64,000 nucleotides of DNA. It comes from Minisyncoccota bacterium (lineage in GTDB: Bacteria; Patescibacteriota; Minisyncoccia; Phycocordibacterales; UBA9973). The notes beneath the pieces were generated by a model that did not search any database, had not been told where the DNA came from, and saw only the letters and a program-made list of their open reading frames with translations. Made by a program: the position numbers and the translations under genes. Shown here one piece after another: positions 1 to 64,000 of this stretch. The stretch covers positions 6,124 to 70,123 of the forward strand of contig DASTLQ010000011.1 in the NCBI GenBank assembly GCA_035714785.1. The letters are read 5' to 3'. Each line of letters begins with the position of its first letter. The stretch's first letter is position 1.

Positions 1-308
1 ATGACTCAATCATAGACGTAGGTGAAGAGAGCTTGGAAAAATTAGCTGAGCTGGCGGTGGATGCAAAAATGGTTTTGTGGAATGGGCCTCTCGGTAAATA
101 TGAAGATGGAGGTGATGTTTCTACAAAAAAATTACTTCAGGTAGTTTCCCGCACTCGCGGTGAAAGTATCATCGGGGGAGGAGATACAGTGGCAGTGCTT
201 TCAGAGATGAAGCTTGAGAAAAAATTTACCTTCGTATCTACGGGCGGTGGAGCTACCCTAGACTTTTTAGCCAAAGGGACCTTGCCAGGAATTAAGGCGT
301 TAGACTAA
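1..308 (+). CDS. pgk: phosphoglycerate kinase, C-terminal fragment (5' end upstream of window)
   Basis: Frame is open from the window edge. The translation has ..LWNGPLGKYE..GGGDTVAV..STGGGATLDFLAKG.., typical of the PGK C-terminal domain. Stop at 306-308. Confidence 0.8.
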   Translation, partial: DSIIDVGEESLEKLAELAVDAKMVLWNGPLGKYEDGGDVSTKKLLQVVSRTRGESIIGGGDTVAVLSEMKLEKKFTFVSTGGGATLDFLAKGTLPGIKALD

Positions 309-715
309 AGCGCTTTCGTGATTTTTTGGGCGACCTCTTCTTTTTCGCCTTCGTGATAGTCTCGTCGGCCTTTCCAGGTGCCGAAACCGTCGTCACTTTT
401 TCGTGGAATTACGTGAACGTGTGAATGGAAAATCACCTGACCCGCTGCAGGGTGATTGTTCATAGTCACATTTATGCCATCTGCTTGCATGGATTCTTTG
501 ATCGCTAAGCTTAGATGCTTGGCTACTCTCATGAGTTCGCACATGATTTCTTCAGGAGTTTCAAAAATATTTGGGTAGTGTTCTTTTGGTATGACTAGGG
601 AGTGACCGATATTTACAGGCTTGGCATCTAGGAGTGCTAGCACTTTGTCGTTTTCGTATAGTTTGTAGCTCGGAATTTCTCCTTTTACAATTTTGCAAAA
701 TATGCAGTCTTCCAT
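305..715 (-). CDS. HIT family (histidine triad) hydrolase
   Basis: MEDCIFCKI.. N-terminus and the HSHVHVIPR histidine triad motif. The ORF track extends to 733; the M at 715 matches HIT N-termini better (alternative start 733). Confidence 0.8.
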   Translation of the reverse strand: MEDCIFCKIVKGEIPSYKLYENDKVLALLDAKPVNIGHSLVIPKEHYPNIFETPEEIMCELMRVAKHLSLAIKESMQADGINVTMNNHPAAGQVIFHSHVHVIPRKSDDGFGTWKGRRDYHEGEKEEVAQKITKAL

Positions 716-740
716 GCTGGCATTATACCACACCCCAAAA

Positions 741-803
741 GTGTAAGGGGACCCCTTACATGTTATCCACAGTGTAAGGGGTCCCCTTGCATGTTATCCA
801 CAG
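741..803. repeat. palindromic repeat family A, two tandem 31-bp units (GTGTAAGGGGWCCCCTTRCATGTTATCCACA)
   Basis: Core palindrome GTAAGGGGACCCCTTAC followed by DnaA-box 9-mer TTATCCACA, twice. Divergent HIT/recJ intergenic region. Confidence 0.9.
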
Positions 804-822
804 GTTGGACGGGTATGGTAGA

Positions 823-2574
823 ATGGCAATTATGCACCAATACGGCGAGCTTTTGAAAAACTTGCTAGAAAATAGAGGCCTCTCTGATGAAAAGCAAGCC
901 GAAATATTCCTAAACCCTAGCTATGAGCGAGATTTTCATGATCCTTTTTTAATGAAAGACATGCAGAAGGCATGTACCCGTATTCTCGAGGCCATTGATA
1001 AAAATGAAAAAACGGTGGTCTATGCTGACTATGACTGTGACGGAATCCCTGGAGCCGTGATCCTAAACGATCTTTTTAAAAAGCTCGGATATGCCAATTT
1101 TGAAATTTATATTCCCGAACGAAATGCTGAGGGGTATGGACTAAACGAAGATGCCTTAAATCAGTTTGCCGAAAGCGGGACTCGGCTCCTCATCACTGTG
1201 GACCTCGGAATTACGGCCAAGGCTGAAGTAGAATACGCAAAGACAAAGGGGATAGATGTGATTATTACCGATCACCATATTCCTCCAGAGTCTTTATCTC
1301 CGGGTGAAAGTGGATTGCCAGATGCGGTGGCGATTTTGAATCCAAAGACAGATGAGTATCCAGAAAAAATGCTCTGCGGGGCAGGAGTGGTTTTTAAGTT
1401 GGCACAGGGTTTGGTAAAAATTTTAGAGATCAAAAGAAGCACGGAAGGAGACGCCGGAGACAAAAAAAGCGGCACGAGCTTGGAAAGCAAAGTTTCCCCT
1501 GGCTGGGAAAAGTGGTTACTCGACATGGCAGGGCTCGCTACTCTTTCGGATATGGTTCCACTTACTGGTGAAAATCGGGCCATCGCGCATTTTGGAATAA
1601 AAGTTTTACGAAAATCCCCTAGGCCGGGTTTGCAAAAACTTTTACAAAAAATGAAAATTGATCAGCGATACCTCACCGCTGACGATTTGGCTTTCATGGT
1701 GACGCCCAAGATTAATGCTGCTTCCCGGATGGATAGTCCTCATCGAGCATACGAGCTTCTTTCGACTGACGATGTGACCGAAGGGGGAGCGCTCGCGGAT
1801 CATCTTTCAAAAATAAACGATGAGAGAAAAACTCTAGTGACCGGCATCATGCGTGAAGTGAATAAAAATTTTGAAAAAAGAAAATTGGAAGAAAAAATAG
1901 GCGACGTGATCGTAATCGGTAATCCGACATGGAAAGTAGGAGTGCTCGGTTTGGTGGCGAGCCGTATCTCGGAAGAATATGAGCGCCCTGTGTTTGTATG
2001 GGGGGCGGACGAAAAAGATTGTATTCGAGGGTCTTGCCGATCTGATGGCTCCGTTTCTTTAGTGGAGCTCATGACGGCTACCCGAGATTGCTTTACCGAG
2101 TTTGGAGGGCACGAGATGGCGGGCGGTTTTTCTTTGGTGCGTGAGAAAGTGCATTTTTTGGAAGAAACTCTTTCGACAGCTTTTGCTAAAGTGAAAAAAG
2201 ATAAAGTCGGTGATCATGTGGCGTATGATATAAAAATGACTCTCCGCGAAGTGAATCGCAGAAACTGGCAGGAGATTGAAAAAATGGAACCCTTTGGTCT
2301 GGGCAATCACAAGCCTGTTTTTCTTTTTGAATCGGTAAAGATAGATGAAGTAAAAAAGTTTGGAAAAAATGGCGGAGAACATTTAGAGATTTCTTTTTCG
2401 GATGCAAGTGGTGGCAGGGTGAAGGCGATTTCATTTTTCTCAGGTGAAGATTCCTTTTCAGCGGCGGGTGCAACTTTGCAAAATGGAGGAGTAGTAAACT
2501 TGATTGCTACTTTCGACCTGTCACGTTTTCGAGGAAGAGAAGAGCTTCGACTCCGGATAGTTGATATAATATAA
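823..2574 (+). CDS. recJ: single-stranded-DNA-specific exonuclease RecJ (DHH/DHHA1)
   Basis: DYDCDGI, ITDHH and GGHEMAGG (DHHA1) motifs. The ORF track start at 787 lies inside the palindromic repeat (MHVIHR derives from ATGTTATCCACAGG), so the start is moved to the ATG at 823. Confidence 0.85.
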   Translation: MAIMHQYGELLKNLLENRGLSDEKQAEIFLNPSYERDFHDPFLMKDMQKACTRILEAIDKNEKTVVYADYDCDGIPGAVILNDLFKKLGYANFEIYIPERNAEGYGLNEDALNQFAESGTRLLITVDLGITAKAEVEYAKTKGIDVIITDHHIPPESLSPGESGLPDAVAILNPKTDEYPEKMLCGAGVVFKLAQGLVKILEIKRSTEGDAGDKKSGTSLESKVSPGWEKWLLDMAGLATLSDMVPLTGENRAIAHFGIKVLRKSPRPGLQKLLQKMKIDQRYLTADDLAFMVTPKINAASRMDSPHRAYELLSTDDVTEGGALADHLSKINDERKTLVTGIMREVNKNFEKRKLEEKIGDVIVIGNPTWKVGVLGLVASRISEEYERPVFVWGADEKDCIRGSCRSDGSVSLVELMTATRDCFTEFGGHEMAGGFSLVREKVHFLEETLSTAFAKVKKDKVGDHVAYDIKMTLREVNRRNWQEIEKMEPFGLGNHKPVFLFESVKIDEVKKFGKNGGEHLEISFSDASGGRVKAISFFSGEDSFSAAGATLQNGGVVNLIATFDLSRFRGREELRLRIVDII

Positions 2575-2615
2575 TCGAGTAAAATATAAAATAAAAAGCC
2601 AGAATAAAAGCAAAA

Positions 2616-3128
2616 ATGAAAAACGAAAAAATCACAATTTATACAGATGGATCAGCACGAGGAAATCCCGGCAAGGCGGGGTGGGGAGTAGTTTTTATTA
2701 GTGGAGATAAGGTGTGGGAGATGGGAGGTAGAAGCGAACATGCTACCAACAATCAAATGGAGCTTACTGCTGCCATTGAGGCCCTTCGACATGTGAAAAA
2801 GAGCAGTGGGGCTAGGGGGGCCACCAGCAAAGAAACTACGGCAAGGAATGGCGCAGAAAACCCCACGGTAGAAATTTTTTCTGATTCTAAATATGTGATT
2901 TTAGGTGTGACCGAATGGATTCATGGATGGATAAAAAATGGATGGAGAAATGCAGCCAAGAAGCCTGTACTAAATCGCGAGCTTTGGGAAGAGTTGCACG
3001 AGCTAAATAAAGAAGTGAAACCAAAATGGTCGTACGTCGCCGGCCACGCCGACAGTGTTTACAACAACCGCGCAGACGAGATTGCTACGAGTTATGCGGA
3101 TAATCTACCAATGAAGCTAAAAACATGA
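2616..3128 (+). CDS. rnhA: ribonuclease HI
   Basis: DGSARGNPG..TNNQMELTAAIEAL..SDSKYV..GHADSVYNNRADEIA catalytic motifs. Carries a ~25 aa Gly/Ala/Thr-rich insertion (SSGARGATSKETTARNGAENPTVE). Confidence 0.85.
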   Translation: MKNEKITIYTDGSARGNPGKAGWGVVFISGDKVWEMGGRSEHATNNQMELTAAIEALRHVKKSSGARGATSKETTARNGAENPTVEIFSDSKYVILGVTEWIHGWIKNGWRNAAKKPVLNRELWEELHELNKEVKPKWSYVAGHADSVYNNRADEIATSYADNLPMKLKT

Positions 3129-3138
3129 TCATGAAAAA

Positions 3139-4659
3139 ATGAGGGACAAAATATTTTATAGTGTATGTTTCGGATTTCTTTTAGGAACGCTTATGCGTTC
3201 TTTTGTTTTTATGGAACCATATATTTTTTTCGTGCTCGCGTGTGGGCTTGCGCTTCTAGGTGTAAGGGGACCCCCTACACCTAGCTTGCATGCAAGGGGT
3301 CCCCTTACCCCCGCCACCTCCTTTGCCCTTCCCCGATTATCTGCCCGAGAGTTCCAGGCCTGTTTATCCGTTATATTTTTATGTTTTGGTTTGGGAGTTC
3401 TCCGGTTCCAATTTGCGGACAAAATGTTCCCGGCCGTTTTTGAAACTATGGCTGAGACAAAGATTGAGATCACTGGCACTATAATAGATGAACCAGACGT
3501 GCGGGAAAATAATCAGAAACTGACTGTCGAGATTTCTAAAGAAAATCAAAAGACTCGCATACTCGTGAATACAGGTTTAGAAAAATATTTTCACTACGGT
3601 GATGAGATTTTTTTGGCGGGCAAATTTGAGAAACCAAAAAATTTTCTTCCAAAAGAAGACGAGCCTGAAGCTCGAGAGTTTGATTATGTTTCGTATCTTC
3701 GAAAAGACGGAATCGGCTATATGATGAATTATCCAAAAATAGAAATTACAGGGAAGGGGAAAGGAAATCCAATCAGAGGATTTCTTTTTAGTACAAAAGA
3801 AAAATTTGTTCACAATATTGCTGTTACCGTGCGGAGCCCTGAGTCACTTCTGCTTGGTGGTCTAATTCTTGGGGAACGATCTTCTTTTGATAAGGAGATG
3901 CGACAAAAATTTATTGACACTGGTACCATCCATATCGTGGCACTTTCTGGATACAATGTCACAATTATTTCTGAGTGGATTATAAAAATATTTTCCTTTC
4001 TTCCACAGGCATTCGCGCTTAGTTTTGGAATCTTGGGAATTATTTTGTTTGTTACGATGACGGGCGGACACGCCACCGCTGTGCGAGCAGGAATCATGGC
4101 AGTACTCGCTCTCATCGCTCGGGCGACGGGGCGCAATTATGATGTAGCTAGAGGAATTGTTTTGGCAGCTGTGGTGATGGTTTTAATAAGCCCGCATGTG
4201 CTCGTCTATGATGTCTCCTTTCAGCTTTCATTCATCGCTACGATAGCTGTTATTTTTGTTTCACCAAAGATGGAAAAATATTTCTTGTGGATTCCTGCTA
4301 AATGGCTTCGCGATATCACGGCCACAACTTTTTCTGCATATATATTTGTACTACCTTTCGTTCTGTATAAAATGGGGAACCTTTCTTTGGTCGCCCTTCC
4401 TGCCAATGTTTTGGTACTGCCTACAATTCCCTTCACTATGGTGCTAGGTTTTATGACAGGGTTTGCAGAAATTTTCTCACCAATCCTCTCTGCTCCTTTT
4501 GCTTACGTTGCATATCTTTTGCTTCATTATCAACTCGGGGTGATAGATTTTTTTGCAAAGATTCCGTTCTCCGCATTTATGGTGCCGAGTTTTTCGTTTG
4601 TTTTTGTATTTCTTACTTACGCAATTTTCGCGTATCTATATTTTAGGAAACGTTCTTGA
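3139..4659 (+). CDS. comEC: ComEC/Rec2 competence channel protein, N-terminal DUF4131 + competence domain (no MBL domain)
   Basis: Multi-pass membrane protein with GTIHIVALSGYNVTII (compare ComEC HLLAISGLH). The N-terminal TM region contains an in-frame copy of the palindromic repeat (3259-3312, ..VRGPPTPSLHARGPLTP..). Confidence 0.7.
   Translation: MRDKIFYSVCFGFLLGTLMRSFVFMEPYIFFVLACGLALLGVRGPPTPSLHARGPLTPATSFALPRLSAREFQACLSVIFLCFGLGVLRFQFADKMFPAVFETMAETKIEITGTIIDEPDVRENNQKLTVEISKENQKTRILVNTGLEKYFHYGDEIFLAGKFEKPKNFLPKEDEPEAREFDYVSYLRKDGIGYMMNYPKIEITGKGKGNPIRGFLFSTKEKFVHNIAVTVRSPESLLLGGLILGERSSFDKEMRQKFIDTGTIHIVALSGYNVTIISEWIIKIFSFLPQAFALSFGILGIILFVTMTGGHATAVRAGIMAVLALIARATGRNYDVARGIVLAAVVMVLISPHVLVYDVSFQLSFIATIAVIFVSPKMEKYFLWIPAKWLRDITATTFSAYIFVLPFVLYKMGNLSLVALPANVLVLPTIPFTMVLGFMTGFAEIFSPILSAPFAYVAYLLLHYQLGVIDFFAKIPFSAFMVPSFSFVFVFLTYAIFAYLYFRKRS
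3259..3312. repeat. palindromic repeat family A copy inside comEC coding sequence (in frame)
   Basis: GGTGTAAGGGGACCCCCTACACCTAGCTTGCATGCAAGGGGTCCCCTTACCCCC; translated VRGPPTPSLHARGPLTP. Confidence 0.85.
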
Positions 4660-4681
4660 AATCACAGAAAAAACGCGAACC

Positions 4682-5275
4682 TTAGGAAACTTTCTTGAAA
4701 TTTTCTTCGATCGATCCCCAGTTTAGATTTTCAAAAAAAGCTTCCACGTATTTTTTCTTTTCGGAAGTAGGATAGTCGTAAACATATGCGTGCTCCCACA
4801 TATCGAGTCCCAAAATCCAATCCACTCCGTTTAGTTGCCCTATGTGTTGCTCGTCTATCCATACATGTACAAATTGTTTCAGTTGTCGATCCCAGCCGAG
4901 TACTGCCCATCCCACACCTCGGGTAGTAGCCAAAATTTTGAAGCTGGCTAGCCATCCATCAAACGAAGAAAATTGTTTTTCAATTTCGCTACGAAAAGCT
5001 GAGTCGGATGATAGAGGTTTCGCTCCTCCTTCGAGCGAGCGGAAATAGTATTCGTGGTTTCTCATACCGTTGTACTCAAATCCAAATCTTCTCTGTAGTT
5101 CTCCGATCACGTAAGTGTTAGCTTCTGGATCTACCATGTAGCCGGTAATTTTTTCCTGAATCAGGTTTGCGTGTTTCACATACCCAGCGTAGAGCTTTAA
5201 ATGCTCTTCAATGTTTTTGGCTGAAATCCCTGAAAGCTCACCAATTTTAAATTTTTGTTCTTCAAATTTTTGCAT
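4682..5275 (-). CDS. sodA: Fe/Mn superoxide dismutase
   Basis: Fe/Mn-SOD signature DMWEHAYY; 197 aa. Confidence 0.9.
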   Translation of the reverse strand: MQKFEEQKFKIGELSGISAKNIEEHLKLYAGYVKHANLIQEKITGYMVDPEANTYVIGELQRRFGFEYNGMRNHEYYFRSLEGGAKPLSSDSAFRSEIEKQFSSFDGWLASFKILATTRGVGWAVLGWDRQLKQFVHVWIDEQHIGQLNGVDWILGLDMWEHAYVYDYPTSEKKKYVEAFFENLNWGSIEENFKKVS

Positions 5276-5355
5276 ATAGTTTTTATCTAATATTTATAAT
5301 TTTATGTTTAAATTGTGACGCTTGGTCGCTTTAATAATTACACAAAAAGTATAAC

Positions 5356-6252
5356 ATGCCGAACCGTCGAAAAAACTCAAAGGTCCTATACGTCGTGTTT
5401 TTCCTGTTGCTCTTAAATGTGTTCTTATTTGTTCATGATAGGCGGGATTCAGATAGGGGGCTTGTGTTTGCTATGTTGGATGTTGGGCAAGGAGATGCAC
5501 TATATATAGAGTCACCGACTGGCACACAGGTGTTAGTAGATGGAGGACCTCTGCGGAAAATTCTTGGAAAGCTTTCCGAGGTGATGCCTTCGTATGATCG
5601 CAAGATAGATGCCCTCATCATGACTCATTCAGACTCGGATCATATTTCGGGTTTCAGTGAAGTCCTGTCGGCGTATGAGGTTGGACAAATGTTTGAACCG
5701 GGCGTGGCCACTGATTCTCTAATTTATGAAAATCTAAAAAAAGAATTAGAAGAAAAAAAGATTCCAAGCGTGATTGCACGAAAGGGAATGCGACTCCATC
5801 TCGGTGGTGGTGCCGTGATTGATATAATTTTTCCAGATAGAGATGTGTATGATTGGGAGACAAATATGGCCTCTCTAGTTTTGAAACTCACCTATGGAGA
5901 TGTTTCCTTCATGCTCACCGGAGATGCTTTGATCGAAACTGAAGAATTGATTTTAAAAGAAACGCCAGCAGAATTTTTAAAAAGCACATATCTAAAAGCT
6001 GGACATCATGGTTCAAAAACTTCCACTTCGCAGAAATTCGCTGAAGCAGTTTCTCCGGAGTACGCGTTAATTTCTGCGGGAAGGGAGAACAACTACGGCC
6101 ACCCGCATCCCGAGGTTTTAGAGATTTTAAAAAGTATAGGTGCACAGATTTTACGCACTGACCATTCTGGCACCCTGTGGATAAAGTGTAAGGGGACCCC
6201 TTACCCCAACATGCAAGGGGACCCCTTGCATGTTATCCACAGGTTCCTATGA
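5356..6252 (+). CDS. ComEC-type metallo-beta-lactamase domain protein (stand-alone MBL half of ComEC)
   Basis: N-terminal TM, then LDVGQGDALYIESPTGTQVLVDGG and HSDSDHISG (MBL HxHxDH). The C-terminal 20 aa (LWIKCKGTPYPNMQGDPLHVIHRFL) are encoded by the palindromic repeat 6185-6243. Confidence 0.75.
   Translation: MPNRRKNSKVLYVVFFLLLLNVFLFVHDRRDSDRGLVFAMLDVGQGDALYIESPTGTQVLVDGGPLRKILGKLSEVMPSYDRKIDALIMTHSDSDHISGFSEVLSAYEVGQMFEPGVATDSLIYENLKKELEEKKIPSVIARKGMRLHLGGGAVIDIIFPDRDVYDWETNMASLVLKLTYGDVSFMLTGDALIETEELILKETPAEFLKSTYLKAGHHGSKTSTSQKFAEAVSPEYALISAGRENNYGHPHPEVLEILKSIGAQILRTDHSGTLWIKCKGTPYPNMQGDPLHVIHRFL
6185..6243. repeat. palindromic repeat family A copy forming the 3' coding tail of the ComEC-MBL ORF
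   Basis: AGTGTAAGGGGACCCCTTACCCCAACATGCAAGGGGACCCCTTGCATGTTATCCACAGG. Confidence 0.85.
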
Positions 6253-6264
6253 TAGAATGAATCC

Positions 6265-7509
6265 ATGAAAGACAAAACACTAGAAAAGTTAATCAAGGGC
6301 GAAGCCAAAAGGCAGGCAGAAGGGCTTGAGCTAATCCCTTCCGAAAACTATGTTTCAGAGGACGTGCTCCTAGCAAACGGCTCTATTTTTACCAACAAAT
6401 ATTCCGAGGGCTACCCAGGTCGCCGATACTATGGAGGGCAAGAATTCACAGACCAAGTAGAAACTCTAGCTATTGAGCGTGTAAAGAAACTTTTCAAGTG
6501 TAAGTTTGCAAACGTTCAGCCCCACTCTGGAGCTCCTGCAAATCTTGCGGTTTACGCTGCACTTCTTTCGCCTGGGGACACCGTTCTTGGAATGGACCTT
6601 TCTCATGGTGGGCATCTTACTCATGGACACCCTATGACCCTGCCCGCAAAGATTTACAACTTCGTCACTTATAAAATGAAAAATCCTGAAACGGGGGAGA
6701 TAGACTACGAGGATCTTCGCAGAGTGGCGCTTGAGACTAGACCCAAAATTATTCTTGCTGGTTTTTCTGCATACCCTCGTACACTCAACTACAAAAAATT
6801 TGTGGAAATTGCCAAGGAGGTGGATGCAATCACAATGGCAGATATGGCTCACATCGCTGGACTGATTGCTGCAAAAGTTTTACGCAATCCATTTGACGAT
6901 GGTTTTGATATTATCACTTCCACTACTCACAAAACACTTCGCGGTCCGCGCGGAGGTATTATTCTAGTTAGAGAAAGTGAAGAGATTGCGAAAAAAATTG
7001 ATAAAGCGATCTTTCCAGGAATTCAAGGTGGTCCGCATATGCATATCATCGCTGCCAAGGCAGTAGCTTTTGGCGAAGCTATGAGTCCAAAGTTTAAACA
7101 GTATGCAAAACAAATTTTGAAAAATGCAAAAGCCATGGAGAAAGTTTTGAAAAAGAATAAAATCCGGATGATCGGGGGAGGGACTGACAACCATCTCATT
7201 CTAGCTGATGTTTTTGGATCACTCGGAGTGACAGGCAAGGAGGCGCAGACCGTGCTCGACGAAGTGGGCATCACTCTCAATATGAATTCGATTGCCGGTG
7301 ATACTCGAAAGCCATTGGATCCTTCGGGTATTCGTTTCGGTACTCCTGCTATTACTACTCGAGGATTTAAAGAAAAAGAATGTGCGAGAGTGGCAGAGCT
7401 TATGATTTCAGTTTTGAAAGACAAAGAAAATGTAAAATTAAAAAAAGCAGTGAAAGCTGAAATTCAAAAAATGGCAAAAAAATTCCCCGTGCCTAAGAGA
7501 TTTGTGTAG
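6265..7509 (+). CDS. glyA: serine hydroxymethyltransferase
   Basis: LELIPSENYVS..YSEGYPGRRYYGG..HLTHG..TTHKTLRGPRGG; 414 aa full-length SHMT. Confidence 0.95.
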   Translation: MKDKTLEKLIKGEAKRQAEGLELIPSENYVSEDVLLANGSIFTNKYSEGYPGRRYYGGQEFTDQVETLAIERVKKLFKCKFANVQPHSGAPANLAVYAALLSPGDTVLGMDLSHGGHLTHGHPMTLPAKIYNFVTYKMKNPETGEIDYEDLRRVALETRPKIILAGFSAYPRTLNYKKFVEIAKEVDAITMADMAHIAGLIAAKVLRNPFDDGFDIITSTTHKTLRGPRGGIILVRESEEIAKKIDKAIFPGIQGGPHMHIIAAKAVAFGEAMSPKFKQYAKQILKNAKAMEKVLKKNKIRMIGGGTDNHLILADVFGSLGVTGKEAQTVLDEVGITLNMNSIAGDTRKPLDPSGIRFGTPAITTRGFKEKECARVAELMISVLKDKENVKLKKAVKAEIQKMAKKFPVPKRFV

Positions 7510-7527
7510 AGAATAATTAAATAAAGA

Positions 7528-8001
7528 ATGTCACACATTCATGAAAAAATAGATTGGACAGTAGAAGTTTTTATTGTTCACAAAAATAGAGTACTTCTTC
7601 GCAAGCATGATAAATACAATATCTGGCTTTCAGTTGGTGGGCACATTGAGCTAGATGAGGATCCAGTCGAAGCAGCCAAGAGGGAAGTGAAAGAAGAAGT
7701 GGGACTAGATGTACAACTCATCGGAAGAGATAAAGGTAAAGGCGATGGAAGCGTAGCAGATCACGGATACTTGGATTTATTGCCACCAAAATACCTCGGA
7801 AGACATCCGATAAATGATAATCACGAACATATTACCTTGGTGTATTTTGCAACAACGGAAACCAGCGAAGCTAGCGACCCAAGTGATATTGAAGATGCGG
7901 AAATATTTTGGGCCACAAAGGAAGACCTTGAAAAGATGGACTTATCTCCAAATGTAAAATGGTATGCCCAGAAAGCTCTAGAAGAATTAAGCACCACATA
8001 G
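7528..8001 (+). CDS. NUDIX hydrolase
   Basis: Nudix box GGHIELDEDPVEAAKREVKEEVGL. Confidence 0.7.
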   Translation: MSHIHEKIDWTVEVFIVHKNRVLLRKHDKYNIWLSVGGHIELDEDPVEAAKREVKEEVGLDVQLIGRDKGKGDGSVADHGYLDLLPPKYLGRHPINDNHEHITLVYFATTETSEASDPSDIEDAEIFWATKEDLEKMDLSPNVKWYAQKALEELSTT

Positions 8002-8033
8002 AAAGTTAACCGTTTTTCTGGTATATTTCTCAT

Positions 8034-8732
8034 ATGGCAAAATTAAATAAACAGGGAAAACTGATCGTAATAGATGGTACGGACGGAAGCGGAAAAGCGA
8101 CTCAGGTAAAGCTATTAGAAAAAAGACTAAAGAAAGAAAAGAGAAAAGTGAAGGTGGTGGATTTCCCTGAATATTATGGAAATTTTTTTGGAGCCTTTAT
8201 TGGGCACTGTCTCTCGGAGCAATACTATAATTGGACAAACATTCATCCCAAGATCGCTTCCATCGCATACGCGGCTGACCGCTGGGAATCTTCGGCACAA
8301 ATTAAAAAATGGCTTGCCGAGGGATACATCGTGCTAGCCAATCGATATGTCAGTGCCAATCAAATCCACCAAGGTGGGAAAATAAAAAATGCATCCAAGC
8401 GTGCGTCTTATTTAAAATGGCTCGAAGAAATGGAGTACGGTGTTTTTAAAATCCCTCGACCCGATCGAGTGGTTTACCTAAATGTTCCAATGAAAGTAAT
8501 TTTAAGATTGATAAAAGAAAGGAATAAAAAAACTGCTCGCGCTTATACGGGAAAGAAAAAGGATATAGTTGAAGGAAATGTGGAATATCTGTCTAACTCC
8601 ACCAAAGCCGCGGAGTGGCTTTCACGAAGAGAAAAGGGTTGGATTAAAATAGATTGCGTAAAAGAGGGGATATTACGCACCCCAGAACTTATCCATGAGG
8701 AGATATATGGGAAGATAAAAATAATTCTATGA
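8034..8732 (+). CDS. tmk: thymidylate kinase
   Basis: P-loop IVIDGTDGSGKATQ typical of dTMP kinase; 232 aa. Confidence 0.8.
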   Translation: MAKLNKQGKLIVIDGTDGSGKATQVKLLEKRLKKEKRKVKVVDFPEYYGNFFGAFIGHCLSEQYYNWTNIHPKIASIAYAADRWESSAQIKKWLAEGYIVLANRYVSANQIHQGGKIKNASKRASYLKWLEEMEYGVFKIPRPDRVVYLNVPMKVILRLIKERNKKTARAYTGKKKDIVEGNVEYLSNSTKAAEWLSRREKGWIKIDCVKEGILRTPELIHEEIYGKIKIIL

Positions 8733-9226
8733 AAATTCCGATAGTAAACAAAAGTGACGAAATAGTGAGATATAAGGAACGCTATGAAACAACGACTGAT
8801 GATATCAGAAGAATTATTATATTACATGTATTTAATGAAAATGATGAAGTACTTCTGGCAAAAAGATGTTCGCAAAAGATAATTGATCCTGACAAATGGG
8901 GACCATCTGTGGCTGGAACAGTAGAAGAGGGTTATGATTATGATTCGACTGTGATAAAAGAAGCAGAAGAAGAAATTGGTTTAAAAAATATAAAACCAAT
9001 TTTTATTACGAAATTATTTTACGAAGTTTCGAATGCAAAGAGATTTGCTGCTGTTTATTATTACCACATAAATTCAAAAGAAAATGAGATTGTCTTGCAA
9101 GAGGAAGAAGTAGCAGAAGTAAAATGGATTGGATTTGAAGAATTAGATAAATGGTTTACAGCAAAACCAGAAGAATTCGTTCCTTCCTTTTCTCGGGCGA
9201 TAGAAACTATAAAAATTGCAATATGA
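8729..9226 (+). CDS. NUDIX hydrolase
   Basis: Nudix-like GTVEEGYDYDSTVIKEAEEEIGL; 4-bp overlap with tmk. Confidence 0.6.
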   Translation: MKIPIVNKSDEIVRYKERYETTTDDIRRIIILHVFNENDEVLLAKRCSQKIIDPDKWGPSVAGTVEEGYDYDSTVIKEAEEEIGLKNIKPIFITKLFYEVSNAKRFAAVYYYHINSKENEIVLQEEEVAEVKWIGFEELDKWFTAKPEEFVPSFSRAIETIKIAI

Positions 9227-9648
9227 TTCTAAAAGTTAAAAAATTAAGAGATGATGCGCGATTGCCGACCCATGGACATATGGGAGACGCGGGTATGGAT
9301 TTCTATGCGATAGAAGAAGTGAGGTTTGCTCCGAGGGAGATGGCGCGCATCCCCACAGGCGTGGCTGTTGAAATTCCCGAAGGACATGTCGGACTGATAT
9401 GGGACAAATCTGGGGTAGCTTTTAATCTTGGATTAAAGATAATGGGCGGAGTGGTGGATTCTGGGTATCGGGGAGAGATCATAATGTGCCTCCTTAATAC
9501 TACCGACAAAGAGGTTATAATAGAGAAAGGACGAAAGGTGGCTCAGATGATAGTGCAAAAATTTGAGCATTGCGAGATTCTAGAGGTGGACGAAGTCTCT
9601 GAAAGTATACGCGGGGAAGGTAGAGAAGGAAGCACGGGACATATGTAA
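9223..9648 (+). CDS. dut: dUTP diphosphatase
   Basis: MILKVKKL..ARLPT.GH.GDAGMDFYA..GVVDSGYRGEI dUTPase motifs. The ORF track start at 9151 is probably an upstream extension; ATG at 9223 chosen. Confidence 0.85.
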   Translation: MILKVKKLRDDARLPTHGHMGDAGMDFYAIEEVRFAPREMARIPTGVAVEIPEGHVGLIWDKSGVAFNLGLKIMGGVVDSGYRGEIIMCLLNTTDKEVIIEKGRKVAQMIVQKFEHCEILEVDEVSESIRGEGREGSTGHM

Positions 9649-9652
9649 AAAA

Positions 9653-11371
9653 ATGAAAGAAGAAATAAAAAAAATAATAAACGAAGCACTGCGAGAGCTT
9701 AAAATAGAAGAGACGGATTTTGCCGTGGAGCATCCAGCTGATTTAAAAAACGGGGACTACTCTGTAAACGTAGCAATGGTTTTAGCAAAACAGCTTGGCT
9801 CCAATCCTCGCGAACTTGCCGAACAGATCGCCCAAAGTGTAAGGGGTCAACATGTAAGGGGACCCCTTACCCCTGAACATGCAAGGGGTCCCCTTACACG
9901 TTATCCACAGGTTGAAAAGGTGGAGGTGGCTGGGGCGGGGTTTTTGAATTTCTATCTTTCGAGAAAATTTTTTGCGGATTCCATAGCGGAGATATTGGAA
10001 AAGAATGATAATTTTGGAAAAAACGAAGAAGGTAAAGGGAAAAAAGTAATAATAGAATATTCTTCCCCAAACATTGCAAAGCCTTTCACTATAGGACATT
10101 TGCGTTCTACTATTATTGGTCACGCCTTGGCTAATATTTTTGAATATAACGGATATGAAGTGCTTCGAGACAATCACCTCGGGGATTGGGGGACACAATT
10201 TGGAAAGCTGATCGTAGCCATCAAGCGATATGGTAATGAAGAAGAAATAGGAAAAGCCGAAAGACCAGTAAAAGCGCTCACAGAACTATATGTAAAATTT
10301 CATGCCGAGGCTGAGAAAGATAAAACATTAGAAGACGAAGCGAGAGCATGGTTTACAAAGCTTGAACAAGGAGATAAAGAAGCTAGAGCCATCTGGCAAA
10401 AGTGTGTAGATTGGTCAATGACAGAATTTTCAAAAATATATGAAAGATTAGGTGCTTCTTTTGATATGACTTTGGGAGAAAGTTTTTTTGAAGACAAAAT
10501 GAAAACAGTGATAGAGGATTTGGAGAAGACTGATTTTTATAAAGAATCAGAAGGAGCAAAACTTGTTTTCTTTCCTGACGAAAAACATCCTCCACTCATG
10601 ATACAAAAAAAAGATGGCAGTACTTTGTATGGGACTCGTGACCTTGCTACCGATAAATATAGGAGGGATACTTGGAACCCAGACTTAGTAGTAAACGAAG
10701 TAGGAATGGAGCAGTCATTATATTTCAAACAGCTTTTTGAAGTAGAAGAAATGCTTGGATATTTTAAAAAAGAACAAAGAGTCCACGTAGCTCATGGTCT
10801 GTATAAATTTAAAGAAGGAAAAATGAGTACCAGAAAAGGAAATGTAATCTGGCTTGAAGACGTGCTTGATGAAGCAAAAAAAAGAGCAGGCAAAATTAAT
10901 GAAGAGACAGCGGAAGTGGTAGGCATAGGGGCGATAAAATTTAATGACCTTCGAAGTGAAAGTCGAAAAGATATTATATTCAACTGGGGGGACATTTTGA
11001 ATTTGGATGGAGACTCTGGTCCTTATGTACAGTATTCGTACGTCCGCACAAAGGCGATAGAAAATAAGGCAAAAGAATTGGGAATAGAAAAAAGCATCGC
11101 TCAGCCAACCGAGGAGATATTTGAGATTGAGAAACTGCTGTATCGTTTTCCGGAAGTGGTATCTCGTGCACGGGAAACTTACGCTCCGCATGTCATCGCT
11201 CAATATCTTTTAGAAGTGGCACACGAATTCAGTTCGTTTTATGGAAATACTCAAGTATTGAAAGAGGAAGATCCTTTCTCTCCGTATAAGCTTGCCGTGG
11301 TCGAAGCGACAGGTATCGTAATCAAAAAAGGCCTTTGGATCCTCGGCATCCAGACCCCCGAAAAAATGTAA
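9653..11371 (+). CDS. argS: arginine--tRNA ligase, with an in-frame palindromic-repeat insertion
   Basis: Arg_tRNA_synt_N (..EKVEVAGAGFLNFYL), class I core (SSPNIAKPFTIGHLRST) and DALR anticodon-binding domain. Bases 9836-9911 are a copy of the GTAAGGGGWCCCCTTAC/TTATCCACA repeat read in frame as RGQHVRGPLTPEHARGPLTRYPQ. Confidence 0.9.
   Translation: MKEEIKKIINEALRELKIEETDFAVEHPADLKNGDYSVNVAMVLAKQLGSNPRELAEQIAQSVRGQHVRGPLTPEHARGPLTRYPQVEKVEVAGAGFLNFYLSRKFFADSIAEILEKNDNFGKNEEGKGKKVIIEYSSPNIAKPFTIGHLRSTIIGHALANIFEYNGYEVLRDNHLGDWGTQFGKLIVAIKRYGNEEEIGKAERPVKALTELYVKFHAEAEKDKTLEDEARAWFTKLEQGDKEARAIWQKCVDWSMTEFSKIYERLGASFDMTLGESFFEDKMKTVIEDLEKTDFYKESEGAKLVFFPDEKHPPLMIQKKDGSTLYGTRDLATDKYRRDTWNPDLVVNEVGMEQSLYFKQLFEVEEMLGYFKKEQRVHVAHGLYKFKEGKMSTRKGNVIWLEDVLDEAKKRAGKINEETAEVVGIGAIKFNDLRSESRKDIIFNWGDILNLDGDSGPYVQYSYVRTKAIENKAKELGIEKSIAQPTEEIFEIEKLLYRFPEVVSRARETYAPHVIAQYLLEVAHEFSSFYGNTQVLKEEDPFSPYKLAVVEATGIVIKKGLWILGIQTPEKM
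9836..9911. repeat. palindromic repeat family A copy inserted in frame in argS
   Basis: AGTGTAAGGGGTCAACATGTAAGGGGACCCCTTACCCCTGAACATGCAAGGGGTCCCCTTACACGTTATCCACAGG. Confidence 0.85.
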
Positions 11372-11374
11372 CGT

Positions 11375-11498
11375 GCAAAGTGCAAGGGGGCTGTGGATAA
11401 CATGTAAGGGGACCCCTTACACTTTATCCACACATACCACCCTTACCTGTGGATAACATGCAAGGGGACCCCTTACCCCTTATCCCGGCGCCCCTTAC
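11375..11498. repeat. cluster of family A repeat units with four DnaA-box 9-mers (argS-ileS intergenic)
   Basis: ..GTGCAAGGGGGCTGTGGATAACATGTAAGGGGACCCCTTACACTTTATCCACACATACCACCCTTACCTGTGGATAACATGCAAGGGGACCCCTTACCCCTTATCCCGGCGCCCCTTAC.. Confidence 0.9.
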
Positions 11499-11524
11499 GT
11501 GCGGATTTATGCTATTATTTTTGA

Positions 11525-14500
11525 ATGGCCGACGAAAACAAAGAAAACAAAGAAAATACGACTTCGAAATCCGAAAGCGCTCTGCGAGAAGAGGGCATTT
11601 TAAAATTTTGGGAAGAAAATCATACTTTTCAAAAAACCCTACAACGACCCTCCCCTAAAGGCGAATTCATTTTTTACGAAGGTCCTCCTACAGCAAACGG
11701 AAAGCCCGGCATCCATCACCTCGAAGCTCGCGCTTTCAAAGATGTTATCCCTCGATACAAAACCATGTCCGGCTACCATGTGCGCCGAAAGGGGGGCTGG
11801 GATACTCACGGCTTGCCAGTGGAATTACAGGTGGAAAAAAAGCTAGGACTTGATTCCAAGAAGGCGATCGAAGAGTATGGTATCGCAAAATTTAACGAAG
11901 AATGTAAAGAAAGTGTTTGGGAGTATGTGGATCTTTGGGAAAAATTTACCAGCAGGACAGGATATTGGCTGGACCAGAAAGATGCGTATGCTACTTATGA
12001 CAACACATATATTGAATCAGTTTGGAATATTTTAAAACATGTAGACGAGCAAAAACTTCTATACAAAGATTACAAAGTGGTGCCATGGTGTCCACGTTGT
12101 GGAACGGTGCTATCTTCGCACGAACTTGCTCAAGGATATGAAGATGTAAAAGATCTTTCCGTGTATGCAAAATTTCGACTCGCCGATGGTAGCCTCGCCG
12201 ATGCTGGCCTCGCCGATAACGACCTAGCGAATAAAGACACATACATTCTTGCATGGACCACTACTCCATGGACATTGCCCGGCAACGTCGCGCTAGCAGT
12301 AGGGGAGGATATTGATTATGTAAAAGCAAAAGTTGGCGAAGAAGTGCTAATCCTAGCCAAAGAAAGAATTTCTATTTTACCCGAAGGGTATGAAATTTTG
12401 GAAGAAATAAAAGGAGCCAAGCTCGTGGGCCTCGAATATGAACCCCTGTATCCATTCCTAGCAGAAACTATTTCCGAAACCGAAAAGCCAAAATTAGAAA
12501 AAGCATACAAGATATACAGCGCAGACTTCGTGACTACTACAGACGGTACTGGAGTGGTTCATACAGCAGTGATGTATGGACAGGACGACTTTGCGCTCGG
12601 CACTAAAATCGGACTTCCAAAACACCACCTCGTAGGCTTGGATGGAAAATTTCTACCAGGCACAGGAAACTTCGAAGGAAGATTTGTGCGTGATGAAGAT
12701 GTGGCCGTAGATGTGATCAAAGATCTTGCTTCCCGCAATCTTTTATTTAAAAAAGAAAAATACGAACACTCATATCCGCATTGCTGGCGCTGTCACACTG
12801 CACTCATCTACTACGCTCGTGATTCATGGTATATAAAAATGTCTGATCCAAGGATCAAAGACAAAATGATCTCGGAAAACAAGAGCATTAACTGGGAGCC
12901 AGCCCATATTCGCGATGGAAGGTTTGGGGAATGGCTAAGAGAAATAAAAGATTGGGCAATTTCTCGAGAGCGATATTGGGGTACTCCTTTGCCAGTATGG
13001 GAATGTAATAAATGTCACAAGCGCGAAGTGATCGGTAGCCTCGAAGAGCTTCGAGGTAAGGCAAAAAAATCTGGCAACAAATATTGTGTGATGCGTCACG
13101 GGGAGACTGACAAGAATATCACTAATACTATATGTACTACTGTAAATAGCGGATCCCAACTTACAGAAAATGGAAAAAAGAGCACCCTCGCTACGGCCGA
13201 AAATCTTAAAAAAGAAAATATAAATATTATTATTACTTCTGAATTCCATCGCACTCGAGCAACGGCGGAAATAGTAGCTCCCTTGCTGGGAATTCCACAA
13301 TCAGACATAGTCGTAGATCCTCGACTGGGAGAAATAAAAGTACCAAGCTATGAGGGAAAAAGCTGGACCGAATATCACAAAGATTATCCTCATACGGTAG
13401 AAAATTTTACTAAAGCTCCAGAGGGAAATGAATCATACGAAGACGTGAGAGCTCGCTTGGCAGATTTCCTTTGTGATATTGAAAGTAAATATCAAAATAA
13501 AAATATTCTTATCATCACTCATGGTGCTCCTTCATGGCTCATGACTGCTGTTTCGCGATTGCTTGATGTAGACGAGACACTTAAACTTGTTCAAAGTTCA
13601 AAAGATTATCATTACTTGGCAAATTCTGAAGCGCAGGTGCTTCCTTTCTCTCCTTTTCCTCATGACGGTAAAGGAAATCTAGATCTGCATCGCCCATACA
13701 TCGACAATATGATCGTAGAGTGTGAATGTGGTGGTACTTCGGAGAGAGTGAAAGAGGTGGTGGACGTTTGGTTTGACTCCGGCGCTATGCCGTTTGCCCA
13801 AGATCATTATCCTTTCAAAAATAAAAAATGGGTAGATGGTCCCGGATATCCTGCGGACTATATTTCTGAAGCTATCGATCAGACTCGTGGTTGGTTTTAT
13901 ACCTTGCATGCTATCGGAGTACTTCTCGGAAAGGGAAAGGCATATAAAAATGTAATTTGTTTGGGGCACCTGCTGGATTCCGCTGGTAAAAAAATGTCCA
14001 AATCTCTCGGCAACATAGTGGATCCGTGGATTATGATAGAAAAATACGGAGTAGACACTTTGCGCCTGTGGATGTATTCAGTAAATCAACCTGGAGAATC
14101 AAAGAATTTCGATGAAAAAACAGTCACCTTGGTGCATCGTCAGTTTTTCGGTCTACTGTACAATGTGCTTTCTTTCTATGAACTCTATCGTGAAAAAGAT
14201 TTGGAAAAAAATGAAGAACCAAAACCGCAAAACGTGCTCGATATTTGGATAATAGTGAGATTGCACGAACTGGTGGAGCTTTGTACAAAAGGTCTAAATG
14301 AATTTAAACTAATTGAACCAGTCCGAGCGATTCGTGATTTTATTGATGACCTATCCACCTGGTACTTGCGACGTTCGCGAGAGAGAATTAAAGAAGGGGA
14401 CAAAGAAGCAAAAGCTACTCTGTATTATGTTTTGCGCACTCTTTCCCAATTGCTCGCTCCCTTTGCTCCATTTTCCGCCGAAGACATCTGGCAAAAATTG

Positions 14501-15076
14501 CGCCGAGAAGGAGATGAAGGAAGCGTACATCTTTCCACTTGGCCAAAAGTAAAAATTTCCATTTTGCGATCATTTACTAAGCGCGATACATATGTAATTG
14601 AACACATGATAAAAACTCGCGAGATAGTGACTCTTGGCTTGGAAGCAAGACAGCGAAGAGGAATAAAAGTACGTCAGCCTCTGGGAATGATTCGGGTCAA
14701 AGATTTTGGCTTGCCAGAAGAATATGCAGAGGTAGTGAGAGACGAGCTAAATGTAAAAGAAATTCGCAGAGACCCTGGCATCAAAGAAGAAGTGCACCTC
14801 GAAACAGAAATCACCCCGGAGCTTCGCCAAGAAGGTGACTATCGCGAAGTGGTCCGTGCGATACAAGATTTGCGAAAGAAAATCGGACTTATGCCAAACG
14901 ACCTCGTCACTCTCACTATCTCCCTATCAGACCCCTTGAAATCCGTCATCGAAAAATACGAGCGTGAACTTTCTAAAGTAGTAGGAGCGACCGAAATAAA
15001 ATACGAAGAAAATGATGGCGAGGAATCTAAGATTGGAGACGAAACTGTCAAAATAAAAATCCAGAAAAGATCCTAA
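11525..15076 (+). CDS. ileS: isoleucine--tRNA ligase with an inserted histidine-phosphatase (PGM-like) domain
   Basis: GPPTANGKPGIHH (HIGH region), CP1 editing region, KMSKSLGN; 1183 aa. Between WECNKCHKREVIGSLEEL and LDLHRPYIDNMIVECECGG sit ~200 aa carrying VMRHGETDKN and ITHGAP, the signature of the histidine phosphatase superfamily branch 1. Confidence 0.9.
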   Translation: MADENKENKENTTSKSESALREEGILKFWEENHTFQKTLQRPSPKGEFIFYEGPPTANGKPGIHHLEARAFKDVIPRYKTMSGYHVRRKGGWDTHGLPVELQVEKKLGLDSKKAIEEYGIAKFNEECKESVWEYVDLWEKFTSRTGYWLDQKDAYATYDNTYIESVWNILKHVDEQKLLYKDYKVVPWCPRCGTVLSSHELAQGYEDVKDLSVYAKFRLADGSLADAGLADNDLANKDTYILAWTTTPWTLPGNVALAVGEDIDYVKAKVGEEVLILAKERISILPEGYEILEEIKGAKLVGLEYEPLYPFLAETISETEKPKLEKAYKIYSADFVTTTDGTGVVHTAVMYGQDDFALGTKIGLPKHHLVGLDGKFLPGTGNFEGRFVRDEDVAVDVIKDLASRNLLFKKEKYEHSYPHCWRCHTALIYYARDSWYIKMSDPRIKDKMISENKSINWEPAHIRDGRFGEWLREIKDWAISRERYWGTPLPVWECNKCHKREVIGSLEELRGKAKKSGNKYCVMRHGETDKNITNTICTTVNSGSQLTENGKKSTLATAENLKKENINIIITSEFHRTRATAEIVAPLLGIPQSDIVVDPRLGEIKVPSYEGKSWTEYHKDYPHTVENFTKAPEGNESYEDVRARLADFLCDIESKYQNKNILIITHGAPSWLMTAVSRLLDVDETLKLVQSSKDYHYLANSEAQVLPFSPFPHDGKGNLDLHRPYIDNMIVECECGGTSERVKEVVDVWFDSGAMPFAQDHYPFKNKKWVDGPGYPADYISEAIDQTRGWFYTLHAIGVLLGKGKAYKNVICLGHLLDSAGKKMSKSLGNIVDPWIMIEKYGVDTLRLWMYSVNQPGESKNFDEKTVTLVHRQFFGLLYNVLSFYELYREKDLEKNEEPKPQNVLDIWIIVRLHELVELCTKGLNEFKLIEPVRAIRDFIDDLSTWYLRRSRERIKEGDKEAKATLYYVLRTLSQLLAPFAPFSAEDIWQKLRREGDEGSVHLSTWPKVKISILRSFTKRDTYVIEHMIKTREIVTLGLEARQRRGIKVRQPLGMIRVKDFGLPEEYAEVVRDELNVKEIRRDPGIKEEVHLETEITPELRQEGDYREVVRAIQDLRKKIGLMPNDLVTLTISLSDPLKSVIEKYERELSKVVGATEIKYEENDGEESKIGDETVKIKIQKRS

Positions 15077-15657
15077 TGCACCACATATATCACACCGAAG
15101 GGTTGATACTCTCAAGTAGAAATTTTGGAGAGGCTGGAAAATACTACCGCATTTTTACTCGCGACCTCGGAATGATAAATGCTTCGGCCCAAGGTGTTCG
15201 CAAGATGTCTTCCAAGCTCCGCTTTATTCTGCAAGATTTTTCTTATGTAAAAGTAGACTTAGTCAAAGGCAAAGACTTTTGGCGTCTTACTAGCGCCTCC
15301 AAAACCAATCAGCTAGAAAAATTAGCCAAAGACCCTCAAAAATTTGCCATTTTCGCCAATATTTCGCGTCTTTTGAAAAGACTTTTGGCAGGAGAGGAGC
15401 CAAATAGTGATCTTTTTGATGATCTTAAAAATGGATTAAAGATCTTGGAGACTTTTTCTGACTCAAAAGATCTTAAAAATATTGAAGCTTTGCTAGTATT
15501 GCGGATTTTGGGCCGACTTGGATATATCGGAGACGCCGACGCACTCCTCGGCTGGGTGCAATCCCCTTTTGGGGAAGACTTAGTCAGGGAGGCTGACAAA
15601 AAGAGAAGTATAATTCTAAGGGAGATAAACAAGGCTTTGAAAGAAACTCAGCTCTAG
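15076..15657 (+). CDS. recO: DNA repair protein RecO
   Basis: N-terminal OB-fold segment TEGLILSSRNFGEAGKYYRIFTRDLGMINASAQGVRK resembles RecO; 193 aa (short form). Confidence 0.65.
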   Translation: MHHIYHTEGLILSSRNFGEAGKYYRIFTRDLGMINASAQGVRKMSSKLRFILQDFSYVKVDLVKGKDFWRLTSASKTNQLEKLAKDPQKFAIFANISRLLKRLLAGEEPNSDLFDDLKNGLKILETFSDSKDLKNIEALLVLRILGRLGYIGDADALLGWVQSPFGEDLVREADKKRSIILREINKALKETQL

Positions 15658-15718
15658 TTTCGTCATCTCTAGGGTTATCGTTGTAGAGGCCCTCCTTTAC
15701 TGCTATAATAAACCAGAT

Positions 15719-17638
15719 ATGCCGCATGACCCTGATAAATTAAACAGAATAGAGGAATTAAAAACAAAACTTTCCAGTAAAGGGTATGAAGTAAAGGCGA
15801 AAGCTCGAAACGTTTTTTCCGCTACTCCTCAAAAAACTGTACCGGATTCTTGGGAAAACGATACCCCAAGCAACGATTTCACTGAAAAATTTCTTATGAA
15901 AACCTCAGTATTCAAAAGATTTTTTATTTTTTCCATAGCATTCTTCCTTTTGGCTGCAGGTTTTGCTGCTTATACTTTTTTTGGTAAAGGAAATACTATC
16001 TCAAATGAAAATATTGAGATTTCAATTTTAGGAAATGCCTTTACTGCAGGAGGAGAAGAGCTTCCTTTACAGATTGAGATAATAAATCGTAATACTTCTC
16101 CACTTGAGCTTGCCGATTTGATCATAGAGTATCCTCGAAATGCTTCTTTTGATTTCACACGCGATACGGAAAGGCTTCGAGTTTCTCTAGGCACTGTTCC
16201 CTCGGGCGGAGTACGAAATGAAAATGTGAAAGTGGTACTTTTTGGAGAGCAGGGAAGCATCAAACCAATCCGAGTATCGCTTGAGTATCGTGTTGAAGGC
16301 TCGAATGCTATTTTCGTAAAGGAAAAGAGTTTTGAAGTTTCTATTAGTTCTACTCCGATCAATCTTTTCGTAGAAGGTCCGACTGCATTGAGTCCAAATC
16401 AGGATATTACCTTGGATATAAAAGCGATTTTAAATGCCACTCGAGCTGCTCAGCGAATGCTTATCAAAGTGGATTACCCTGTAGGTTTTCAGTTTGCCTC
16501 AGCTACTCCCGCTCCGACCATAGGAAACAATATGTGGAGCTTGGGGGATCTTTCTCCTGGAGCAGAAAGAAAGATTTCTATTTCTGGGAAAATGGTTGAA
16601 GTTTCCGATGGTGAAGAAAAAACTTTTCGTATATATAGCGGATCAGAATCTACTAGAGACAAGACCGAGATCGGCACCATTTTTAATTCTCTAGGACATA
16701 CTGTAGCTATTCAAAAGCCATTCATTGAAGCCTCGCTTTCTATAAATGGTGCATACCAGCGTGAATACGCAGTAGATTCTAAGACCAAGATCCACGGAAG
16801 CATCGTATGGTCAAACAATTTAAATACTTCCATCAATGATGTGGTAATAAAAGCAAAAATTTCTGGGAATGCAGTAAATCGAAGCACCATTGAAACTCAA
16901 GGTTTCTATAATTCTTCCGAGGATACTATTACTTGGGATAAAAATTCTATCAGCGAGCTCGGTCAGGTAGGGCCTGGCCGTACTGGTACAGTTGCTTTTA
17001 CTTTTGAATCTATCCCACTTACATCTCCAGGGGGAGGCATGCTTCCTGAGCCAAGCGCAAGAATTGATGTTTCCATTGCTGGTCGTCAGCCAATCACTGA
17101 CAATGCCGAGGATTTGAAAAACACGGAATCAAAAATAATAAGAATTATCTCGGATGTAAATTTTGCCGCCAAGGCTTTGTATTATAGTGGTGCTTTCACT
17201 AACACGGGTCCTATTCCTCCAAAGGCTGAACAAAAGACGACCTACACTGTAGTCTGGTCTGTGACAAATACTGCTAACAATATTTCAAATGCACAGATTC
17301 GTTCTACTCTGCCACAATGGGTGCGATTCGTCGGACCAATTTCTCCTCCAGCCGAAAATCTAAATTTCAATCCTTCTACTAAAGAAATCATCTGGGAAAT
17401 CGGAAATATGCCAAGGGGACTAGGAGTCACTGGCGCCGCGAGGGAAGTGAGCTTCCAAGTAGAGCTCCTAGCTTCGCTATCCCAAGTAGGCACTACGCCA
17501 GTTTTGGTAAACGATATGGTTTTGACCGGAAGAGACGATTTTGCTAAGGTTGATGTACGGGTAAACAAAGGATCTATTAATACCCGATTACAAAATGATC
17601 CTAGCTTCCCTGTTACGGGGGATAGAGTGGTAGAATAG
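15719..17638 (+). CDS. hypothetical membrane-anchored protein with large beta-rich extracytoplasmic domain
   Basis: One TM helix (~aa 70-90), then ~550 aa Ser/Thr/Asn/Val-rich sequence with no recognisable motif. Confidence 0.5.
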   Translation: MPHDPDKLNRIEELKTKLSSKGYEVKAKARNVFSATPQKTVPDSWENDTPSNDFTEKFLMKTSVFKRFFIFSIAFFLLAAGFAAYTFFGKGNTISNENIEISILGNAFTAGGEELPLQIEIINRNTSPLELADLIIEYPRNASFDFTRDTERLRVSLGTVPSGGVRNENVKVVLFGEQGSIKPIRVSLEYRVEGSNAIFVKEKSFEVSISSTPINLFVEGPTALSPNQDITLDIKAILNATRAAQRMLIKVDYPVGFQFASATPAPTIGNNMWSLGDLSPGAERKISISGKMVEVSDGEEKTFRIYSGSESTRDKTEIGTIFNSLGHTVAIQKPFIEASLSINGAYQREYAVDSKTKIHGSIVWSNNLNTSINDVVIKAKISGNAVNRSTIETQGFYNSSEDTITWDKNSISELGQVGPGRTGTVAFTFESIPLTSPGGGMLPEPSARIDVSIAGRQPITDNAEDLKNTESKIIRIISDVNFAAKALYYSGAFTNTGPIPPKAEQKTTYTVVWSVTNTANNISNAQIRSTLPQWVRFVGPISPPAENLNFNPSTKEIIWEIGNMPRGLGVTGAAREVSFQVELLASLSQVGTTPVLVNDMVLTGRDDFAKVDVRVNKGSINTRLQNDPSFPVTGDRVVE

Positions 17639-17643
17639 TCTAC

Positions 17644-18972
17644 ATGAGCAAAGAAGAAAAAAATGATTTAATGGAAAAGATCGTGTCGCTATGTAAGCGT
17701 CGCGGTTTTGTGTTTCAAGGGTCCGAAGTTTACGGAGGGTTGGCGGGTACTTGGGATTACGGACACTTTGGGGTAGCTTTGCGAAATAATATAAAAAATT
17801 ATTGGTGGAAAAGATTTGTGGATGGCCGGAGAGATATGTATGGAGTAGATGCAGCCATCTTGATGCGCGAAGAGGTTTGGCAAAATGCTGGACACGTAGA
17901 AAATTTTACTGATCCACTAGTAGAGTGTGAAAAATGTAAGCGCCGTTTTCGTGCAGACCAGCTCGAAGAGAAAGATTGTTGCTTGGACTGCGAGGGCAAG
18001 CTTGGCGAAGCGCGTCAATTTAACATGATGTTTGAGACAAAAGTGGGTGCATCGGAAGATTCGGCTGCTGTCTCGTACCTTCGTCCAGAAACTGCTCAAG
18101 GAATGTTTGTAAATTTTAAAAATACCGTGGACGCTTTTCATCCAAAGTTGCCATTTGGAATGGCTCAGATAGGAAAGGCTTTTAGAAATGAAATCACTCC
18201 GCGCGATTTTCTTTTTCGTCAGAGAGAATTTGAGCAGATGGAAATAGAATACTTTGTACGTCCCGAAGATTGGGAAAAATATTTTGAATATTGGAAAGAT
18301 GAGATGCTCGAATGGATGGAAGAAGTGGGAATAGATATGAATAAAGTGCATGAGCTTGAAGTGCCCGACGAAGACCGAGCGCACTACTCCAAGCGCACCG
18401 TAGACTTTGAGTTTGAATATCCTTTTGGGAAAAAAGAACTTTTTGGATTGGCATATCGCACCGATTTTGATCTTACTAATCACAAACTCGAATATGTAGA
18501 TGAAGATTCTTCGGCTGGCGTAGGTGGAAAAAGCGCAGGTGGTAAAATGGTGCCCCATGTGATTGAGCCGACTTTCGGATTAGACCGAGCGATGCTTGCC
18601 CTTGTGCTTTCTGCCTATACTGAAGAAGAAAAAGGAGGGGAAACTCGCGCCTTTTTGAAATTTAAACCTCATATCGCGCCTGTCATTTGCGCCGTGTCTC
18701 CGCTTTTGAAAAATAAGCCAGAGCTCGTAGAGTATGCTAATGCAAAAGTTTTCGCACCTTTGAAGGCTAAGTTTGGACGAGTGGCATGGGACGACAACGG
18801 CAACATCGGAAAGCGATATCGCCGACAGGATGAAATCGGTACTCCATGGTGCATCGTGGTTGATTTTGATACTCTCTCGGATGACACCGTCACAGTCCGA
18901 GATCGCGATACAGGTGAGCAGGAAAGAGTAAAAGTAAGCGACCTTTCTTCTTATATAGAAGAAAAAATCTAA
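17644..18972 (+). CDS. glyQS: glycine--tRNA ligase (alpha2 dimeric type)
   Basis: RRGFVFQGSEVYGGLAGTWDYG.. and class II motifs. Contains a Cys4 knuckle (CEKCKRRF..CCLDCEGK). Confidence 0.9.
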   Translation: MSKEEKNDLMEKIVSLCKRRGFVFQGSEVYGGLAGTWDYGHFGVALRNNIKNYWWKRFVDGRRDMYGVDAAILMREEVWQNAGHVENFTDPLVECEKCKRRFRADQLEEKDCCLDCEGKLGEARQFNMMFETKVGASEDSAAVSYLRPETAQGMFVNFKNTVDAFHPKLPFGMAQIGKAFRNEITPRDFLFRQREFEQMEIEYFVRPEDWEKYFEYWKDEMLEWMEEVGIDMNKVHELEVPDEDRAHYSKRTVDFEFEYPFGKKELFGLAYRTDFDLTNHKLEYVDEDSSAGVGGKSAGGKMVPHVIEPTFGLDRAMLALVLSAYTEEEKGGETRAFLKFKPHIAPVICAVSPLLKNKPELVEYANAKVFAPLKAKFGRVAWDDNGNIGKRYRRQDEIGTPWCIVVDFDTLSDDTVTVRDRDTGEQERVKVSDLSSYIEEKI

Positions 18973-18974
18973 TT

Positions 18975-20243
18975 ATGAAAATATCAAAGAAAATCTTACC
19001 AAACGGCTTGCGGGTGGTGACTATTCCGATGAAGGACAATCCTACCGTCACCGCGCTAGTGCTGGTGGAAGCTGGATCAAAATATGAAGACAAGCGAGTA
19101 AATGGAATTTCGCACTTTTTGGAACACATGTGTTTCAAAGGCACCGAGTCTCGCCCAAAAGCGATGACCATATTAAAAGAGCTAGACGCACTCGGGTGTT
19201 CTTACAATGCTTTTACATCGCAAGAATATACTGGCTACTATGCCAAGGCCGACGCTAAGCATTTTAAGAAGATTTTTGACGTAGTATCTGATATATATCT
19301 TCACTCTACTATGCCCGAAGAAGAAATATTGAAAGAGCGGGGAGTAGTGATCGAGGAAATAAATATGTACAAAGACATGCCTCACCGCCACGTGCAGGAT
19401 CTTTTTACATATCTTTTGTACGGCGACCAACCCGCAGGACGAAGTATTTTAGGAACAAAAGAAAATATCCTCAGTATGAATCGAAAGGATTTTCTGGAGT
19501 ATAAAAAAGCTCACTACTTGCCACAGGCGACTGTGATTGCAGTGGCGGGAAAAATCACCGAGAAAGAAGTACTTCGAGAAGCAAACAAGATTTTTGGTGG
19601 AATGAAAAAAGGTAAGAAGTCAGCTAAACCGAAAGTGATAGAAGGTCAAAAGAAACCAGCAATCCTACTAGAGTACAAGAAAACAGATCAGGCGCATTTT
19701 GTGCTGGGGTTCAGAAGTTTTTCGATGTTCGACAAGAGAAGTCCTGCGCTTTCCGTGCTATCGAGCGTTTTTGCGGGAGGAATGAGCTCGCGATTGTATG
19801 AGCGTCTGCGTGAAGAGATGGGAGTGGGGTACTATATGAATGCTTACAATGATACTTCTACCGATCACGGTGTATTTCAGATTTCAGCTGGAGTAGATAA
19901 AACTAGAATCAAAGAAGTGATCGAAGTAGTGCTTCGGGAATGTAAAAAGATAAAAGAAGAGGGGATATCAAGCGAAGAGCTTGCCCGCGCCAAGGAAATG
20001 CTAGTGGGCGGATTAAAGTTTGGGCTCGAATCCACCGATGATATCGCAAATTTTTACGGCGGACAGGAACTTTTGAAAAGAAAAATCTATACTGCCGATG
20101 AAAGAATCACTCGCATCAGGAAAGTCACTCAAAAAGAGGTACAGCAAGCCGCCGCCGATGTGTTCCAAGGCAAGACCTTAAGCATGGCCATGATCGGACC
20201 TTTCAAAAACTCCGACGAATTTTTAAAAATCCTAAAGTTCTGA
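18975..20243 (+). CDS. M16 family zinc peptidase (pitrilysin/insulinase-like)
   Basis: Inverted zinc motif HFLEHMCFKGT (HxxEH); 422 aa. Confidence 0.85.
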   Translation: MKISKKILPNGLRVVTIPMKDNPTVTALVLVEAGSKYEDKRVNGISHFLEHMCFKGTESRPKAMTILKELDALGCSYNAFTSQEYTGYYAKADAKHFKKIFDVVSDIYLHSTMPEEEILKERGVVIEEINMYKDMPHRHVQDLFTYLLYGDQPAGRSILGTKENILSMNRKDFLEYKKAHYLPQATVIAVAGKITEKEVLREANKIFGGMKKGKKSAKPKVIEGQKKPAILLEYKKTDQAHFVLGFRSFSMFDKRSPALSVLSSVFAGGMSSRLYERLREEMGVGYYMNAYNDTSTDHGVFQISAGVDKTRIKEVIEVVLRECKKIKEEGISSEELARAKEMLVGGLKFGLESTDDIANFYGGQELLKRKIYTADERITRIRKVTQKEVQQAAADVFQGKTLSMAMIGPFKNSDEFLKILKF

Positions 20244-20246
20244 TAA

Positions 20247-20340
20247 AGTGTAAGGTGTAAGGGGCCCGGCGCAGGGTAAGGGGTCCCCTTACACTTTATC
20301 CACACCCTGTGGATAACATGCAAGGGGACCCCTTACCCCT
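20247..20340. repeat. family A repeat cluster (M16 peptidase-metG intergenic)
   Basis: GTGTAAGGTGTAAGGGGCCCGGCGCAGGGTAAGGGGTCCCCTTACACTTTATCCACACCCTGTGGATAACATGCAAGGGGACCCCTTACCCC. Confidence 0.9.
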
Positions 20341-20344
20341 AAAT

Positions 20345-21778
20345 ATGAAAAAAACATTCTATCTCACAACGACGCTTCCATACGTAAATGCCCCTCTTCA
20401 TATGGGACACGCCCTTGAGTTTGTACGGGCGGATGCGGTGGTACGTTATAAGCGTTGGACAGGAAATGAGGTCTTTTTTAATACGGGAACTGATGAGCAT
20501 GGTGCAAAAATCTTTGAAAAAGCCAGCGAAGCAGGAATGACGGCGCAGGAATTTGTGGACAAAGGATTTCAGGAGTTCAAAGAATCGCTTTCAATGTTTG
20601 GCATGTCGGAGGACATTCATTTCATCCGCACTACGGATGAAAATCATATAGAAGCGGCTCAAGAATTTTGGCGCCGTTGCGACAAGGCTGGATATATTTA
20701 TAAAAAGAATTACCAAATCAAATATTGTATCGGTTGTGAGTCCGAAAAATCAGATTCTGAGCTCGAAGATGGCAAATGCACTATTCATCCTGATCGCGCA
20801 CTTGAGCTCATCAGCGAAGAAAACTATTTTTTCAAATATTCTGAGTTCGGCGATAAATTGCTCGAATTTTATGAAAAGAATCCAGATTTTGTGGTGCCAG
20901 ATTTTCGTTTTAATGAAGTAAAAAATTTCGTGCGCACGGGTTTGCAGGATTTTTCAATATCTCGCCTGAAAGAAAAGATGCCATGGGGCGTACCAGTACC
21001 GGGGGATGACACTCAGGTGATGTATGTCTGGTTTGATGCGCTTACAAACTATATTTCTACCTTGGGTTGGCCAACAGAAGGAGGTGATTTTGAAAAATTC
21101 TGGGTAAATGGAACTCCTACTCAGTATTGCGGAAAGGACAACACTCGCTTTCAGGCAGCTATGTGGCAAGCGATGCTCATGGGTGCAGGTGTGCCAAATT
21201 CTCGTCAAATAATAGTAAACGGATTCATCATGGGTGGCGGAGGAGTAAAGATGTCAAAGTCTCTTGGAAATGTAGTAGATCCAAAAGATGTGGCTAGCCA
21301 ATATGGCACCGAGGCACTGCGATATTTTCTTTTAGGTGAAGTCGGAAGCTTTGAGGATAGTCCTTTTACCATAGAGCGTTTTAGCGATGCATACAATGCT
21401 AAGCTTTCAAACGGTCTCGGCAATCAGGCGTCCAGAATACTTGCTCTTTCAGAAAAGTATTTAGAAAAAGCTCCGCAGATTTCTGAGGGAGAATATAGCG
21501 AGTATCAAGAAATTTTTGAAAGTTACGATTTAAAGAAGGCGGTAGATTACATATGGGAAAAAATTTCCGCGCTGGATAAGTTTATACAAGAAACGGAACC
21601 ATTCAAAGTGATTAAGAACGATGAGCAGGCCGGCAGGGAACTACTTTCTAAAATGATCGTGGATCTTTATCATATTGCAGAAATGCTGACACCAATCATG
21701 CCCGTGACCTCCGAAAAAATTAAAAGTTTAATCAAGCAGAACAAAAAACCCGAAGCACCCCTCTTTCCCCGCCTCTAG
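20345..21778 (+). CDS. metG: methionine--tRNA ligase (short form without C-terminal tRNA-binding domain)
   Basis: PYVNAPLHMGHAL (HIGH) and KMSKSLGN. The ORF track start 20309 (MDNMQGDPLPLN) lies in the palindromic repeat, so the start is moved to ATG 20345 (MKKTFYLTT). Confidence 0.9.
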   Translation: MKKTFYLTTTLPYVNAPLHMGHALEFVRADAVVRYKRWTGNEVFFNTGTDEHGAKIFEKASEAGMTAQEFVDKGFQEFKESLSMFGMSEDIHFIRTTDENHIEAAQEFWRRCDKAGYIYKKNYQIKYCIGCESEKSDSELEDGKCTIHPDRALELISEENYFFKYSEFGDKLLEFYEKNPDFVVPDFRFNEVKNFVRTGLQDFSISRLKEKMPWGVPVPGDDTQVMYVWFDALTNYISTLGWPTEGGDFEKFWVNGTPTQYCGKDNTRFQAAMWQAMLMGAGVPNSRQIIVNGFIMGGGGVKMSKSLGNVVDPKDVASQYGTEALRYFLLGEVGSFEDSPFTIERFSDAYNAKLSNGLGNQASRILALSEKYLEKAPQISEGEYSEYQEIFESYDLKKAVDYIWEKISALDKFIQETEPFKVIKNDEQAGRELLSKMIVDLYHIAEMLTPIMPVTSEKIKSLIKQNKKPEAPLFPRL

Positions 21779-21848
21779 GGTAAGGGGTCCCCTTACACTT
21801 TATCCACACCCTGTGGATAACATGCAAGGGGACCCCTTACCCTTACAC
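21778..21848. repeat. family A repeat (metG-tatD intergenic)
   Basis: GGGTAAGGGGTCCCCTTACACTTTATCCACACCCTGTGGATAACATGCAAGGGGACCCCTTACCCTTACAC. Nearly identical to the 20280-20340 copy. Confidence 0.9.
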
Positions 21849-21849
21849 T

Positions 21850-22698
21850 ATGAAATACATAGACATACATGGACATGTGAACTTCAAAGCCTACGACGAG
21901 GATCGTGGTGAGGTGGTGAAGCGTGCGCTTGAGGCAAACACTTGGATGATTTCCGTTGGTACCCAGCTCGATACTTCAGAAAAAGCAGTGGAGATGGCGC
22001 ACCAATACTCTGAAGGAGTATACGCTATCGTAGGTCTCCATCCAATTCACACTAGCGCATCATTTCACGACGAAAAAGAGCTTGGAAAGGTAGGCGCGGG
22101 CGAAGAAGCTGGGTTTACTTCTCGCGGAGAAATTTTTGATAAAGAAAAATACAGAAAACTTTTAGCTGACCCAAAGACGGTGGCCATAGGTGAATGCGGG
22201 CTAGACTACTATCGTCTCGAAGCAGACTCAATTGAAAGACAAAAAGAAGCATTCATCGCTCAGATAGAGCTCGCAAACGAAATAGGCAAGCCCATCATGC
22301 TTCATATTAGAAACAATAAAGAAGATCCGACCAGAAACGCATATCGGGACAGTCTCGATCTATTAAAGGAGCACGCCAAAGTAAAAGGAAACGTGCATTT
22401 TTTTGCAGGAACATGGGAAGACGCCAAAGCTTTTCTAGATTTTGGATTCACTATTTCTTTTACGGGAGTAATTACCTTTGCGCGCGACTACGATGAAATA
22501 ATCAGGAATACGCCGCTCGACATGATCATGTCTGAGACCGATTGCCCGTATCTAACACCCACTCCATACAGAGGAAAACGCAACGAACCAGTCTATGTGT
22601 GCGAAGTCACTAAAAAAATAGCCGAAATCAAGGGAATATCTGAAGAGGAGGCGTCGGAAGCTATTTTTGCGAACGCAAAGAGAGTTTTCGGCATATAA
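21850..22698 (+). CDS. tatD: TatD family metal-dependent hydrolase/DNase
   Basis: IDIHGHVNF, GECGLDYYR and FAGTWEDA..ETDCPYLTP motifs of the TatD family. Confidence 0.85.
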   Translation: MKYIDIHGHVNFKAYDEDRGEVVKRALEANTWMISVGTQLDTSEKAVEMAHQYSEGVYAIVGLHPIHTSASFHDEKELGKVGAGEEAGFTSRGEIFDKEKYRKLLADPKTVAIGECGLDYYRLEADSIERQKEAFIAQIELANEIGKPIMLHIRNNKEDPTRNAYRDSLDLLKEHAKVKGNVHFFAGTWEDAKAFLDFGFTISFTGVITFARDYDEIIRNTPLDMIMSETDCPYLTPTPYRGKRNEPVYVCEVTKKIAEIKGISEEEASEAIFANAKRVFGI

Positions 22699-22746
22699 TC
22701 GGCCATAAATTGGACTTTTTGAAATCTATCTGCTAATATGTAGGCC

Positions 22747-23262
22747 ATGCCAGAAGCGGAAAATAATATAAATATAACACCCGAAGAAAACGGGAAGGAC
22801 GACAGCAAAAAAGTATATGAACTTGGCTATCTTTTCGTTCCTACTATCGCTGAGGAAAACGCCCCAGCCTTATTTGGCAACCTAAAAGAGCAGATTGAAA
22901 GCCTGGGCGGAGAGATTATTTCAAGCGAAATGCCTCGCATGATGCACCTAGCATACGTAATGAGCAAGGTCATCACAAACGTCCGTCACCGATTTGACAC
23001 AGCATATTTTGGCTGGATTAAATTTGACATGGAAGCAGATAAGCTCGCTACCCTAAAGAAACAGCTTGATTCAAATCCTGACCTTATCCGATTCCTCATC
23101 ACCAAGACTGTTCGAGAAAATACTTTGGCTCCAAAAAGATATGCGGGAAGCTCCGCCGGCCGACCTAGAATGGCGCCGGAAAGAAGGGAAGAAAAAGATG
23201 CTGCCCCTATCGATAAAGTGGAGATAGACAAAGAAATAGATGCCCTGGTAGAGGAAGCATAA
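22747..23262 (+). CDS. rpsF: 30S ribosomal protein S6 (with N- and C-terminal extensions)
   Basis: YELGYLFVP... core of S6. Sits in the rpsF-ssb-rpsR arrangement. Confidence 0.8.
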   Translation: MPEAENNINITPEENGKDDSKKVYELGYLFVPTIAEENAPALFGNLKEQIESLGGEIISSEMPRMMHLAYVMSKVITNVRHRFDTAYFGWIKFDMEADKLATLKKQLDSNPDLIRFLITKTVRENTLAPKRYAGSSAGRPRMAPERREEKDAAPIDKVEIDKEIDALVEEA

Positions 23263-23304
23263 TTATTAGCTAACCAGCCACCGGGATGGCGTTTATAAAA
23301 TAAA

Positions 23305-23751
23305 ATGTTTTTAAATAAAGTCATTTTAATAGGAAATCTTACTCGCGATCCGGAATTGCGCTCACTCCCTTCAGGAATAAAGGTCTGTTCTTTTTCTTTA
23401 GCTACCAATCGGGTATGGAAAGATAAAAACGGAGCTCGTCAGGAAGCCGCTGATTATCACAACGTAGTGGTTTTCGGTAGACAGGCTGAGACAGTAGCCC
23501 AATACATGAAGAAAGGAAACTCTCTTTTAGTAGAAGGTAGAATGCAGACTAGAAGTTGGGATGATAAATCAAGCGGTGAAAAGAAATATCGTACAGAAGT
23601 CATCGCAGACCGAACTCAATTTGGTCCAAAAGGAGGAGGAGGGGGAAGTACTAGCGGATCTGCTCCAAAAGCCGACTCACCAAAAGCTGATGAATTAGAT
23701 TCCATCGAATACCCAGAAGAAGATATAAATCCAGAAGACATTCCATTTTAA
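23305..23751 (+). CDS. ssb: single-stranded DNA-binding protein
   Basis: OB-fold NKVILIGNLTRDPELR...; Gly-rich tail ending in the acidic tip DIPF. Confidence 0.92.
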   Translation: MFLNKVILIGNLTRDPELRSLPSGIKVCSFSLATNRVWKDKNGARQEAADYHNVVVFGRQAETVAQYMKKGNSLLVEGRMQTRSWDDKSSGEKKYRTEVIADRTQFGPKGGGGGSTSGSAPKADSPKADELDSIEYPEEDINPEDIPF

Positions 23752-23769
23752 ACAAACAATAATAAAATT

Positions 23770-23970
23770 ATGAAACAAGATTACTTTTCAGCAAACAATA
23801 TAAAACATATAGACTATAAGGACGTAGATATTCTAAAGAGATTTTTGAATCCAAACGGAAAGATCGTCAGCCACAAGCGCACAGGTGTGACTTCAAAAAA
23901 TCAGCGCAAACTGGCCACTGCCGTAAAAAATGCTCGATTCCTCGGCCTGCTTCCTTTCATAGCCAAATAA
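23770..23970 (+). CDS. rpsR: 30S ribosomal protein S18
   Basis: IDYKDVDILKRFLNPNGKI..RTGVTSKNQRKLATAVKNARFLGLLPF. Confidence 0.92.
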   Translation: MKQDYFSANNIKHIDYKDVDILKRFLNPNGKIVSHKRTGVTSKNQRKLATAVKNARFLGLLPFIAK

Positions 23971-24027
23971 ATTAGAAACTAATACATAGCGGTCGATGGC
24001 TTACCACCTCGACCGCTTTAAGTTACC

Positions 24028-24603
24028 ATGTTGCAATACAACGAAATCAGAGAAAAGAAAATTATAATCCACAATGACGAACCCTGCGAAGTAGTGGATT
24101 CTCATGTAGCCCGCACCCAACAGCGAAAGCCTCAAAATCAGGTGAAGTTAAAGAGCTTGATTTCCGGCAAGACAATCGCTGCCACTTTCCATGTGTCTGA
24201 CTCTGCCGATGAAGCAGAAATTGAAAAAAGAGAAGTAAAATTTCTATACCAAAACCGCGGAGAATACTGGTTTTGCGATATCAATGATCCAAAAAACAGA
24301 TTCAAGCTCGAAGATTCTCTCATTGGCGAGTCTGGAAAGTTTCTGAAAGCAAACGAAAATGTACAAGTGCTGGTCTGGGATGACGATGGAGAAGAAAAGA
24401 CCATCAAGCTCGCACTTCCGATCAAGATAGAATTTAAAGTAAAAGAAGCCCCACCTGCAGTGAAAGGAAACACTGCTCAGGGTGGAAGCAAGATAGTGAC
24501 TCTCGAAAACGGCACCACTATCTCTACTCCTATGTTTATAAACGAGGGAGATATGATCAGAGTAAATACTGAAACAGGGGAATACGTGGAGAGAGTCAGC
24601 TAA
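24028..24603 (+). CDS. efp: elongation factor P
   Basis: 191 aa with the EF-P KOW-like and OB domains. K/R-rich loop around aa 30-35. Confidence 0.85.
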   Translation: MLQYNEIREKKIIIHNDEPCEVVDSHVARTQQRKPQNQVKLKSLISGKTIAATFHVSDSADEAEIEKREVKFLYQNRGEYWFCDINDPKNRFKLEDSLIGESGKFLKANENVQVLVWDDDGEEKTIKLALPIKIEFKVKEAPPAVKGNTAQGGSKIVTLENGTTISTPMFINEGDMIRVNTETGEYVERVS

Positions 24604-24630
24604 CCGTGCATATCCGCTAAGGGAGAACAT

Positions 24631-24742
24631 ACAAAACAAAAACAGCCTTCTCGAAATGTACGAAAAAATTCTGCTGAATTTTTTCTTTGCTCCGCGCCGT
24701 CGCGCTTCGCAAAACATTTCTCGAAGGCTGTTTTTATTTTGT
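24631..24742. terminator. large bidirectional hairpin between convergent efp and recA
   Basis: 29-bp inverted arms ACAAAACAAAAACAGCCTTCTCGAAATGT / ACATTTCTCGAAGGCTGTTTTTATTTTGT. They enclose an inner hairpin GAAAAAATT-CTGCTG-AATTTTTTC and a GC-rich element CTCCGCGCCGTCGCGCTTCGC. U-tracts on both sides. Confidence 0.6.
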
Positions 24743-24762
24743 ATCTTCTCCTTTTTGCGCCC

Positions 24763-25833
24763 CTACGCCTGCTCCGCAAACTTTTTGCGGATTTCTTTTA
24801 GTATTTGATCGGCAATTTTGTGATTTTCTTTCAAGAAAGTACGAGTAGAATCATATCCACGACCGAGCTTCACTTCTTCGCCTCCAGCCGGAGTGTATGA
24901 ATATGAGCTCCCGCTCTTTGAAAGTATCTGAAACTTTTCGCCGAGGGCGATGATTTCTCCTTCTTTGGAAATACCTTCGTTGTAGATGATATCAAATTCG
25001 GTCTGCTTAAACGGGGCGGCCACTTTGTTTTTGACCACTTTCACGCGGGTGCGAGAACCGACTACCTCTTCTCCTTTTTTGATTTGGGCAATCTTACGGA
25101 TATCCAAGCGTACAGAAGTATAAAACTTTAGGGCCTTTCCTCCCGGTGTTGTCTCCGGGTTCCCGAACATCACCCCAATCTGCATTCTGATCTGGTTGAT
25201 GAAAATCACCACAGTCTTGCTTCGTGCCACGATAGCAGTGAGCTTTCGTAGTGCCTGAGACATGAGGCGAGCCTGTTTTCCTACGTGGTATGCGCCCATA
25301 TCTCCCTCAATTTCGTCTTTTGGAGTGAGGGCAGCCACAGAGTCCACCACTATCACATCAATTTTTCCTGTGCGCACCAAGCTTTCCACTATTTCTAGCG
25401 CCTGTTCTCCTGTATCTGGCTGGGAAATCAAAAGCTCGTTTATGTTCACCCCAAGACGCTTAGAATATTCAGGATCCATAGCATGCTCAGCATCGATGTA
25501 AGCGCAGATGCCACCTTTCTTTTGTGCTTCAGCTACGATGTGGAGGGATAGGGTAGTCTTTCCGCTACTCTCTGGTCCAAATATCTCTATGATTCTTCCT
25601 CGAGGGATTCCTCCTACACCTAGAGCCATATCAAGACCGAGCGAGCCGGTAGGGATGACATTGATGTCCACCTTTGGGCTGTCGCCAAACTTCATGATAG
25701 ACCCTTCACCAAATTTGGTTTGCAGTGCTTTCAGGGTGTCGTCTAATATTGACGCGTCTCTTTTTTCGGCCTTAGCGTCGCTTGCTGGCTCGTTCTTTGC
25801 TTTTTTAGGCATAATGTTATTTTGCTTTCGCAA
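24763..25833 (-). CDS. recA: recombinase RecA
   Basis: [10 protein letters not shown] Walker A, IDAEHA and the typical RecA core; 356 aa. Confidence 0.97.
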
Positions 25834-26173
25834 AAATTAACTGATAATTTTTTTCATCTCTGTTGCCGAATTTGTCCTTCGCCTGGATGTTGACCATATT
25901 ATAACCCGGGAGGAAGGCGATTGCTTCATGAAAATTTCCTTCCTGATCTATCCATATTTCACGGCCGTTAATGCTGATCTCTATCGCATTCTTGGCATTT
26001 CCTCTAATCACAAAGATGCTTTCTTCGATCACAGCTCCTTCGGAAATATTTATATCCTTAATCTTTACCCCAAACAAAAGACCGCTTGCTCTAAATGTAC
26101 CGTATCCCAAGATGAACAAGAGAAGAATAGAGAGGGAAACGATGCGAGCTATCTTTTTTCCATCGGTAGTCAT
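25817..26173 (-). CDS. hypothetical small membrane-anchored protein
   Basis: 118 aa with an N-terminal TM helix then a beta-rich domain. Lies between ftsK and recA on the same strand; 17 nt overlap with the recA start. Confidence 0.4.
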
Positions 26174-26175
26174 AG

Positions 26176-28377
26176 CTAGATGACGTTTTGTCCCGACTCA
26201 TCGCGATTAATTCTTTCTAGTACTTCTCTTGGCTTTGCTCCATCTCCGGGACCGATCACTCCGCGTTCTTCTAGGGTATCCATCAGTCTTGCTGCACGAG
26301 CGTATCCAAGCTTTAGCTTTCTTTGTAGGAATGAAGTAGAAGCTTTTCCTGACTCTACTACGCAGGCGCGAGCTTCTTCATACATTTCATCTTCGTCGCC
26401 ATCGAGGGTGCTTTCAAAAATACTTTTATCAGCAGAAATTGAGCCTTCGGTAAAGGTGATCTCTTGATTTACCTCATCTCTATATGCATCAGCCAGATAT
26501 TTTACAACGTTTTTCACTTCAAGCTCAGAGATAAAGGCGCTTTGCAAACGTTCAGGCTGAGCATCTCCAGAAGAATAGAGCATATCTCCAGCTCCGAGTA
26601 GTTTTTCTGCTCCTCCTGCATCCAAGATAGTGCGAGAGTCTATCTGAGAAGAAACCTTTAGGGCAATACGGGCAGGGATGTTTGCTTTGATGAGTCCAGT
26701 GATGACATTTACTTCAGGACGCTGTGTAGAAAGGATGAGGTGAATGCCGACAGCACGGGACATTTGTGCCAAGCGCACGATTGCGGATTCTAGTTCTCTA
26801 GGATATGAGCTCATGATGTCTGCCAATTCGTCGATGATGATGACAATATATGGCATTCGGTCCATTCCTTCTTCTCCATCATCGGTTTTACCCTTTTTCG
26901 CCTTTTCGCTGAGGATATTTTGGTGGTAAGAGGTGATATCACGCACAGATTCAGACTCAAGGATGTCATAGCGCCTATCCATTTCCTTTGCTGCCCATTT
27001 TAGGGCTAGGATAGCTTTCTTTGCGTCTGTAATGACTGGAGTGAGTAGGTGAGGGATGTTTTTATACAAAGTAAGCTCCACTCTCTTGGGGTCTATCAAG
27101 ATGAATCTGAGGTCTTCTGGTCCGTTTCTATACAAAAGGGAAGTGACTATAGAGTGGATGGATACAGACTTACCGCTACCAGTGGTTCCTGCTACTAGAC
27201 AGTGGGGCATTTTGGCCAAGTTTCCAAAAGCAGCACGTCCAGCGATAGATCGGCCGAGGGCGATGGTGAGGGGTTTGCCAGAATCCCTGAATTTTGCATC
27301 CGCCAGCATAGTAGCCAAGCCAACAGTAGACTTCACTCTGTTTGGGATCTCGATCCCCACGAGGGATTTGCCAGGGATAGGGGCTTCGATACGTATAGGG
27401 TGAGCAGCCAGAGCTAGGGCAAGGTCGTTTTGCAATCCTACGATACGAGATAGCTTCACTCCTTCGGCAGGCTTTAGGGCATAGCGAGTGACGGTAGGTC
27501 CGATGGTGATTTCATCCATTTCAACTTCGATGCCAAAGTTTTGCAGTGTGCGTTTGATGATGATGGAGTTTGCTTTCACATCTCCAGTATTTGGCTTTCC
27601 TTTGTCTTCCTCAAGGAGCGAGAGTGGGGGAGGGGTGTAGCTCGAAGCAAGCCCATGATTTTTTGTTTTTAGTTTTGTGAATCCAAAATCCTCTTCCTCC
27701 TCCTTTTTTCCATCTTTCTTTACCGGTTCGGTTACGATCGGCTCCTTTTCCATTGGCAGTTCAATTTTTTCTCCGAGAAGAATAGTAGGACCATCGTCTT
27801 CTTCATCTCCTAGAGCTTCGAGTTTTTCATCGAGCACATCTTTTTTGTTGGAGATCAGTCTGTAGAGAGATTTCAAAAGTGGGCCTAAGTCAGGACGTGC
27901 ATCAAACATGAGGAATATAGAAATGATGAGGATGGCGCCGAGGAACACGATGCTCGCATAGATATCAAAAAGAGAAACAAAAGGCACCGCCAGTACCTGC
28001 CCAAGCACTCCTCCAGCATGAGATCCTGAAGCGACGTCTATCATGCCGAGACCAGAGAGTAAAAATAGAACGGAAGCAAAAACTTGCATCAGTCCGTACT
28101 GCGTTCTTTCAGGTTTCAAAAAAGCAGTTCCGATCATAGCAAAAAGAATCGGAATGAGCATGTATCCGATTCCTACCAAGTAATCAAAAAATTCATAAGT
28201 GACCCTGCCCGCTTTTCCAGCGAAGTCAAAGTACGACATCAAAAAGAATAAAGCGACCACAAATGAGACTACCGATGCGATGCCGTAGCGTGTGTCATTG
28301 GAGATAGGAACTTTGCGTTCCCGGGGGGATTCTTTTTGCGAAACGAGTTTAGATTTCTTCTTGCTGTTTTTTGCCAT
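26176..28377 (-). CDS. ftsK: DNA translocase FtsK/SpoIIIE
   Basis: N-terminal TM segments, a linker, then motor domain LVAGTTGSGKSV and FtsK-gamma-like C-terminus; 733 aa. Confidence 0.93.
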   Translation of the reverse strand: MAKNSKKKSKLVSQKESPRERKVPISNDTRYGIASVVSFVVALFFLMSYFDFAGKAGRVTYEFFDYLVGIGYMLIPILFAMIGTAFLKPERTQYGLMQVFASVLFLLSGLGMIDVASGSHAGGVLGQVLAVPFVSLFDIYASIVFLGAILIISIFLMFDARPDLGPLLKSLYRLISNKKDVLDEKLEALGDEEDDGPTILLGEKIELPMEKEPIVTEPVKKDGKKEEEEDFGFTKLKTKNHGLASSYTPPPLSLLEEDKGKPNTGDVKANSIIIKRTLQNFGIEVEMDEITIGPTVTRYALKPAEGVKLSRIVGLQNDLALALAAHPIRIEAPIPGKSLVGIEIPNRVKSTVGLATMLADAKFRDSGKPLTIALGRSIAGRAAFGNLAKMPHCLVAGTTGSGKSVSIHSIVTSLLYRNGPEDLRFILIDPKRVELTLYKNIPHLLTPVITDAKKAILALKWAAKEMDRRYDILESESVRDITSYHQNILSEKAKKGKTDDGEEGMDRMPYIVIIIDELADIMSSYPRELESAIVRLAQMSRAVGIHLILSTQRPEVNVITGLIKANIPARIALKVSSQIDSRTILDAGGAEKLLGAGDMLYSSGDAQPERLQSAFISELEVKNVVKYLADAYRDEVNQEITFTEGSISADKSIFESTLDGDEDEMYEEARACVVESGKASTSFLQRKLKLGYARAARLMDTLEERGVIGPGDGAKPREVLERINRDESGQNVI

Positions 28378-28492
28378 ATGGATTATTCTACCACTTTCTT
28401 TATAGATTATTAAATTCCTCTACGGACAAACCCGTTTCTTTTAGAGTACTTTAAAGATTTGCTTTTTTCTCTGTCCTATATATAATGGACAC

Positions 28493-29359
28493 ATGTTTGG
28501 GGAGGAAAAAAAACTAAAAGACACAGCCGGGAATACTATAAAAGACACCGATTCCATGCCTGTCTCTTATGATTCCAGCGCTCCCACTTCTAATGTCAAA
28601 ATAGGTACATATAGAAAGTCCGATAAGCTCGTGACCGCCCTATTTATGGTAACGGACATCCTAGACAAAGATGAGCCCATCCGCGGAAAGCTCCGATCCC
28701 TCGCCACCGACCTCCTATCAGACATCTACGCTATCTCTTCCGCATATCGGACAGGCAATGTCTCTCGGACTGCGATAGTACTCGGCACTGACACAAAAAT
28801 CTCCCAGATCATTTCCTTCCTCGAAATCGCATCATCCATCGCTCTCATTTCCGAGATGAATGCGAGTATCTTAAAGAAAGAATTTTTTGAGCTAAAGAAT
28901 GCTTTAAAAGACTTCACCGAAAGCGAAACCAAAGTATCATGGCTCGAAGAATTTCTGATCGAAAATCCTGCCGAAAATAATCCAGAAATTTTACCAGAAA
29001 AAAATTCATTTAGAGCGCTCGGCAATGCAGTCAAAAATGTTCACCTCCCATATCAAAACCCAAATGGTGTCCGTAAGACAGAAATATCAAAGAAGGTGAT
29101 AGTGTCCGATAAAGCACCTGCGCACTCTAGTGTAAAGGACACATTCGACCACCTAAAAAGACAGCGACGAGATGAGATATTGAGGATAGTAAAGGGTAGT
29201 AATACAGGCAGTACGATAACGGACATTCGCACCAAGGCGACCGGCGTGTTAGCCTCCTGCGGAGAAAAGACACTACAGCGAGAACTAGTCTCAATGGTAG
29301 GGGACGGTGTCCTTAAGAAGGAGGGAGAGAAGCGCTGGAGCAGGTATTCTACCCGCTAA
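28493..29359 (+). CDS. hypothetical protein with putative C-terminal winged-helix DNA-binding domain
   Basis: No catalytic motif. The C-terminal ~70 aa (RQRRDEILRIVKGSNTGSTITDI..LQRELVSMVGDGVLKKEGEKRWSRY) look like a wHTH. Confidence 0.45.
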   Translation: MFGEEKKLKDTAGNTIKDTDSMPVSYDSSAPTSNVKIGTYRKSDKLVTALFMVTDILDKDEPIRGKLRSLATDLLSDIYAISSAYRTGNVSRTAIVLGTDTKISQIISFLEIASSIALISEMNASILKKEFFELKNALKDFTESETKVSWLEEFLIENPAENNPEILPEKNSFRALGNAVKNVHLPYQNPNGVRKTEISKKVIVSDKAPAHSSVKDTFDHLKRQRRDEILRIVKGSNTGSTITDIRTKATGVLASCGEKTLQRELVSMVGDGVLKKEGEKRWSRYSTR

Positions 29360-29369
29360 AATATCCTTA

Positions 29370-29398
29370 ATTGACAACACTTAAAATTATGTTATACT
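29370..29398 (+). promoter_or_regulatory. near-consensus sigma70-type promoter (TTGACA-16-TATACT) ~420 bp upstream of surface-protein gene 1
   Basis: TTGACAACACTTAAAATTATGTTATACT. An 8-bp perfect inverted repeat TGACGATT-CTT-AATCGTCA lies 15 bp downstream (29416-29434). Confidence 0.45.
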
Positions 29399-29816
29399 GT
29401 ATTTCAAGTCATATTTGACGATTCTTAATCGTCATAATATGCGAGATCACGATTATCTATTCTTTTGCTGGCCCAGCCATTTGAGAGAAAAGAGAAAACG
29501 GGATCGGTTTTCCACATAATATATTGCTGTAATACGTTACACGGTATATTATATTGGTACTGCAAATTACAGATCCTTTGTGGGTTTGTGAAATGCGTTT
29601 AGTTCGAATCTGTTCATTGTCTTCCTAAATCGTCTTTTTATAATTATTCGGCGAAGAGGGAATCCAATGATAGAGAAACATGCGTTAATAGTTTTGTTCC
29701 CACATACTAAAAATGTTGGAACATGTCGAGACTATAATAACGGCGCATAAAAACCTAAGTTCATTTCTATTATTTTTAAAATACTAGAGTGAGCAAAGGA
29801 TTATAAAGTTAATATT

Positions 29817-31694
29817 ATGAGTAATTTACTAAAATCAAAAGTCCTTCTTGGATTAATGGTTGTAGCAGTTATGGTCGCTGGAGTTTTTGCTTTCACAGCA
29901 AACACTGCAGACGCTCAGGTTGCATGTACAGTCGTTTCTACATTGAGGCAGGGTTCTGTTGGCACAGAAGTAATGTGTCTTCAGACCAAACTTGGAATCA
30001 CTGCTGATGGCAAATTCGGTCCTATGACCGCAGCTGCTGTTAGAGCTTTCCAAACAGCAAACGGTCTATCCGCTGATGGCATTGTAGGTCCTATGACCCG
30101 CTCTGTCCTAGGGGGTGGAGCTGTTGTGACTCCTGGACTTCCAGCTGGTTGTACTTCAACCGCAGGATATAGCCCAGTAACAGGTCAGCCATGTTCAGGT
30201 GGTTCAGGCGTAAATCTTCCAGCAGGTTGTACTTCAACCGTTGGATACAGCCCAACTACCGGAGTAAAGTGTGATGGAACTTCAACCCCACCCGTAACAA
30301 CTACAGGTGAAGGTGTTGTTACATTATCTTACGCTCCCGTTCCAGCCAACAGCACTTCTGTTGACAAAGGACAAAGCAAGAACGTAATGGCATTAGAGGT
30401 GAAGGCTACTGGTTCTGATATGAATGTTAACCGTATTTGGTTGAACATTGGTACACGAGCTTGGTTGTCTGCTAGTGAAGTAGCTATCATGGATGGATCA
30501 ACAGTTATTGCGACTCTTCCACTTTCAGCTTCCACAGTTAGCGAAGTTACAGCAGGTTCTGTATGGCGTCTTGAGTTTAACGGTTTGAACATAAACGTTC
30601 CTGTTAATACTACAAAGACATTGACCTTCAAGGTTACTCGTCCAGAACTTACAAGTGCTAATGACAATATAGTTATTGCTACATCAAGTACCTTAAGAGC
30701 AACTGATGGAGCAGGATTCTCTGAGACTTACACTCTAGGGGGTCGCACATGGGTTATGTCATCTAACACTGCTGCAGTAGGTACATTGACAAACACTCTA
30801 AGCGCAAGCAATCCAAAAGCTCAGTCAAACTCTGGTCTTAGCACTACAGCTGGTAGTTTGACAGCAGTTGAATTACTTCGTTTCGACCTTAAAGCGAAAG
30901 ACGGAGCTGTTAATGTTACTAGAGTTCAAGGTACAGTTGCTGTAGCTAGTGGAACTTGTGCGTTAGCAGAATGTCTTGCTTCCGTAGAACTTCGCGACGG
31001 TTCAACTGTTCTTTCTTCAAAGTCAGCGGCTTCACCGTTTGACTTTAACGAATTGGACATTGATATTGCTGAGGGCGCTACTAAGACTCTATCTGTTTGG
31101 GGTCAGGCTAATCACGTTGCTGCGAGCTTCGTAGTAAAAGGTGATGCCATCGTTGCTGCTGTAACAGCAGTGACTGGTACATCAGGTCCTTCCTTTACAG
31201 CTGCAAACGCTGCAAACACTGTAACTGGAAATAATCAATACCTCTTTGAGTATGCTCCTACAATCACGTTAGGTGCAGCTTCTGCAACGAACTCAGGAGT
31301 AGATAATAGAGATGGCTCGTTCTCACTTGCCTTCAATATTACTGCCCCAGCTGGAAGTGATATATATGTATCCAATACAGCTGTTTCTACTAACGCTGCT
31401 AGCAGGTTCTTTGCTGAAAAGACAGCAGCCATGGGAGGAACATTGGCTGTGTCCCTTTCCGCTACCAACGCTACTGCTGTAGGTGGAGACTTGGCTTATA
31501 GAATTTCCGCTGGACAAACTGCTACGTTTACCGTAACAGGATTGGTACCAGGTGCAACGGGAACAGCTGGCTTTACTGGTATGAAGTTGACTGAATTTGA
31601 TTGGAATACTACTAATGCTACTGCTGGAGACGTAGACCAAACTTGGGGTCTAACAGACTTCAAGACGCCTGCAGTGTTTGTTACAGGCGCTTAG
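29817..31694 (+). CDS. large Thr/Ala/Gly/Ser-rich cell-surface protein with N-terminal peptidoglycan-binding domain
   Basis: N-terminal signal/TM. PG_binding_1-like repeats (LQTKLGITADGKFGPMTAAAVRAFQTANGLSADGIVGPMT). Then ~500 aa of low-complexity T/A/G/S/V-rich beta sequence. Confidence 0.7.
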   Translation: MSNLLKSKVLLGLMVVAVMVAGVFAFTANTADAQVACTVVSTLRQGSVGTEVMCLQTKLGITADGKFGPMTAAAVRAFQTANGLSADGIVGPMTRSVLGGGAVVTPGLPAGCTSTAGYSPVTGQPCSGGSGVNLPAGCTSTVGYSPTTGVKCDGTSTPPVTTTGEGVVTLSYAPVPANSTSVDKGQSKNVMALEVKATGSDMNVNRIWLNIGTRAWLSASEVAIMDGSTVIATLPLSASTVSEVTAGSVWRLEFNGLNINVPVNTTKTLTFKVTRPELTSANDNIVIATSSTLRATDGAGFSETYTLGGRTWVMSSNTAAVGTLTNTLSASNPKAQSNSGLSTTAGSLTAVELLRFDLKAKDGAVNVTRVQGTVAVASGTCALAECLASVELRDGSTVLSSKSAASPFDFNELDIDIAEGATKTLSVWGQANHVAASFVVKGDAIVAAVTAVTGTSGPSFTAANAANTVTGNNQYLFEYAPTITLGAASATNSGVDNRDGSFSLAFNITAPAGSDIYVSNTAVSTNAASRFFAEKTAAMGGTLAVSLSATNATAVGGDLAYRISAGQTATFTVTGLVPGATGTAGFTGMKLTEFDWNTTNATAGDVDQTWGLTDFKTPAVFVTGA

Positions 31695-31735
31695 TCTCTT
31701 CTATCTCTCTGGTCAATACACCTTAAAACGTATTA

Positions 31736-31766
31736 CAAAAAACCACCCTATGGGTGGTTTTTTGTT
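31736..31766 (+). terminator. rho-independent terminator after surface-protein gene 1
   Basis: AAAAAACCACCCTATGGGTGGTTTTTTG. Confidence 0.8.
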
Positions 31767-31931
31767 TTGCTGAGATCTCACCAAAAGATATCCACAGTCT
31801 CTATTTTATCTTTATATATTTGTAATTGGTATAATATAAACAGCTTTTAGAGCGTATCGCTTCTGGTCCGAAGTCGCGCTCGTTTAGTGTCTGTTTTCTT
31901 ATTAAAAATAATTATTAGAAATAAAAATAAT

Positions 31932-33944
31932 ATGAGTAAAGTATTTAAAAATGTTTTTCTTTCAGTCGGAATGCTTGCCTTCACATTGGCATTGACTGGA
32001 TTAGTTTCTACCAACACTGCAGAAGCGGCAGAATGTACTATGACCACAGGTACATGGACCGGTGTTGCGGGTGGTGTGAATGACGGTGCTACAAATGGTA
32101 CTTCTGTATTCACTGGATGTACGGGTAATTTGACCCCAGCTGTAGGTGATACTCTTCTTATCCCTGCTAACGTTGTTCTTCAAATTACTGGTGCTGGTAC
32201 AGCAACAGTAGCAGGAGTAACAATTGCTGACCCAGTAGCTACTGGAGCAAACGGTATTACTGTTGACACCGGTAAGACGTTTGCTGTTACTACTAATGTA
32301 ATTTTTGCTGCAAATACCGGAGCTCTTAATCAGACCATAACATTGAGTGGTACTGCGGCTCTTGCAGTTACAGGCGACATTACCATGAACGGTACAAGTA
32401 GTGACGGAAACCAGTCCATTACAGGTGCGGGGGCAGGCGTGGTTAATGCTGCCAATATTACTATTGCGGGTGGCTCTGCCTCGGGCGCAACTTCTATAAC
32501 AACAGCAACTGGAGTAATTCAAGTGAACGGTGCAACTGGTATTACGTTTAGCGGTAATGCGGCTAAAGCCCAAGTGGGTGTTAGTGGAGCAGGATCGCTT
32601 AATTTGGCTGGAACTACTTCAACTTTAGGAACAGGCGGTACAGTTACTCTAGCCGCTGCTTCAACTACTACTTTTTCCGGTTCAGGTAATCAAACTATAA
32701 ATACATATACATATGGAAATTTAACGATTAGTGGAGCAGGTACAAAAAGCATTGTAGCAGCAGGTACGGCTACTGTCGCTGGTGCACTTACTTTAACTCA
32801 CAGCCTTAACGTAGGGACTGGTACTATAGCTGTTACTGGTGCTACTACAATTGCTGATGCCAAGACACTTACAGTAGCTTCTGGTGGTACGGCTACTCTC
32901 GCAGCATTTACTGGTACTCTTACGGGATCTATAACAAACGCTGGTACTGTAACTGCTTCTGGTGCCATCACTCTTGGTGTTGGAGGAACAGTAACTAACA
33001 GTGGCACCTTCACTGCTGCTGGGACCTTTGGTACAGGCGCAGGTATTGTAGTTAATACCGGCACATTAAATTTGGCTGGAGCTGCTGGTAATGCTTTAAA
33101 TATCACGACACTAACTGCAAACACAGCAGGTACTATCAACTACACTCTTGCTGGAGCACAGACAGTCTTTGCTGGTGCTTACTACAATCTTAGTTTGGGT
33201 GGTAGTGGAGCAAAGACAATTGCAACTGGTACATCAGTCGTTAATACACTGTCTATGATTACGGGAGTTTCAGGTACCATTACAACAGGTGGAACTTCAA
33301 CTGCCCATATATTTAGATTTAATGGGTCAGCGCAAGCTACTGGTTCTTGGGGCACAGATACTTCAGCTGCCGCGAACAAAAGCGCTGTCTACTTTACAAC
33401 TGGCGCGAATGGTACGATAACAGTTGCACATAGACCTAGCGCAGGATCAGCTCCTGTTTACACCACGCCATCTACTCCTACAACCACCCCTCCGGTTACA
33501 ACCCCAGAAACCCCAGTCACTCCAGAAACTCCTGCAAATGATTTCGCAGGATGTGGAAACAGGACTACTGGATTTAGCACAAGCACAGGAAAATCTTGTG
33601 TGGGAAATACTGCCGGAGCTTCCGCAAACGATTTCGCTGGATGTGGAAATAGAACAACAGGATTTAGCCCAGCTACCGGTAAGTCTTGTGTAGGAAATAC
33701 TGTTTCTGCTCCACAAGGCAATGCTTATGCCCTCGGTACTGCATTAGTTAAATCAGGATCAAAGGGCGAAGCTTGCAAGGCTTGGCAGATGTTCTTGAAT
33801 GCTAAAGCAAATGCTGGACTTGCTACGGACGGAATGTGTGGACCAATGACCATGGCTAAAGCAAAAGCTTGGCAACAATCTGCAGGCTTGGTAGCTGATG
33901 GACTCTTGGGCGCAATGAGCCGAGCAAAGGCATTGATGCAATAA
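31932..33944 (+). CDS. large Thr/Gly/Ala-rich cell-surface/adhesin-like protein with C-terminal peptidoglycan-binding domain
   Basis: Signal peptide MSKVFKNVFLSVGMLAFTLALTGLVSTNTAEA. GT(A/G)-rich repetitive body. Two tandem 35-aa Cys-containing repeats (NDFAGCGNRTTGFS.(S/A)TGKSCVGNT) and a C-terminal PG-binding domain (ATDGMCGPMT..LVADGLLGAM). The ORF track start 31887 is trimmed to the signal-peptide Met. Confidence 0.7.
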   Translation: MSKVFKNVFLSVGMLAFTLALTGLVSTNTAEAAECTMTTGTWTGVAGGVNDGATNGTSVFTGCTGNLTPAVGDTLLIPANVVLQITGAGTATVAGVTIADPVATGANGITVDTGKTFAVTTNVIFAANTGALNQTITLSGTAALAVTGDITMNGTSSDGNQSITGAGAGVVNAANITIAGGSASGATSITTATGVIQVNGATGITFSGNAAKAQVGVSGAGSLNLAGTTSTLGTGGTVTLAAASTTTFSGSGNQTINTYTYGNLTISGAGTKSIVAAGTATVAGALTLTHSLNVGTGTIAVTGATTIADAKTLTVASGGTATLAAFTGTLTGSITNAGTVTASGAITLGVGGTVTNSGTFTAAGTFGTGAGIVVNTGTLNLAGAAGNALNITTLTANTAGTINYTLAGAQTVFAGAYYNLSLGGSGAKTIATGTSVVNTLSMITGVSGTITTGGTSTAHIFRFNGSAQATGSWGTDTSAAANKSAVYFTTGANGTITVAHRPSAGSAPVYTTPSTPTTTPPVTTPETPVTPETPANDFAGCGNRTTGFSTSTGKSCVGNTAGASANDFAGCGNRTTGFSPATGKSCVGNTVSAPQGNAYALGTALVKSGSKGEACKAWQMFLNAKANAGLATDGMCGPMTMAKAKAWQQSAGLVADGLLGAMSRAKALMQ

Positions 33945-33966
33945 AGAGAAGATTTCGATTTGCAAG

Positions 33967-34012
33967 ACCGCTTCCTCTCGCCACTGGCAGGGGAGCGGTT
34001 TTTGCGTTTTGG
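33967..34012 (+). terminator. putative terminator after surface-protein gene 2
   Basis: CCGCTTCCTCTCGCCACTGGCAGGGGAGCGGTTTTTGCGTTTTGG; imperfect GC stem + T-tract. Confidence 0.5.
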
Positions 34013-34105
34013 TATAGAGTTATGCACTTTTATTTTTGAAGAAATATTGCAAAGAGAGTATTATTAATGAAATAGAAATTTTTAAACAAATTAAAGGAGG
34101 CGGTC

Positions 34106-34324
34106 ATGCCTCAGGATCATCGCAGAAACTTTGAAAATGCAACTAGAGAACATCATCAGTGCCAACAGTGTGCAACAAGCATTCCTCGTACAGAGGACTT
34201 AAGTTTTGAAAGTAAAAAAGGGGAATACCAGGATGAAGGATATACTTTGCGTCACTGGATATGCCCGGAATGCAAGAACAGAAATTTGCACGAACGGGTA
34301 CCCGTGCAGGCACATTATAGATAA
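34106..34324 (+). CDS. small Cys4 zinc-ribbon protein (hypothetical)
   Basis: 72 aa with CxxC ... CxxC (CQQC..CPEC). Preceded by a strong SD (AAAGGAGG) 7 nt upstream. Confidence 0.5.
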   Translation: MPQDHRRNFENATREHHQCQQCATSIPRTEDLSFESKKGEYQDEGYTLRHWICPECKNRNLHERVPVQAHYR

Positions 34325-34399
34325 AAATTTATAAAAGCAGACCGAAAATCTGCTTTTTATTTTGCATGAACAATTTTCTAGGAGTACAATATCCATAAT

Positions 34400-35980
34400 A
34401 TGAACGAAAACAAAACTGGAAGAAGGATTGCGGGACCGGTGGTGCTCATGGTGCTCGATGGCTGGGGATATAGGGAAGACACGAAAGACAATGCCATTGC
34501 AGGCGCGCGAAAGCCCGTTTTTGATAGGTTATGGAGAGAATATCCTCATGCATTACTGAAGGCTTCCGGAGAGGCTGTGGGGCTTCCTGAGGGGCAAATG
34601 GGAAATAGCGAGGTGGGTCATATGACTATCGGAGCTGGACGGCCAGTGGATACAGATTTAGTGAGGATAGATAAAGCAATCAGCTCAGGAGATTTTGAAA
34701 AAAATCCTACATTTCTTGCGATTTTTGATCATGTAAAAAAGCACGGCTCTGTGCTTCATGTGCAAGGATTGGTTTCTCCAGGGGGAGTGCATAGTCATCA
34801 AAATCATCTTTATGCATTTTTACATTTAGCCAAGAAAAATGCTGTGCCAAAGGTGGCTATTCATGTGTTTACAGATGGGAGGGATACTGCTCCGCAGAGT
34901 GCTTCGGCGTATATGAAAGAGCTTGAGTCCGTGTTAGAGATTCTAAATGCAGACAGTGATCCAAAAAATCCCGCCTTCTTTATCGCCACTATCTCTGGTA
35001 GATATTTTGCAATGGACCGAGATCAAAACTGGGACCGCTTGGCAAAGACTGAGCAGGCTATGTTTGATTGCGAGGGGAATGTGTGTGAAATAAAGCCATC
35101 GGCGTACCTGGAAGAGCAATACCAAAAAGGAAAAAGTGATGAGCTTTTGGAGCCAGCAGTGTGTGCTACTCCACTTGGTCTTGGCTGTGCTATCGAAAAA
35201 AATGACGCAGTATTCTTTTTCAATTTTAGAGCAGACAGAGCGCGAATGCTTTCTGAAAAAATGCTTACTCGGCCAGATTTGCCAAATATTCTTTTTGCAA
35301 CTATGACGGAGTACAGGGCGGACTTTTCTTCACTGATTGCTTTTCCGCCTTTTGAACCTAGAGCAACCCTTGGTGGAGAGATTGCGCGGGCTGACATGAA
35401 GCAGTGTCATGTTGCCGAGACAGAAAAATTTGCTCACGTTACTTACTTTTTTAATTGTGGGAGAGAGACGCCGTATGAGGGTGAGAAAGATATCCTCCTG
35501 AAGAGTAGGACGGATATAAAGACGCATGACGAGGCGCCTGAAATGCAAGCGAAGGGGATTGCGGATGCTGTGATTGCAGAAATTGAAAAAGGAGAATGTG
35601 ATTTTATTCTATTAAATTTTGCTAACGCTGACATGGTGGGGCATACAGCCAACGTACCAGCCACTATTGAGGCGGTAGAGGTGGTAGACAGGGAGCTGGG
35701 GCGAATTATGGAGGCGTTAGAGAAAAAAGGTGGAGTGGCGCTCGTCACGGCCGATCATGGAAATGCGGAAGTAAATGTGGATCCTGCGACTGGAATCAGG
35801 CACACTGCGCACACTACTGCCTTGGTGCCGTTTGTGGTGACGGTTTCGGGGGAAATTGCGCACGTTGGTGGAGTGAAAGGTGATGCTCGAGCGGGCGGAC
35901 TGGCCGACGTTGCGCCTACCGTACTTTCCTTGCTCGGACTAGAAATCCCTAACGAAATGACCGGCCGACCTCTCATCTAG
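34400..35980 (+). CDS. gpmI: 2,3-bisphosphoglycerate-independent phosphoglycerate mutase
   Basis: LDGWG.R, NSEVGHMTIGAGR and the C-terminal metal-binding ADHGN; 526 aa. Confidence 0.93.
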   Translation: MNENKTGRRIAGPVVLMVLDGWGYREDTKDNAIAGARKPVFDRLWREYPHALLKASGEAVGLPEGQMGNSEVGHMTIGAGRPVDTDLVRIDKAISSGDFEKNPTFLAIFDHVKKHGSVLHVQGLVSPGGVHSHQNHLYAFLHLAKKNAVPKVAIHVFTDGRDTAPQSASAYMKELESVLEILNADSDPKNPAFFIATISGRYFAMDRDQNWDRLAKTEQAMFDCEGNVCEIKPSAYLEEQYQKGKSDELLEPAVCATPLGLGCAIEKNDAVFFFNFRADRARMLSEKMLTRPDLPNILFATMTEYRADFSSLIAFPPFEPRATLGGEIARADMKQCHVAETEKFAHVTYFFNCGRETPYEGEKDILLKSRTDIKTHDEAPEMQAKGIADAVIAEIEKGECDFILLNFANADMVGHTANVPATIEAVEVVDRELGRIMEALEKKGGVALVTADHGNAEVNVDPATGIRHTAHTTALVPFVVTVSGEIAHVGGVKGDARAGGLADVAPTVLSLLGLEIPNEMTGRPLI

Positions 35981-36052
35981 ATGTAAGGGGACCCCTTACA
36001 CCTAAACCTGTGGATAACATGCAAGGGGACCCCTTACATGTTTCCCTTACAT
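35981..36052. repeat. family A repeat (gpmI-ATPase intergenic)
   Basis: ATGTAAGGGGACCCCTTACACCTAAACCTGTGGATAACATGCAAGGGGACCCCTTACATG. Confidence 0.9.
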
Positions 36053-36076
36053 TCGTTTGTTGCTATAATGTAACCA

Positions 36077-38848
36077 ATGGAAGGAACATTTCTCAAAGAA
36101 ATGCCTCAATTTAAAACGCCTGAAGAGGAGTTAGCGTATTTGCGTGCTCACATGGAGAAAAGAGAAAAGGAACTCGCGGACTTGGGGCACATCGAACGGC
36201 CTCGTGAAAAAGCTGCTGAGGAAATTCTTGGAGAGTATAAAAATACTCCATTAAAGGACGCCATGCATCCGGATTCAACCATGAGCGAAAAGGAAGCAAA
36301 AGGAATTGTGCTTGCTCTGAAGTCTGAAGCGCATGATTCAATCATGGAAGAATTGCTCGGCATTGTGATGACTAAGGGCGTGAAGAACGCGCTTTCTGTG
36401 GTGGAAAATATGAACAATCCACACATCTCCGACGATTTTCACAGAATCCTCATTCAGTACCTGCGTGCGCCGGGTGTTCCGTATCCTTTCAAAGAAGGAA
36501 CTGCACTGTATAAATCTTTTCACCTCACTCTTTTTGAAATTACTCTACCGCCTCCGCTCGATGAAGCAGACAAGCAAAAAAGTTTCAAAGAATTCATCGG
36601 TGCCATGGAGCAATTTTATGCCGGCATGCATTCTATTTCCCTAGGCAAAAACAATATCGAGGAAAATTATTTTGCTCTCGAAGTTGCGCTCTCGGCTGGA
36701 AGCGATGAAGTAGTAATCTATGCCGCAATTCCTGATCAGTACATCACACTTTTTGAAAAACAGGTGATGGCTTTTTACAATCAGGCAAAAATGATCGAGG
36801 TAAAAGATGATTTCAATATTTTTAATGAAAAAGGTGCAGCGGTGGGAGCATATGCCATGCTTTCTGAAAAAGCGGTCCTTCCTCTTCGCACTTATGAAAA
36901 TCTCGACCATGATCCAATGAAAAATATTTTAAATGTTTTTTCAAAACTTGATATTCATGGAGAGGGTGCCGCTATCCAGATTGTAATAGCGCCAGCTGGT
37001 GAAAAATTCATTCAAGACTTCAATGCAATTTTAGAAGATGTGAAAGATGGAATGTCTGTCAAACACGCAGCTGACAATTTGTACAAGTTTAATAAGGCTT
37101 TTTTGAACATTTCTAAAGAATTTCTGTTCGGAACAAAAAAGAGCGAAGACAAATCTGACAAAAATATGTCGGGTAGGAGGCCAGTGGACGAAGGGGCCGC
37201 AGAGAAAATTGGTAAAAAACTTTCCAGCAGTATCATGAAAGCAAATATTCGAGTGATCGCATCTGCAGAGACTCATGCTCGTGCGGAAGCTATTCTCGGA
37301 GAAATTGAATCTTCGTTTAATCAGTTTACGGAGCCTGCAAGCAACTCCATAATTTTTGAAAAAGTGACCGGAAGCAAGGTAAAAAACTTTTTCCATGATT
37401 TTTCATATCGTGCTTTTAGTCGAGATTATACTCTGCCACTAAATTTAAAAGAACTTTCTTCTGTTTTCCATTTCCCAATAGGGATTGGAAGTATGCCCCA
37501 GCTCCGAGAAGCAAAGGCGGGAATTGCACCTGCTCCGATTCAGATGGGAGGAGAGGGAATTGTGCTTGGGATAAACAGCTATCGAGGAAAAGATACTCAA
37601 GTCCGGATGACGCGCGAAGATCGCATGCGTCATTTCTATGTGATCGGTCAGACAGGAACAGGAAAGACCAACATCATGCTCAATATGATCACGCAGGATA
37701 TCGTGAACGGCGATGGTTGTTGCTATATAGATCCGCACGGCACCGATATTCAGACTATTCTTTCGCGTATTCCTAAAGAGCGCATTGACGATGTTATATA
37801 TTTTGATCCCGCTTACATTGCTCGTCCGATGGGATTGAATATGCTCGAATACGATGTTCAATATCCTGAACAAAAGACATTCGTAGTGAATGAAATGATG
37901 AATATTTTCAACAAGCTTTTTGATATGAAAGTGGGAGGCGGGGCGATGTTTGAACAATATTTCCGCAATAGCGCCTTTCTAGTGATGGAAGACCCTGAAT
38001 CTGGCTCTACTTTACTTGAAATTACTAGAGTGTTGGCGGATAAAGAATTTCGAGATATGAAACTTGCGAAGTGCAAGAATCCAATCATCAAACAATTTTG
38101 GATTTCGGCTGAGCAGACTACAGGAGAACAATCCTTGGCAAACTTTGTGCCCTACATTTCTTCTAAATTCGACAATTTCATTTCTAACGACATCATGCGA
38201 CCCGTTGTGCTTCAGCAGAAATCCGTTTTTGATTTTAGAAAAATAATGGATGAGAAAAAAATACTGCTGGTGAATCTTTCTAAAGGAAGGCTTGGGGATA
38301 TAAACGCAAACTTGATCGGGCTGGTGCTGGTTGGAAAAATTCAGATGGCAGCACTGTCGCGTGTAGATATGTTTGGAAAGCCTATGAATGATTTCTATCT
38401 GTATATAGACGAGTTCCAAAATGTGACCACAGATTCCATCGCTTCTATTCTTTCTGAAGCTCGAAAATATAGATTGTCTCTAAACATCGCGCACCAATAT
38501 ATTAATCAGCTTGAGGAAAGTATAAAAAATGCAGTGTTTGGAAACGTAGGATCGATGGCAGTATTCCGCGTGGGAACAGAAGACGCAAACTTTTTGGAAC
38601 AGAAATTTAAGCCGGTATTTACGTCGGCGGACATCGCGCGACTCGATAACTACAATGCCTATATGAGTATGCTGGTAAAAGGGGAGCCGGTGAAGCCGTT
38701 TAATATAAAGACTTTGGCGCCTGAAGCGGGGAATCCAAGCATCGTGGATAGCTTGAAAGAACTTTCCTACTTGAAATATGGCCGAGACCGACAAGAAGTG
38801 GAAACCGAAATCATGTCTCGTTACAGCGGCCTCGAAGGCAAGGTGTAA
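36077..38848 (+). CDS. VirD4/TraG/TraD-like (FtsK-HerA superfamily) P-loop ATPase with ~420 aa N-terminal soluble domain
   Basis: HFYVIGQTGTGKTN Walker A; YLYIDEFQN Walker B; ARKYRLSLNIAHQ matches the conserved TraD/VirD4 C-terminal motif. No TM helices. The stop codon TAA is supplied by the flanking palindromic repeat. Confidence 0.65.
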   Translation: MEGTFLKEMPQFKTPEEELAYLRAHMEKREKELADLGHIERPREKAAEEILGEYKNTPLKDAMHPDSTMSEKEAKGIVLALKSEAHDSIMEELLGIVMTKGVKNALSVVENMNNPHISDDFHRILIQYLRAPGVPYPFKEGTALYKSFHLTLFEITLPPPLDEADKQKSFKEFIGAMEQFYAGMHSISLGKNNIEENYFALEVALSAGSDEVVIYAAIPDQYITLFEKQVMAFYNQAKMIEVKDDFNIFNEKGAAVGAYAMLSEKAVLPLRTYENLDHDPMKNILNVFSKLDIHGEGAAIQIVIAPAGEKFIQDFNAILEDVKDGMSVKHAADNLYKFNKAFLNISKEFLFGTKKSEDKSDKNMSGRRPVDEGAAEKIGKKLSSSIMKANIRVIASAETHARAEAILGEIESSFNQFTEPASNSIIFEKVTGSKVKNFFHDFSYRAFSRDYTLPLNLKELSSVFHFPIGIGSMPQLREAKAGIAPAPIQMGGEGIVLGINSYRGKDTQVRMTREDRMRHFYVIGQTGTGKTNIMLNMITQDIVNGDGCCYIDPHGTDIQTILSRIPKERIDDVIYFDPAYIARPMGLNMLEYDVQYPEQKTFVVNEMMNIFNKLFDMKVGGGAMFEQYFRNSAFLVMEDPESGSTLLEITRVLADKEFRDMKLAKCKNPIIKQFWISAEQTTGEQSLANFVPYISSKFDNFISNDIMRPVVLQQKSVFDFRKIMDEKKILLVNLSKGRLGDINANLIGLVLVGKIQMAALSRVDMFGKPMNDFYLYIDEFQNVTTDSIASILSEARKYRLSLNIAHQYINQLEESIKNAVFGNVGSMAVFRVGTEDANFLEQKFKPVFTSADIARLDNYNAYMSMLVKGEPVKPFNIKTLAPEAGNPSIVDSLKELSYLKYGRDRQEVETEIMSRYSGLEGKV

Positions 38849-39006
38849 GGGGACCCCTTCAAGGGTCCACCTTCGCCAGAGGCGAAGGCGGACCCTTACC
38901 TGTGGATAACATGCAAGGGGACCCCTTACACTTTATCCACCTGTGGATAACATGCAAGGGGACCCCTTCAAGGGTCCACCTTCACCAGAGGCGAAGGCGG
39001 ACCCTT
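38843..39006. repeat. composite repeat cluster: family A units + two copies of family B GC-rich hairpin (AAGGGTCCACCTTCRCCAGAGGCGAAGGCGGACCCTT)
   Basis: GTGTAAGGGGACCCCTTC-AAGGGTCCACCTTCGCCAGAGGCGAAGGCGGACCCTT-ACCTGTGGATAACATGCAAGGGGACCCCTTACACTTTATCCACCTGTGGATAACATGCAAGGGGACCCCTTC-AAGGGTCCACCTTCACCAGAGGCGAAGGCGGACCCTT. Confidence 0.9.
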
Positions 39007-39080
39007 TTGCAAATAAAGGGCTTTCTGGTATACTCATAATATTAAAACCTAATTGGCGTAAGCCATTTTTTTGTATATAT

Positions 39081-39665
39081 ATGAAGCACCCAAAAGAAGA
39101 AAGAACATATGTGATGATTAAGCCCGACGGAGTAAGAAAGGGTTTGACAGGAGAGATTATTCGTCGTTTTGAACAGCGTGATCTAAAGATCGTGGCACTC
39201 GAAATGTTTCAGCCAGTTCATGAGCAGATAGATAATCACTACCCAAAAAATGAAGAATGGATCACTCGCCTTGGAGGCAAGACTCTTAGTACTTATGAAA
39301 AATACGGGTACGACGCTATGGCAGATTTTGGTACAACTGAAGCGGAAAAAATCGGTCCAGAGATCCGAAAGTGGCTTATGGACTATATGGTCAGCGCTCC
39401 TTTGGTAAAAATGGTGGTACAGGGTGTGCATGCAGTGGATGTAGTTCGAAAAATTGCAGGAGACACTATGCCTTACAAAGCAGATATGGGAACAATTCGC
39501 GGAGATTTCTCTATCGATTCTCCTGCGCTTGCAAATAAAGAAAAAAGGGCAGTGATGAATATCGTGCATTGTTCTGAAACTCCTGAAGAAGCTGAACACG
39601 AGATCAAACACTGGTTTGGAAATTCTGTGATTCACGAGTACAAGCGTTTTGGAGTGGATGCATAG
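39081..39665 (+). CDS. ndk: nucleoside-diphosphate kinase
   Basis: ERTYVMIKPDGV, NIVHCSE (active-site His). The ORF track start 38943 (GTG; MDNMQGDPF..) lies in the repeat cluster, so the start is trimmed to ATG 39081. Confidence 0.88.
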   Translation: MKHPKEERTYVMIKPDGVRKGLTGEIIRRFEQRDLKIVALEMFQPVHEQIDNHYPKNEEWITRLGGKTLSTYEKYGYDAMADFGTTEAEKIGPEIRKWLMDYMVSAPLVKMVVQGVHAVDVVRKIAGDTMPYKADMGTIRGDFSIDSPALANKEKRAVMNIVHCSETPEEAEHEIKHWFGNSVIHEYKRFGVDA

Positions 39666-39702
39666 TTTTTATAATTTAAAAACAAAAAAATGATTACGTC
39701 CA

Positions 39703-39731
39703 GTTGTCAGAAATTGGGTTTGGTCTATACT
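39703..39731 (+). promoter_or_regulatory. promoter-like element (TTGTCA-16-TATACT) driving the structured RNA candidate
   Basis: TTGTCAGAAATTGGGTTTGGTCTATACT. Confidence 0.45.
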
Positions 39732-39737
39732 AAAAGT

Positions 39738-39910
39738 AGGGTTATTTTCAATTATTACCTAGTACACTACCCATAGGGAGCCTCGATCGTTTCGTGCCGT
39801 GGTATGAGATGTCTGGCACCCACCTGTAAAACAGGCTATGGTAATATATTGGAAATAACCCTAAGAAAACGTCTCCGCCCTGATGTATGGTTGCGGGGAT
39901 TTTTTCTTAA
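39738..39910 (+). ncRNA. candidate structured small RNA / cis-regulatory leader (6S-like closed-stem architecture), unclassified
   Basis: 5' GUAGGGUUAUUUUCAAUUAUUACC pairs with 3' GGUAAUAUAUUGGAAAUAACCCUAAG to form a ~30-bp imperfect closing duplex with a 12-nt 5' bulge. Internal hairpins GUGCC..GGCAC and CCUG-UAAAA-CAGG. Ends in CUCCGCCC..GCGGGGAUUUUUUCUU. Promoter just upstream; no ORF. Confidence 0.3.
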
Positions 39911-39936
39911 GAGTTCTTTAGTGGTAGAATAATCTT

Positions 39937-40314
39937 ATGGAAAGGAAAAAATTAGGAATACCGTTGGTAATACTCGTTTTTTTTATACTGTTCATCAACT
40001 ATGTGGCGATGAAGTTTCATTGGTATTCTGCTCTTCCATGGTTTGATATGCCCATGCATTTTCTGGGAGGATTCTGGGTAGCTCTTTTGGTTGCATTTAT
40101 TCTACCTAGTCGACACTTTTCTATACATTTTGTTTTAAAAATACTTGCTGGCGTTCTTTTGATCGGCATACTGTGGGAAATTTTTGAAGTGACATTAAAT
40201 ACTATTACCGTAAAAGATACTTTCGACATGGTGGACACTTTGTCGGATCTTTTCTTCGATATCGTTGGTGGCTTGGCTGCTACGCTAGTTCTTTATCGTA
40301 GCTCCAAAGTGTAA
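39937..40314 (+). CDS. VanZ-like family small membrane protein
   Basis: 125 aa, 3-4 TM. DMPMHFLGGF and WEIFEVTL..DTFDMVDTLSDLFFDIVGG resemble VanZ-family motifs. The stop TAA is supplied by the adjacent repeat. Confidence 0.5.
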   Translation: MERKKLGIPLVILVFFILFINYVAMKFHWYSALPWFDMPMHFLGGFWVALLVAFILPSRHFSIHFVLKILAGVLLIGILWEIFEVTLNTITVKDTFDMVDTLSDLFFDIVGGLAATLVLYRSSKV

Positions 40315-40390
40315 GGGGACCCCTTGCATGTTAAGGGTCCACCTTCGCCTCTGGCGAAGGCGGACCCTTGGGCGAAGGTGGACCCTTAAC
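40309..40390. repeat. family A unit + family B hairpin(s) (VanZ-like/beta-CASP intergenic)
   Basis: GTGTAAGGGGACCCCTTGCATGTT-AAGGGTCCACCTTCGCCTCTGGCGAAGGCGGACCCTTGGGCGAAGGTGGACCCTTAAC. Confidence 0.9.
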
Positions 40391-40411
40391 AATTTATGAT
40401 ATAATCTTCAT

Positions 40412-41773
40412 ATGACAAATGCCAAAATTACTTTCTGCGGAGGAGCAGGAACGGTGACAGGAGCAAACTTTCTTTTTGAAATAGATAATAAAAAAATATT
40501 AATAGACTGCGGGCTGACTCAATCTGCAAAAATCGCGGACGATGTAAACTGGAGTCCTTTTCCATACGATGCAAAGGAGATTGATATTCTCTTTGTTTCG
40601 CATGCCCATATTGACCATATAGGTAGAATTCCCAAGCTTATTCATGAAGGTTTTCGAGGAGAAATTTATTCTACCAAGCCCACCCACGATTTGGCTCACC
40701 CAATGCTCGAAGACACCGCCGGAATTCTTTCTAAGAACGAAAAACTACATCTCGAGGAAATTTATTCTGATGAAAATCTAAATACCACTGCTTCTCTTTG
40801 GAAAAGTTTCGACTATAGTGAAAAAATCAAGGTTAGCGAGGAAGTGGAAGTGCAATTTCTGAATGCGGGACATATTTTAGGGTCAGCTATGATTTTATTT
40901 ACCTACAAGGGCAAAAAGATTCTCTTTACAGGAGACCTTGGAAACAGTCCGTCACCGCTTTTGCCTGATACCGAGCATATTGAGGACATCGACTACATGG
41001 TCATGGAAAGTGTTTATGGAGATCGCAATCATGAATCTCGTGATGAGCGCCGAAAAAAGCTCGAGGAAGTGATTGAGGATAATTATAAAAGAAAAGGAGT
41101 GCTGATCATTCCTACTTTTTCTCTAGAGCGTTCTCAAGAATTACTTTTTGAGCTGAACAATCTCGTAGAAGGGAAGCGTATTCCTGTAATGCCAGTTTTC
41201 TTAGATTCCCCTCTAGCTATTCGCCTCACTGAAATTTTTAAAAAATATAAGGACTATTTTAATGATGATGCTCAGAGAATAATGACTCACGATCCGCATC
41301 TTTTTGATTTTCCTGGGCTAAAATTTACCCTCGAAGCAGATGAATCCAAACAGATTGAAAAAACACCGAATCCAAAGATAATTATTGCTGGCTCAGGGAT
41401 GTCTTCTGGGGGAAGAGTGGTGCATCACGAAAGACACTTTCTGCCAGACCCAAACAATACCTTGCTTTTGACGGGATATCAGGTGGTGGGCAGTCCGGGT
41501 AGGTTGATTCAAGAAGGTCTAAAAACCGTTAAGATTACGGGAGAATATGTAGATGTGCGATCTCATGTTGCCACCATTTACGGATATTCAGGTCACAAAG
41601 ATTCTGATGGCCTCCTTCGATTTATTCAAGAAAAAAGAGAACATCTAAAAAAAGTTTTTGTAGTGATGGGGGAGCCGAAGTCCTCTATGTTTTTGGTGCA
41701 AAAAATTCGCGACAATCTAGGCATCGAAGCCCATGCCCCTGAGCAGGATGACAGTGTCGTCCTAGAATTCTAG
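40412..41773 (+). CDS. MBL-fold beta-CASP ribonuclease (RNase J/CPSF-like RNA-metabolising metallo-beta-lactamase)
   Basis: SHAHIDHIG motif 2; beta-CASP region; C-terminal RMMBL-like (GYSGHKD). Confidence 0.8.
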   Translation: MTNAKITFCGGAGTVTGANFLFEIDNKKILIDCGLTQSAKIADDVNWSPFPYDAKEIDILFVSHAHIDHIGRIPKLIHEGFRGEIYSTKPTHDLAHPMLEDTAGILSKNEKLHLEEIYSDENLNTTASLWKSFDYSEKIKVSEEVEVQFLNAGHILGSAMILFTYKGKKILFTGDLGNSPSPLLPDTEHIEDIDYMVMESVYGDRNHESRDERRKKLEEVIEDNYKRKGVLIIPTFSLERSQELLFELNNLVEGKRIPVMPVFLDSPLAIRLTEIFKKYKDYFNDDAQRIMTHDPHLFDFPGLKFTLEADESKQIEKTPNPKIIIAGSGMSSGGRVVHHERHFLPDPNNTLLLTGYQVVGSPGRLIQEGLKTVKITGEYVDVRSHVATIYGYSGHKDSDGLLRFIQEKREHLKKVFVVMGEPKSSMFLVQKIRDNLGIEAHAPEQDDSVVLEF

Positions 41774-41782
41774 CTAGGGTTG

Positions 41783-41866
41783 GGGTAAGGGGTCCCCTTG
41801 CATGTTATCCACAGGTAAGGGTGGTGGGTGTGGATAAAGTGTAAGGGGTCCCCTTACACCTTACTT
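41783..41866. repeat. family A repeat pair (beta-CASP/LOG intergenic)
   Basis: GGGGTAAGGGGTCCCCTTGCATGTTATCCACAGGTAAGGGTGGTGGGTGTGGATAAAGTGTAAGGGGTCCCCTTACACC. Confidence 0.9.
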
Positions 41867-41883
41867 TTTGCTATAATATAAAT

Positions 41884-42528
41884 ATGCAAAATACATCACA
41901 CACACCAAATACTCAAAACTCACCACTTTGTGAAAGTCCGTTTACTAAACATGGACACAATCAGATTAAAATTTGTGTTTCCGGCGCAGCTGAAACGGGT
42001 CACTGCGGAGCGAACGCTCTGGAAAAAGCAAAAGAGCTCGGTAGGGAAATAGCTCGTCAAGGAGCGATCATCGTCACTGGCGCCACCACTGGCTTTCCGT
42101 TGTGGTCTGCCATGGGAGCAAAAGAAGAAGGAGGAATTTCTATCGGTCTTTCTCCAGCAGCTACTGAAAAAGAACACGCAGAATCTTACAAGCTACCACT
42201 AGACTACATGGACTTAATCATTTACACCGGCTTCGGATATCCCGGCCGAGATTTGCTCCTGACTCGCTCGGTGGATGCTGTCATTTGTGGATGCGGACGT
42301 ATCGGAACTATTCACGAATTCACTATTGCCTTTGAAGATGGAAAAGTAATCGGAATATACGAAGGTCCATGGGAAATGGGCAATCAGCTAAAAGATATTT
42401 TGGCCAAAGGTCACCGTCCAAGCGACAAAATCGTAGCTAGCGACGACCCAAAAAAGCTAGTCGCCGACATCATAGCGAAAGTAAAAGAAGTGAAGGTAAA
42501 AGAATACAATATGGTAGAGACCGCTTAG
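41884..42528 (+). CDS. TIGR00725/LOG-family Rossmann-fold nucleotide-binding protein
   Basis: ICVSGAA..GREIARQGAIIVTGATTG..SIGLSP pattern of the SLOG/LOG (YvdD-like) family. Confidence 0.6.
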   Translation: MQNTSHTPNTQNSPLCESPFTKHGHNQIKICVSGAAETGHCGANALEKAKELGREIARQGAIIVTGATTGFPLWSAMGAKEEGGISIGLSPAATEKEHAESYKLPLDYMDLIIYTGFGYPGRDLLLTRSVDAVICGCGRIGTIHEFTIAFEDGKVIGIYEGPWEMGNQLKDILAKGHRPSDKIVASDDPKKLVADIIAKVKEVKVKEYNMVETA

Positions 42529-43082
42529 CCCTCCATCGCCTCCTTTAATTTTTGAAAGCCGTTCTTGTCATAGGGAACGGTTTTTAAGTTTGGGAGTTTG
42601 CCGATATCCAAATCACTGAGAAAAATTTCACGATTTTCAACAAAAATAACTTTTTCATCCGGAAATTCTTGGCAGATTTTTTCGATTACCTCTTTCTTGC
42701 TACCAGACACCACTATAATTTCTTCAAAAAACGGTGCGATCCCGCTCATCTCGATTTTTTCAAGTTGAAATTCCTGCTCACCGTTGGTCACGATGTAGCA
42801 ATTTTCCTTTCCAGTCGCAACTACTACGCTCATGAGTTCTTCATTTACTAAATCGGAGCATGTTTCCATTATTCTTTGATAAAGCTCCACTTTTTTCTTT
42901 TCATCGGTGAAAAATTTTCCAATATAATCCATCAAAGAAAATTCCTTGACGCGCATCTCTTTGTATAAAGTTTCAGATTGAATTCTAGGAATCCCTTCGG
43001 CCTCGAGCACAGAAAACATCCTTTCCTTAAAAAGGGGAGTGGTCCTAAACAATGTATCATCAAAATCAAAAATTAATTTCAT
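42525..43082 (-). CDS. HAD superfamily hydrolase
   Basis: N-terminal FDFDDTL (DxD motif I). Confidence 0.6.
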   Translation of the reverse strand: MKLIFDFDDTLFRTTPLFKERMFSVLEAEGIPRIQSETLYKEMRVKEFSLMDYIGKFFTDEKKKVELYQRIMETCSDLVNEELMSVVVATGKENCYIVTNGEQEFQLEKIEMSGIAPFFEEIIVVSGSKKEVIEKICQEFPDEKVIFVENREIFLSDLDIGKLPNLKTVPYDKNGFQKLKEAMEG

Positions 43083-44071
43083 TACTTCTTTGTTTTCTTA
43101 ATTATATCCTCCACGCAAGACGCAATTTTAGTTGAATCGTGACGAATATAACTGCGAGCCTTTGCGCGGGCGTCGGATTTATTATATTTGATCACCGCAT
43201 GAGAGATAAGGGGAGCGCGAATAGCCCTCGGATCGTCAAAATCGTCTTTAATTAGTACCCCGTTTCCTTCTTTGAGCTCATAACGTCGCACCTGTTCTTT
43301 GGAGGGTGGCTCGTTGTTTATCAGCACAAAATCCACTGGCCGTCCTAGATATTCTTCAATGGCCACTACATAATTGCTTACATTCCAACGCTTGGTGTGT
43401 CCTTTTTTGTTAGTGAGATTTATTGGAAAAATTAATTTGGCTTTGGTTTTTTGGATAGCATTTCGGAACCCTTCTACTAAAAGATTTGGCACCACGGATT
43501 CATAAAAATTGCCGGGGCCAAGCACAATATAGTCAGCGGTCAGGATTTCTTTTATCGCTTTGTCATTTATTTTTGCCCTTCCTTCATAAAAAATTTTGCG
43601 CAGCCCTTTTTTTTGAAAATCTGTATCGTCTATTTCTATCTGCCCTTTTACTACCGTTCCATCGCCCAGCATTGCACAGAGGTGAGTCTTGTTTTTTGTT
43701 ACCGGCACCACTGTTCCTTCTACTTTTAAAATTTCAGAAGCTACTTCTACTCCAGTAGCAAAGTCACCAGTCACTTTTTCGAGAGCGGCGAGGAGAATAT
43801 TTCCGAAGCTGTGACCTTTGAGTGTGCCGTCGTCATCAAAACGATAGCTCATGAGTTTTCGCACTACATCGCTATGCTCGCTTAGGGCTACTAGACATTG
43901 GCGAACATCCCCTGGGGGAAGTACTCCGAGTTCGTCACGCAATATTCTAGTAGAACCTCCATTGTCGGCCATCGAAACAATGGCAGTGAGAGAAACATTT
44001 TTTAGGTGTTTGAGTCCGGACAGGACAGTATAACTACCGGTGCCTCCACCTACAGTAACTATTTTTTTCAT
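43082..44071 (-). CDS. yvcK: YvcK/CofD-like gluconeogenesis factor family protein
   Basis: KIVTVGGGTG..LTAIVSMADNGGSTRILRDELGVLPPGDVRQC typical of YvcK (UPF0052). Confidence 0.85.
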   Translation of the reverse strand: MKKIVTVGGGTGSYTVLSGLKHLKNVSLTAIVSMADNGGSTRILRDELGVLPPGDVRQCLVALSEHSDVVRKLMSYRFDDDGTLKGHSFGNILLAALEKVTGDFATGVEVASEILKVEGTVVPVTKNKTHLCAMLGDGTVVKGQIEIDDTDFQKKGLRKIFYEGRAKINDKAIKEILTADYIVLGPGNFYESVVPNLLVEGFRNAIQKTKAKLIFPINLTNKKGHTKRWNVSNYVVAIEEYLGRPVDFVLINNEPPSKEQVRRYELKEGNGVLIKDDFDDPRAIRAPLISHAVIKYNKSDARAKARSYIRHDSTKIASCVEDIIKKTKK

Positions 44072-44099
44072 ATAGCAAGTAGACGATTAAAAAGTAAGA

Positions 44100-44444
44100 T
44101 TACTTCACGTTTGCGAGAACCTTAGCAAAAGAGCTTGGATGATTTTCAGCCAAATCAGCCAATATTTTTCTATTTAAAGAAATATTATTCTTTTTAAGTG
44201 CACCCATAAGCTTAGAATAGCTCAAACCGTTTTCGCGGGAAGTCGCATTGATCTTGATATTCCAAAGTTTTCGGTTGTGGGATTTCTTGTCTCGGCGGTG
44301 CGCAAAAGCATATGCTCCAGCGTGCAGAAGGGCTTCCTTTGCCTGACGTTCTTTAGTGCTTCGTCCATGGCGGAAACCTTTAGTCTGCTTTAAAATACTC
44401 TTTCTTCTTTTTAAGGCATGTACGCCTTTTTTAACTCTTGTCAT
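44100..44444 (-). CDS. rplT: 50S ribosomal protein L20
   Basis: MTRVKKGVHALKRRKSILKQTKGFRHGR.. Confidence 0.93.
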   Translation of the reverse strand: MTRVKKGVHALKRRKSILKQTKGFRHGRSTKERQAKEALLHAGAYAFAHRRDKKSHNRKLWNIKINATSRENGLSYSKLMGALKKNNISLNRKILADLAENHPSSFAKVLANVK

Positions 44445-44458
44445 GTTGGCTTAATGAA

Positions 44459-44644
44459 TTAGGAAAATGGTAATAGGTGACTTTTTGGTTTGTTCTTGAT
44501 GGTGAATTTCCCGCCTTTTCTGCCGGCGAGCTGGGTGGTTCGGGATTGTTTAGCATTGAAATGGTTAAAACCTGGCTTTCGGCTTATAACCTTACCGTTC
44601 TTTGTGACTTTTAGTCTTTTTGAAAATGATTTATTTGTTTTCAT
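44459..44644 (-). CDS. rpmI: 50S ribosomal protein L35
   Basis: MKTNKSFSKRLKVTKNGKV.. 61 aa. Confidence 0.9.
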   Translation of the reverse strand: MKTNKSFSKRLKVTKNGKVISRKPGFNHFNAKQSRTTQLAGRKGGKFTIKNKPKSHLLPFS

Positions 44645-45147
44645 TATTTTGCTTTCTCTATTGTAATGGTTAGACCTTTCGGGCCCCGTTTGTATGTTTC
44701 GGATACTTTAAATTCTCCGGTAATGAGGTGGAGGACTCGGTCCAGTCGCTCTCTCAAGAATTTCTCATCCATGTATTTGCTTCGTCCTACAAGGAAAAGT
44801 TCTGCTTTGATTCTGTGTCCTTCGGCTAGCCATTTTGAAGCGGCCTTAGCTTTTAGTTCCAGATCATGCTCGCCAGTACCTATTTTAATCTGAATAGACT
44901 TGGTTTCGGTTGGCTTTGCACCCTTTGCTTTCTTTTGTTTTTTACTTGCTTCGTACTGATATTTTCCAAAATCGGTAATCTTGGCAACAGGGGGATTGGC
45001 ATTTGGAGATATTTCAATCAGGTCCAAACCCGCTTCCTCTGCCTTGTCCAGAGCTTCTTTAAAGCTTAAAACGCCAAGGTTTTCATTGTTGCTTCCTATT
45101 ACGCGGAGCTCTTTGGCTCTTATTTGGTTGTTTATTCGTTCTCGCAA
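44644..45147 (-). CDS. infC: translation initiation factor IF-3
   Basis: INNQIRAKELRVIGSNNENLGV..LDLIEISPNANPPVAKI. Apparent TTG start, consistent with the non-AUG starts typical of infC. Order infC-rpmI-rplT. Confidence 0.9.
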   Translation of the reverse strand: MRERINNQIRAKELRVIGSNNENLGVLSFKEALDKAEEAGLDLIEISPNANPPVAKITDFGKYQYEASKKQKKAKGAKPTETKSIQIKIGTGEHDLELKAKAASKWLAEGHRIKAELFLVGRSKYMDEKFLRERLDRVLHLITGEFKVSETYKRGPKGLTITIEKAK

Positions 45148-45256
45148 GTGGTATATCGAAATTCCACAGAGGAATTTAACTTCGTAAGTTTAGCCCATTT
45201 GGGGGTTAAAGTCAAACGGGAAAGCGCGTATAGCCATTGAACGCCTAGGATAATAA

Positions 45257-46510
45257 TTGTATAATATATATATGACAAATAAAGAGATGACCAATTTTAT
45301 CAAGGAGCAATTAAAGTCTGGTACTTCACAAGAGAATATTACTACAGCTCTTATGACAAACGGCTGGACAGAAAATGATATCAAGGAAGGTTTCGAGAAG
45401 GCTACTGGAAAAATCAGCATGAAAAATATGATTTTATACACCCTCGTTGGTGTTATTTTTATTTTAGGTATTGGTGGGTATTATTTTAGAGAGGATATAA
45501 AATCATCTTCTTTGGTAAAGGATATGCTTTTGGTGGTAGGAATAGGGGAGGAATATCCCGTGTTAGTGGAAAATGAATTAGCTGGGGATTTTCTTTTGGC
45601 AGAAAAAAATACCGAGAGCGCTGTTTCTTCATCTGAACTTTCTGATTCTGAACTTTCTGAAAAGTCTGCTCCTGCTGAAAAGAAAGAGGGTGAAAAACCT
45701 CAGGTAGAGAAAAAAACTACAGGTCTTCCTGGTACTATGACCTTTACCAGTAAAACTCATAAGTTCTCTTTCGCTCATCTGGATACCTATCTCAATTTCT
45801 CAGAGGGATACCTTTTGGAAATGAAAAAAAATAATAACTTGGGAGAAAAAATGGAAGAAGCTTGTAGAAAAAAGGAGGACCCAGCTCTGTCTTACGAAGA
45901 ATGTATTGCGCAAATGGAAAGAATGAAAGAAGTGTACCTTTATATTGCGAGCGAGTTTGAAGAACAACTAAAAGGTCCGACCGACATGGATGGCGACGAC
46001 GAATTTAGTTATTATAAAGTGGACGATTTTAGTCGGATGGATGAATCCTTCAGATACTTTGTAAGAAGCCTGAACGAAAAAATTTTTATTCCTAGTGGGA
46101 GTCAGGGAGAATGGGTGACAATAAAGCTGAGTGAACACCAAGAGGCAGGTTTCCGACCGAATCTTTATTATGTTTATAAGGACGGAGGAATTTCTCAAGT
46201 TGAAGATGCAACGCTTGATATGCAGTCCATGGGAGAAGAAGGAAGACGACTGAATCCTCATGTGGTCCCCATGAAATATACTCCTCTTAAGCCGGTTGCT
46301 ACTTCAGAAGCAGGGGTGCCTTTCTATAAAATTAACCAAGGGAAGACCCAGAGCCATTTAAATTTATACTGTGCAGTAGGAGGGAAGGTGGTGTGCTTTG
46401 ATACAGAAAATCTGCTCTCCTTTGAAGATAGGATGAAAGGAAAAAATGATGTAGCGCTTGAAAAGAAAGTTATGGATCCAATCATGAAGACATTTAAGTT
46501 TTTGAAGTAA
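45257..46510 (+). CDS. hypothetical membrane-anchored protein
   Basis: 417 aa with a single TM (~aa 57-77) and an acidic Ser-rich linker; no recognisable domain. Confidence 0.45.
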   Translation: MYNIYMTNKEMTNFIKEQLKSGTSQENITTALMTNGWTENDIKEGFEKATGKISMKNMILYTLVGVIFILGIGGYYFREDIKSSSLVKDMLLVVGIGEEYPVLVENELAGDFLLAEKNTESAVSSSELSDSELSEKSAPAEKKEGEKPQVEKKTTGLPGTMTFTSKTHKFSFAHLDTYLNFSEGYLLEMKKNNNLGEKMEEACRKKEDPALSYEECIAQMERMKEVYLYIASEFEEQLKGPTDMDGDDEFSYYKVDDFSRMDESFRYFVRSLNEKIFIPSGSQGEWVTIKLSEHQEAGFRPNLYYVYKDGGISQVEDATLDMQSMGEEGRRLNPHVVPMKYTPLKPVATSEAGVPFYKINQGKTQSHLNLYCAVGGKVVCFDTENLLSFEDRMKGKNDVALEKKVMDPIMKTFKFLK

Positions 46511-46539
46511 GGAATTTTTTCCCTGGGGAAATGAGAAAA

Positions 46540-46575
46540 AAAGAAATCCCGCCAGAGATCTTGCGATATGGCGGG
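46540..46575 (-). terminator. terminator hairpin downstream of CPBP protease gene (possibly bidirectional)
   Basis: AAATCCCGCC-AGAGATCTTGCGATAT-GGCGGGATT; a T-run follows on the minus strand (plus GAAAAAAAGAAAT). Confidence 0.6.
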
Positions 46576-46581
46576 ATTAGC

Positions 46582-47250
46582 TTAGTTTAAGACCGTGATT
46601 GCTTGTAAGGCGATCAGGGTAATAATGATTACGCTGTTATAGAAAGAATGATAAGTAGTGCTTACCAATACCGCTTGTTCTTCGGCGCGTGTATGGTCGT
46701 TGTGCTCCTTTAATTCCTTCAAGTACGTCTTTCTGTACTTATTGGCATAAAAAAAACCAGTACCGATTAAGGCTATTCCCGCTGCGAGGGAAATGCCGAC
46801 TAAACAATGGATAAGTCCAAACACAACAGATTGTTTGATAATGTCTGGCCACTTATGGTTGCCTTTCCTGAATATTTTTTCCTCCAAGTGGGCCAATAAT
46901 GGTATTGCCACAAGGAAAAGGAGAAAGAAAAGAAATGGCAGGACTTGAACCCACCTGATACTGGTGTTTGCTGCTTCTATAATGGGAGCAATGTATATAT
47001 TCCCTCCTTCATTATAAAAAAGGTTCATCCACCCATATTTAAACAATGGACTCCACCAAGCCAATAGGCTGTAAATTAGGAATGTTTGGAGTATAACCGC
47101 AAAGACTTCAAAGAACATTATTACCCTAAACCGTGACCAGATGGTCGTGACGAATTTAATATTATGCCGCTCTGTGTAAACCGTGTGAACGACAAGTGTC
47201 ACTGTTACTAAGGCCAAGAAAACTTTCAATACAACGGAGAATGTATGCAT
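46582..47250 (-). CDS. CPBP family intramembrane metalloprotease (CAAX protease/Abi-like)
   Basis: Multi-TM protein with EEKIFRKG (EExxxR) and VFGLIH (FxxxH) motifs. Confidence 0.65.
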   Translation of the reverse strand: MHTFSVVLKVFLALVTVTLVVHTVYTERHNIKFVTTIWSRFRVIMFFEVFAVILQTFLIYSLLAWWSPLFKYGWMNLFYNEGGNIYIAPIIEAANTSIRWVQVLPFLFFLLFLVAIPLLAHLEEKIFRKGNHKWPDIIKQSVVFGLIHCLVGISLAAGIALIGTGFFYANKYRKTYLKELKEHNDHTRAEEQAVLVSTTYHSFYNSVIIITLIALQAITVLN

Positions 47251-47722
47251 GGCACACTCCTTTTTGTTGGTTATGGAAAATAATTTATTTTATATATGAT
47301 GACATAGAATATATGAAAAGTCAAGATTGATACACGTATTCTAACCAATAGCTTGGACGGAATTAATCAATAATTGATTCGGCGTTTTGAAATTAATTCC
47401 CATATGCAACCGTTCTTGATTGTAGTATTGCAGGTATTTCTTTAGAGCGCAATTGATGGAATAGCTACTTATTCCATAATTGCGCAAGGGGGAAATTACC
47501 TGCTACCTTTTGCTTTCACCATTGGAAGCGGGGTAAAAGCAGTTTTTTCAATCATGTTCCGAACGGAAAAACTTCGCTGGACGAGATTTGAAAGCATGGT
47601 GAAATTGGATACTCGAGCCGGCGAAATCGAGTCACAGGTTTTCGCCTGCTGGCGAAACCCGCGACCCCGCCTCGCGCCGTCGCGCTCCGGCTATTCGATT
47701 TCCCTCTGCAGCCACCAGCAAA

Positions 47723-47757
47723 AAGAAAACAGAGTACCGAATGGTACTCTGTTTTCT
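47723..47757 (-). terminator. rho-independent terminator directly after tmRNA 3' end (palindromic, bidirectional)
   Basis: AAAACAGAGTACC-GAAT-GGTACTCTGTTTTCTTTTT. Confidence 0.8.
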
Positions 47758-47762
47758 TTTTG

Positions 47763-48183
47763 TGGAGATGGGGGAAATCGAATCCCCGTGCAAAAGAGTG
47801 CTACAACAAAGTCTACATGCATAGCGCGCTTATTTTCGCTTTCGCCTAGGGCGATCGCGGTTTAAGCTTTTAAACTAGTGAACGAGCGAAATATTTAAAA
47901 GCCGATCTTCTAAGTTTCGTCTCGAAAGCGAAGCTCAATCGAAACTATCCCGATAATTTTATGCCCCAACTCATGTATCGGAAGTCTATGAGTGAGACAC
48001 CGGTTCGCGTTAAGCGAAAGCCGGAGCGAAAGCAAAGTCCTTCGCACCGAAGTACGGAGAAGCGATTGCTTTAACTTTTGAAGTTAATTCTGCAATTAAC
48101 ACTTGAACGAAATTTTTACGAGATTGCGTTCATACTCGGCATGCATTGAGGCAACAGGTCCTTTGTCTATGCCTTGCATCCCC
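47763..48183 (-). ncRNA. ssrA: transfer-messenger RNA (tmRNA)
   Basis: Minus strand 5' GGGGATGCAAGG..GCATGCCGAG..CTCGTAAAAA.. Compare E. coli GCAUGCCGAGGGGCGGUUGGCCUCGUAAAAA. 3' end GGGGATTCGATTTCCCCCATCTCCA is the tRNA-like T-arm/acceptor pairing with 5' GGGGATG. Internal tag ORF ends ..GAKDFAFAPAFA-TAA. Immediately downstream of smpB. Confidence 0.85.
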
Positions 48184-48207
48184 ATATATATTAAGACGCT
48201 TTGTGCG

Positions 48208-48654
48208 TCAGTAATCTTTCAACGTGCGTCGAAGCTCACGGTCGGATTCGCGCTTTTTGATGGTCTCGCGTTTGTCGCGATTTTTCTTTCCTTTTGCGAG
48301 AGCGATTTCCGCTTTGATCTTCTTACCTTTATTATACACCGCTAAAGGCACTATTGTCAAGCTTCTGTTTTTATCATTTCCGGCCAGCTCCGCAAGCTCT
48401 TTTTTGGTCAAAAGAAGCCTTCTATTTCGCAGGGGGTCGTAATCTAATGGTGCGTTCTTCGGCTGAAAGGGAGTGATGTTTGCGTTGATTAGGTAAGCCT
48501 CTCCTCCGCGGACAATTACAAAAGACCCATCGAGTGACATTTTTCCGTCACGCACAGACTTTGCTTCCATGCCTGTAAGCTCGATGCCTGCCACATATTT
48601 ATCCATGATTTCGTACTCAAATCTGGCTTTTCTATTTTCTGCATAATGGCCCAT
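48208..48654 (-). CDS. smpB: SsrA-binding protein SmpB
   Basis: 148 aa; ENRKARFEY.I.....AGIEL.G.E.KS core. Basic C-terminal tail. Confidence 0.93.
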   Translation of the reverse strand: MGHYAENRKARFEYEIMDKYVAGIELTGMEAKSVRDGKMSLDGSFVIVRGGEAYLINANITPFQPKNAPLDYDPLRNRRLLLTKKELAELAGNDKNRSLTIVPLAVYNKGKKIKAEIALAKGKKNRDKRETIKKRESDRELRRTLKDY

Positions 48655-48697
48655 GCCATTATCTTAGCACAGTTTTTCTTATAAATTTTAACTTTTG

Positions 48698-48706
48698 TGT
48701 TATAAT
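48698..48706 (+). promoter_or_regulatory. extended -10 promoter element (TGTTATAAT) upstream of ftsH
   Basis: TG-n-TATAAT at 48698-48706, 7 nt before the chosen ftsH ATG. Confidence 0.35.
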
Positions 48707-48712
48707 AATTCG

Positions 48713-50635
48713 ATGAATTTTAATCTTTTAGATAATAAAAATATGAAGAGGGGAAAGAAGCCGGAAAAGGGAGGCGGGCTCTCAGGGAGCATCGCTTCGG
48801 TCATTTTGATTTTTATGATTATCACCGCTCTGTATCTCCTCATTTCTGGAGGACCATCGGAGGCAAAAACTCAGATTTCTCTATCCGAGCTCGCGGGAGC
48901 TGTCTCAAGGGGAGAAGTGGAAGGCGTCGTAATTGAAGGAGAAAAACTGACTGCAACATACAAAAACGGAGAGATATATGAATCCAAAAAAGAAAAGGAG
49001 TCATCATTGTCTGAAACTCTTACAAACTACGGCGTGACCGCGGAATCTCTTTCTACTACTAATATAGAAGTTCAGGACCAAGGCGGATTTGGATTCTGGG
49101 CGCTAAATGTTCTACCGTTTCTTTTGCCGATTGTATTTATCGTAATTTTCTTCTGGTATATTTCTCGTCAGGTAAAAGGCGCAGGAGTGCAGGCATTTTC
49201 TTTTGGACAGTCCAAAGCACGCATCACCGATCCGAATGATAAAAAAAGTAAAATTACTTTTAAGGATGTGGCTGGTTGCAAAGAAGCAAAAGAAGAATTG
49301 AAAGAAATTGTAGATTTTTTGAAAAGCCCGAAAAAGTTTTTAGATATTGGAGCTCGAATTCCAAAAGGAGTGATCTTGATGGGAGCGCCGGGAACAGGGA
49401 AGACGCTTCTTGCTCGCGCAGTTGCCGGCGAGGCATCGGTTCCATTCTTCCATCTTTCCGGTTCTGAGTTCGTAGAAATGTTTGTGGGAGTTGGAGCATC
49501 ACGCGTAAGAGATTTGTTTAAGCTTGCTAAAAAAGCTGCTCCAGCCATTGTATTTATTGACGAAATCGATGCTATTGGACGAACTCGAGGAGGAGGATTT
49601 GGTGGAGGAAATGACGAAAGAGAGCAGACCTTAAACCAGATCTTGGTGGAGATGGATGGTTTCGAACCCAATGAAAAGCTGATCGTGATGGCGGCCACAA
49701 ACAGGCCAGATGTTTTGGATCCTGCGCTTGTGCGCCCAGGACGTTTTGATAGAAAGGTTGCGCTTGATTTACCTGATCGCTCAGACCGCGAAGAGATTTT
49801 GAAAATTCATGCTAGAGAAAAACCTCTTGCAGAAGATGTGAACTTGACCGTGATCGCAGAACGAACTCCAGGATTCTCTGGTGCTGATTTATATTCCCTC
49901 ATGAACGAAGGAGCGATTTTGGCTGCACGAGAAAATCGTAAAAAAGTTTTCCAATTTGATTTAATTAGAGCAATCGAAAAAGTGATGCTAGGTCCAGAGA
50001 GGAAAAGCCACTTACTTTCAAAGAAAGAAAAAGAAATCACCGCCTACCACGAAGCAGGTCACGCTATCGTTGCATCAGTACTTCCATATGCTGACCCTGT
50101 GCACAAAGTTTCTATCATTGCCCGAGGACGTGCAGGAGGATACACCTTAAAACTTCCACTCGAAGAACGCCGACTACAATCCAAAAAAGAATTTATCGAT
50201 GACATCGCAATGTCTCTCGGAGGATACGTTGCTGAAAAGATGATGTTTGGAGATATTACCACTGGTCCATCGAGCGACTTGCAGGTCTCTACTAGTCTTG
50301 CGCGAGCAATGGTCACTCGATTTGGAATGTCTGACGAAATCGGTCCGATCGCGCTTGCAGGTGGGGGAGGAAAGCCTCAATGGGGGGAGAGTATGGAAAA
50401 AGAATATTCGGAAGCAGTATTTACAAAAGTAGATAGTGAAGTTTCAAGAATCATAGGTGAGGGAATAAAGACAGCGGAAAGAGTGCTCGAAGAACACAAA
50501 AAAGCCTTTGTAGCTATTGCTAAAAAACTAATGGAAGTGGAAACACTAGAACAGGAAGAATATGAAAAAATCCTGACAGCTCACGGTATCGAACTCAAAA
50601 AGAAAGATAAACCTGCGGTGGCGATTGCGGACTAG
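48713..50635 (+). CDS. ftsH: ATP-dependent zinc metalloprotease FtsH
   Basis: Two TM, AAA module [27 protein letters not shown] zinc site. Start trimmed from 48695 to 48713 because an extended -10 (TGTTATAAT 48698-48706) overlaps the longer ORF; 48751 is an alternative start. Confidence 0.93.
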
Positions 50636-50739
50636 AAATATATGGCCAAAAGAAAATTAAAAAAAGGGCAATAGAGCTGAGACTTTCAGGACATAGCTAC
50701 AGCCAAATAAAGAAAGAATTAAAAGTCAGCAAGAGCACT

Positions 50740-51315
50740 TTGAGCAATTGGCTTTCTTGTTTCCCGTTGTCTTTAGAGAGAATAAGGGAGTTGAGAGACA
50801 ATAGTCCTATTCGGATAAAGAATTATAAGAACACGGTAAAAATAAGAAATAAAAATCACATTGATAAAGTTTATAAAAAAGTTTCGAAAGATATAGGTTT
50901 GTTTTCTAAAAGAGATTTATTTATAGCAGGAATGTTTCTGTACTGGGGAGAAGGTACAAAAACTCAGGAAGCAATGGTTACTCTAACAAATACTAATCCA
51001 GCAATGCTTAAGTTGTATATTAAATGGCTTGGATTATTTAATGTTAGAAGAAAAGATCTAAAAGTTAAATTACATTTGTATTCCGATATGAATATTAATG
51101 AAAGTGTTATTTTTTGGTCTAAAGAGCTTAGGATTCCAATAAATCAATTTTGTAAGCCCTATATTAAAAAATCTAGTTTGAAATCAATATCCTACAAGAA
51201 GGGCTTTGGAAAAGGGACATGTAGTGTTATATTTGGCAGTAAGCCTCTTTGGGAATATATAATGTTTGGGTTAAAATACATAGGAGAGGTATGTAATAAA
51301 GAACCCCGCCCTTAG
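50740..51315 (+). CDS. LAGLIDADG-like homing endonuclease family protein (likely frameshifted at an A7 run; N-terminal HTH encoded from ATG 50643 in another frame)
   Basis: IAGMFLYWGEGTKT resembles the LAGLIDADG motif. The HTH segment IELRLSGHSYSQIKKELKVSKSTLSNWL is in frame with the ORF but upstream of any ATG. ATG 50643 (MAKRKLKK..) reaches this frame only if the A7 tract 50659-50665 is read as A8. Confidence 0.4.
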   Translation: MSNWLSCFPLSLERIRELRDNSPIRIKNYKNTVKIRNKNHIDKVYKKVSKDIGLFSKRDLFIAGMFLYWGEGTKTQEAMVTLTNTNPAMLKLYIKWLGLFNVRRKDLKVKLHLYSDMNINESVIFWSKELRIPINQFCKPYIKKSSLKSISYKKGFGKGTCSVIFGSKPLWEYIMFGLKYIGEVCNKEPRP

Positions 51316-51377
51316 CTCAGTTGGTAGAGCAGACGACTTATACTCGTCTTGTCCTAGGTTCGAGTCCTAGAGGGCGG
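51305..51377 (+). tRNA. tRNA-Ile (anticodon UAU)
   Basis: 73 nt cloverleaf: acceptor CCGCCCT/AGGGCGG, D-arm GCTC-AGTTGGTA-GAGC, anticodon stem GACGA/TCGTC with loop CTTATAC (U33, anticodon TAT, A37), T-arm CTAGG-TTCGAGT-CCTAG, discriminator A. CCA not encoded. Confidence 0.75.
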
Positions 51378-51380
51378 ACA

Positions 51381-51971
51381 ATGAAAAAATTTTCAAAAGA
51401 ATTTGAAAGTCTCATAGATTTTGTTAATTTCACTCATGAGTTTAGAGAAGTGATAAGGATAGCAAGAGCGCCAAACGGCGAGCGGTTTGAAAACGACACC
51501 GAGCATTGCTACCAGCTCGCCATGGTTGCATGGTTTTTGATTGAGCAGGATAAATTAAAATTGAACAAAGAGCTTTGTTTCATGTATGCGCTTGCGCATG
51601 ATCTTGTAGAAGTATACGCAGGTGATACATATGTTTTTGATAAAAAAAATGTAGCGTCGCAAGCTAAGAGAGAAAAAAATGCCTTGAAGAAAATACAGAA
51701 GCGTTTTTCTGGTTTTAAGAGTTTAGTAAAAATAATAGAAAAGTATGAACAAAGGAAAGACAAGGAGAGTAAATTTATTTATGCCCTAGATAAGCTTTTG
51801 CCTCCAATACAGGGATATTTGGAAAATGGAAAAATATGGAAAGAGAAAAAGCTTACTCTAAAAGGCGTTATGAAAGTTAAGAATGATAAGATTGCGGTCT
51901 CTAAGGAGGTGAATAAATATTGGAAGGAGCTTTTAGAAGAAATAAAAAGAAAAGAAAGCGATCTTTTCTAA
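51381..51971 (+). CDS. HD-domain hydrolase (YfbR-like 5'-deoxynucleotidase family)
   Basis: ENDTEHCYQLAMVAWFL (H..HD region) and ALAHDLVEVYAGD. The ORF track start 51321 overlaps the tRNA, so it is trimmed to MKKFSKEF at 51381. Confidence 0.7.
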   Translation: MKKFSKEFESLIDFVNFTHEFREVIRIARAPNGERFENDTEHCYQLAMVAWFLIEQDKLKLNKELCFMYALAHDLVEVYAGDTYVFDKKNVASQAKREKNALKKIQKRFSGFKSLVKIIEKYEQRKDKESKFIYALDKLLPPIQGYLENGKIWKEKKLTLKGVMKVKNDKIAVSKEVNKYWKELLEEIKRKESDLF

Positions 51972-51983
51972 AAGCTACCCGCA

Positions 51984-52070
51984 ACATGCAAGGGGACCTG
52001 TGGATAACATGCAAGGGGACCCCTTACACTTTATCCACACCCACTAACATGCAAGGGGACCCCTTACACC
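51984..52070. repeat. family A repeat cluster (HD hydrolase/recG convergent intergenic)
   Basis: CATGCAAGGGGACCTGTGGATAACATGCAAGGGGACCCCTTACACTTTATCCACACCCACTAACATGCAAGGGGACCCCTTACACC. Confidence 0.9.
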
Positions 52071-54262
52071 TATTCGAAATGAAACTCTTTCAGTTTTTCT
52101 TTGACGCGGGCTTTTAGATTTGGGTATTTTTTAAGCTCGGGGTCTTGACTGATGAGGCGGACGGCTTCGGTGCGAGCAGCTTCTACCATTTTTAAATTTT
52201 TAATAGCTTCCATGGCGAGGTCGGATACGCCCCACTGCTTTCCGCCCGAGAGTTCGCCTGCGCCACGCAACGTGAGATCAAGCTCCGCTAATTCGAAACC
52301 ATTTTTTGCAGTTTTTAGGGCTTTAAGTCGGTCCATTGTTTTTTGTGATTTGGCTTCAGCAAAAACATAGCAGTATGCCTGATCAGAACTTCTGATCACT
52401 CGGCCTCGAAGCTGATGAAGCTGGGCTAGTCCAAATCTTTCAGCCCCTTCTATTATTATGACGGTGGCATTTGGTACGTTTACTCCTACTTCCACCACTG
52501 ATGTCGCGCACAGTATATGAATCTTTCCATCTGAAAAATCTTTCATCACTTCTTCTTTTTTTTGTTTACTCATCTTGCTGTGTAGCACCCCGATTTCATA
52601 ATCAGGGAAAACCTCTTTTTTTAGTCGCTTTGCTTCTGCTACAGCGGATTTCGCAAGAAGTGCCATCTCTTTTTCTGGGTCTGGTTCAAATATTCGAGGA
52701 CATATTACATATAGCTGTCGGCCTTCACCGAGTTCGCGGTGAATTTTTTCATAAGTGGCATCTCTTTTTTCGGGTGTAACTATTTCTGTGATGATTGGTT
52801 TTCTACCAGAAGGCATTTCGTCTAGTAAAGATAGATCGAGGTCGCCGTAAATAGTGAGAGCGAGAGTGCGGGGAATAGGGGTGGCTGTCATGGACAGGAG
52901 ATGTGGAGCAACCTGTACTCCCTCAGAATCTTTTCGCACAAGTTTTCGTCGCTGAGCAGTTCCAAAACGATGCTGTTCGTCTATCACTGCAAAAGCAAGA
53001 TTTTTAAATTTTACAGTTTTTTGAATGAGAGCATGTGTTCCAATTAAAATTGGAATCTCACCGCCTGCCACCCATTTCAAAAGCTGGGTGCGGGAAATAT
53101 CGGTCCAGCCCACTGTGCCTCTGCCAGCGGAAACCTTTGAGGGAAACTTTCGGCAACCCGAACCCGTCAGGAGCCCAATGTTTATAGGCATATGAGCGAA
53201 ATTTTTTATAAAAGATTCAAAATGCTGGGCAGCGAGTATTTCTGTAGGAGCCATATATGCTACTTGCAAACCCCTGCGAAGCCCTTTGGATGTCTTTTGA
53301 TTTACGATGGCATGAGCAGCTGCGGCAGCTACGGCTGTTTTTCCAGATCCTACATCTCCTTCGAGTAGTCTCGACATGGGAATATCTTTTTGAATGTCGG
53401 CGAGAATAGTGTCGATCGATTTTTTTTGCGAAGCAGTGAGCTCAAAAGGAAAGCGCTTTAGAAATTCGTCCACTTCTTCCTTTGCGGAGCTAATTTTGAA
53501 AGATTTATTTTTTCTATATTCCATTCTGTCGTGTTGTCGTTCGAGCTGGATGAAAAAAACTTCTTCGAAAGCAAATCTTTTTCTAGCGGACTCTGCATCT
53601 TTTGGATTTTTTGGAGTATGAACCCAGATGAGTGCAGATTTCAAAGAAGGGAGATGGTATGTTTTTAAGATTTCTTCGGGAATATAGTCCTCAATATCCT
53701 CTAGAGTTTTGTCCTTAAAGATTTTTAGAATAGTGTGATATATCCATCGAGAAGTGATACCTTTCGTCTCAGGATATACAGGAAAAGAAAATCCTCTGTT
53801 TTCGCTTTCACCGTTTTCATTTTTAAAAAGAGTGTCATGTGAATCAATAGGCATGTAAGCAACTTTTTCAAATTCTGGATTGGCTAGATACAGGCCATAC
53901 TTTCCCTCGGTCACATGTCCGGAAAGTTTTACATTTTCACCTTCGTGAATCATTTTGGCGAGGTACGCTTGATTGAACCATATTATTTTTATCTTACCCG
54001 AAAGATCTTCGATCTCCGCTTCTCCCATGGGAATTTTTGTCTTGAACCCCTTTTTTGTTTTAAGCTTGGAAACTCTTCCGTAAACTGTGGCCGTTTCTCC
54101 AGCCACTAGCTCGCTAATATTTTTAATTTCCCTGATATCGCTATACCTAGAAGGGAAATAGAAAAGAAGGTCCTGTACAGTCGCAAGACCTAATTTCTTC
54201 AAGGCTTTCTTTTGTTTTTCATCCAGTCGGAATTTGGCTTCCAATTTATCGTGGAGGTTCAT
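52070..54262 (-). CDS. recG: ATP-dependent DNA helicase RecG
   Basis: N-terminal wedge/OB domain. Helicase motifs GDVGSGKT, DEQHRFG and QLHQLRGRVIRS; 730 aa. Confidence 0.93.
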   Translation of the reverse strand: MNLHDKLEAKFRLDEKQKKALKKLGLATVQDLLFYFPSRYSDIREIKNISELVAGETATVYGRVSKLKTKKGFKTKIPMGEAEIEDLSGKIKIIWFNQAYLAKMIHEGENVKLSGHVTEGKYGLYLANPEFEKVAYMPIDSHDTLFKNENGESENRGFSFPVYPETKGITSRWIYHTILKIFKDKTLEDIEDYIPEEILKTYHLPSLKSALIWVHTPKNPKDAESARKRFAFEEVFFIQLERQHDRMEYRKNKSFKISSAKEEVDEFLKRFPFELTASQKKSIDTILADIQKDIPMSRLLEGDVGSGKTAVAAAAAHAIVNQKTSKGLRRGLQVAYMAPTEILAAQHFESFIKNFAHMPINIGLLTGSGCRKFPSKVSAGRGTVGWTDISRTQLLKWVAGGEIPILIGTHALIQKTVKFKNLAFAVIDEQHRFGTAQRRKLVRKDSEGVQVAPHLLSMTATPIPRTLALTIYGDLDLSLLDEMPSGRKPIITEIVTPEKRDATYEKIHRELGEGRQLYVICPRIFEPDPEKEMALLAKSAVAEAKRLKKEVFPDYEIGVLHSKMSKQKKEEVMKDFSDGKIHILCATSVVEVGVNVPNATVIIIEGAERFGLAQLHQLRGRVIRSSDQAYCYVFAEAKSQKTMDRLKALKTAKNGFELAELDLTLRGAGELSGGKQWGVSDLAMEAIKNLKMVEAARTEAVRLISQDPELKKYPNLKARVKEKLKEFHFE

Positions 54263-54290
54263 GCCATGAGATTATACAGCAAAAAAGGGA

Positions 54291-54719
54291 TCAGGATGTT
54301 TTTTGAAGTTCAATAGATTCATGCACTAGTATCATCAAGCCAGAAATGGCCAAGACGATATTTTTTATCACAAATTCTCCTGAAAGGGAAAGGACAGGGA
54401 AATATGGTGAAAACACTACATCCCATCCGAAGATAAAAGTAGTGAATGTTCCTAGTAGATGGAAAAAGACAATGAAATGAGTAAACAAGAGTGCTCTGTT
54501 TGATAAAAGCATGAGCCCGATTAAAACTTCAAAAATTCCAAGCCCTATTAATCCATACCCGTCTGCTAAAAATGGCATGATGGAATTATGGATGAGATCA
54601 AACACTGGATTGTATCCAAAGATTTTTAAAGCACCAAACCATACAAAGATGAGCGCAAGCGATATGCGAAGAATCGTTACTAATATTTTTTGATAATCAT
54701 TTGAAAATAATTTTTGCAT
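54291..54719 (-). CDS. DoxX-like family small membrane protein
   Basis: 142 aa, 4 predicted TM helices; no catalytic motif. Confidence 0.45.
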   Translation of the reverse strand: MQKLFSNDYQKILVTILRISLALIFVWFGALKIFGYNPVFDLIHNSIMPFLADGYGLIGLGIFEVLIGLMLLSNRALLFTHFIVFFHLLGTFTTFIFGWDVVFSPYFPVLSLSGEFVIKNIVLAISGLMILVHESIELQKTS

Positions 54720-54755
54720 TCTGAAATTATAACTTATTCATGATATTATAGAAAC

Positions 54756-55853
54756 ATGTTTTCATTTTTTACAATAATGCTGGGGATATTGCTGTTGGGT
54801 CACGCTGTCGCATATCTTGTTTTCGTGGCACTCTTTCGGGACTTTGCCAATCAGCATCTTTTTCCTATTCGCAGTATATTTATTCTCCTTGCCGTTTCTT
54901 TTGTCGGAGCAACATTTTTAGTGCGTGAGTATGACTCGATAATTACTCAGATTTTTTACACACTGGCTGCCAGCTGGGTCGGCTTTCTTTTATACATCGT
55001 GATTGCAGGCATTCTTTTCTTTTTGATTTGGCTAGTGTCACATTTTGCATTTCCGGGAGTGTCAATTGTGTGGATTGGGAAAATACTTTTAGCTATTGCG
55101 CTCTTGGTGGGGGTATATGGAGTTTACAATGCCAACACTATAAGGGTGACAGAATATACTATCTCGCTACCAGGATTGCCTGAGAGCTGGAAGGGAAGAA
55201 AGGCAGTCTTTGTATCGGATATGCATCTTGGACCAGTCCGGAGGGAAAAGTTTGCGGACAAAGTTGCGAGGAAAATAAATGAACTTAATCCTGATATCGT
55301 GTTTGATGCCGGAGACTTATACGACGGCGGAACAGGGAACGCTGCTAGAATGATTGAGCCACTTCGAGGAATAAATGCTCCACTTGGATATTATTTTGTC
55401 ACTGGAAATCATGAAGAGTATGGCGACACCAGTGTTTACAAAAATGCTATTTCCAATACAGGTATCGTGATTTTAGATGATCAAGCAGTAGAAGTTGAGG
55501 GAGTGAGAATCATCGGCGCTGAATATTCTACCACTCGGAATGCGCAAAGTTTACAATATGTCTTAGACAGAATTCCCGCCGAAAACGAGATGCCGACGAT
55601 TTTGATAAAACACGTGCCGTTTGATCTTGATGTGGCGGAAAGCAATGGAATAAATTTGCAACTCTCAGGACATACTCATCGAGCGCAGGTGTGGCCTATG
55701 ATGTATATCACTCGGGCAGTATATAAAGGATATGACTATGGATTAAAAAACCTCGGTGCCCTGCAGGTGCTGGTGACAGATGGTGTAGGTACTTGGGGGC
55801 CTCCACTTCGCGTCGGTACAAATTCCGAGCTCGTGCTGATTAGGTTTGAATAA
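54756..55853 (+). CDS. membrane-anchored metallophosphoesterase (calcineurin-like)
   Basis: N-terminal TM helices, then the phosphoesterase motifs VSDMHLG, GDLYDGG, GNHE and GHTH. Confidence 0.8.
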   Translation: MFSFFTIMLGILLLGHAVAYLVFVALFRDFANQHLFPIRSIFILLAVSFVGATFLVREYDSIITQIFYTLAASWVGFLLYIVIAGILFFLIWLVSHFAFPGVSIVWIGKILLAIALLVGVYGVYNANTIRVTEYTISLPGLPESWKGRKAVFVSDMHLGPVRREKFADKVARKINELNPDIVFDAGDLYDGGTGNAARMIEPLRGINAPLGYYFVTGNHEEYGDTSVYKNAISNTGIVILDDQAVEVEGVRIIGAEYSTTRNAQSLQYVLDRIPAENEMPTILIKHVPFDLDVAESNGINLQLSGHTHRAQVWPMMYITRAVYKGYDYGLKNLGALQVLVTDGVGTWGPPLRVGTNSELVLIRFE

Positions 55854-55934
55854 AAAAAATAGATAGAAGAGAGCTTTTTCGAAAAGTGGAAAAAGTCCAG
55901 AAATATGCTAAAGTAGGGAAGTATTTTTATATAC

Positions 55935-56026
55935 GGAGCCGTGTCAGAGTGGTCTAACGTACCTCTTTGCTAAAGAGGCAGGGGCTTTATAACCCCTCGC
56001 GAGTTCGAATCTCGCCGGCTCCGCCA
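55935..56026 (+). tRNA. tRNA-Ser (anticodon GCU), class II with long variable arm, CCA encoded
   Basis: Acceptor GGAGCCG/CGGCTCC, anticodon stem CCTCT/AGAGG with loop TTGCTAA, long variable arm GGGGCTTTATAACCCC, T-arm GCGAG-TTCGAAT-CTCGC, 3' GCCA. The D-arm pairing was not fully resolved by eye. Confidence 0.75.
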
Positions 56027-56197
56027 GATTGCCAACTTCGTGCCAGTTATCGTTATTAGAAAGATTTGATAAAAAGTGAAATACAGACATCTTATTCCCC
56101 AGAAGACCAAAAAATTTACCAAATATACTGCGAAAAATGCTATCAGCAGGAAGTTTATTAATTTGCTTCTTGGATTCTTTTAGCACCAGAGGATATT

Positions 56198-56701
56198 ATG
56201 AACTCATCCTTAGAACAAAAAACATTAGATGCTCTTGACTGGATTATAAAAATCTTAAACAGACTACAGATTGAATATCAAATTACTGGCGGTTTAGCGG
56301 GTAAAATTTTTGGATCAGAAAGAGAGTTGCATGATATTGATATAGACATATCAAAAAAAAATTTTAGTAAAATTATGCCTGAGATTTCCGATTTTATTAT
56401 ATTTGGCCCTGATCGTTATAGAGATGCAAAATGGGATTTGGAATTGATAACACTTGATTATCATGGGCAGGAGATAGATATTGGAGATTGTGACGATGCG
56501 TTAATTAGTAATAAAGAAAGAACAAAATGGATTTCATTTCCAGTTGATTTCTCTAAAGCCATTGATGTTGATTTAAATGGCAGGAAAATAAAAATAATCA
56601 ATCCGAGTGACTTTATAAATTACAAAAAGGAATTAGATGGTGCTCATCAAGTTGAAGATGTAAAAGCGGCAGAAAATTATTTAAAAAATTCCAAACAGTA
56701 A
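56198..56701 (+). CDS. nucleotidyltransferase of the Lnu(A)/ANT(2'') (PF10706-like) family
   Basis: ITGGLAGKIFGSERELHDIDIDI matches the Lnu(A)/LinA-type G[GS]x9-13DIDID polymerase-beta-fold motif (compare LnuA YWLDGGWGVDVLTGKQQREHRDIDIDFD). Size 167 aa, similar to LnuA (161 aa). Confidence 0.6.
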   Translation: MNSSLEQKTLDALDWIIKILNRLQIEYQITGGLAGKIFGSERELHDIDIDISKKNFSKIMPEISDFIIFGPDRYRDAKWDLELITLDYHGQEIDIGDCDDALISNKERTKWISFPVDFSKAIDVDLNGRKIKIINPSDFINYKKELDGAHQVEDVKAAENYLKNSKQ

Positions 56702-56722
56702 GTCTTCGTTTTTAATCCATTT

Positions 56723-57661
56723 CTATTTATCCCACCGAAACCCTCTCCCAAAATGTCCCCAAACAGAAGTTTCTGAAAATCTCATAGTACCAAGCTCCAG
56801 TAGTGCGCGGATGCCTTTTGGCGAAAGGTCGTATCCTTCAATCGGTATTTCTTTTCCATCCACTAGTGCCACTGCCATCACTGGCTCCGCTTTTCCGATG
56901 GCGTAGGCGAGTTTGGTTTCTACAGTTTTTGCGTTGTATTTTTTTAAATAATCCACCGCTATTTTTCGAGCCATGTAGGCACCTGAGCGATCTACTTTTG
57001 TGTAGTCTTTTCCTGAAAATGATCCACCTCCTACTGTTACCTCTGGTCCATAATTGTCGATGATTATTTTTCTACCCGAAAGTCCTGTATCTGCATCAAA
57101 GCCACCTATGCTCCAATCGCCCGAAGGATTGATCAGATATTCGGGAGCTTGGATTATTTTTTGAACTAAATCTAGGAGCGCATCATGGGGTGCGTTTTGA
57201 AAGCTCACCACTACGGTTTTCACTTCTCCGTTTTTGGTAGTGACTTGAGTCTTTCCATCATATGGATACACTTCATAAACTTTTTGACAAAGATTTCGAG
57301 CAAGCTCGTACTCAACAGGCATAAAATTTTCGGTTTCGTTTGTGGCGTATCCTTTCATGATTCCTTGGTCGCCGGCCCCTCCAGTGTCTACTCCGCGAGA
57401 AATTTCTGGACTTTGGAGAGCGATGTTTGAATTTATTTTATATTGGTCACCGACGATATTTTTTACGATGGCGTCGAGGAGGGGAGAGGCCTTGCTGGTG
57501 ACTTCTCCGTTGATGGTGATGAGGCCATGTCCACCCATCACTTCTATGGCTCCACGAGTTTCTTTGTCGTCGGCGAGGTAGGCGTCTAAAATAGCGTCTG
57601 CTATTTGGTCGCAGATTTTGTCAGGATGTCCTGGGCTCACAAATTCAGATGTTTTTATCAT
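56723..57661 (-). CDS. metK: S-adenosylmethionine synthetase (short form)
   Basis: SPGHPDKICDQIADAILDAY, GGGSFSGKDYTKVDRSGAY; 312 aa versus ~385 aa typical. Confidence 0.88.
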   Translation of the reverse strand: MIKTSEFVSPGHPDKICDQIADAILDAYLADDKETRGAIEVMGGHGLITINGEVTSKASPLLDAIVKNIVGDQYKINSNIALQSPEISRGVDTGGAGDQGIMKGYATNETENFMPVEYELARNLCQKVYEVYPYDGKTQVTTKNGEVKTVVVSFQNAPHDALLDLVQKIIQAPEYLINPSGDWSIGGFDADTGLSGRKIIIDNYGPEVTVGGGSFSGKDYTKVDRSGAYMARKIAVDYLKKYNAKTVETKLAYAIGKAEPVMAVALVDGKEIPIEGYDLSPKGIRALLELGTMRFSETSVWGHFGRGFRWDK

Positions 57662-57676
57662 AATTTTTATAGCACT

Positions 57677-57852
57677 AAAATAAAAAATTCCTCTGGTAAT
57701 GAGGAAAGATTTTTACGCTCTTTGCGTTCTTATCTTTCCTTTACGCCTTCGCGTAATGGTTGGATTTAGCACCTTGCTTCGGATTTCTCCATTTACAGGT
57801 TGCTGGGCGAGTCTATGAGCCAATTCTCTCGTCACCACTCTGGATAAATATT
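57677..57852 (-). promoter_or_regulatory. SAM-I (S-box) riboswitch with terminator expression platform, leader of metK
   Basis: Minus-strand RNA UAUUUAUCCAGAGUGGUGACGAGAGAAUUGGCUCAUAGACUCGCCCAGCAACC ... AGGUGCUAAAUCCAACC ... AAAGAUAAGAAC matches SAM-I conserved blocks (UUAUCaAGAG.GG.GGAGGGA, GCAACC, GGUGCyAAaUCC, P1 closing GAUAAG). Followed by hairpin UUCCUC-AUUACCA-GAGGAA + UUUUUUAUUUU ~15 nt before the metK ATG. Confidence 0.6.
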
Positions 57853-57909
57853 TGGTTGTGTTTTCAGTATACACTCAAAAAACCAAGACACAAGCAGGGT
57901 AAGAGTTTA

Positions 57910-57974
57910 GGTGTAAGGGGACCCCTTACCCTGTGGATAACATGCAAGGGGTCCCCTTACATGTTATCCACAGG
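57910..57974. repeat. family A composite 45-bp near-perfect palindrome (two inverted DnaA boxes around the core)
   Basis: GGTGTAAGGGGACCCCTTACC-CTGTGGATAACATGCAAGGGGTCCCCTTACATGTTATCCACAGG. Confidence 0.9.
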
Positions 57975-57976
57975 TT

Positions 57977-58588
57977 TCATTTATTCTTTTTGTATTTGTG
58001 GTTTAAAAAAGTGATGAGAGGGGGAAGAATTGATAGAAAGATAATAACTAAAACTATCGGCAAAAGATAATCGCTCGCATTCGGAATTATTTCTCCTAAA
58101 AAGTATCCAACGAGAGTGACTCCTATGCCCCAAATCATCCCACCGACAATATTGTAAGTGACAAAAATTTTGTAGGGCATATTGCCGGCTCCAGCTACGA
58201 TTGGAGCAAAAGTACGAACGATTGGAATGAAGCGGGCGATGATGATGGTTTCCTTGCCGTGCTTTTTGTAAAATTCTTCCGCATGAAATAGGTGTTTTTT
58301 CTGAAACCAGAATGAATCATCTTTATTGAAGATTCTAGGTCCGACTTTTCTTCCAAACCAATAGCCGACTTGGTCGCCAGCAATTGCCGCGATGAAGATT
58401 AAAAGTACAAGAGGAACAATTTCAAAATATCCACTTGATGCTAAAAGTCCTGCAGTGAAAAGTAGACTGTCGCCGGGTAGAAAAAAACCAAAAAAAAGTC
58501 CGGACTCCGCAAATACGATTAGAAATATTCCAATATAGCCGGCAGTCTTTGCAAAAGCCATCAAGTCGAAGTGAAAAAGTAATTCCAT
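57977..58588 (-). CDS. DedA family membrane protein
   Basis: GYIGIFLIVFAESGLFFGFFLPGDSLLFTAG DedA/SNARE-associated signature; 203 aa. Confidence 0.85.
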   Translation of the reverse strand: MELLFHFDLMAFAKTAGYIGIFLIVFAESGLFFGFFLPGDSLLFTAGLLASSGYFEIVPLVLLIFIAAIAGDQVGYWFGRKVGPRIFNKDDSFWFQKKHLFHAEEFYKKHGKETIIIARFIPIVRTFAPIVAGAGNMPYKIFVTYNIVGGMIWGIGVTLVGYFLGEIIPNASDYLLPIVLVIIFLSILPPLITFLNHKYKKNK

Positions 58589-58611
58589 CCCGCAATTATA
58601 TCATACGGGTT

Positions 58612-58645
58612 AGGTGTAAGGGGACCCCTTGCATGTTATCCACAG
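58612..58645. repeat. family A single unit (dedA/hypothetical divergent intergenic)
   Basis: GGTGTAAGGGGACCCCTTGCATGTTATCCACAG. Confidence 0.9.
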
Positions 58646-58676
58646 TTTTTTTATTTAGATAGAGTATAATTCTTAT

Positions 58677-59033
58677 ATGGTTGATCCCGAACTCATTTCG
58701 TACATAAGAAGCGCTATGTCAGAAGGACAGGCGAAAGAAAAAATCCTTGCAGATTTAGAGTCGCACGGGTGGGCAAAGGAAGAGATTGCTGAAGCATATA
58801 CTCGTATCGAGAATCCACTTGCTTTAGAAGTACCTGAAAGAGTTCCACACTTTAGAAAAGACCGTCCATTTCTATGGCTCAAAGTTTTAATTCCATTTCT
58901 TATTTTACTCGCGCTGATTTTTCTTGCAGTTCAATACTATTTTGAAGACGTAATGGTTTTTCTAGGTATTTCGCCTGAAGCGCTGGGGGAAATCATTGAC
59001 GAAAACCTTCAAATGCTCAAAAATTCTATCTAG
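58677..59033 (+). CDS. hypothetical protein with C-terminal TM helix
   Basis: 118 aa; no motif; stop codon abuts the palindromic repeat. Confidence 0.4.
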   Translation: MVDPELISYIRSAMSEGQAKEKILADLESHGWAKEEIAEAYTRIENPLALEVPERVPHFRKDRPFLWLKVLIPFLILLALIFLAVQYYFEDVMVFLGISPEALGEIIDENLQMLKNSI

Positions 59034-59055
59034 GTGTAAGGGGTCCCCTTACCCC
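59033..59055. repeat. family A core palindrome only (convergent intergenic, comF 3' end)
   Basis: GGTGTAAGGGGTCCCCTTACCCC. Confidence 0.8.
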
Positions 59056-59059
59056 AGAC

Positions 59060-59806
59060 CTAGTGGGCGAGGGTGAAGGCGATGGTGCGGAGGGCGCCGG
59101 CTTCTAATAGAGTCTTCCGAGCTTCTTCAAGTGTAGCTCCCGTAGTGGTGACGTCATCAATCAAAATTACATTTCGGCCAGCGACTGATCGACCAAGGAC
59201 CGAACGATGCGCTCTAAATGTTCCCACAATGTTTCGCAAACGGAAGGATTTGTTTCTCGCCCGAGCTTGGTGTTCGTTGTCTACGACTTTTTGCAGCATA
59301 CCTGTACCGTCCTCCAGATATTTTTCGCCAAACCTAGTCCTATGTTCGCCGCTAAAACTCCCGCTAAAACTCCCGCCAACTTTTTTACCCAACCTCCCAC
59401 GAAACCTCCCTCCACCCCCAACCTCGAGAATCCCTTTCACTAAAATTTCACACTGATTGTATCCCCGTTCGCGCAACCTTTTGCGAGATAGGGGAATGGG
59501 CACCAATACTGGATTAGAGAAATTTTCAAGCAAAATAAGGTCAGAAAGTTCTTCCATCACCATCCCATTTAACCGTCCAGCAAAAATTTCCCCTAAAACC
59601 TTCTCATTTTTATACTTAAAAGACCGAATAGCTCTTTGAAGCCATGGATGCCGGTAGTCGTACAGCGAAAATACCCATTCCTTTGAGGGGTATCCGGGCG
59701 GAGGAATCCTGGATAGGCAAGGGGGACACAGCCGGGGGCCTTCGCGACGGCAAACCTGACATTTACCCCCAAAAATCAAGATTAAGATTGTGTTTAGTGT
59801 TCTCAT
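59060..59806 (-). CDS. comF: ComF family protein (competence phosphoribosyltransferase-like)
   Basis: N-terminal Cys4 (CQVCRREGPRLCPPCL) and C-terminal PRTase motif VILIDDVTTTGATLEE. Carries a Gly/Ser/Arg-rich ~70 aa insertion. Confidence 0.8.
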   Translation of the reverse strand: MRTLNTILILIFGGKCQVCRREGPRLCPPCLSRIPPPGYPSKEWVFSLYDYRHPWLQRAIRSFKYKNEKVLGEIFAGRLNGMVMEELSDLILLENFSNPVLVPIPLSRKRLRERGYNQCEILVKGILEVGGGGRFRGRLGKKVGGSFSGSFSGEHRTRFGEKYLEDGTGMLQKVVDNEHQARARNKSFRLRNIVGTFRAHRSVLGRSVAGRNVILIDDVTTTGATLEEARKTLLEAGALRTIAFTLAH

Positions 59807-59827
59807 ATATGGTACAATATTAGCACA

Positions 59828-60955
59828 ATGGATGATTCCCTTAAAAATTTATTGTCGAAAATAAATATCTTTAACTCTGGCTCGACAGATCGGGCTATTG
59901 GAGTGGATATTGGTTCTTCGGCAATCAAAGTTGTAGAAATAAAAAAGAAGGGAGGGAAAGCTAGCCTTGAGACCTATGGTGCTATTTCTCTTGGACCATA
60001 TGCAGAAGGAGACATGGGACAGGTGACAAATCTTCCTGCTGACAAGATTGCACAGGCTCTGACAGAAGTTCTAAAACAATCTGAGACTTCTACAAATGCC
60101 GCCGCTATTTCTATTCCTGTTCAATCCAGTCTTATTTTTTCTGTTGCGCTTCCGAGCAATATTAAAGACAGTGACCTTGCTAATATCATTCCGACTGAAG
60201 CAAGAAAATATATCCCAGTTCCTATCACCGAAGTATCGCTTGATTATTTTTCTCTCCCCACAAAAGAACCATCTTACGAGGAAGCAAACAATCCCGAGCT
60301 TGCGACTAACCCAGTAGAAAAAAAAGAAGTACTAGTGGTGGCTATTCAAAATGAAGCAGTTTCAAAATATCGCGCGCTTGCTACTTCAGCAGGTTTACAG
60401 GCATCCTTTTTTGAATTAGAAATTTTTTCATCTATCCGTTCAAATTTCGAACACGAACTTTCACTTGTGCTTTTGATGGATTTTGGAGCTTCTCGCACCA
60501 AGCTTTCATTGGTGGAATTCGGAATGGTAAAGGCGCACCACACAATAAACCGTGGGGGAGCAGACATCACGGACTCTATCTCAAAGTCTTTTTCAATTCC
60601 TTTTGCTAAAGCGGAAGAAATGAAGAAAGAATTCGGACTATTTGAAAATCCTGCAGAGAAAGACTTGTCTGATATCATTCGCGTGCACTTGGATTACATT
60701 TTCTCTGAAACTACAAAAGTGCTTTCAAACTACGAAAAGAAATATAATCAAACAATTAGTAAAGTCATCCTCACGGGAGGGGGTACAATGCTAAAAGGTT
60801 TACCAGAAGTGGCTCTCGGAAACTTCCGAGCAGAGGTGGAGATAGGCCGTCCGTTTGCAAAAGTGACTGCGCCCGCATTTTTGGATAAAGTCTTGACCGC
60901 TACTGGTCCAGAATTCGCCGTAGCGCTTGGTTTGGCATTGCGTAAATTACAATAA
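59828..60955 (+). CDS. pilM: type IV pilus assembly protein PilM (actin-like ATPase)
   Basis: AIGVDIGSSAIKVVEIKKKGGK..; 375 aa; followed by pilN/pilO homologues. Confidence 0.85.
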   Translation: MDDSLKNLLSKINIFNSGSTDRAIGVDIGSSAIKVVEIKKKGGKASLETYGAISLGPYAEGDMGQVTNLPADKIAQALTEVLKQSETSTNAAAISIPVQSSLIFSVALPSNIKDSDLANIIPTEARKYIPVPITEVSLDYFSLPTKEPSYEEANNPELATNPVEKKEVLVVAIQNEAVSKYRALATSAGLQASFFELEIFSSIRSNFEHELSLVLLMDFGASRTKLSLVEFGMVKAHHTINRGGADITDSISKSFSIPFAKAEEMKKEFGLFENPAEKDLSDIIRVHLDYIFSETTKVLSNYEKKYNQTISKVILTGGGTMLKGLPEVALGNFRAEVEIGRPFAKVTAPAFLDKVLTATGPEFAVALGLALRKLQ

Positions 60956-60982
60956 ATGAGATAATAGTATTAGTAGTACAAA

Positions 60983-61609
60983 ATGGAAACAAATTTTCAA
61001 ACTTCATTTATTCCAAAGAAGCCGATGGTTCCAGAGCGAACAGTAAAGTCCAAGCCTGTTGGTCTTTTAACCGTACTTTCTCTCTTGATTTTTTTCACCG
61101 CACTCATCTCCACAGTGGCCTTGTACTTGTACAAAGAAACTCTAGAAAAAAATATAGTTCGAATGGAAAATGACCTCAATCTCGCGAAAGCACGCTTTGA
61201 GCCAGAAAAAATTTCCCAATTAGGGCTTTTAAATAAAAGGTTGGAAGCAGGACAAGCAGTACTTAGCAAACACATAGCCATTTCTCCAATCTTCACAGCA
61301 CTTTCCAATGTAACAATGAAAAGTGTTCGATATACTAAATTTTCATACGGAATTGAAGGAGAGAGAGACGTAAAAGTAGTAGTAAAGCTCGAAGGAGTGG
61401 CGAGCGATTATCGCTCGGTTGCTCTTCAATCTGATCTATTTAGCTCAAGTAAATATTTCAAAGAAACTGTTTTTTCAGAATTGTCGCTGGATGAAAAAGG
61501 AAAAGTGAAATTCAATCTGACATTTTCAGTAGACCCTGTGTTTGTGGATTATCAGAAATTGGTCGAAGGAACTAACCTACCAGAGGGAACACCTTCCCTC
61601 ACAAACTAA
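60983..61609 (+). CDS. pilN: type IV pilus assembly protein PilN
   Basis: N-terminal cytoplasmic stretch, one TM, coiled-coil periplasmic domain; position after pilM. Confidence 0.65.
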   Translation: METNFQTSFIPKKPMVPERTVKSKPVGLLTVLSLLIFFTALISTVALYLYKETLEKNIVRMENDLNLAKARFEPEKISQLGLLNKRLEAGQAVLSKHIAISPIFTALSNVTMKSVRYTKFSYGIEGERDVKVVVKLEGVASDYRSVALQSDLFSSSKYFKETVFSELSLDEKGKVKFNLTFSVDPVFVDYQKLVEGTNLPEGTPSLTN

Positions 61610-61610
61610 T

Positions 61611-62210
61611 ATGTTTAAACTTGCCATACCCGTCATACTAGTAGGAATTTCCGTCGCCCTCTTTTTAGGGTTTGCTAATCCGATGTATCAGGAAATAAAA
61701 GAAGCCAAAATTCTTTCTGCTTCATACAATGAAGCATTAGATAATTCTAAAAGTTTAGAAATGGAAAGAGACAAGCTCACAGCGAAATATAATACTATTG
61801 ATCCTGCAAACATCATGAAGCTCGAAAAGCTGATGCCAAACAACGTAGACAATATTCGCACGATTCTTGAGATTGAAAAGTTGGCCCTACCATACGGAAT
61901 GGTTTTGAAAGACGTGAAATATGACACAATAACGAAAGAAGAAACGGCAACAGGAACAGCTGGTAGCGAGACTGCTGAGGCTCGCCCAGGTTCAAGCCGA
62001 GATCCATACGGTACTTGGGACCTAGCTTTCTCTACGGAAGGCACCTATCCAAACTTTGTAAGTTTTCTGCAAGACCTGGAAAAAAATCTCCGTATAGTAG
62101 ATGTTTCTTCGATAGAATTTTCGGCCACAGATGCCGTAGGCATCAACCCAAATCTTCCGCAGGCTTATAAATATAGCTTTAAAATTAAGACATATTGGCT
62201 AAAGAATTAA
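61611..62210 (+). CDS. pilO: type IV pilus assembly protein PilO
   Basis: TM helix MFKLAIPVILVGISVALFLGF followed by coiled coil; position after pilN. The ORF track start 61542 is trimmed to ATG 61611, directly after the pilN stop. Confidence 0.6.
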   Translation: MFKLAIPVILVGISVALFLGFANPMYQEIKEAKILSASYNEALDNSKSLEMERDKLTAKYNTIDPANIMKLEKLMPNNVDNIRTILEIEKLALPYGMVLKDVKYDTITKEETATGTAGSETAEARPGSSRDPYGTWDLAFSTEGTYPNFVSFLQDLEKNLRIVDVSSIEFSATDAVGINPNLPQAYKYSFKIKTYWLKN

Positions 62211-62211
62211 C

Positions 62212-62802
62212 ATGAGTCCTATACTAAAAAACATTCTAATATTTGTAGCAGGCGGAGCAATATTGTTCTTTGTATACACATATTTTTCAAATAAGGCCCC
62301 ACTTGAAGGAGAGCTTGTTTCATCGAATCCTGCTTTTGCGGGAGATTCTACTGGCCAGATCACTCAGGAATTTCTTTCTCTTCTTCTTTCCGTTCGAGGT
62401 ATAAAGTTGGATGACTCGATTTTTTCTGACAAAGCCTTTGGCTCTTTGCGAGATTCTAGCGTGGTCTTGATTCCTGATGGTAATGAAGGACGACCAAATC
62501 CATTTGCACCAATTGGTATAGACATAGCACCTGTCGTCCCTCCTCCAGCTACAACACCAGCAACTACTACACCTCCCGCAACTACGACGTCTCCAGCAAC
62601 CACTCCTACTTTACCTCAAGGAACACCAGGTTCTGCTTCTTCTACCACTACTACTCTAACTACCCCTAAACCTACTACTCCAGCTTCTACTTCTACTCCT
62701 CCTTCACCCCCAGGGTCTTCTACAGTACCGGACGCTACTCCCGAAGAACTATCTGCTCTTGGAGACGAACTTGATGCATTAGCAGGAGGGCTAGATGAAT
62801 AA
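62212..62802 (+). CDS. hypothetical TM-anchored Thr/Pro-rich protein (possible PilP-like pilus assembly component)
   Basis: N-terminal TM, then a long (T/P/A/S)-rich low-complexity region and an acidic C-terminus; sits between pilO and pilB. Confidence 0.4.
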   Translation: MSPILKNILIFVAGGAILFFVYTYFSNKAPLEGELVSSNPAFAGDSTGQITQEFLSLLLSVRGIKLDDSIFSDKAFGSLRDSSVVLIPDGNEGRPNPFAPIGIDIAPVVPPPATTPATTTPPATTTSPATTPTLPQGTPGSASSTTTTLTTPKPTTPASTSTPPSPPGSSTVPDATPEELSALGDELDALAGGLDE

Positions 62803-62808
62803 AATAAT

Positions 62809-64000
62809 ATGAGTTTTTTGGAAGAGCTGGCAAAAAAAGGCTTTATCAATCAAGGCCAAATAGATGACATAAAAATTTTGGCGCGTGACAAACACGCGGG
62901 GAATGTTGAAGAAGCATTAAAAGAGCTCGGCCTACCAGGCGACAAACTACTTGCTGTAAAAGGAGAGTATTTAAAAATTCCTGTTCGAAAAGTGAATACC
63001 GCTGAAATGTCTTTTGACGCGCTTAAATTTATCCCCGAGGATTCCGCTTCATACTATCATTTTGTTCCGATTGAGCTTAAAAATGGAGTGCTTGAGGTTG
63101 GAATTACGGATCCAGAAAATGTACAAGCGATGGATGCTCTTCAGTTTATTTCCGCAAAGTCAGGAGTGCCTTTTAAGGCATATTTGATTTCTCAAGAAGA
63201 CTATAAGACCATAATAGAAAGTTATAGAGGAATTACCAGTCAGGTAGAAGAAGCTCTCGAGGAGCTTGGTCAAGAAGAGAAAGAAACAAAAAGTTCTACG
63301 GAAGCAAAAACTCTCAGCAAGGAAATTAAAAAAGCAGGACAGGAAGAAGCAAAAATAGTTGAAGACGCTCCTGTCATAAAAATCGTGGCGGTGCTTCTAA
63401 AAAATGCTTTGAATGAAGGTGCATCGGACATCCACATAGAACACACCGGCGAGAAAGTGAAGGTGAGATTTCGTGTGGACGGTGTCTTGCGTACTGCCTT
63501 GGTATTGCCTCCAAACGTATACAACGGTATTGTGGCCCGGGTAAAAATTTTAGCAAAGCTACGATTGGACGAAAAACGAAAACCGCAAGACGGATCGTTT
63601 AGTACTGTAGTGGAAGAGAGAAAAATCGACTTCCGTGTTTCTACCATGCCATCTTACTATGGAGAAAAAGTGGTGATGCGTATTCTCGACGCCGAAAAAG
63701 GAGTGAAGGCGCTCGACCAGCTTGGTCTTTCAAAAAGAAATTTAAAAATTATTCGAGATGCTATCAATAAACCTTTCGGTTTGATTTTGATTACAGGTCC
63801 GACTGGATCCGGAAAATCTACCACTCTCTATTCCATGATGAATGAACTCGACAAAGAGGGCAACAATATTGTTTCTCTCGAAGATCCGGTTGAATACCAT
63901 ATGCCAGATATAAACCAGTCTCAGATGATGCCGGAGATCGGTTACACCTTTGCCTCGGGTCTGCGTTCTATTCTTCGACAAGACCCAGACGTGATCATGG
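62809..64000 (+). CDS. pilB: type IV pilus assembly ATPase PilB/GspE family (3' end beyond window)
   Basis: N1/N2 domains, then GLILITGPTGSGKSTTLYS Walker A. The ORF runs off the window end and is not in the ORF track (no stop). SD GGAGG upstream. Confidence 0.85.
   Translation, partial: MSFLEELAKKGFINQGQIDDIKILARDKHAGNVEEALKELGLPGDKLLAVKGEYLKIPVRKVNTAEMSFDALKFIPEDSASYYHFVPIELKNGVLEVGITDPENVQAMDALQFISAKSGVPFKAYLISQEDYKTIIESYRGITSQVEEALEELGQEEKETKSSTEAKTLSKEIKKAGQEEAKIVEDAPVIKIVAVLLKNALNEGASDIHIEHTGEKVKVRFRVDGVLRTALVLPPNVYNGIVARVKILAKLRLDEKRKPQDGSFSTVVEERKIDFRVSTMPSYYGEKVVMRILDAEKGVKALDQLGLSKRNLKIIRDAINKPFGLILITGPTGSGKSTTLYSMMNELDKEGNNIVSLEDPVEYHMPDINQSQMMPEIGYTFASGLRSILRQDPDVIM

Follow-up and report, generated by a model that had tools for sequence, protein, structure and literature searches.

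A GC-rich hairpin repeat adjoining family A palindromes in a reduced Patescibacteria genome

REPs are defined as palindromic repeats of 20-40 bp, tagged with GTAG/CGTC and mostly extragenic (Di Nocera 2013). A REPIN-RAYT system has, in the same genome, a cognate single-copy RAYT gene (Y1_Tnp, PF01797), which is usually flanked by REPs. Published REP families occur as dimers and with several families per genome, and are associated with other palindromes (PMC3733652; PMC3116915). Here, I analysed a 64-kb stretch of DNA (the window), which has 28 family A cores (AAGGGGWCCCCTT) in 15 clusters and three clustered copies of the 37-mer AAGGGTCCACCTTCGCCAGAGGCGAAGGCGGACCCTT, a GC-rich hairpin (hereafter B). 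These repeats resemble REPs, BIMEs, and REPINs as imperfect GC-rich palindromes of 20-40 nt that are dense in spacers and mostly form inverted doublets folding into long hairpins. As in those systems, several types are combined as mosaics, repeat termini donate stop codons, occasional copies lie in frame within genes, including those of tRNA synthetases, and the sequences are lineage-specific and unlike between sister species (PMC3733652, PMC3116915). REPINs are over-represented doublets of two inverted REPs and a spacer, folding as one long hairpin (Bertels & Rainey 2011). The multi-copy feature of REPs and the doublet feature of REPINs are both found in family A, while B is a 37-nt palindrome with three clustered copies in the 64 kb. 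There are also differences. The GTAG/CGTC tag, which is unpaired in REPs, is absent here, and the GTAA/TTAC of family A lies in the stem. The window has no RAYT gene, the host has a reduced Patescibacteria genome, and the units bear a conserved DnaA-box-like module, CTGTGGATAAC. The arms of B are 17 bp long, compared with the typical 6-13 bp.

Rickettsia palindromic elements (RPEs) are likewise palindromic repeats of a reduced genome that lie in frame in essential genes without introducing stops (PMC10969869). This likeness concerns family A in the ArgRS and ComEC genes, and B in that it is open in all six frames. RPEs differ in being about 100-150 bp long, encoding a conserved peptide, and being specific to Rickettsia, while the units here are 13-45 nt long. 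B was rejected as an RPE because its size and host differ and the analogous behaviour is seen in family A only. MITEs such as Correia and the pneumococcal BOX, RUP, and SPRITE are also small non-autonomous spacer repeats, bunched and nested, and SPRITE resembles a terminator hairpin (PMC10969869).

B has two 17-bp arms and a 3-nt loop. The copies and their neighbouring features are as follows.

38843-38860, + strand: family A core 1, GTGTAAGGGGACCCCTTC, left of B copy 1
38861-38897, unstranded: B copy 1, no mismatch to the 37-mer, AGA loop
38898-38969, unstranded: two family A units, cores at 38915-38927 and 38956-38968
38970-39006, unstranded: B copy 2, one mismatch (G to A at arm position 15)
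39007-39034, + strand: promoter-like site of ndk, TTGCAA-16-TG-TATACT, directly adjoining B copy 2
40306-40332, + strand: family A unit, AAAGTGTAAGGGGACCCCTTGCATGTT, arm truncated at the start of B
40333-40369, unstranded: B copy 3, arms identical to those of copy 1, loop TCT, not AGA
40371-40387, unstranded: extra right arm, GGCGAAGGTGGACCCTT, perfectly complementary to the left arm of B copy 3
40397-40405, + strand: extended -10 box of the beta-CASP gene, TGATATAAT, right boundary of the A+B insertion

The preliminary description had reported a GC-rich 37-bp palindrome with 17-bp arms, twice at 38843-39006 and again, partly duplicated, at 40325-40390. All of this was borne out. In 100 dinucleotide shuffles, 0.00 matches of the 37-mer are expected against the three observed, and the window has seven of the 17-nt arms where 0.2 are expected. 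The seventh arm, at 40371-40387, is the partial duplication; with it, the sequence from 40329 to 40391 forms a perfect 21-bp stem (-44.9 kcal/mol). The GC content of B is 0.62-0.65, compared with 0.37-0.47 in 2-kb windows and 42% in the whole window. The B hairpins fold at -24 to -45 kcal/mol (z = -6 to -8 against shuffles). All copies share an A.C mismatch at stem arm position 9 on the + strand, which is G.U on the - strand.

Metagenome assemblies are prone to errors at palindromes and repeats, and short-read contigs end at these sequences, so that B might be a palindromic chimera or a collapsed repeat. However, Logan contigs of the run SRR10492801, made with another assembler than that of the window, carry copy 2 and both halves of copy 3, as well as the A/B junctions and the extra arm (L131 and L123). 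Thus, B is not an assembly artefact, the probability of which is practically negligible.

In both spacers, B is located after a stop codon and before the next promoter. The TraG/VirD4-like ORF (36077-38848) terminates at the TAA at 38846-38848 in A core 1, and the DUF2238 ORF (39937-40314) at the TAA at 40312-40314 in the A unit. As first remarked, ndk and the beta-CASP gene begin right after these clusters: the ndk ATG (39084) lies 78 nt downstream of B copy 2, and the beta-CASP ATG (40412) lies 21 nt downstream of the long palindrome. The ndk promoter-like site is outside the repeat, marks its right boundary, and is kept in the relative L119. The two A units separating B copies 1 and 2 each have a CTGTGGATAAC module and make up a hairpin doublet with 26-nt arms. 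The two copies of B in this spacer are in direct, not inverted, orientation, and belong to a direct repeat of 54 nt comprising an A core and B (38844-38897 and 38953-39006, 96% identical).

It had also been claimed that B is fused directly to an A core each time. This is true of copies 1 and 2, whose junctions are identical (GGGGACCCCTTC followed by AAGGG), but not of copy 3, where seven more A-arm bases precede B (GGGGACCCCTT-GCATGTT followed by AAGGG). Thus, copy 3 adjoins an A core but is not fused at the same point. Is one repeat a target for the other? The idea of a composite element stands in that two repeat types form a BIME-like mosaic, while the targeting part of it is weakened by there being two independent loci only, with differing junctions, as copies 1 and 2 represent a single local 54-nt duplication. 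HUH transposases recognise imperfect hairpins, and the stem mismatch common to all B copies recalls such hairpins. B might accordingly be mobile in its own right, as a second family with a separate enzyme specificity, nested BIME-like in A units as its insertion target; all three B copies adjoin an A core, and a passage of PMC3733652 describes REP families that sometimes sit inside other palindromes. However, there are two independent loci only, with unlike junctions (TTC in one and TTGCATGTT in the other), the 13 remaining A clusters of the window are without B, and the B arms share the A-type core frame. I regard such a nested family as unlikely.

The bases to the left and right of B are TTC and ACC for copy 1, TTC and TTT for copy 2, and GTT and GGG for copy 3. 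The target-site duplications envisaged at the outset did not appear when these flanks were compared: neither a target-site duplication nor a common direct repeat flanks the copies, and no unpaired GTAG/CTAC or CGTC/GACG tag was found beside the three. This, too, speaks against a nested family. MITEs have IS-derived terminal inverted repeats and a target-site duplication, which is TA for Correia, whereas no consistent duplication and no parent IS were seen here. The TAA...TAA around the 40.3-kb insertion is accounted for by the conserved A-unit sequence AAAGTGTAA. B was thus rejected as a MITE for want of a flanking direct repeat and of an IS in the window. Neither Pfam nor tblastn with the RAYT-like protein of L125 revealed a transposase of any type in the 64 kb.

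B had been introduced as a second family distinct from A. This is weakened by the finding that every B arm matches the 13-nt frame AAGG-N5-CCTT, in which N5 is GGWCC in A, TCSGA in the sister species, and GTCCR in B. A covariance model of B retrieves the three B copies at 62-66 bits, followed by nothing but the doublet of L122 (24 bits) and tight A doublets (about 20 bits). Comparison of the B arms with the A and A' cores gives identity at 10/11 positions and one indel (p about 0.03 in each case, a weak likeness). Because every arm fits the 13-nt frame, B resembles an inverted doublet in which two variant cores are compactly joined by CGCC-AGA-GGCG, and judging from its sequence it is probably not an unrelated second family. 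The reading that I prefer, with slightly better than even confidence, is that B is a low-copy member of the lineage-specific, REP/REPIN-like system of non-autonomous selfish repeats to which family A belongs. B is known from three copies within 1.5 kb, which represent at most two independent events, and any dispersal of B is therefore putative. It was not found elsewhere in the 64-kb window, nor in JGI metagenome contigs, IMG/VR, plasmids, phages, or any predicted protein. Its peptides in all six frames, none of which has a stop codon, had no match among 5.8e9 proteins, and a protein search found B within no ORF.

Family A is far more widespread. Among its 15 clusters there are 11 doublets and one triplet, most of which fold with hairpin arms of 16-49 nt. 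The units outside the B spacers are listed below.

741-804, unstranded: A doublet between divergent HIT (-) and RecJ (+) genes
3255-3311, unstranded: A doublet in frame within the ComEC-like ORF 3139-4659, giving the peptide ..GVRGPPTPSLHARGPLTP..
6174-6243, unstranded: A doublet in the MBL-fold ORF 5356-6252, coding for its last ~20 aa and running up to the stop codon
9836-9911, unstranded: A doublet in frame within ArgRS, ORF 9653-11371
11384-11496, unstranded: A doublet between ArgRS and IleRS
20242-20341, unstranded: A doublet in the M16 peptidase/MetRS spacer, 31-nt arms, 90% complementary
21777-21845, unstranded: A doublet in the MetRS/TatD spacer, 32-nt arms, 91% complementary
35976-36050, unstranded: A doublet in the spacer from iPGM to the TraG-like gene
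41782-41866, unstranded: A doublet between the beta-CASP and LOG-like genes
51983-52070, unstranded: A doublet between convergent HD-domain and RecG genes
57906-57974, unstranded: A doublet between a VTT-domain gene and the SAM riboswitch/metK
58609-58645, unstranded: single A unit between divergent genes
59029-59055, unstranded: single A unit between convergent genes

The doublet in ArgRS is a 16-aa insertion that is missing in the 11 closest homologues and in PDB 6ao8. Since family A is present in any type of spacer, be it co-directional, convergent, or divergent, and in frame within essential genes, it behaves as invasive DNA. Its presence between divergent genes and within ORFs is more in keeping with selfish DNA than with a 3'-end signal. 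The suggested role as a structured RNA motif transcribed at the 3' ends of genes was not upheld for B, which lacks covariation support, an Rfam match, and a U-tract. In the region of B, Rfam 15 gave no match at the gathering score, and those at E<=5 were spurious miRNA hairpins only (27 bits against a threshold of 80 bits). ARAGORN found no tRNA there, and B was rejected as a known RNA family and as a degraded rRNA or tRNA fragment.

Could B be selected by the host as a cis element? It would then be a terminator, an insulator, or a 3'-end mRNA stabiliser in the TraG-like/ndk and DUF2238/beta-CASP spacers. Its place exactly between a stop codon and the following promoter, its very stable folding, and the TTTTG directly after copy 2 agree with this, and REPs are described in one part of PMC3733652 as stabilising the upstream mRNA. 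As in a Rho-independent terminator, a GC-rich hairpin lies just 3' of the stop codon, but the stem of B is much longer and copies 1 and 3 lack a U-tract. With a terminator taken as a GC-rich stem with a 3-8-nt loop followed by at least 5 T within 8 nt, a scan of 38600-40600 listed no site at B, TTTT being present after copy 2 only, and B was rejected as an intrinsic terminator. Canonical terminators with T-runs are used elsewhere (31735-31765, 39872-39908, and 47719-47762), and the same gene junctions work in relatives with spacers of 2-23 nt. Moreover, there are no compensatory changes between the B copies, and the hairpin on the sense strand is weakened by both mismatches. A host-selected cis element is therefore doubtful, and any role as a terminator or RNA stabiliser is best read as incidental.

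B, together with A, might also be the site of a DNA-binding protein, either an operator shared by the promoters of ndk and the beta-CASP gene or a part of a DnaA-box-bearing, DnaA-titrating array. The -35 of the ndk promoter is where copy 2 ends, the -35 position of the beta-CASP promoter overlaps with copy 3, and the A units bear 17 perfect TTATCCACAG sites against 0.1 expected, a module retained in L122 despite a different core. On the other hand, no promoter lies beside copy 1, the spacers are so short that any insertion would adjoin a promoter, the 17-bp arms far exceed the usual length of operators, DnaA boxes are absent from B itself, and the A units within ORFs speak against site-specific regulation. 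This possibility is very improbable.

Compared with close relatives, the A/B elements are insertions. In the 82% relative L122, the core AAGGTCSGACCTT is found on the same CTGTGGATAAC module, and the beta-CASP/LOG spacer, orthologous to 41782-41866, has the same layout with a different core. Downstream of ndk, L122 carries a doublet and the window does not. Thus, elements were gained or lost after the two had separated. Neither A nor B was found in more distant syntenic relatives, whose spacers are 2-23 nt long at the places where A+B lies in the window. Within the clade, the relative L125 has a RAYT-like Y1_Tnp gene and none of these repeats.

Returning to the preferred selfish-repeat reading, B may have entered the two neighbouring spacers jointly with, or beside, an A unit. 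In the first spacer, B and its A core would then have been copied locally as the 54-nt unit; in the second, B would have acquired the extra arm and the flipped loop, as slippage or template switching on the hairpin would give. The copying may occur in trans, with the gene of the enzyme lying in another part of the genome; the best candidate would be a RAYT/IS200-type Y1 HUH transposase that acts on single-stranded DNA folded into the hairpin. B would be transcribed with the upstream gene as part of its 3' UTR, and the B hairpin (-24 to -45 kcal/mol) might incidentally hinder read-through and 3' exonucleases. B is best read as an ordinary kind of element in an unusual host, a tiny Paceibacteria genome.

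A more speculative idea, which I consider a long shot, is that A, A', and B are more than selfish DNA and form a host-integrated, genome-wide array for DnaA titration or chromosome structuring, in which the species-specific palindromic core AAGG-N5-CCTT is coupled to a conserved, perfect DnaA box, TTATCCACA. The array could co-evolve with a DNA-binding protein, and B could be a variant site at two promoters. If so, the 17 boxes per 64 kb would amount to hundreds per sub-megabase genome, and the array would explain why the sister species has a conserved module and layout at an orthologous spacer with a swapped core.

The GC-rich hairpin B was located in three copies in the window, two in the cluster at 38843-39006 and a third, partly duplicated, at 40325-40390, as the preliminary description had it. 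The copies and an extra arm are listed below.

Copies of B (17-bp arms, 3-nt loop)
38861-38897: copy 1, the exact 37-nt palindrome AAGGGTCCACCTTCGCC-AGA-GGCGAAGGCGGACCCTT
38970-39006: copy 2, with one G-to-A change
40333-40369: copy 3, with identical arms and the loop TCT
40371-40387: an extra (seventh) 17-nt arm, a partial duplication

The 37-mer had no match in 100 dinucleotide-preserving shuffles, and seven 17-nt arms were observed in the window against 0.2 expected. The GC content of B, 0.62-0.65 compared with 0.37-0.47 across the window, agrees with its description as strikingly GC-rich. As RNA, the hairpins are predicted to fold at -29.8 and -24.4 kcal/mol when read from the + strand and at -33.3 and -31.4 kcal/mol from the - strand, with Z-scores of -6 to -8. 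Once the seventh arm is included, there is a perfect 21-bp stem at 40329-40391, and the long form of copy 3 has a predicted energy of -44.9 kcal/mol. The strand asymmetry (A.C on the + strand being G.U on the - strand) involves two positions only and is uninformative because any transition in a DNA palindrome gives the same pattern.

Is B an artefact? This is scarcely credible, since the Logan short-read contigs of SRR10492801 (L131 and L123), produced by another assembler, recover copy 2, the junctions of B with the commoner palindromic repeat (family A), and both halves of copy 3, and end at the palindrome centre. B is a real feature. Its copies are confined to a stretch of 1.5 kb, and B is lacking from the 13 remaining family A clusters. 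Copies 1 and 2 are held in a 54-nt direct repeat (A core, TTC, and B) with 96% identity and so represent a single event, followed by duplication on the spot. In copy 3 the junction differs (it comes after TTGCATGTT), the loop is flipped, and an arm has been added in tandem; such peculiarities are typical of slippage or template switching at hairpins, which may have produced them here.

It was found that a 13-nt frame, AAGG-N5-CCTT, fits every B arm. The cores and arms are given in this frame below, where A' is the counterpart core of L122, a contig of the closest relative.

Cores and arms in the 13-nt frame
A core: AAGG-GGWCC-CCTT
A' core: AAGG-TCSGA-CCTT
B left arm: AAGG-GTCCA-CCTT
B right arm (reverse complement): AAGG-GTCCG-CCTT

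In local alignments, the B arm matches A and A' at 10 of 11 positions with one indel (p ~0.03 each against shuffles, which is weak alone). A covariance model of B scores the three copies at 62-66 bits, and its only other matches are tight A doublets at 9856-9895, 745-788, 57915-57958, and 6190-6227 (18-22 bits) and a doublet of L122 (24 bits). The shared frame and these matches suggest that B is built like an inverted doublet, in compact form, of a variant core. B had been proposed to form a composite or hierarchical element with family A, one repeat being a target for the other. The mosaic of A and B stands, but B is probably not a separate family, since the B arms share the A frame; an independent family targeting A is an unlikely reading of the nested clusters. 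A, A', and B all contain GGWCC, but a link to restriction-modification was dropped because the site shows no avoidance in the rest of the sequence (63 observed, 72 expected).

The A core AAGGGGWCCCCTT has 28 copies in 15 clusters, against about 0.06 one-mismatch matches expected by chance. The full A unit is modular: CTGTGGATAA, CATGCAA or AGTGTAA, GGGGWCCCC, TTGCATG or TTACACT, and TTATCCACAG, the last of which has 17 perfect sites against 0.1 expected. Two cores are present in 11 clusters and three in one, and most multi-core clusters fold as hairpins with arms of 16-49 nt. Short palindromic repeats make up about 2% of the window. The clusters are found between co-directional, convergent, and divergent genes, the stop codons of the ORFs at 36077-38848 and 39937-40314 come from the GTGTAA of an A unit, and three coding sequences are occupied.

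Family A repeats in coding sequences
9836-9911: in-frame doublet inside ArgRS (ORF 9653-11371)
3255-3311: in-frame doublet in the N-terminal region of a ComEC-like protein (ORF 3139-4659)
6174-6243: repeat at the end of an MBL-fold ORF (5356-6252), replacing the C-terminus with a repeat-encoded tail of about 20 aa

The ArgRS insertion of 16-18 aa (RGPLTPEHARGPLTRY) is present in this genome only, in an alignment with the 11 closest homologues and PDB 6ao8; the ArgRS of the window, which derives from a Candidatus Paceibacterota MAG, is 100% identical to HEU0085705.1. Since the repeats are found in spacers of every type and within coding sequence, and donate stop codons, family A behaves as invasive DNA, not as a 3′-end signal, and the earlier suggestion of a structured RNA motif at gene 3′ ends is weakened on the same grounds. 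All 17 perfect matches in the 64 kb to the DnaA-box consensus TTATCCACA(G), against 0.1 expected, lie inside A units (763-58645). At this density, the genome would carry hundreds of high-affinity DnaA boxes outside oriC. For B, a role as a protein-binding or DnaA-related site is very improbable.

The gene order around B is iPGM, a TraG/VirD4-like gene, an A+B cluster, ndk, a conserved small RNA, DUF2238, an A+B cluster, beta-CASP, an A cluster, and a LOG-like gene. The ndk and beta-CASP genes do start right after the A+B clusters: a promoter-like site of ndk (TTGCAA-16-TG-TATACT) begins one base past the end of copy 2, and at beta-CASP the gaps are 5 nt, from the end of the long form of copy 3 to TGATATAAT, and 6 nt, from TGATATAAT to the ATG. 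The ndk -10 box (39027-39034) is 49 nt upstream of the ndk ATG. Several other starts (such as beta-CASP, 40412, with the box in the 40397-40414 region, and the genes after 36061 and 41876) have an extended -10 box (TGnTAtAAT) just 6-10 nt upstream, which suggests leaderless or near-leaderless mRNAs. The A arm TTGCAT was considered as a -35 box and rejected, its spacing to downstream -10 boxes being inconsistent. The small RNA spans about 127 nt (39737-39863), has the fold of a long hairpin, and is served by a promoter-like site of its own (TTGTCA-16-TATACT, 39704-39731) and by a canonical terminator (39864-39908). It stays upstream of DUF2238 in L122 and in contigs of three other relatives (L119, L124, and L125), even where ndk is not adjacent, with compensatory changes in 9 of 59 predicted pairs (four sequences), and matches no Rfam family at E<=5.

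B may be transcribed as part of 3′ UTRs, where any effect as a roadblock or stabiliser would be incidental. Selection by the host for a terminator or stabiliser function is improbable: a terminator scan did not call B, and canonical terminators with T-runs are present elsewhere in the window. No Rfam family matches B, and Rfam and tRNA searches found nothing at its copies, which disposes of a degraded rRNA or tRNA fragment. The flanks of the B copies share no target-site duplication; the left TAA of a candidate TAA...TAA pair at the 40.3-kb insertion belongs to conserved A-unit sequence.

I compared the window with syntenic contigs of relatives. A, B, and TTATCCACA repeats are absent from L119-L121, L124, and L125 (75-78% beta-CASP identity) and from L128-L130, which carry 70-71% ArgRS homologues; the beta-CASP homologues bear the names Paceibacterota/Nomurabacteria. 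The spacers of these relatives at the A+B cluster positions are 2-23 nt in length, so that the elements of the window are insertions by comparison. A CYTH-domain gene that stands between the TraG-like gene and ndk in L119 and L125 is missing in the window (38849-39083, compared with L119 2952-3527), exactly at the place of the A+B cluster at 38843-39006; this absence may be a repeat-associated deletion. L122 (82% identity, a 2.76-kb JGI contig, 3300009868) has another palindromic core, GTAAGGTCSGACCTTAC, in four copies (including 12-56 and 2069-2136), joined to the CTGTGGATAAC/GTTATCCACAG module that the window also has. Its beta-CASP/LOG spacer has the window layout (stop, core, GTTATCCACAG, a spacer of about 15 nt, TGTGGAWAA, core, and promoter). 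Downstream of ndk, L122 carries a doublet that the window lacks, and an A+B site of the window is a 2-nt gap in L122. By the repeat-free relatives and these site differences, the repeat system is confined to a small sub-clade, and gain or loss of elements has occurred since L122 and the window parted, each genome keeping its own homogeneous core. The different core on the same module implies either that the core was replaced or that the repeat population evolved in concert.

No transposase domain was found by Pfam scans of about 46 larger window ORFs, nor was there a tblastn match in the window to a RAYT-like protein of L125 (GCA_943354905.1, CALRDL010000002.1). The gene for this protein (Y1_Tnp, 7388-8062, motifs YHVYNRG and HFHFVL) is flanked by 24-nt inverted repeats (7343-7366 and 8050-8073), and a 57-nt direct duplication of the CYTH-gene end brackets it together with a His_Phos_1 gene. 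This region (6737-8135) looks like an inserted cassette, in a relative without A-type repeats. Searches outside the syntenic relatives were empty: the full hairpin pattern and an A 24-mer had 0 matches in JGI metagenome contigs and IMG/VR, the 171-nt cluster had no blastn match in plasmids and phages, and six-frame B peptides gave 17 candidates among 5.8e9 predicted proteins, none scoring. The 17-nt arm is too short as a GTDB pattern; its 118 single matches, in unrelated high-GC genomes with no hairpin and no A core, are by chance.

REP surveys describe 20-40-bp palindromes, dimers making larger hairpins, several families per genome, termini that donate stop codons, and in-frame intragenic copies, tRNA synthetases among the genes hit; REPs also associate with other palindromes and favour spacers between co-directional or convergent genes (PMC3733652). 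The repeats of the window show the same trait set. The architecture of family A fits the REPIN concept of inverted REP doublets mobilised by a single-copy RAYT (PMC3116915), and its in-frame copies behave like the Rickettsia palindromic elements (RPEs), the classic example of palindromes inserted in frame in a genome of reduced size; pneumococcal BOX/RUP/SPRITE elements are known to form nested clusters (PMC10969869). The finding is real and familiar in kind. The unpaired GTAG/CGTC tag of REPs is absent, as are, in the window, the TSD and parent IS of a MITE, so that A and B are classed as working like REP/REPIN elements, not as formal members. They may be filed as a new family of this general kind in a new host phylum, with B as a low-copy variant within the mosaic. 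I slightly favour B as a selfish REP-like variant. Local duplication and strong hairpin potential are evident. An HUH/Y1-type enzyme that recognises the hairpins in single-stranded DNA might copy the elements in trans.

Those of CPR/Patescibacteria count among the smallest and most streamlined genomes known, and literature searches found no description of REP-like repeats in them. The finding is chiefly of value because it points to a REP/RPE-like repeat system, not reported before, in a Paceibacteria genome, where repeats rewrite stop codons, put 16 aa into an essential aminoacyl-tRNA synthetase, and break short-read assemblies at their copies. The other core on the same scaffold in a sister species provides a compact system for studying the turnover of REP-like populations. 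B alone adds little: it shows that the system makes variant, longer hairpins and local mosaics. In practice, repeats of this kind are the reason for broken contigs and mis-called ORFs in such MAGs, as in the 240-aa GTG-start 'ndk' ORF (38943-39665), an over-extension that runs through copy 2, the real start being 39084. The short-read contigs L123, L127, and L131 end inside A or B repeats, while L127 reads through the ArgRS-internal doublet; the repeats are probably why the short-read assemblies of this MAG are so poorly contiguous.

Elsewhere in the window, the class I synthetase catalytic domain of the IleRS ORF (11525-15076, 1183 aa) is interrupted by a histidine-phosphatase domain (His_Phos_1, aa 521-676). 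A tRNA-Ile with the anticodon TAT (UAU) lies at 51306-51379; tRNA-Ile(UAU) is an uncommon bacterial route to read AUA without lysidine modification.

Follow-up and report, generated by a model that had tools for sequence, protein, structure and literature searches.

Genetic organization of the locus

The window analysed in the present study, that is, the whole stretch of 64 kb, contained a complete ORF with an ATG start at 36077..38848 on the forward strand. The ORF encodes a protein of 923 aa and was found exactly as the first-pass annotation had described it. More than 1,500 homologues of the protein were found, the nearest of which were 919–924 aa long and shared 76–79% identity with it; thus the ORF is a real gene. 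The features of the gene and its flanks are listed below.

35981..36052, no strand: upstream cluster of REP-like palindromes, a common intergenic repeat and not part of the gene (repeat scans)
36077..38848, + strand: complete ORF, long-form TM-less ATPase of the T4CP lineage, 923 aa (ORF, homologues, AF2 model)
36077..36496, + strand: N-terminal helical region, aa 1–140 (AF2 helices at 15–130; BLASTP; HMM)
36509..37486, + strand: alpha/beta N-domain, aa ~145–470, corresponding to PF26449 (structure model, Foldseek, PF26449 of the short forms)
37088..37177, + strand: Lys/Glu-rich loop within the N-domain, aa 338–367, predicted to be disordered (pLDDT <50 in the full-length and N-domain models)
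37646..37669, + strand: Walker A/P-loop GQTGTGKT, aa 524–531 (motif scan, alignment)
37871..38251, + strand: all-alpha domain inserted between Walker A and Walker B, aa ~599–725 (nine helices in the AF2 model)
38396..38413, + strand: Walker B YLYIDE, aa 774–779 (motif scan, alignment)
38459..38497, + strand: ARKYRLSLNIAHQ motif, aa 795–807 (Pfam search, PDB sequence search, alignment)
38735..38827, + strand: two conserved C-terminal helices, aa 887–917 (AF2 model; consensus KELS..KYGR.R.EVE.EI)
38843..39006, no strand: downstream cluster of REP-like palindromes, overlapping the stop codon and not gene-specific (repeat scans)

The bracketing of the gene by repeats, to which attention had been drawn earlier, was observed as described, with clusters on both sides and the stop codon TAA (38846–38848) overlapping the first palindrome GTAAGGGGACCCCTT. 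However, it was not gene-specific and had no bearing on the gene. The repeat AAGGGGACCCCTT gave 55 strand-hits in the window, compared with 0.06 expected, and occurred across most intergenic regions; the flanking repeats were absent from all related loci. These results indicated that the flanking palindromes are genome-wide intergenic repeats unrelated to the gene. The repeats were also rejected as the boundary of a mobile element, since they are genome-wide and missing in all related loci. A scan for promoters and terminators gave counts at shuffle level; a promoter-like site was seen before ndk at 39006–39034.

The C-terminal half is a TrwB/VirD4-type ATPase domain

The C-terminal ~430 aa form a P-loop domain of the TrwB/VirD4 type into which an all-alpha domain is inserted. 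The conservation of its motifs was assessed in an alignment of 26 diverse family members. It was observed that the Walker A residues G524, T526, G527, G529, and K530 were invariant, and that D778 and E779 of Walker B and the residues of the RK..Q motif were nearly invariant. The ARKYRLSLNIAHQ motif aligned with GRKAGLRVVAGLQ of TrwB, which is the TraG-D_C region. The three motifs reported in the first-pass annotation were thereby located at aa 524–531, 774–779, and 795–807. This conservation suggested that the active site would be competent, and the protein is predicted from its sequence to be a catalytically intact P-loop ATPase of a distinct T4CP lineage.

In the Pfam search, TrwB_AAD_bind (PF10412; 22.4 against a threshold of 20.5) and TraG-D_C (PF12696; 23.2 against 22) gave partial and marginal matches, and PF02534 (T4SS-DNA_transf) did not match the 923-aa protein. 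The NCBIfam TraD models matched partially, all far under their cut-offs. The best PDB sequence matches were TrwB and DotL, and Foldseek aligned TrwB with a TMt of 0.62–0.66 across ~410 C-terminal residues. According to the AF2 model and the TrwB superposition, the inserted all-alpha domain occupies the position of the TrwB AAD. The mean pairwise identity of the insert was ~62% among the long forms, and that of the ATPase plus AAD was ~60%.

Other families of the superfamily were also considered. An FtsK/SpoIIIE identity was rejected, as no Pfam match to the FtsK alpha, beta, or gamma domains was found in the 923-aa protein, and a role of the gene as an FtsK replacement was rejected, as the window has a complete FtsK gene elsewhere, at 26176–28377 on the reverse strand. 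The DUF87 profile scored 18.7 bits, below its cut-off of 23.2, and PADLOC mad8 matched the ATPase domain at aa 495–819 with an E-value of 1.6e-13, a partial P-loop match. HerA and the MADS defence ATPase mad8 were rejected as identities, with only partial P-loop matches, a housekeeping genomic context in place of a defence island, and neither a HAS-barrel N-domain nor nuclease or methyltransferase partners.

The N-terminal half consists of a fused partner and a catalogued alpha/beta domain

No TM helix was found in the 923-aa protein, as the first-pass annotation had stated; the maximum Kyte-Doolittle 19-residue mean was only 1.54, at aa 742, within the ATPase core. TM helices were also absent from all other long forms. 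The short-form orthologues, which are ~800 aa in length, possess one N-terminal TM helix, followed by K/R in all 14 of the short-form loci, and in 10 of the 14 a separate soluble ORF of 125–156 aa lies directly upstream. The aa 1–140 region of the long form matched the upstream ORF in BLASTP (E 2e-7), and an HMM of aa 1–142 matched five of the upstream ORFs with E-values of 1e-10 to 4e-5. On the basis of this homology, aa 1–140 represent a fused partner protein. These results demonstrated that, in the long form of Paceibacteria, the upstream helical partner gene was fused on and the TM helix was lost, and that the ancestral form of the lineage was anchored in the membrane via one N-terminal TM helix. 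The short forms carry PF02534, PF10412, and PF12696, and their source names are of the VirD4/TraG type.

The second part of the N-terminal half was modelled with a pTM of 0.82. The top 12 PDB matches of the N-domain in Foldseek were all TrwK/VirB4 (E 6e-6 to 8e-4, TMq 0.40–0.46); the superpositions had an rmsd of 8–10 Å, with one solved protein as the reference. For the full-length model, the top Foldseek matches were TrwK across ~900 columns. The modelled N-domain thus has a VirB4/TrwK-NTD-like fold, with moderate similarity at the fold level only. The structural model suggested in the first-pass annotation yielded a fold match, but no sequence profile accompanied it: searches with 21 members against a local Pfam copy, which did not include the PF26449 model, gave no match, and PDB profile searches gave only chance-level matches to uS19. 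The Pfam check of both halves gave partial, marginal matches for the C-terminal half (PF10412 and PF12696) and none for the N-terminal half in the local copy.

The N-domain is nevertheless catalogued. PF26449, a precomputed assignment, is present in every close and short-form homologue, including the short forms without aa 1–140, and phrog_5156 matched aa 151–919 with an E-value of 6e-83. In total, 1,031 representative clusters at 50% identity carry the N-terminal half (PF26449/phrog_5156). A search of the literature returned no paper on PF26449. The earlier description of the N-terminal ~420 aa as unrecognisable holds for the local Pfam search but not for these catalogues, and its novelty was not borne out: the domain is PF26449/phrog_5156, it also occurs in plasmids and phages of Bacillus, and its fold resembles that of the VirB4 NTD.

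Relatives are encoded on conjugative plasmids and phages

Plasmid proteins of Bacillus and Streptomycetaceae named 'DUF87 / T4SS conjugative DNA transfer family' (PF26449; WP_121549396.1, WP_331738717.1) were identified as true homologues across aa ~190–880. In HHalign, the family profile matched the Bacillus plasmid relative with a probability of 100% (E 7e-40, 638 columns, N-domain included). The plasmid relatives share ~22–26% identity with the 923-aa protein and lack the aa 1–140 helical region, and the Bacillus relative has an acidic C-terminal tail. They sit in conjugation operons, each next to a Replic_Relax relaxase and another ATPase, which is of the VirB4 type (AAA_10) in Bacillus and only a candidate of that type, annotated as an ATP-binding protein, in Embleya. 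The order on the B. subtilis plasmid is the relative, Replic_Relax, TcpC, TcpE, an AAA_10 VirB4, and a protein of 784 aa whose annotation reads conjugal transfer protein and which is possibly VirB6-like, judging only from its position. The order on the Embleya plasmid is PrgI, an ATP-binding protein that is possibly VirB4-like, the relative, Replic_Relax, and NlpC/P60. These results demonstrated that, on plasmids of Bacillota and Actinomycetota, the membrane-anchored ancestral form of the lineage occupies the coupling-protein slot.

The Pfam scores (TrwB_AAD_bind and TraG-D_C just above their thresholds), the TrwB superposition (TMt 0.65), PF02534 in the short forms, and the relaxase-adjoining plasmid relatives in the coupling-protein slot supported placing the 923-aa protein among the T4CPs (VirD4/TraD/TrwB), a branch of the FtsK-HerA superfamily. 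This agrees with the first-pass annotation, which had called it a VirD4/TraD-like ATPase and had noted that databases give such proteins generic names only; the latter was confirmed.

The same operons bear on whether the protein is instead a divergent VirB4, in which case it would be the ATPase for T4SS assembly and not a coupling protein. The TM-less two-domain architecture and the length of ~800–920 aa fit VirB4, and TrwK/VirB4 provided the best full-length and the only N-domain PDB matches. However, neither AAA_10 nor CagE_TrbE_VirB of Pfam matched the 923-aa protein, and HHalign of the family profile against the bona fide MPF-FA-type AAA_10 VirB4 of the Bacillus plasmid gave a probability of 1%. 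In addition, the B. subtilis plasmid relative coexists with that separate VirB4-type ATPase in one operon, and the Embleya relative lies beside the annotated ATP-binding protein, a candidate VirB4-type ATPase by annotation alone. No VirB3/6/8 was found among the neighbours of the gene, and the Patescibacterial VirB4 has been described elsewhere, near dnaA with TrsD and VirB3/6/8 (PMC12102498). The HHalign probability and the presence of a distinct VirB4-type ATPase in the operon of the B. subtilis plasmid largely refute the divergent-VirB4 reading, which we regard as very unlikely.

The phrog_5156 proteins of Bacillus phages (phage G Gp156, CP-51, JL, SPO1-like phages, and 031MP002 gp52) have the same N-domain plus ATPase architecture as the 923-aa protein. 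Their identity was 20–25% (tblastn), and the TMq of their N-domain was 0.61–0.66 (0.64 for phage G Gp156). The helical region is missing from them. Their genes are located in early regions or in regions for replication and recombination, next to those of a Gam-like inhibitor, an ERF recombinase, and a replisome organizer. In IMG/VR, CTD-only relatives alone were found. A CTD-only relative of Bradyrhizobium sits among CHAT and TPR genes.

The phage neighbourhoods are compatible with a T4SS-independent cytoplasmic DNA motor, in which the TM-less long form would work on DNA of the cell itself and help in replication restart, recombination, or segregation, in a manner possibly similar to that of HerA or of the relatives encoded by phages. 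The solubility of the 923-aa protein by hydropathy, HerA among the fold matches, the weak DUF87/HerA profile matches, and dnaX among the neighbours in some clades (by eye) also fit such a role. However, a complete FtsK as well as RecA, RecG, and RecJ are already encoded in the window, the membrane-anchored short forms fit poorly with purely cytoplasmic DNA repair, the nearest characterised genetic contexts are conjugative, and no NurA-like nuclease partner was found. Such a motor is therefore considered unlikely.

The gene is a conserved core gene of Paceibacteria

The gene order in Paceibacteria was S5-L15-secY-adk-map-(this gene)-ndk-smallTM-betaCASP-SLOG, in which the beta-CASP protein is RNase J-like. 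At least 300 GTDB species carry the family, and all of the named ones are Patescibacteria. The identity of the gene to its orthologues was on par with that of the neighbouring housekeeping genes. What is conserved is its linkage to the spc ribosomal operon on one side and to ndk on the other, and the results demonstrated that in Paceibacteria it is a core gene, present in single copy and inherited vertically, that sits between secY-adk-map of this operon and ndk. More distant clades have lost the link to ndk; there, by eye, the genes nearby resemble dnaX, tgt, and FKBP. Patescibacteria have tiny genomes, and the retention of the protein in them at the same conservation as its ribosomal-operon neighbours implies an important role.

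This stable synteny disfavours the reading that the gene is part of, or left over from, a mobile element or a system for defence against phages. The PADLOC mad8 match to the ATPase domain, the relatives on plasmids and phages, and the Bradyrhizobium relative among CHAT/TPR genes would be in its favour. However, the spc-ndk position is stable across many species with conservation like that of the surrounding housekeeping genes, no integrase, methyltransferase, or nuclease partners were found, the IMG/VR relatives are CTD-only, and the flanking repeats are not element ends. We consider this reading extremely improbable.

No T4SS, relaxase, or VirB3/6/8 genes were detectable in the 64-kb window, and no T4SS or relaxase genes were conserved neighbours in 80 related loci. 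When the plasmid relaxase, VirB4, TcpC, TcpE, and PrgI were used as tblastn queries against the window, no match with an E-value below 0.1 was obtained. A small, conserved membrane protein encoded at 39937–40314 gave no signal as a VirB3-like protein, nor did the other unannotated proteins of the window as T4SS parts. Neither comEC nor T4P genes were among the conserved neighbours; comEC lies 32 kb away in the window, which also encodes FtsK, RecA, RecG, and RecJ. A pyrH-like kinase is also among the nearby genes.

The neighbourhood raises the question of nucleic-acid import or salvage. In such a reading, the protein would be a coupling protein in reverse, bringing host RNA or DNA in via a T4SS or a channel like ComEC, and the imported polymer would feed nucleases and nucleotide kinases in an organism unable to make nucleotides. 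T4CPs are nucleic-acid-dependent translocases, and the conserved order places the gene beside ndk, the RNase J-like beta-CASP nuclease, adk, and a pyrH-like kinase, with comEC and recJ also in the window. However, adk and map are part of the universal spc operon, so the adjacency may be incidental, and the ndk linkage is gone in more distant clades. The distance of comEC and the lack of comEC or T4P genes among the conserved neighbours also count against it, and to our knowledge no T4CP acts as an importer. A Patescibacterium has been reported to take up host RNA by an unresolved mechanism in which T4SS-like tubes are suspected (2026 preprint, 10.64898/2026.06.21.733656), which is in line with import, but comEC is dispensable in Southlakia epibionticum (PMC12857230). 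On balance, an import or salvage motor is rather unlikely.

Discussion

Orphan T4CP homologues are already known in Patescibacteria. A previous study found 5,713 VirD4-type homologues in 2,918 of 3,035 Patescibacteria genomes (96%), only 148 of them near virB4, together with VirB4-type T4SS in 2,417 genomes, mostly without a relaxase (PMC12102498). The possible exaptation of the orphan T4CPs was raised, without a function (Quinonero-Coronel et al. 2025, PMC12102498). In S. epibionticum, the T4CP homologue was non-essential and the T4SS genes were essential (PMC12102498). The family of the 923-aa protein is presumably among the homologues counted there (PMC12102498), and would represent the main unexplained "orphan coupling protein" of Patescibacteria. 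The T4SS of these organisms is essential for epibiotic growth, yet it lacks a relaxase. We know of no substrate of the Patescibacterial T4SS.

With about even chances, we propose that the 923-aa protein is a T4CP-lineage ATPase that works as a hexameric translocase and docks on the chromosomal, relaxase-less T4SS of Patescibacteria. The link to a T4SS is suggested by homology and the literature only. Like other T4CPs, the protein would assemble into an ATP-driven hexameric ring. The VirB4-NTD-like domain and the helical adaptor may recruit this ring to the cytoplasmic face of a chromosomal, relaxase-less T4SS, presumably encoded elsewhere in the genome. At the T4SS, the ring would select a substrate, either nucleic acid or protein, and power its passage, inward or outward.

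Several observations weigh against this docking model. No T4SS, relaxase, or VirB3/6/8 gene lies in the 64-kb window or is conserved in the 80 loci, and the 923-aa protein has no membrane anchor. The Pfam scores are marginal, and the VirB4-NTD likeness is moderate and without profile support. The phage relatives lie in replication/recombination modules rather than transfer modules. The T4CP homologue of S. epibionticum, a possible member of this family, was reported to be non-essential (PMC12102498).

A more specific version of import, in which this near-universal relaxase-less T4CP-lineage ATPase would be the cytoplasmic motor that brings host RNA or DNA in through the Patescibacterial T4SS, is in our judgement quite unlikely. 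If true, it would explain the retention of a core gene by ndk, an RNase J-like nuclease, and adk in nucleotide-auxotrophic organisms, and would offer a candidate for the host-RNA uptake mechanism of the 2026 preprint. The findings may thus bear on the acquisition of host nucleic acids by these parasites.

Comparison with known systems

VirB4/TrwK of the R388 T4SS (PDB 7O41–7O43, 8RTD) resembles the 923-aa protein in its TM-less two-domain layout, and its chains were the only significant PDB fold matches of the N-domain. The likeness is one of fold only (TMq ~0.45), with no sequence-profile relationship, and the 923-aa gene has no VirB3/VirB8 partners nearby.

With TrwB/VirD4/TraD (R388 TrwB, PDB 1E9R/1GKI; DotL, 6SZ9), the protein has in common the FtsK-HerA-type P-loop fold, the all-alpha insert between Walker A and Walker B, and the RK..Q motif of TraG-D_C, although the sequence similarity is marginal and confined to motifs. 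Canonical T4CPs have an N-terminal TM segment, whereas the 923-aa protein has none and carries ~490 extra N-terminal residues instead. One canonical T4CP, pLS20 p48, has two TM helices and was rejected as a comparator because it is a canonical 2-TM VirD4. The 923-aa gene also differs in that no relaxase or T4SS genes adjoin it, and it belongs to the chromosomal core rather than to a mobile element.

The orphan VirD4-type T4CPs of Patescibacteria represent the same phenomenon, nearly all of them lying away from virB4 (PMC12102498). That survey did not describe how the domains are arranged, the two length forms, the fusion of the partner, the VirB4-like N-domain, or the synteny with spc and ndk. 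New in the present study are the architecture, in which a fused adaptor and a putative docking domain similar to VirB4 precede a TrwB-like motor; the descent from Replic_Relax-type conjugation systems found in monoderms; and the loss of the anchor in Paceibacteria.

Motor domain of the 923-aa ATPase

The gene, the repeats beside it and its 3' neighbor were located as follows:

35981-36052, repeat cluster on the 5' side
36077-38848 (+), gene of the 923-aa ATPase
38843-39006, repeat cluster on the 3' side
38943/39084-39665 (+), ndk, at a conserved position 3' of the ATPase gene

The 923-aa ORF was recovered as given in the first-pass annotation, with its ATG start and with Walker A (GQTGTGKT, aa 524-531), Walker B (YLYIDE, aa 774-779) and ARKYRLSLNIAHQ (aa 795-807). 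The claimed lack of a TM helix also stood, since the maximum Kyte-Doolittle mean (19-residue windows) was 1.54 and lay inside the ATPase core. The Pfam scan gave partial, marginally passing matches to TrwB_AAD_bind (22.4 bits against a cut-off of 20.5) and TraG-D_C (23.2 against 22), and the NCBIfam TraD models matched partially, with scores far under their cut-offs. The top PDB sequence matches of the motor were TrwB and DotL, both with the single sequence and with the family profile. An AlphaFold2 model (input alignment of 26 diverse sequences; mean pLDDT 83.4) exhibited a RecA-like core into which nine helices (aa 599-725) are inserted, after Walker A and before Walker B; TrwB was superposed on the model over ~410 residues (TMt 0.62-0.66). 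The catalytic residues were invariant or near-invariant across the family in the 26-sequence alignment, which predicts a catalytically intact T4CP-lineage motor. The Pfam and PDB matches, the TrwB superposition and the conserved catalytic residues thus upheld the T4CP-like assignment of the C-terminal half, although by the curated models this sequence is borderline.

Upstream, a TATAAT hexamer ended 7 nt 5' of the ATG and no Shine-Dalgarno was visible (36064-36079), an arrangement compatible with a transcript that has no leader or almost none. The hexamer was absent from the consensus promoter scan output because no -35 element matches.

Two parts of the N-terminal half

The N-terminal domain had been called novel. 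It is in fact catalogued as PF26449 / phrog_5156: the precomputed Pfam domain PF26449 was present in every homologue, and phrog_5156 matched aa 151-919 (E 6e-83). The suggested Pfam check of both halves succeeded, marginally, for the C-terminal half; local scans of the N-terminal half were blank because the local copy was missing the PF26449 model. An exhaustive search with aa 1-490 yielded 1,031 clusters at 50% identity. Long forms (~920 aa) aligned to the query from residue 1, and short forms (~800 aa) only from ~145.

The first part (aa 1-140) was helical in the AlphaFold2 model. In 10 of 14 short-form loci its counterpart was encoded separately, directly 5' of the short form and in the same orientation, as a soluble ORF of 125-156 aa. 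BLASTP between them gave E 2e-7, and a profile of long-form aa 1-142 found five of the upstream ORFs (E 1e-10 to 4e-5), supporting homology as judged from sequence. In all 14 true short-form orthologues the N-terminus was a strongly hydrophobic helix (KD 1.8-3.4) with a K/R-rich stretch after it, a topology that puts the ATPase on the cytoplasmic side; no TM helix was found in any long form. These results showed that the long form combines a fused adaptor with loss of the TM helix. The most parsimonious account has the upstream partner joining the N-terminus in Paceibacteria, with loss of the anchor.

The second part (aa ~145-470, here the N-domain) is an alpha/beta domain and corresponds to PF26449, because short forms without the first part keep PF26449. 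Structural modeling had been proposed for the N-terminal domain: with this part modeled alone (pTM 0.82), its sole significant PDB matches were 12 TrwK/VirB4 chains of the R388 T4SS (E 6e-6 to 8e-4, probability ~1.0, TMq 0.40-0.46), followed by an unrelated ferredoxin-like fold (E 5e-3). With the full-length model, TrwK ranked top over ~900 columns. A BFVD search with the N-domain returned same-family Bacillus phage proteins (TMq up to 0.66) and one match named "Component of type IV transporter system". The predicted structures showed a VirB4-NTD-like fold, at the fold level only. That the protein is itself a divergent VirB4, as the TrwK matches might be read, is very improbable: HHalign of the family profile against a genuine AAA_10 VirB4 gave no alignment (probability 1%). 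Separately, phage G Gp155 and Gp156 (BFVD G3MBM1 and G3MBM2), which are adjacent, matched the N-domain fold with E 1e-7 and 1.5e-18, suggesting a tandem pair of paralogues.

Gene neighborhood

A scan of GTDB species genomes placed the family in at least 300 species, and the named ones were all Patescibacteria. The gene order in Paceibacteria was:

S5-L15-secY-adk-(pyrH-like)-map-(ATPase gene)-ndk-small TM protein-beta-CASP nuclease-SLOG

The window keeps the 3' half of this order, with gpmI on the 5' side. Neighborhood conservation, a check proposed in the first-pass annotation, was partial: the spc-ndk order is kept in the Paceibacteria clade, but more distant clades have other neighbors, which by eye resemble the housekeeping genes dnaX, tgt and FKBP. 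Identity to orthologues was 51-77% and tracked that of neighboring housekeeping genes; mean identity was about 60% for the ATPase with its inserted all-alpha domain and about 30% for the N-terminal parts. The results showed that this is a core syntenic gene. No relaxase, VirB4, TcpC/E, PrgI or VirB3-like gene was detectable in the 64-kb window, which encodes complete FtsK, RecA, RecG, RecJ, ComEC and PilM. From this gene content, both an FtsK substitute and a mobile-element part were rejected.

The mechanical ndk ORF starts at a GTG within the repeats, so the true start is probably ATG 39084. Relative to the window Ndk, the orthologues in related loci (L001-L078) fell into two classes, of ~84-88% and ~28-33% identity. 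This split cuts through otherwise similarly related genomes, suggesting that one type of ndk was replaced in situ by another. The Pfam NDK match of the window Ndk was split into two stretches, which implies an insertion.

Other genes of the window were observed as follows:

11525-15076 (+), isoleucyl-tRNA-synthetase-like protein (1,183 aa) whose catalytic domain is interrupted by an inserted, complete histidine-phosphatase domain (His_Phos_1, aa 521-676)
29817-31694 (+), large secreted-looking protein with PG_binding_1
31887-33944 (+), a second such protein with PG_binding_1, 685 aa, rich in Thr, Gly and Ala, in which the motif NDFAGCGNRTTGFS..TGKSCVGNT is duplicated

The latter two had no family match besides PG_binding_1.

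Repeats

Palindromic repeats do flank the gene on both sides, and the first copy on the 3' side shares bases with its TAA stop. The bracketing is irrelevant to the gene, as copies occur in most intergenic regions (AAGGGGACCCCTT, 55 strand-hits in the window vs 0.06 expected). The REP-like intergenic unit is a composite palindrome, cTGTGGATAAcatgcaaGGGGACCCCttacactTTATCCACA, found window-wide; each outer arm is the perfect DnaA-box 9-mer (22 sites vs 0.42 expected), and its core palindrome has 28 sites. No copies were found in the 80 related Patescibacteria loci, indicating a lineage-specific expansion. Another repeat of hairpin type, AAGGGTCCACCTTCGCCAGAGGCGAAGGCGGACCCTT, lies interspersed among copies of this family (38860-38895, 38969-39006 and about 40330-40360).

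Example sites of the REP-like unit
745-802, 6176-6241, 11392-11474, 20278-20334, 21782-21838
35985-36035, 38847-38968, 41787-41855, 51999-52065, 57915-57972

Plasmid and phage relatives

By tblastn, distant full-architecture relatives (20-26% identity) were found in 539 plasmids (Bacillus 271, Streptomyces 82) and 47 Bacillus-type phages; the IMG/VR relatives were all CTD-only. Phage 031MP002 carries its relative in the early region, adjoining a Gam-like inhibitor, an ERF recombinase and a replisome organizer. That the Patescibacterial gene is a defence or mobile-element remnant is highly improbable.

Gene order around two plasmid relatives
B. subtilis plasmid (24.7 kb): relative (886 aa), Replic_Relax relaxase, TcpC, TcpE, AAA_10 VirB4, 784-aa protein
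Embleya plasmid: PrgI, ATP-binding protein, relative, Replic_Relax, NlpC/P60

The B. subtilis operon, headed by the relative, follows the ICEBs1/Tn916 gene order, so that the relative occupies the position of the coupling protein. HHalign of the family profile against it gave a probability of 100% (E 7e-40, 638 columns including the N-domain), and a separate VirB4-type (AAA_10) ATPase was seen in this plasmid by Pfam scan. The 784-aa protein is annotated as a conjugal transfer protein and is possibly VirB6-like by position only; the Embleya ATP-binding protein, by annotation only, is possibly VirB4-like. Gene order in two independent monoderm phyla places the lineage as a T4CP paired with a Replic_Relax relaxase.

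The closest ATPase-domain-only relative was on a Bradyrhizobium plasmid (L084, NZ_CP064708.1, 7179-9305 in locus coordinates; 31% identity, E 2e-61). Its neighbors are CHAT-domain and TPR proteins, a defence-like context unlike both the conjugative and the Patescibacterial ones.

Proposed role and comparison with known systems

Quinonero-Coronel et al. (2025, PMC12102498) surveyed 3,035 Patescibacteria genomes and reported 5,713 VirD4-type T4CP homologues, present in 2,918 of the genomes; only 148 of the homologues were near virB4. VirB4-type T4SS, mostly relaxase-less, occurred in 2,417 genomes. The authors point out that the t4cp of S. epibionticum was non-essential, and that exaptation "cannot be ruled out". 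According to a 2025 review (PMC12857230), the Patescibacterial T4SS is essential for epibiotic growth and comEC is not. Orphan T4CPs in Patescibacteria are already known; their architecture and function are without published description.

By analogy, we give an even chance to a hexameric motor recruited to a relaxase-less T4SS. The protein would form an ATP-driven hexamer, its N-terminal modules would recruit it to a chromosomal relaxase-less T4SS encoded elsewhere, and the docked protein would gate or power substrate passage. A motor running in reverse, importing nucleic acid for nucleotide salvage, is unlikely; a 2026 preprint (10.64898/2026.06.21.733656) describes a Patescibacterium that takes up host RNA and leaves the mechanism unexplained. 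Should the protein turn out to drive nucleic-acid import in these parasites, the finding would matter more. A DNA motor acting independently of any T4SS is also unlikely. Compared with VirB4/TrwK, the protein shares the N-domain in fold only, without sequence-profile support.
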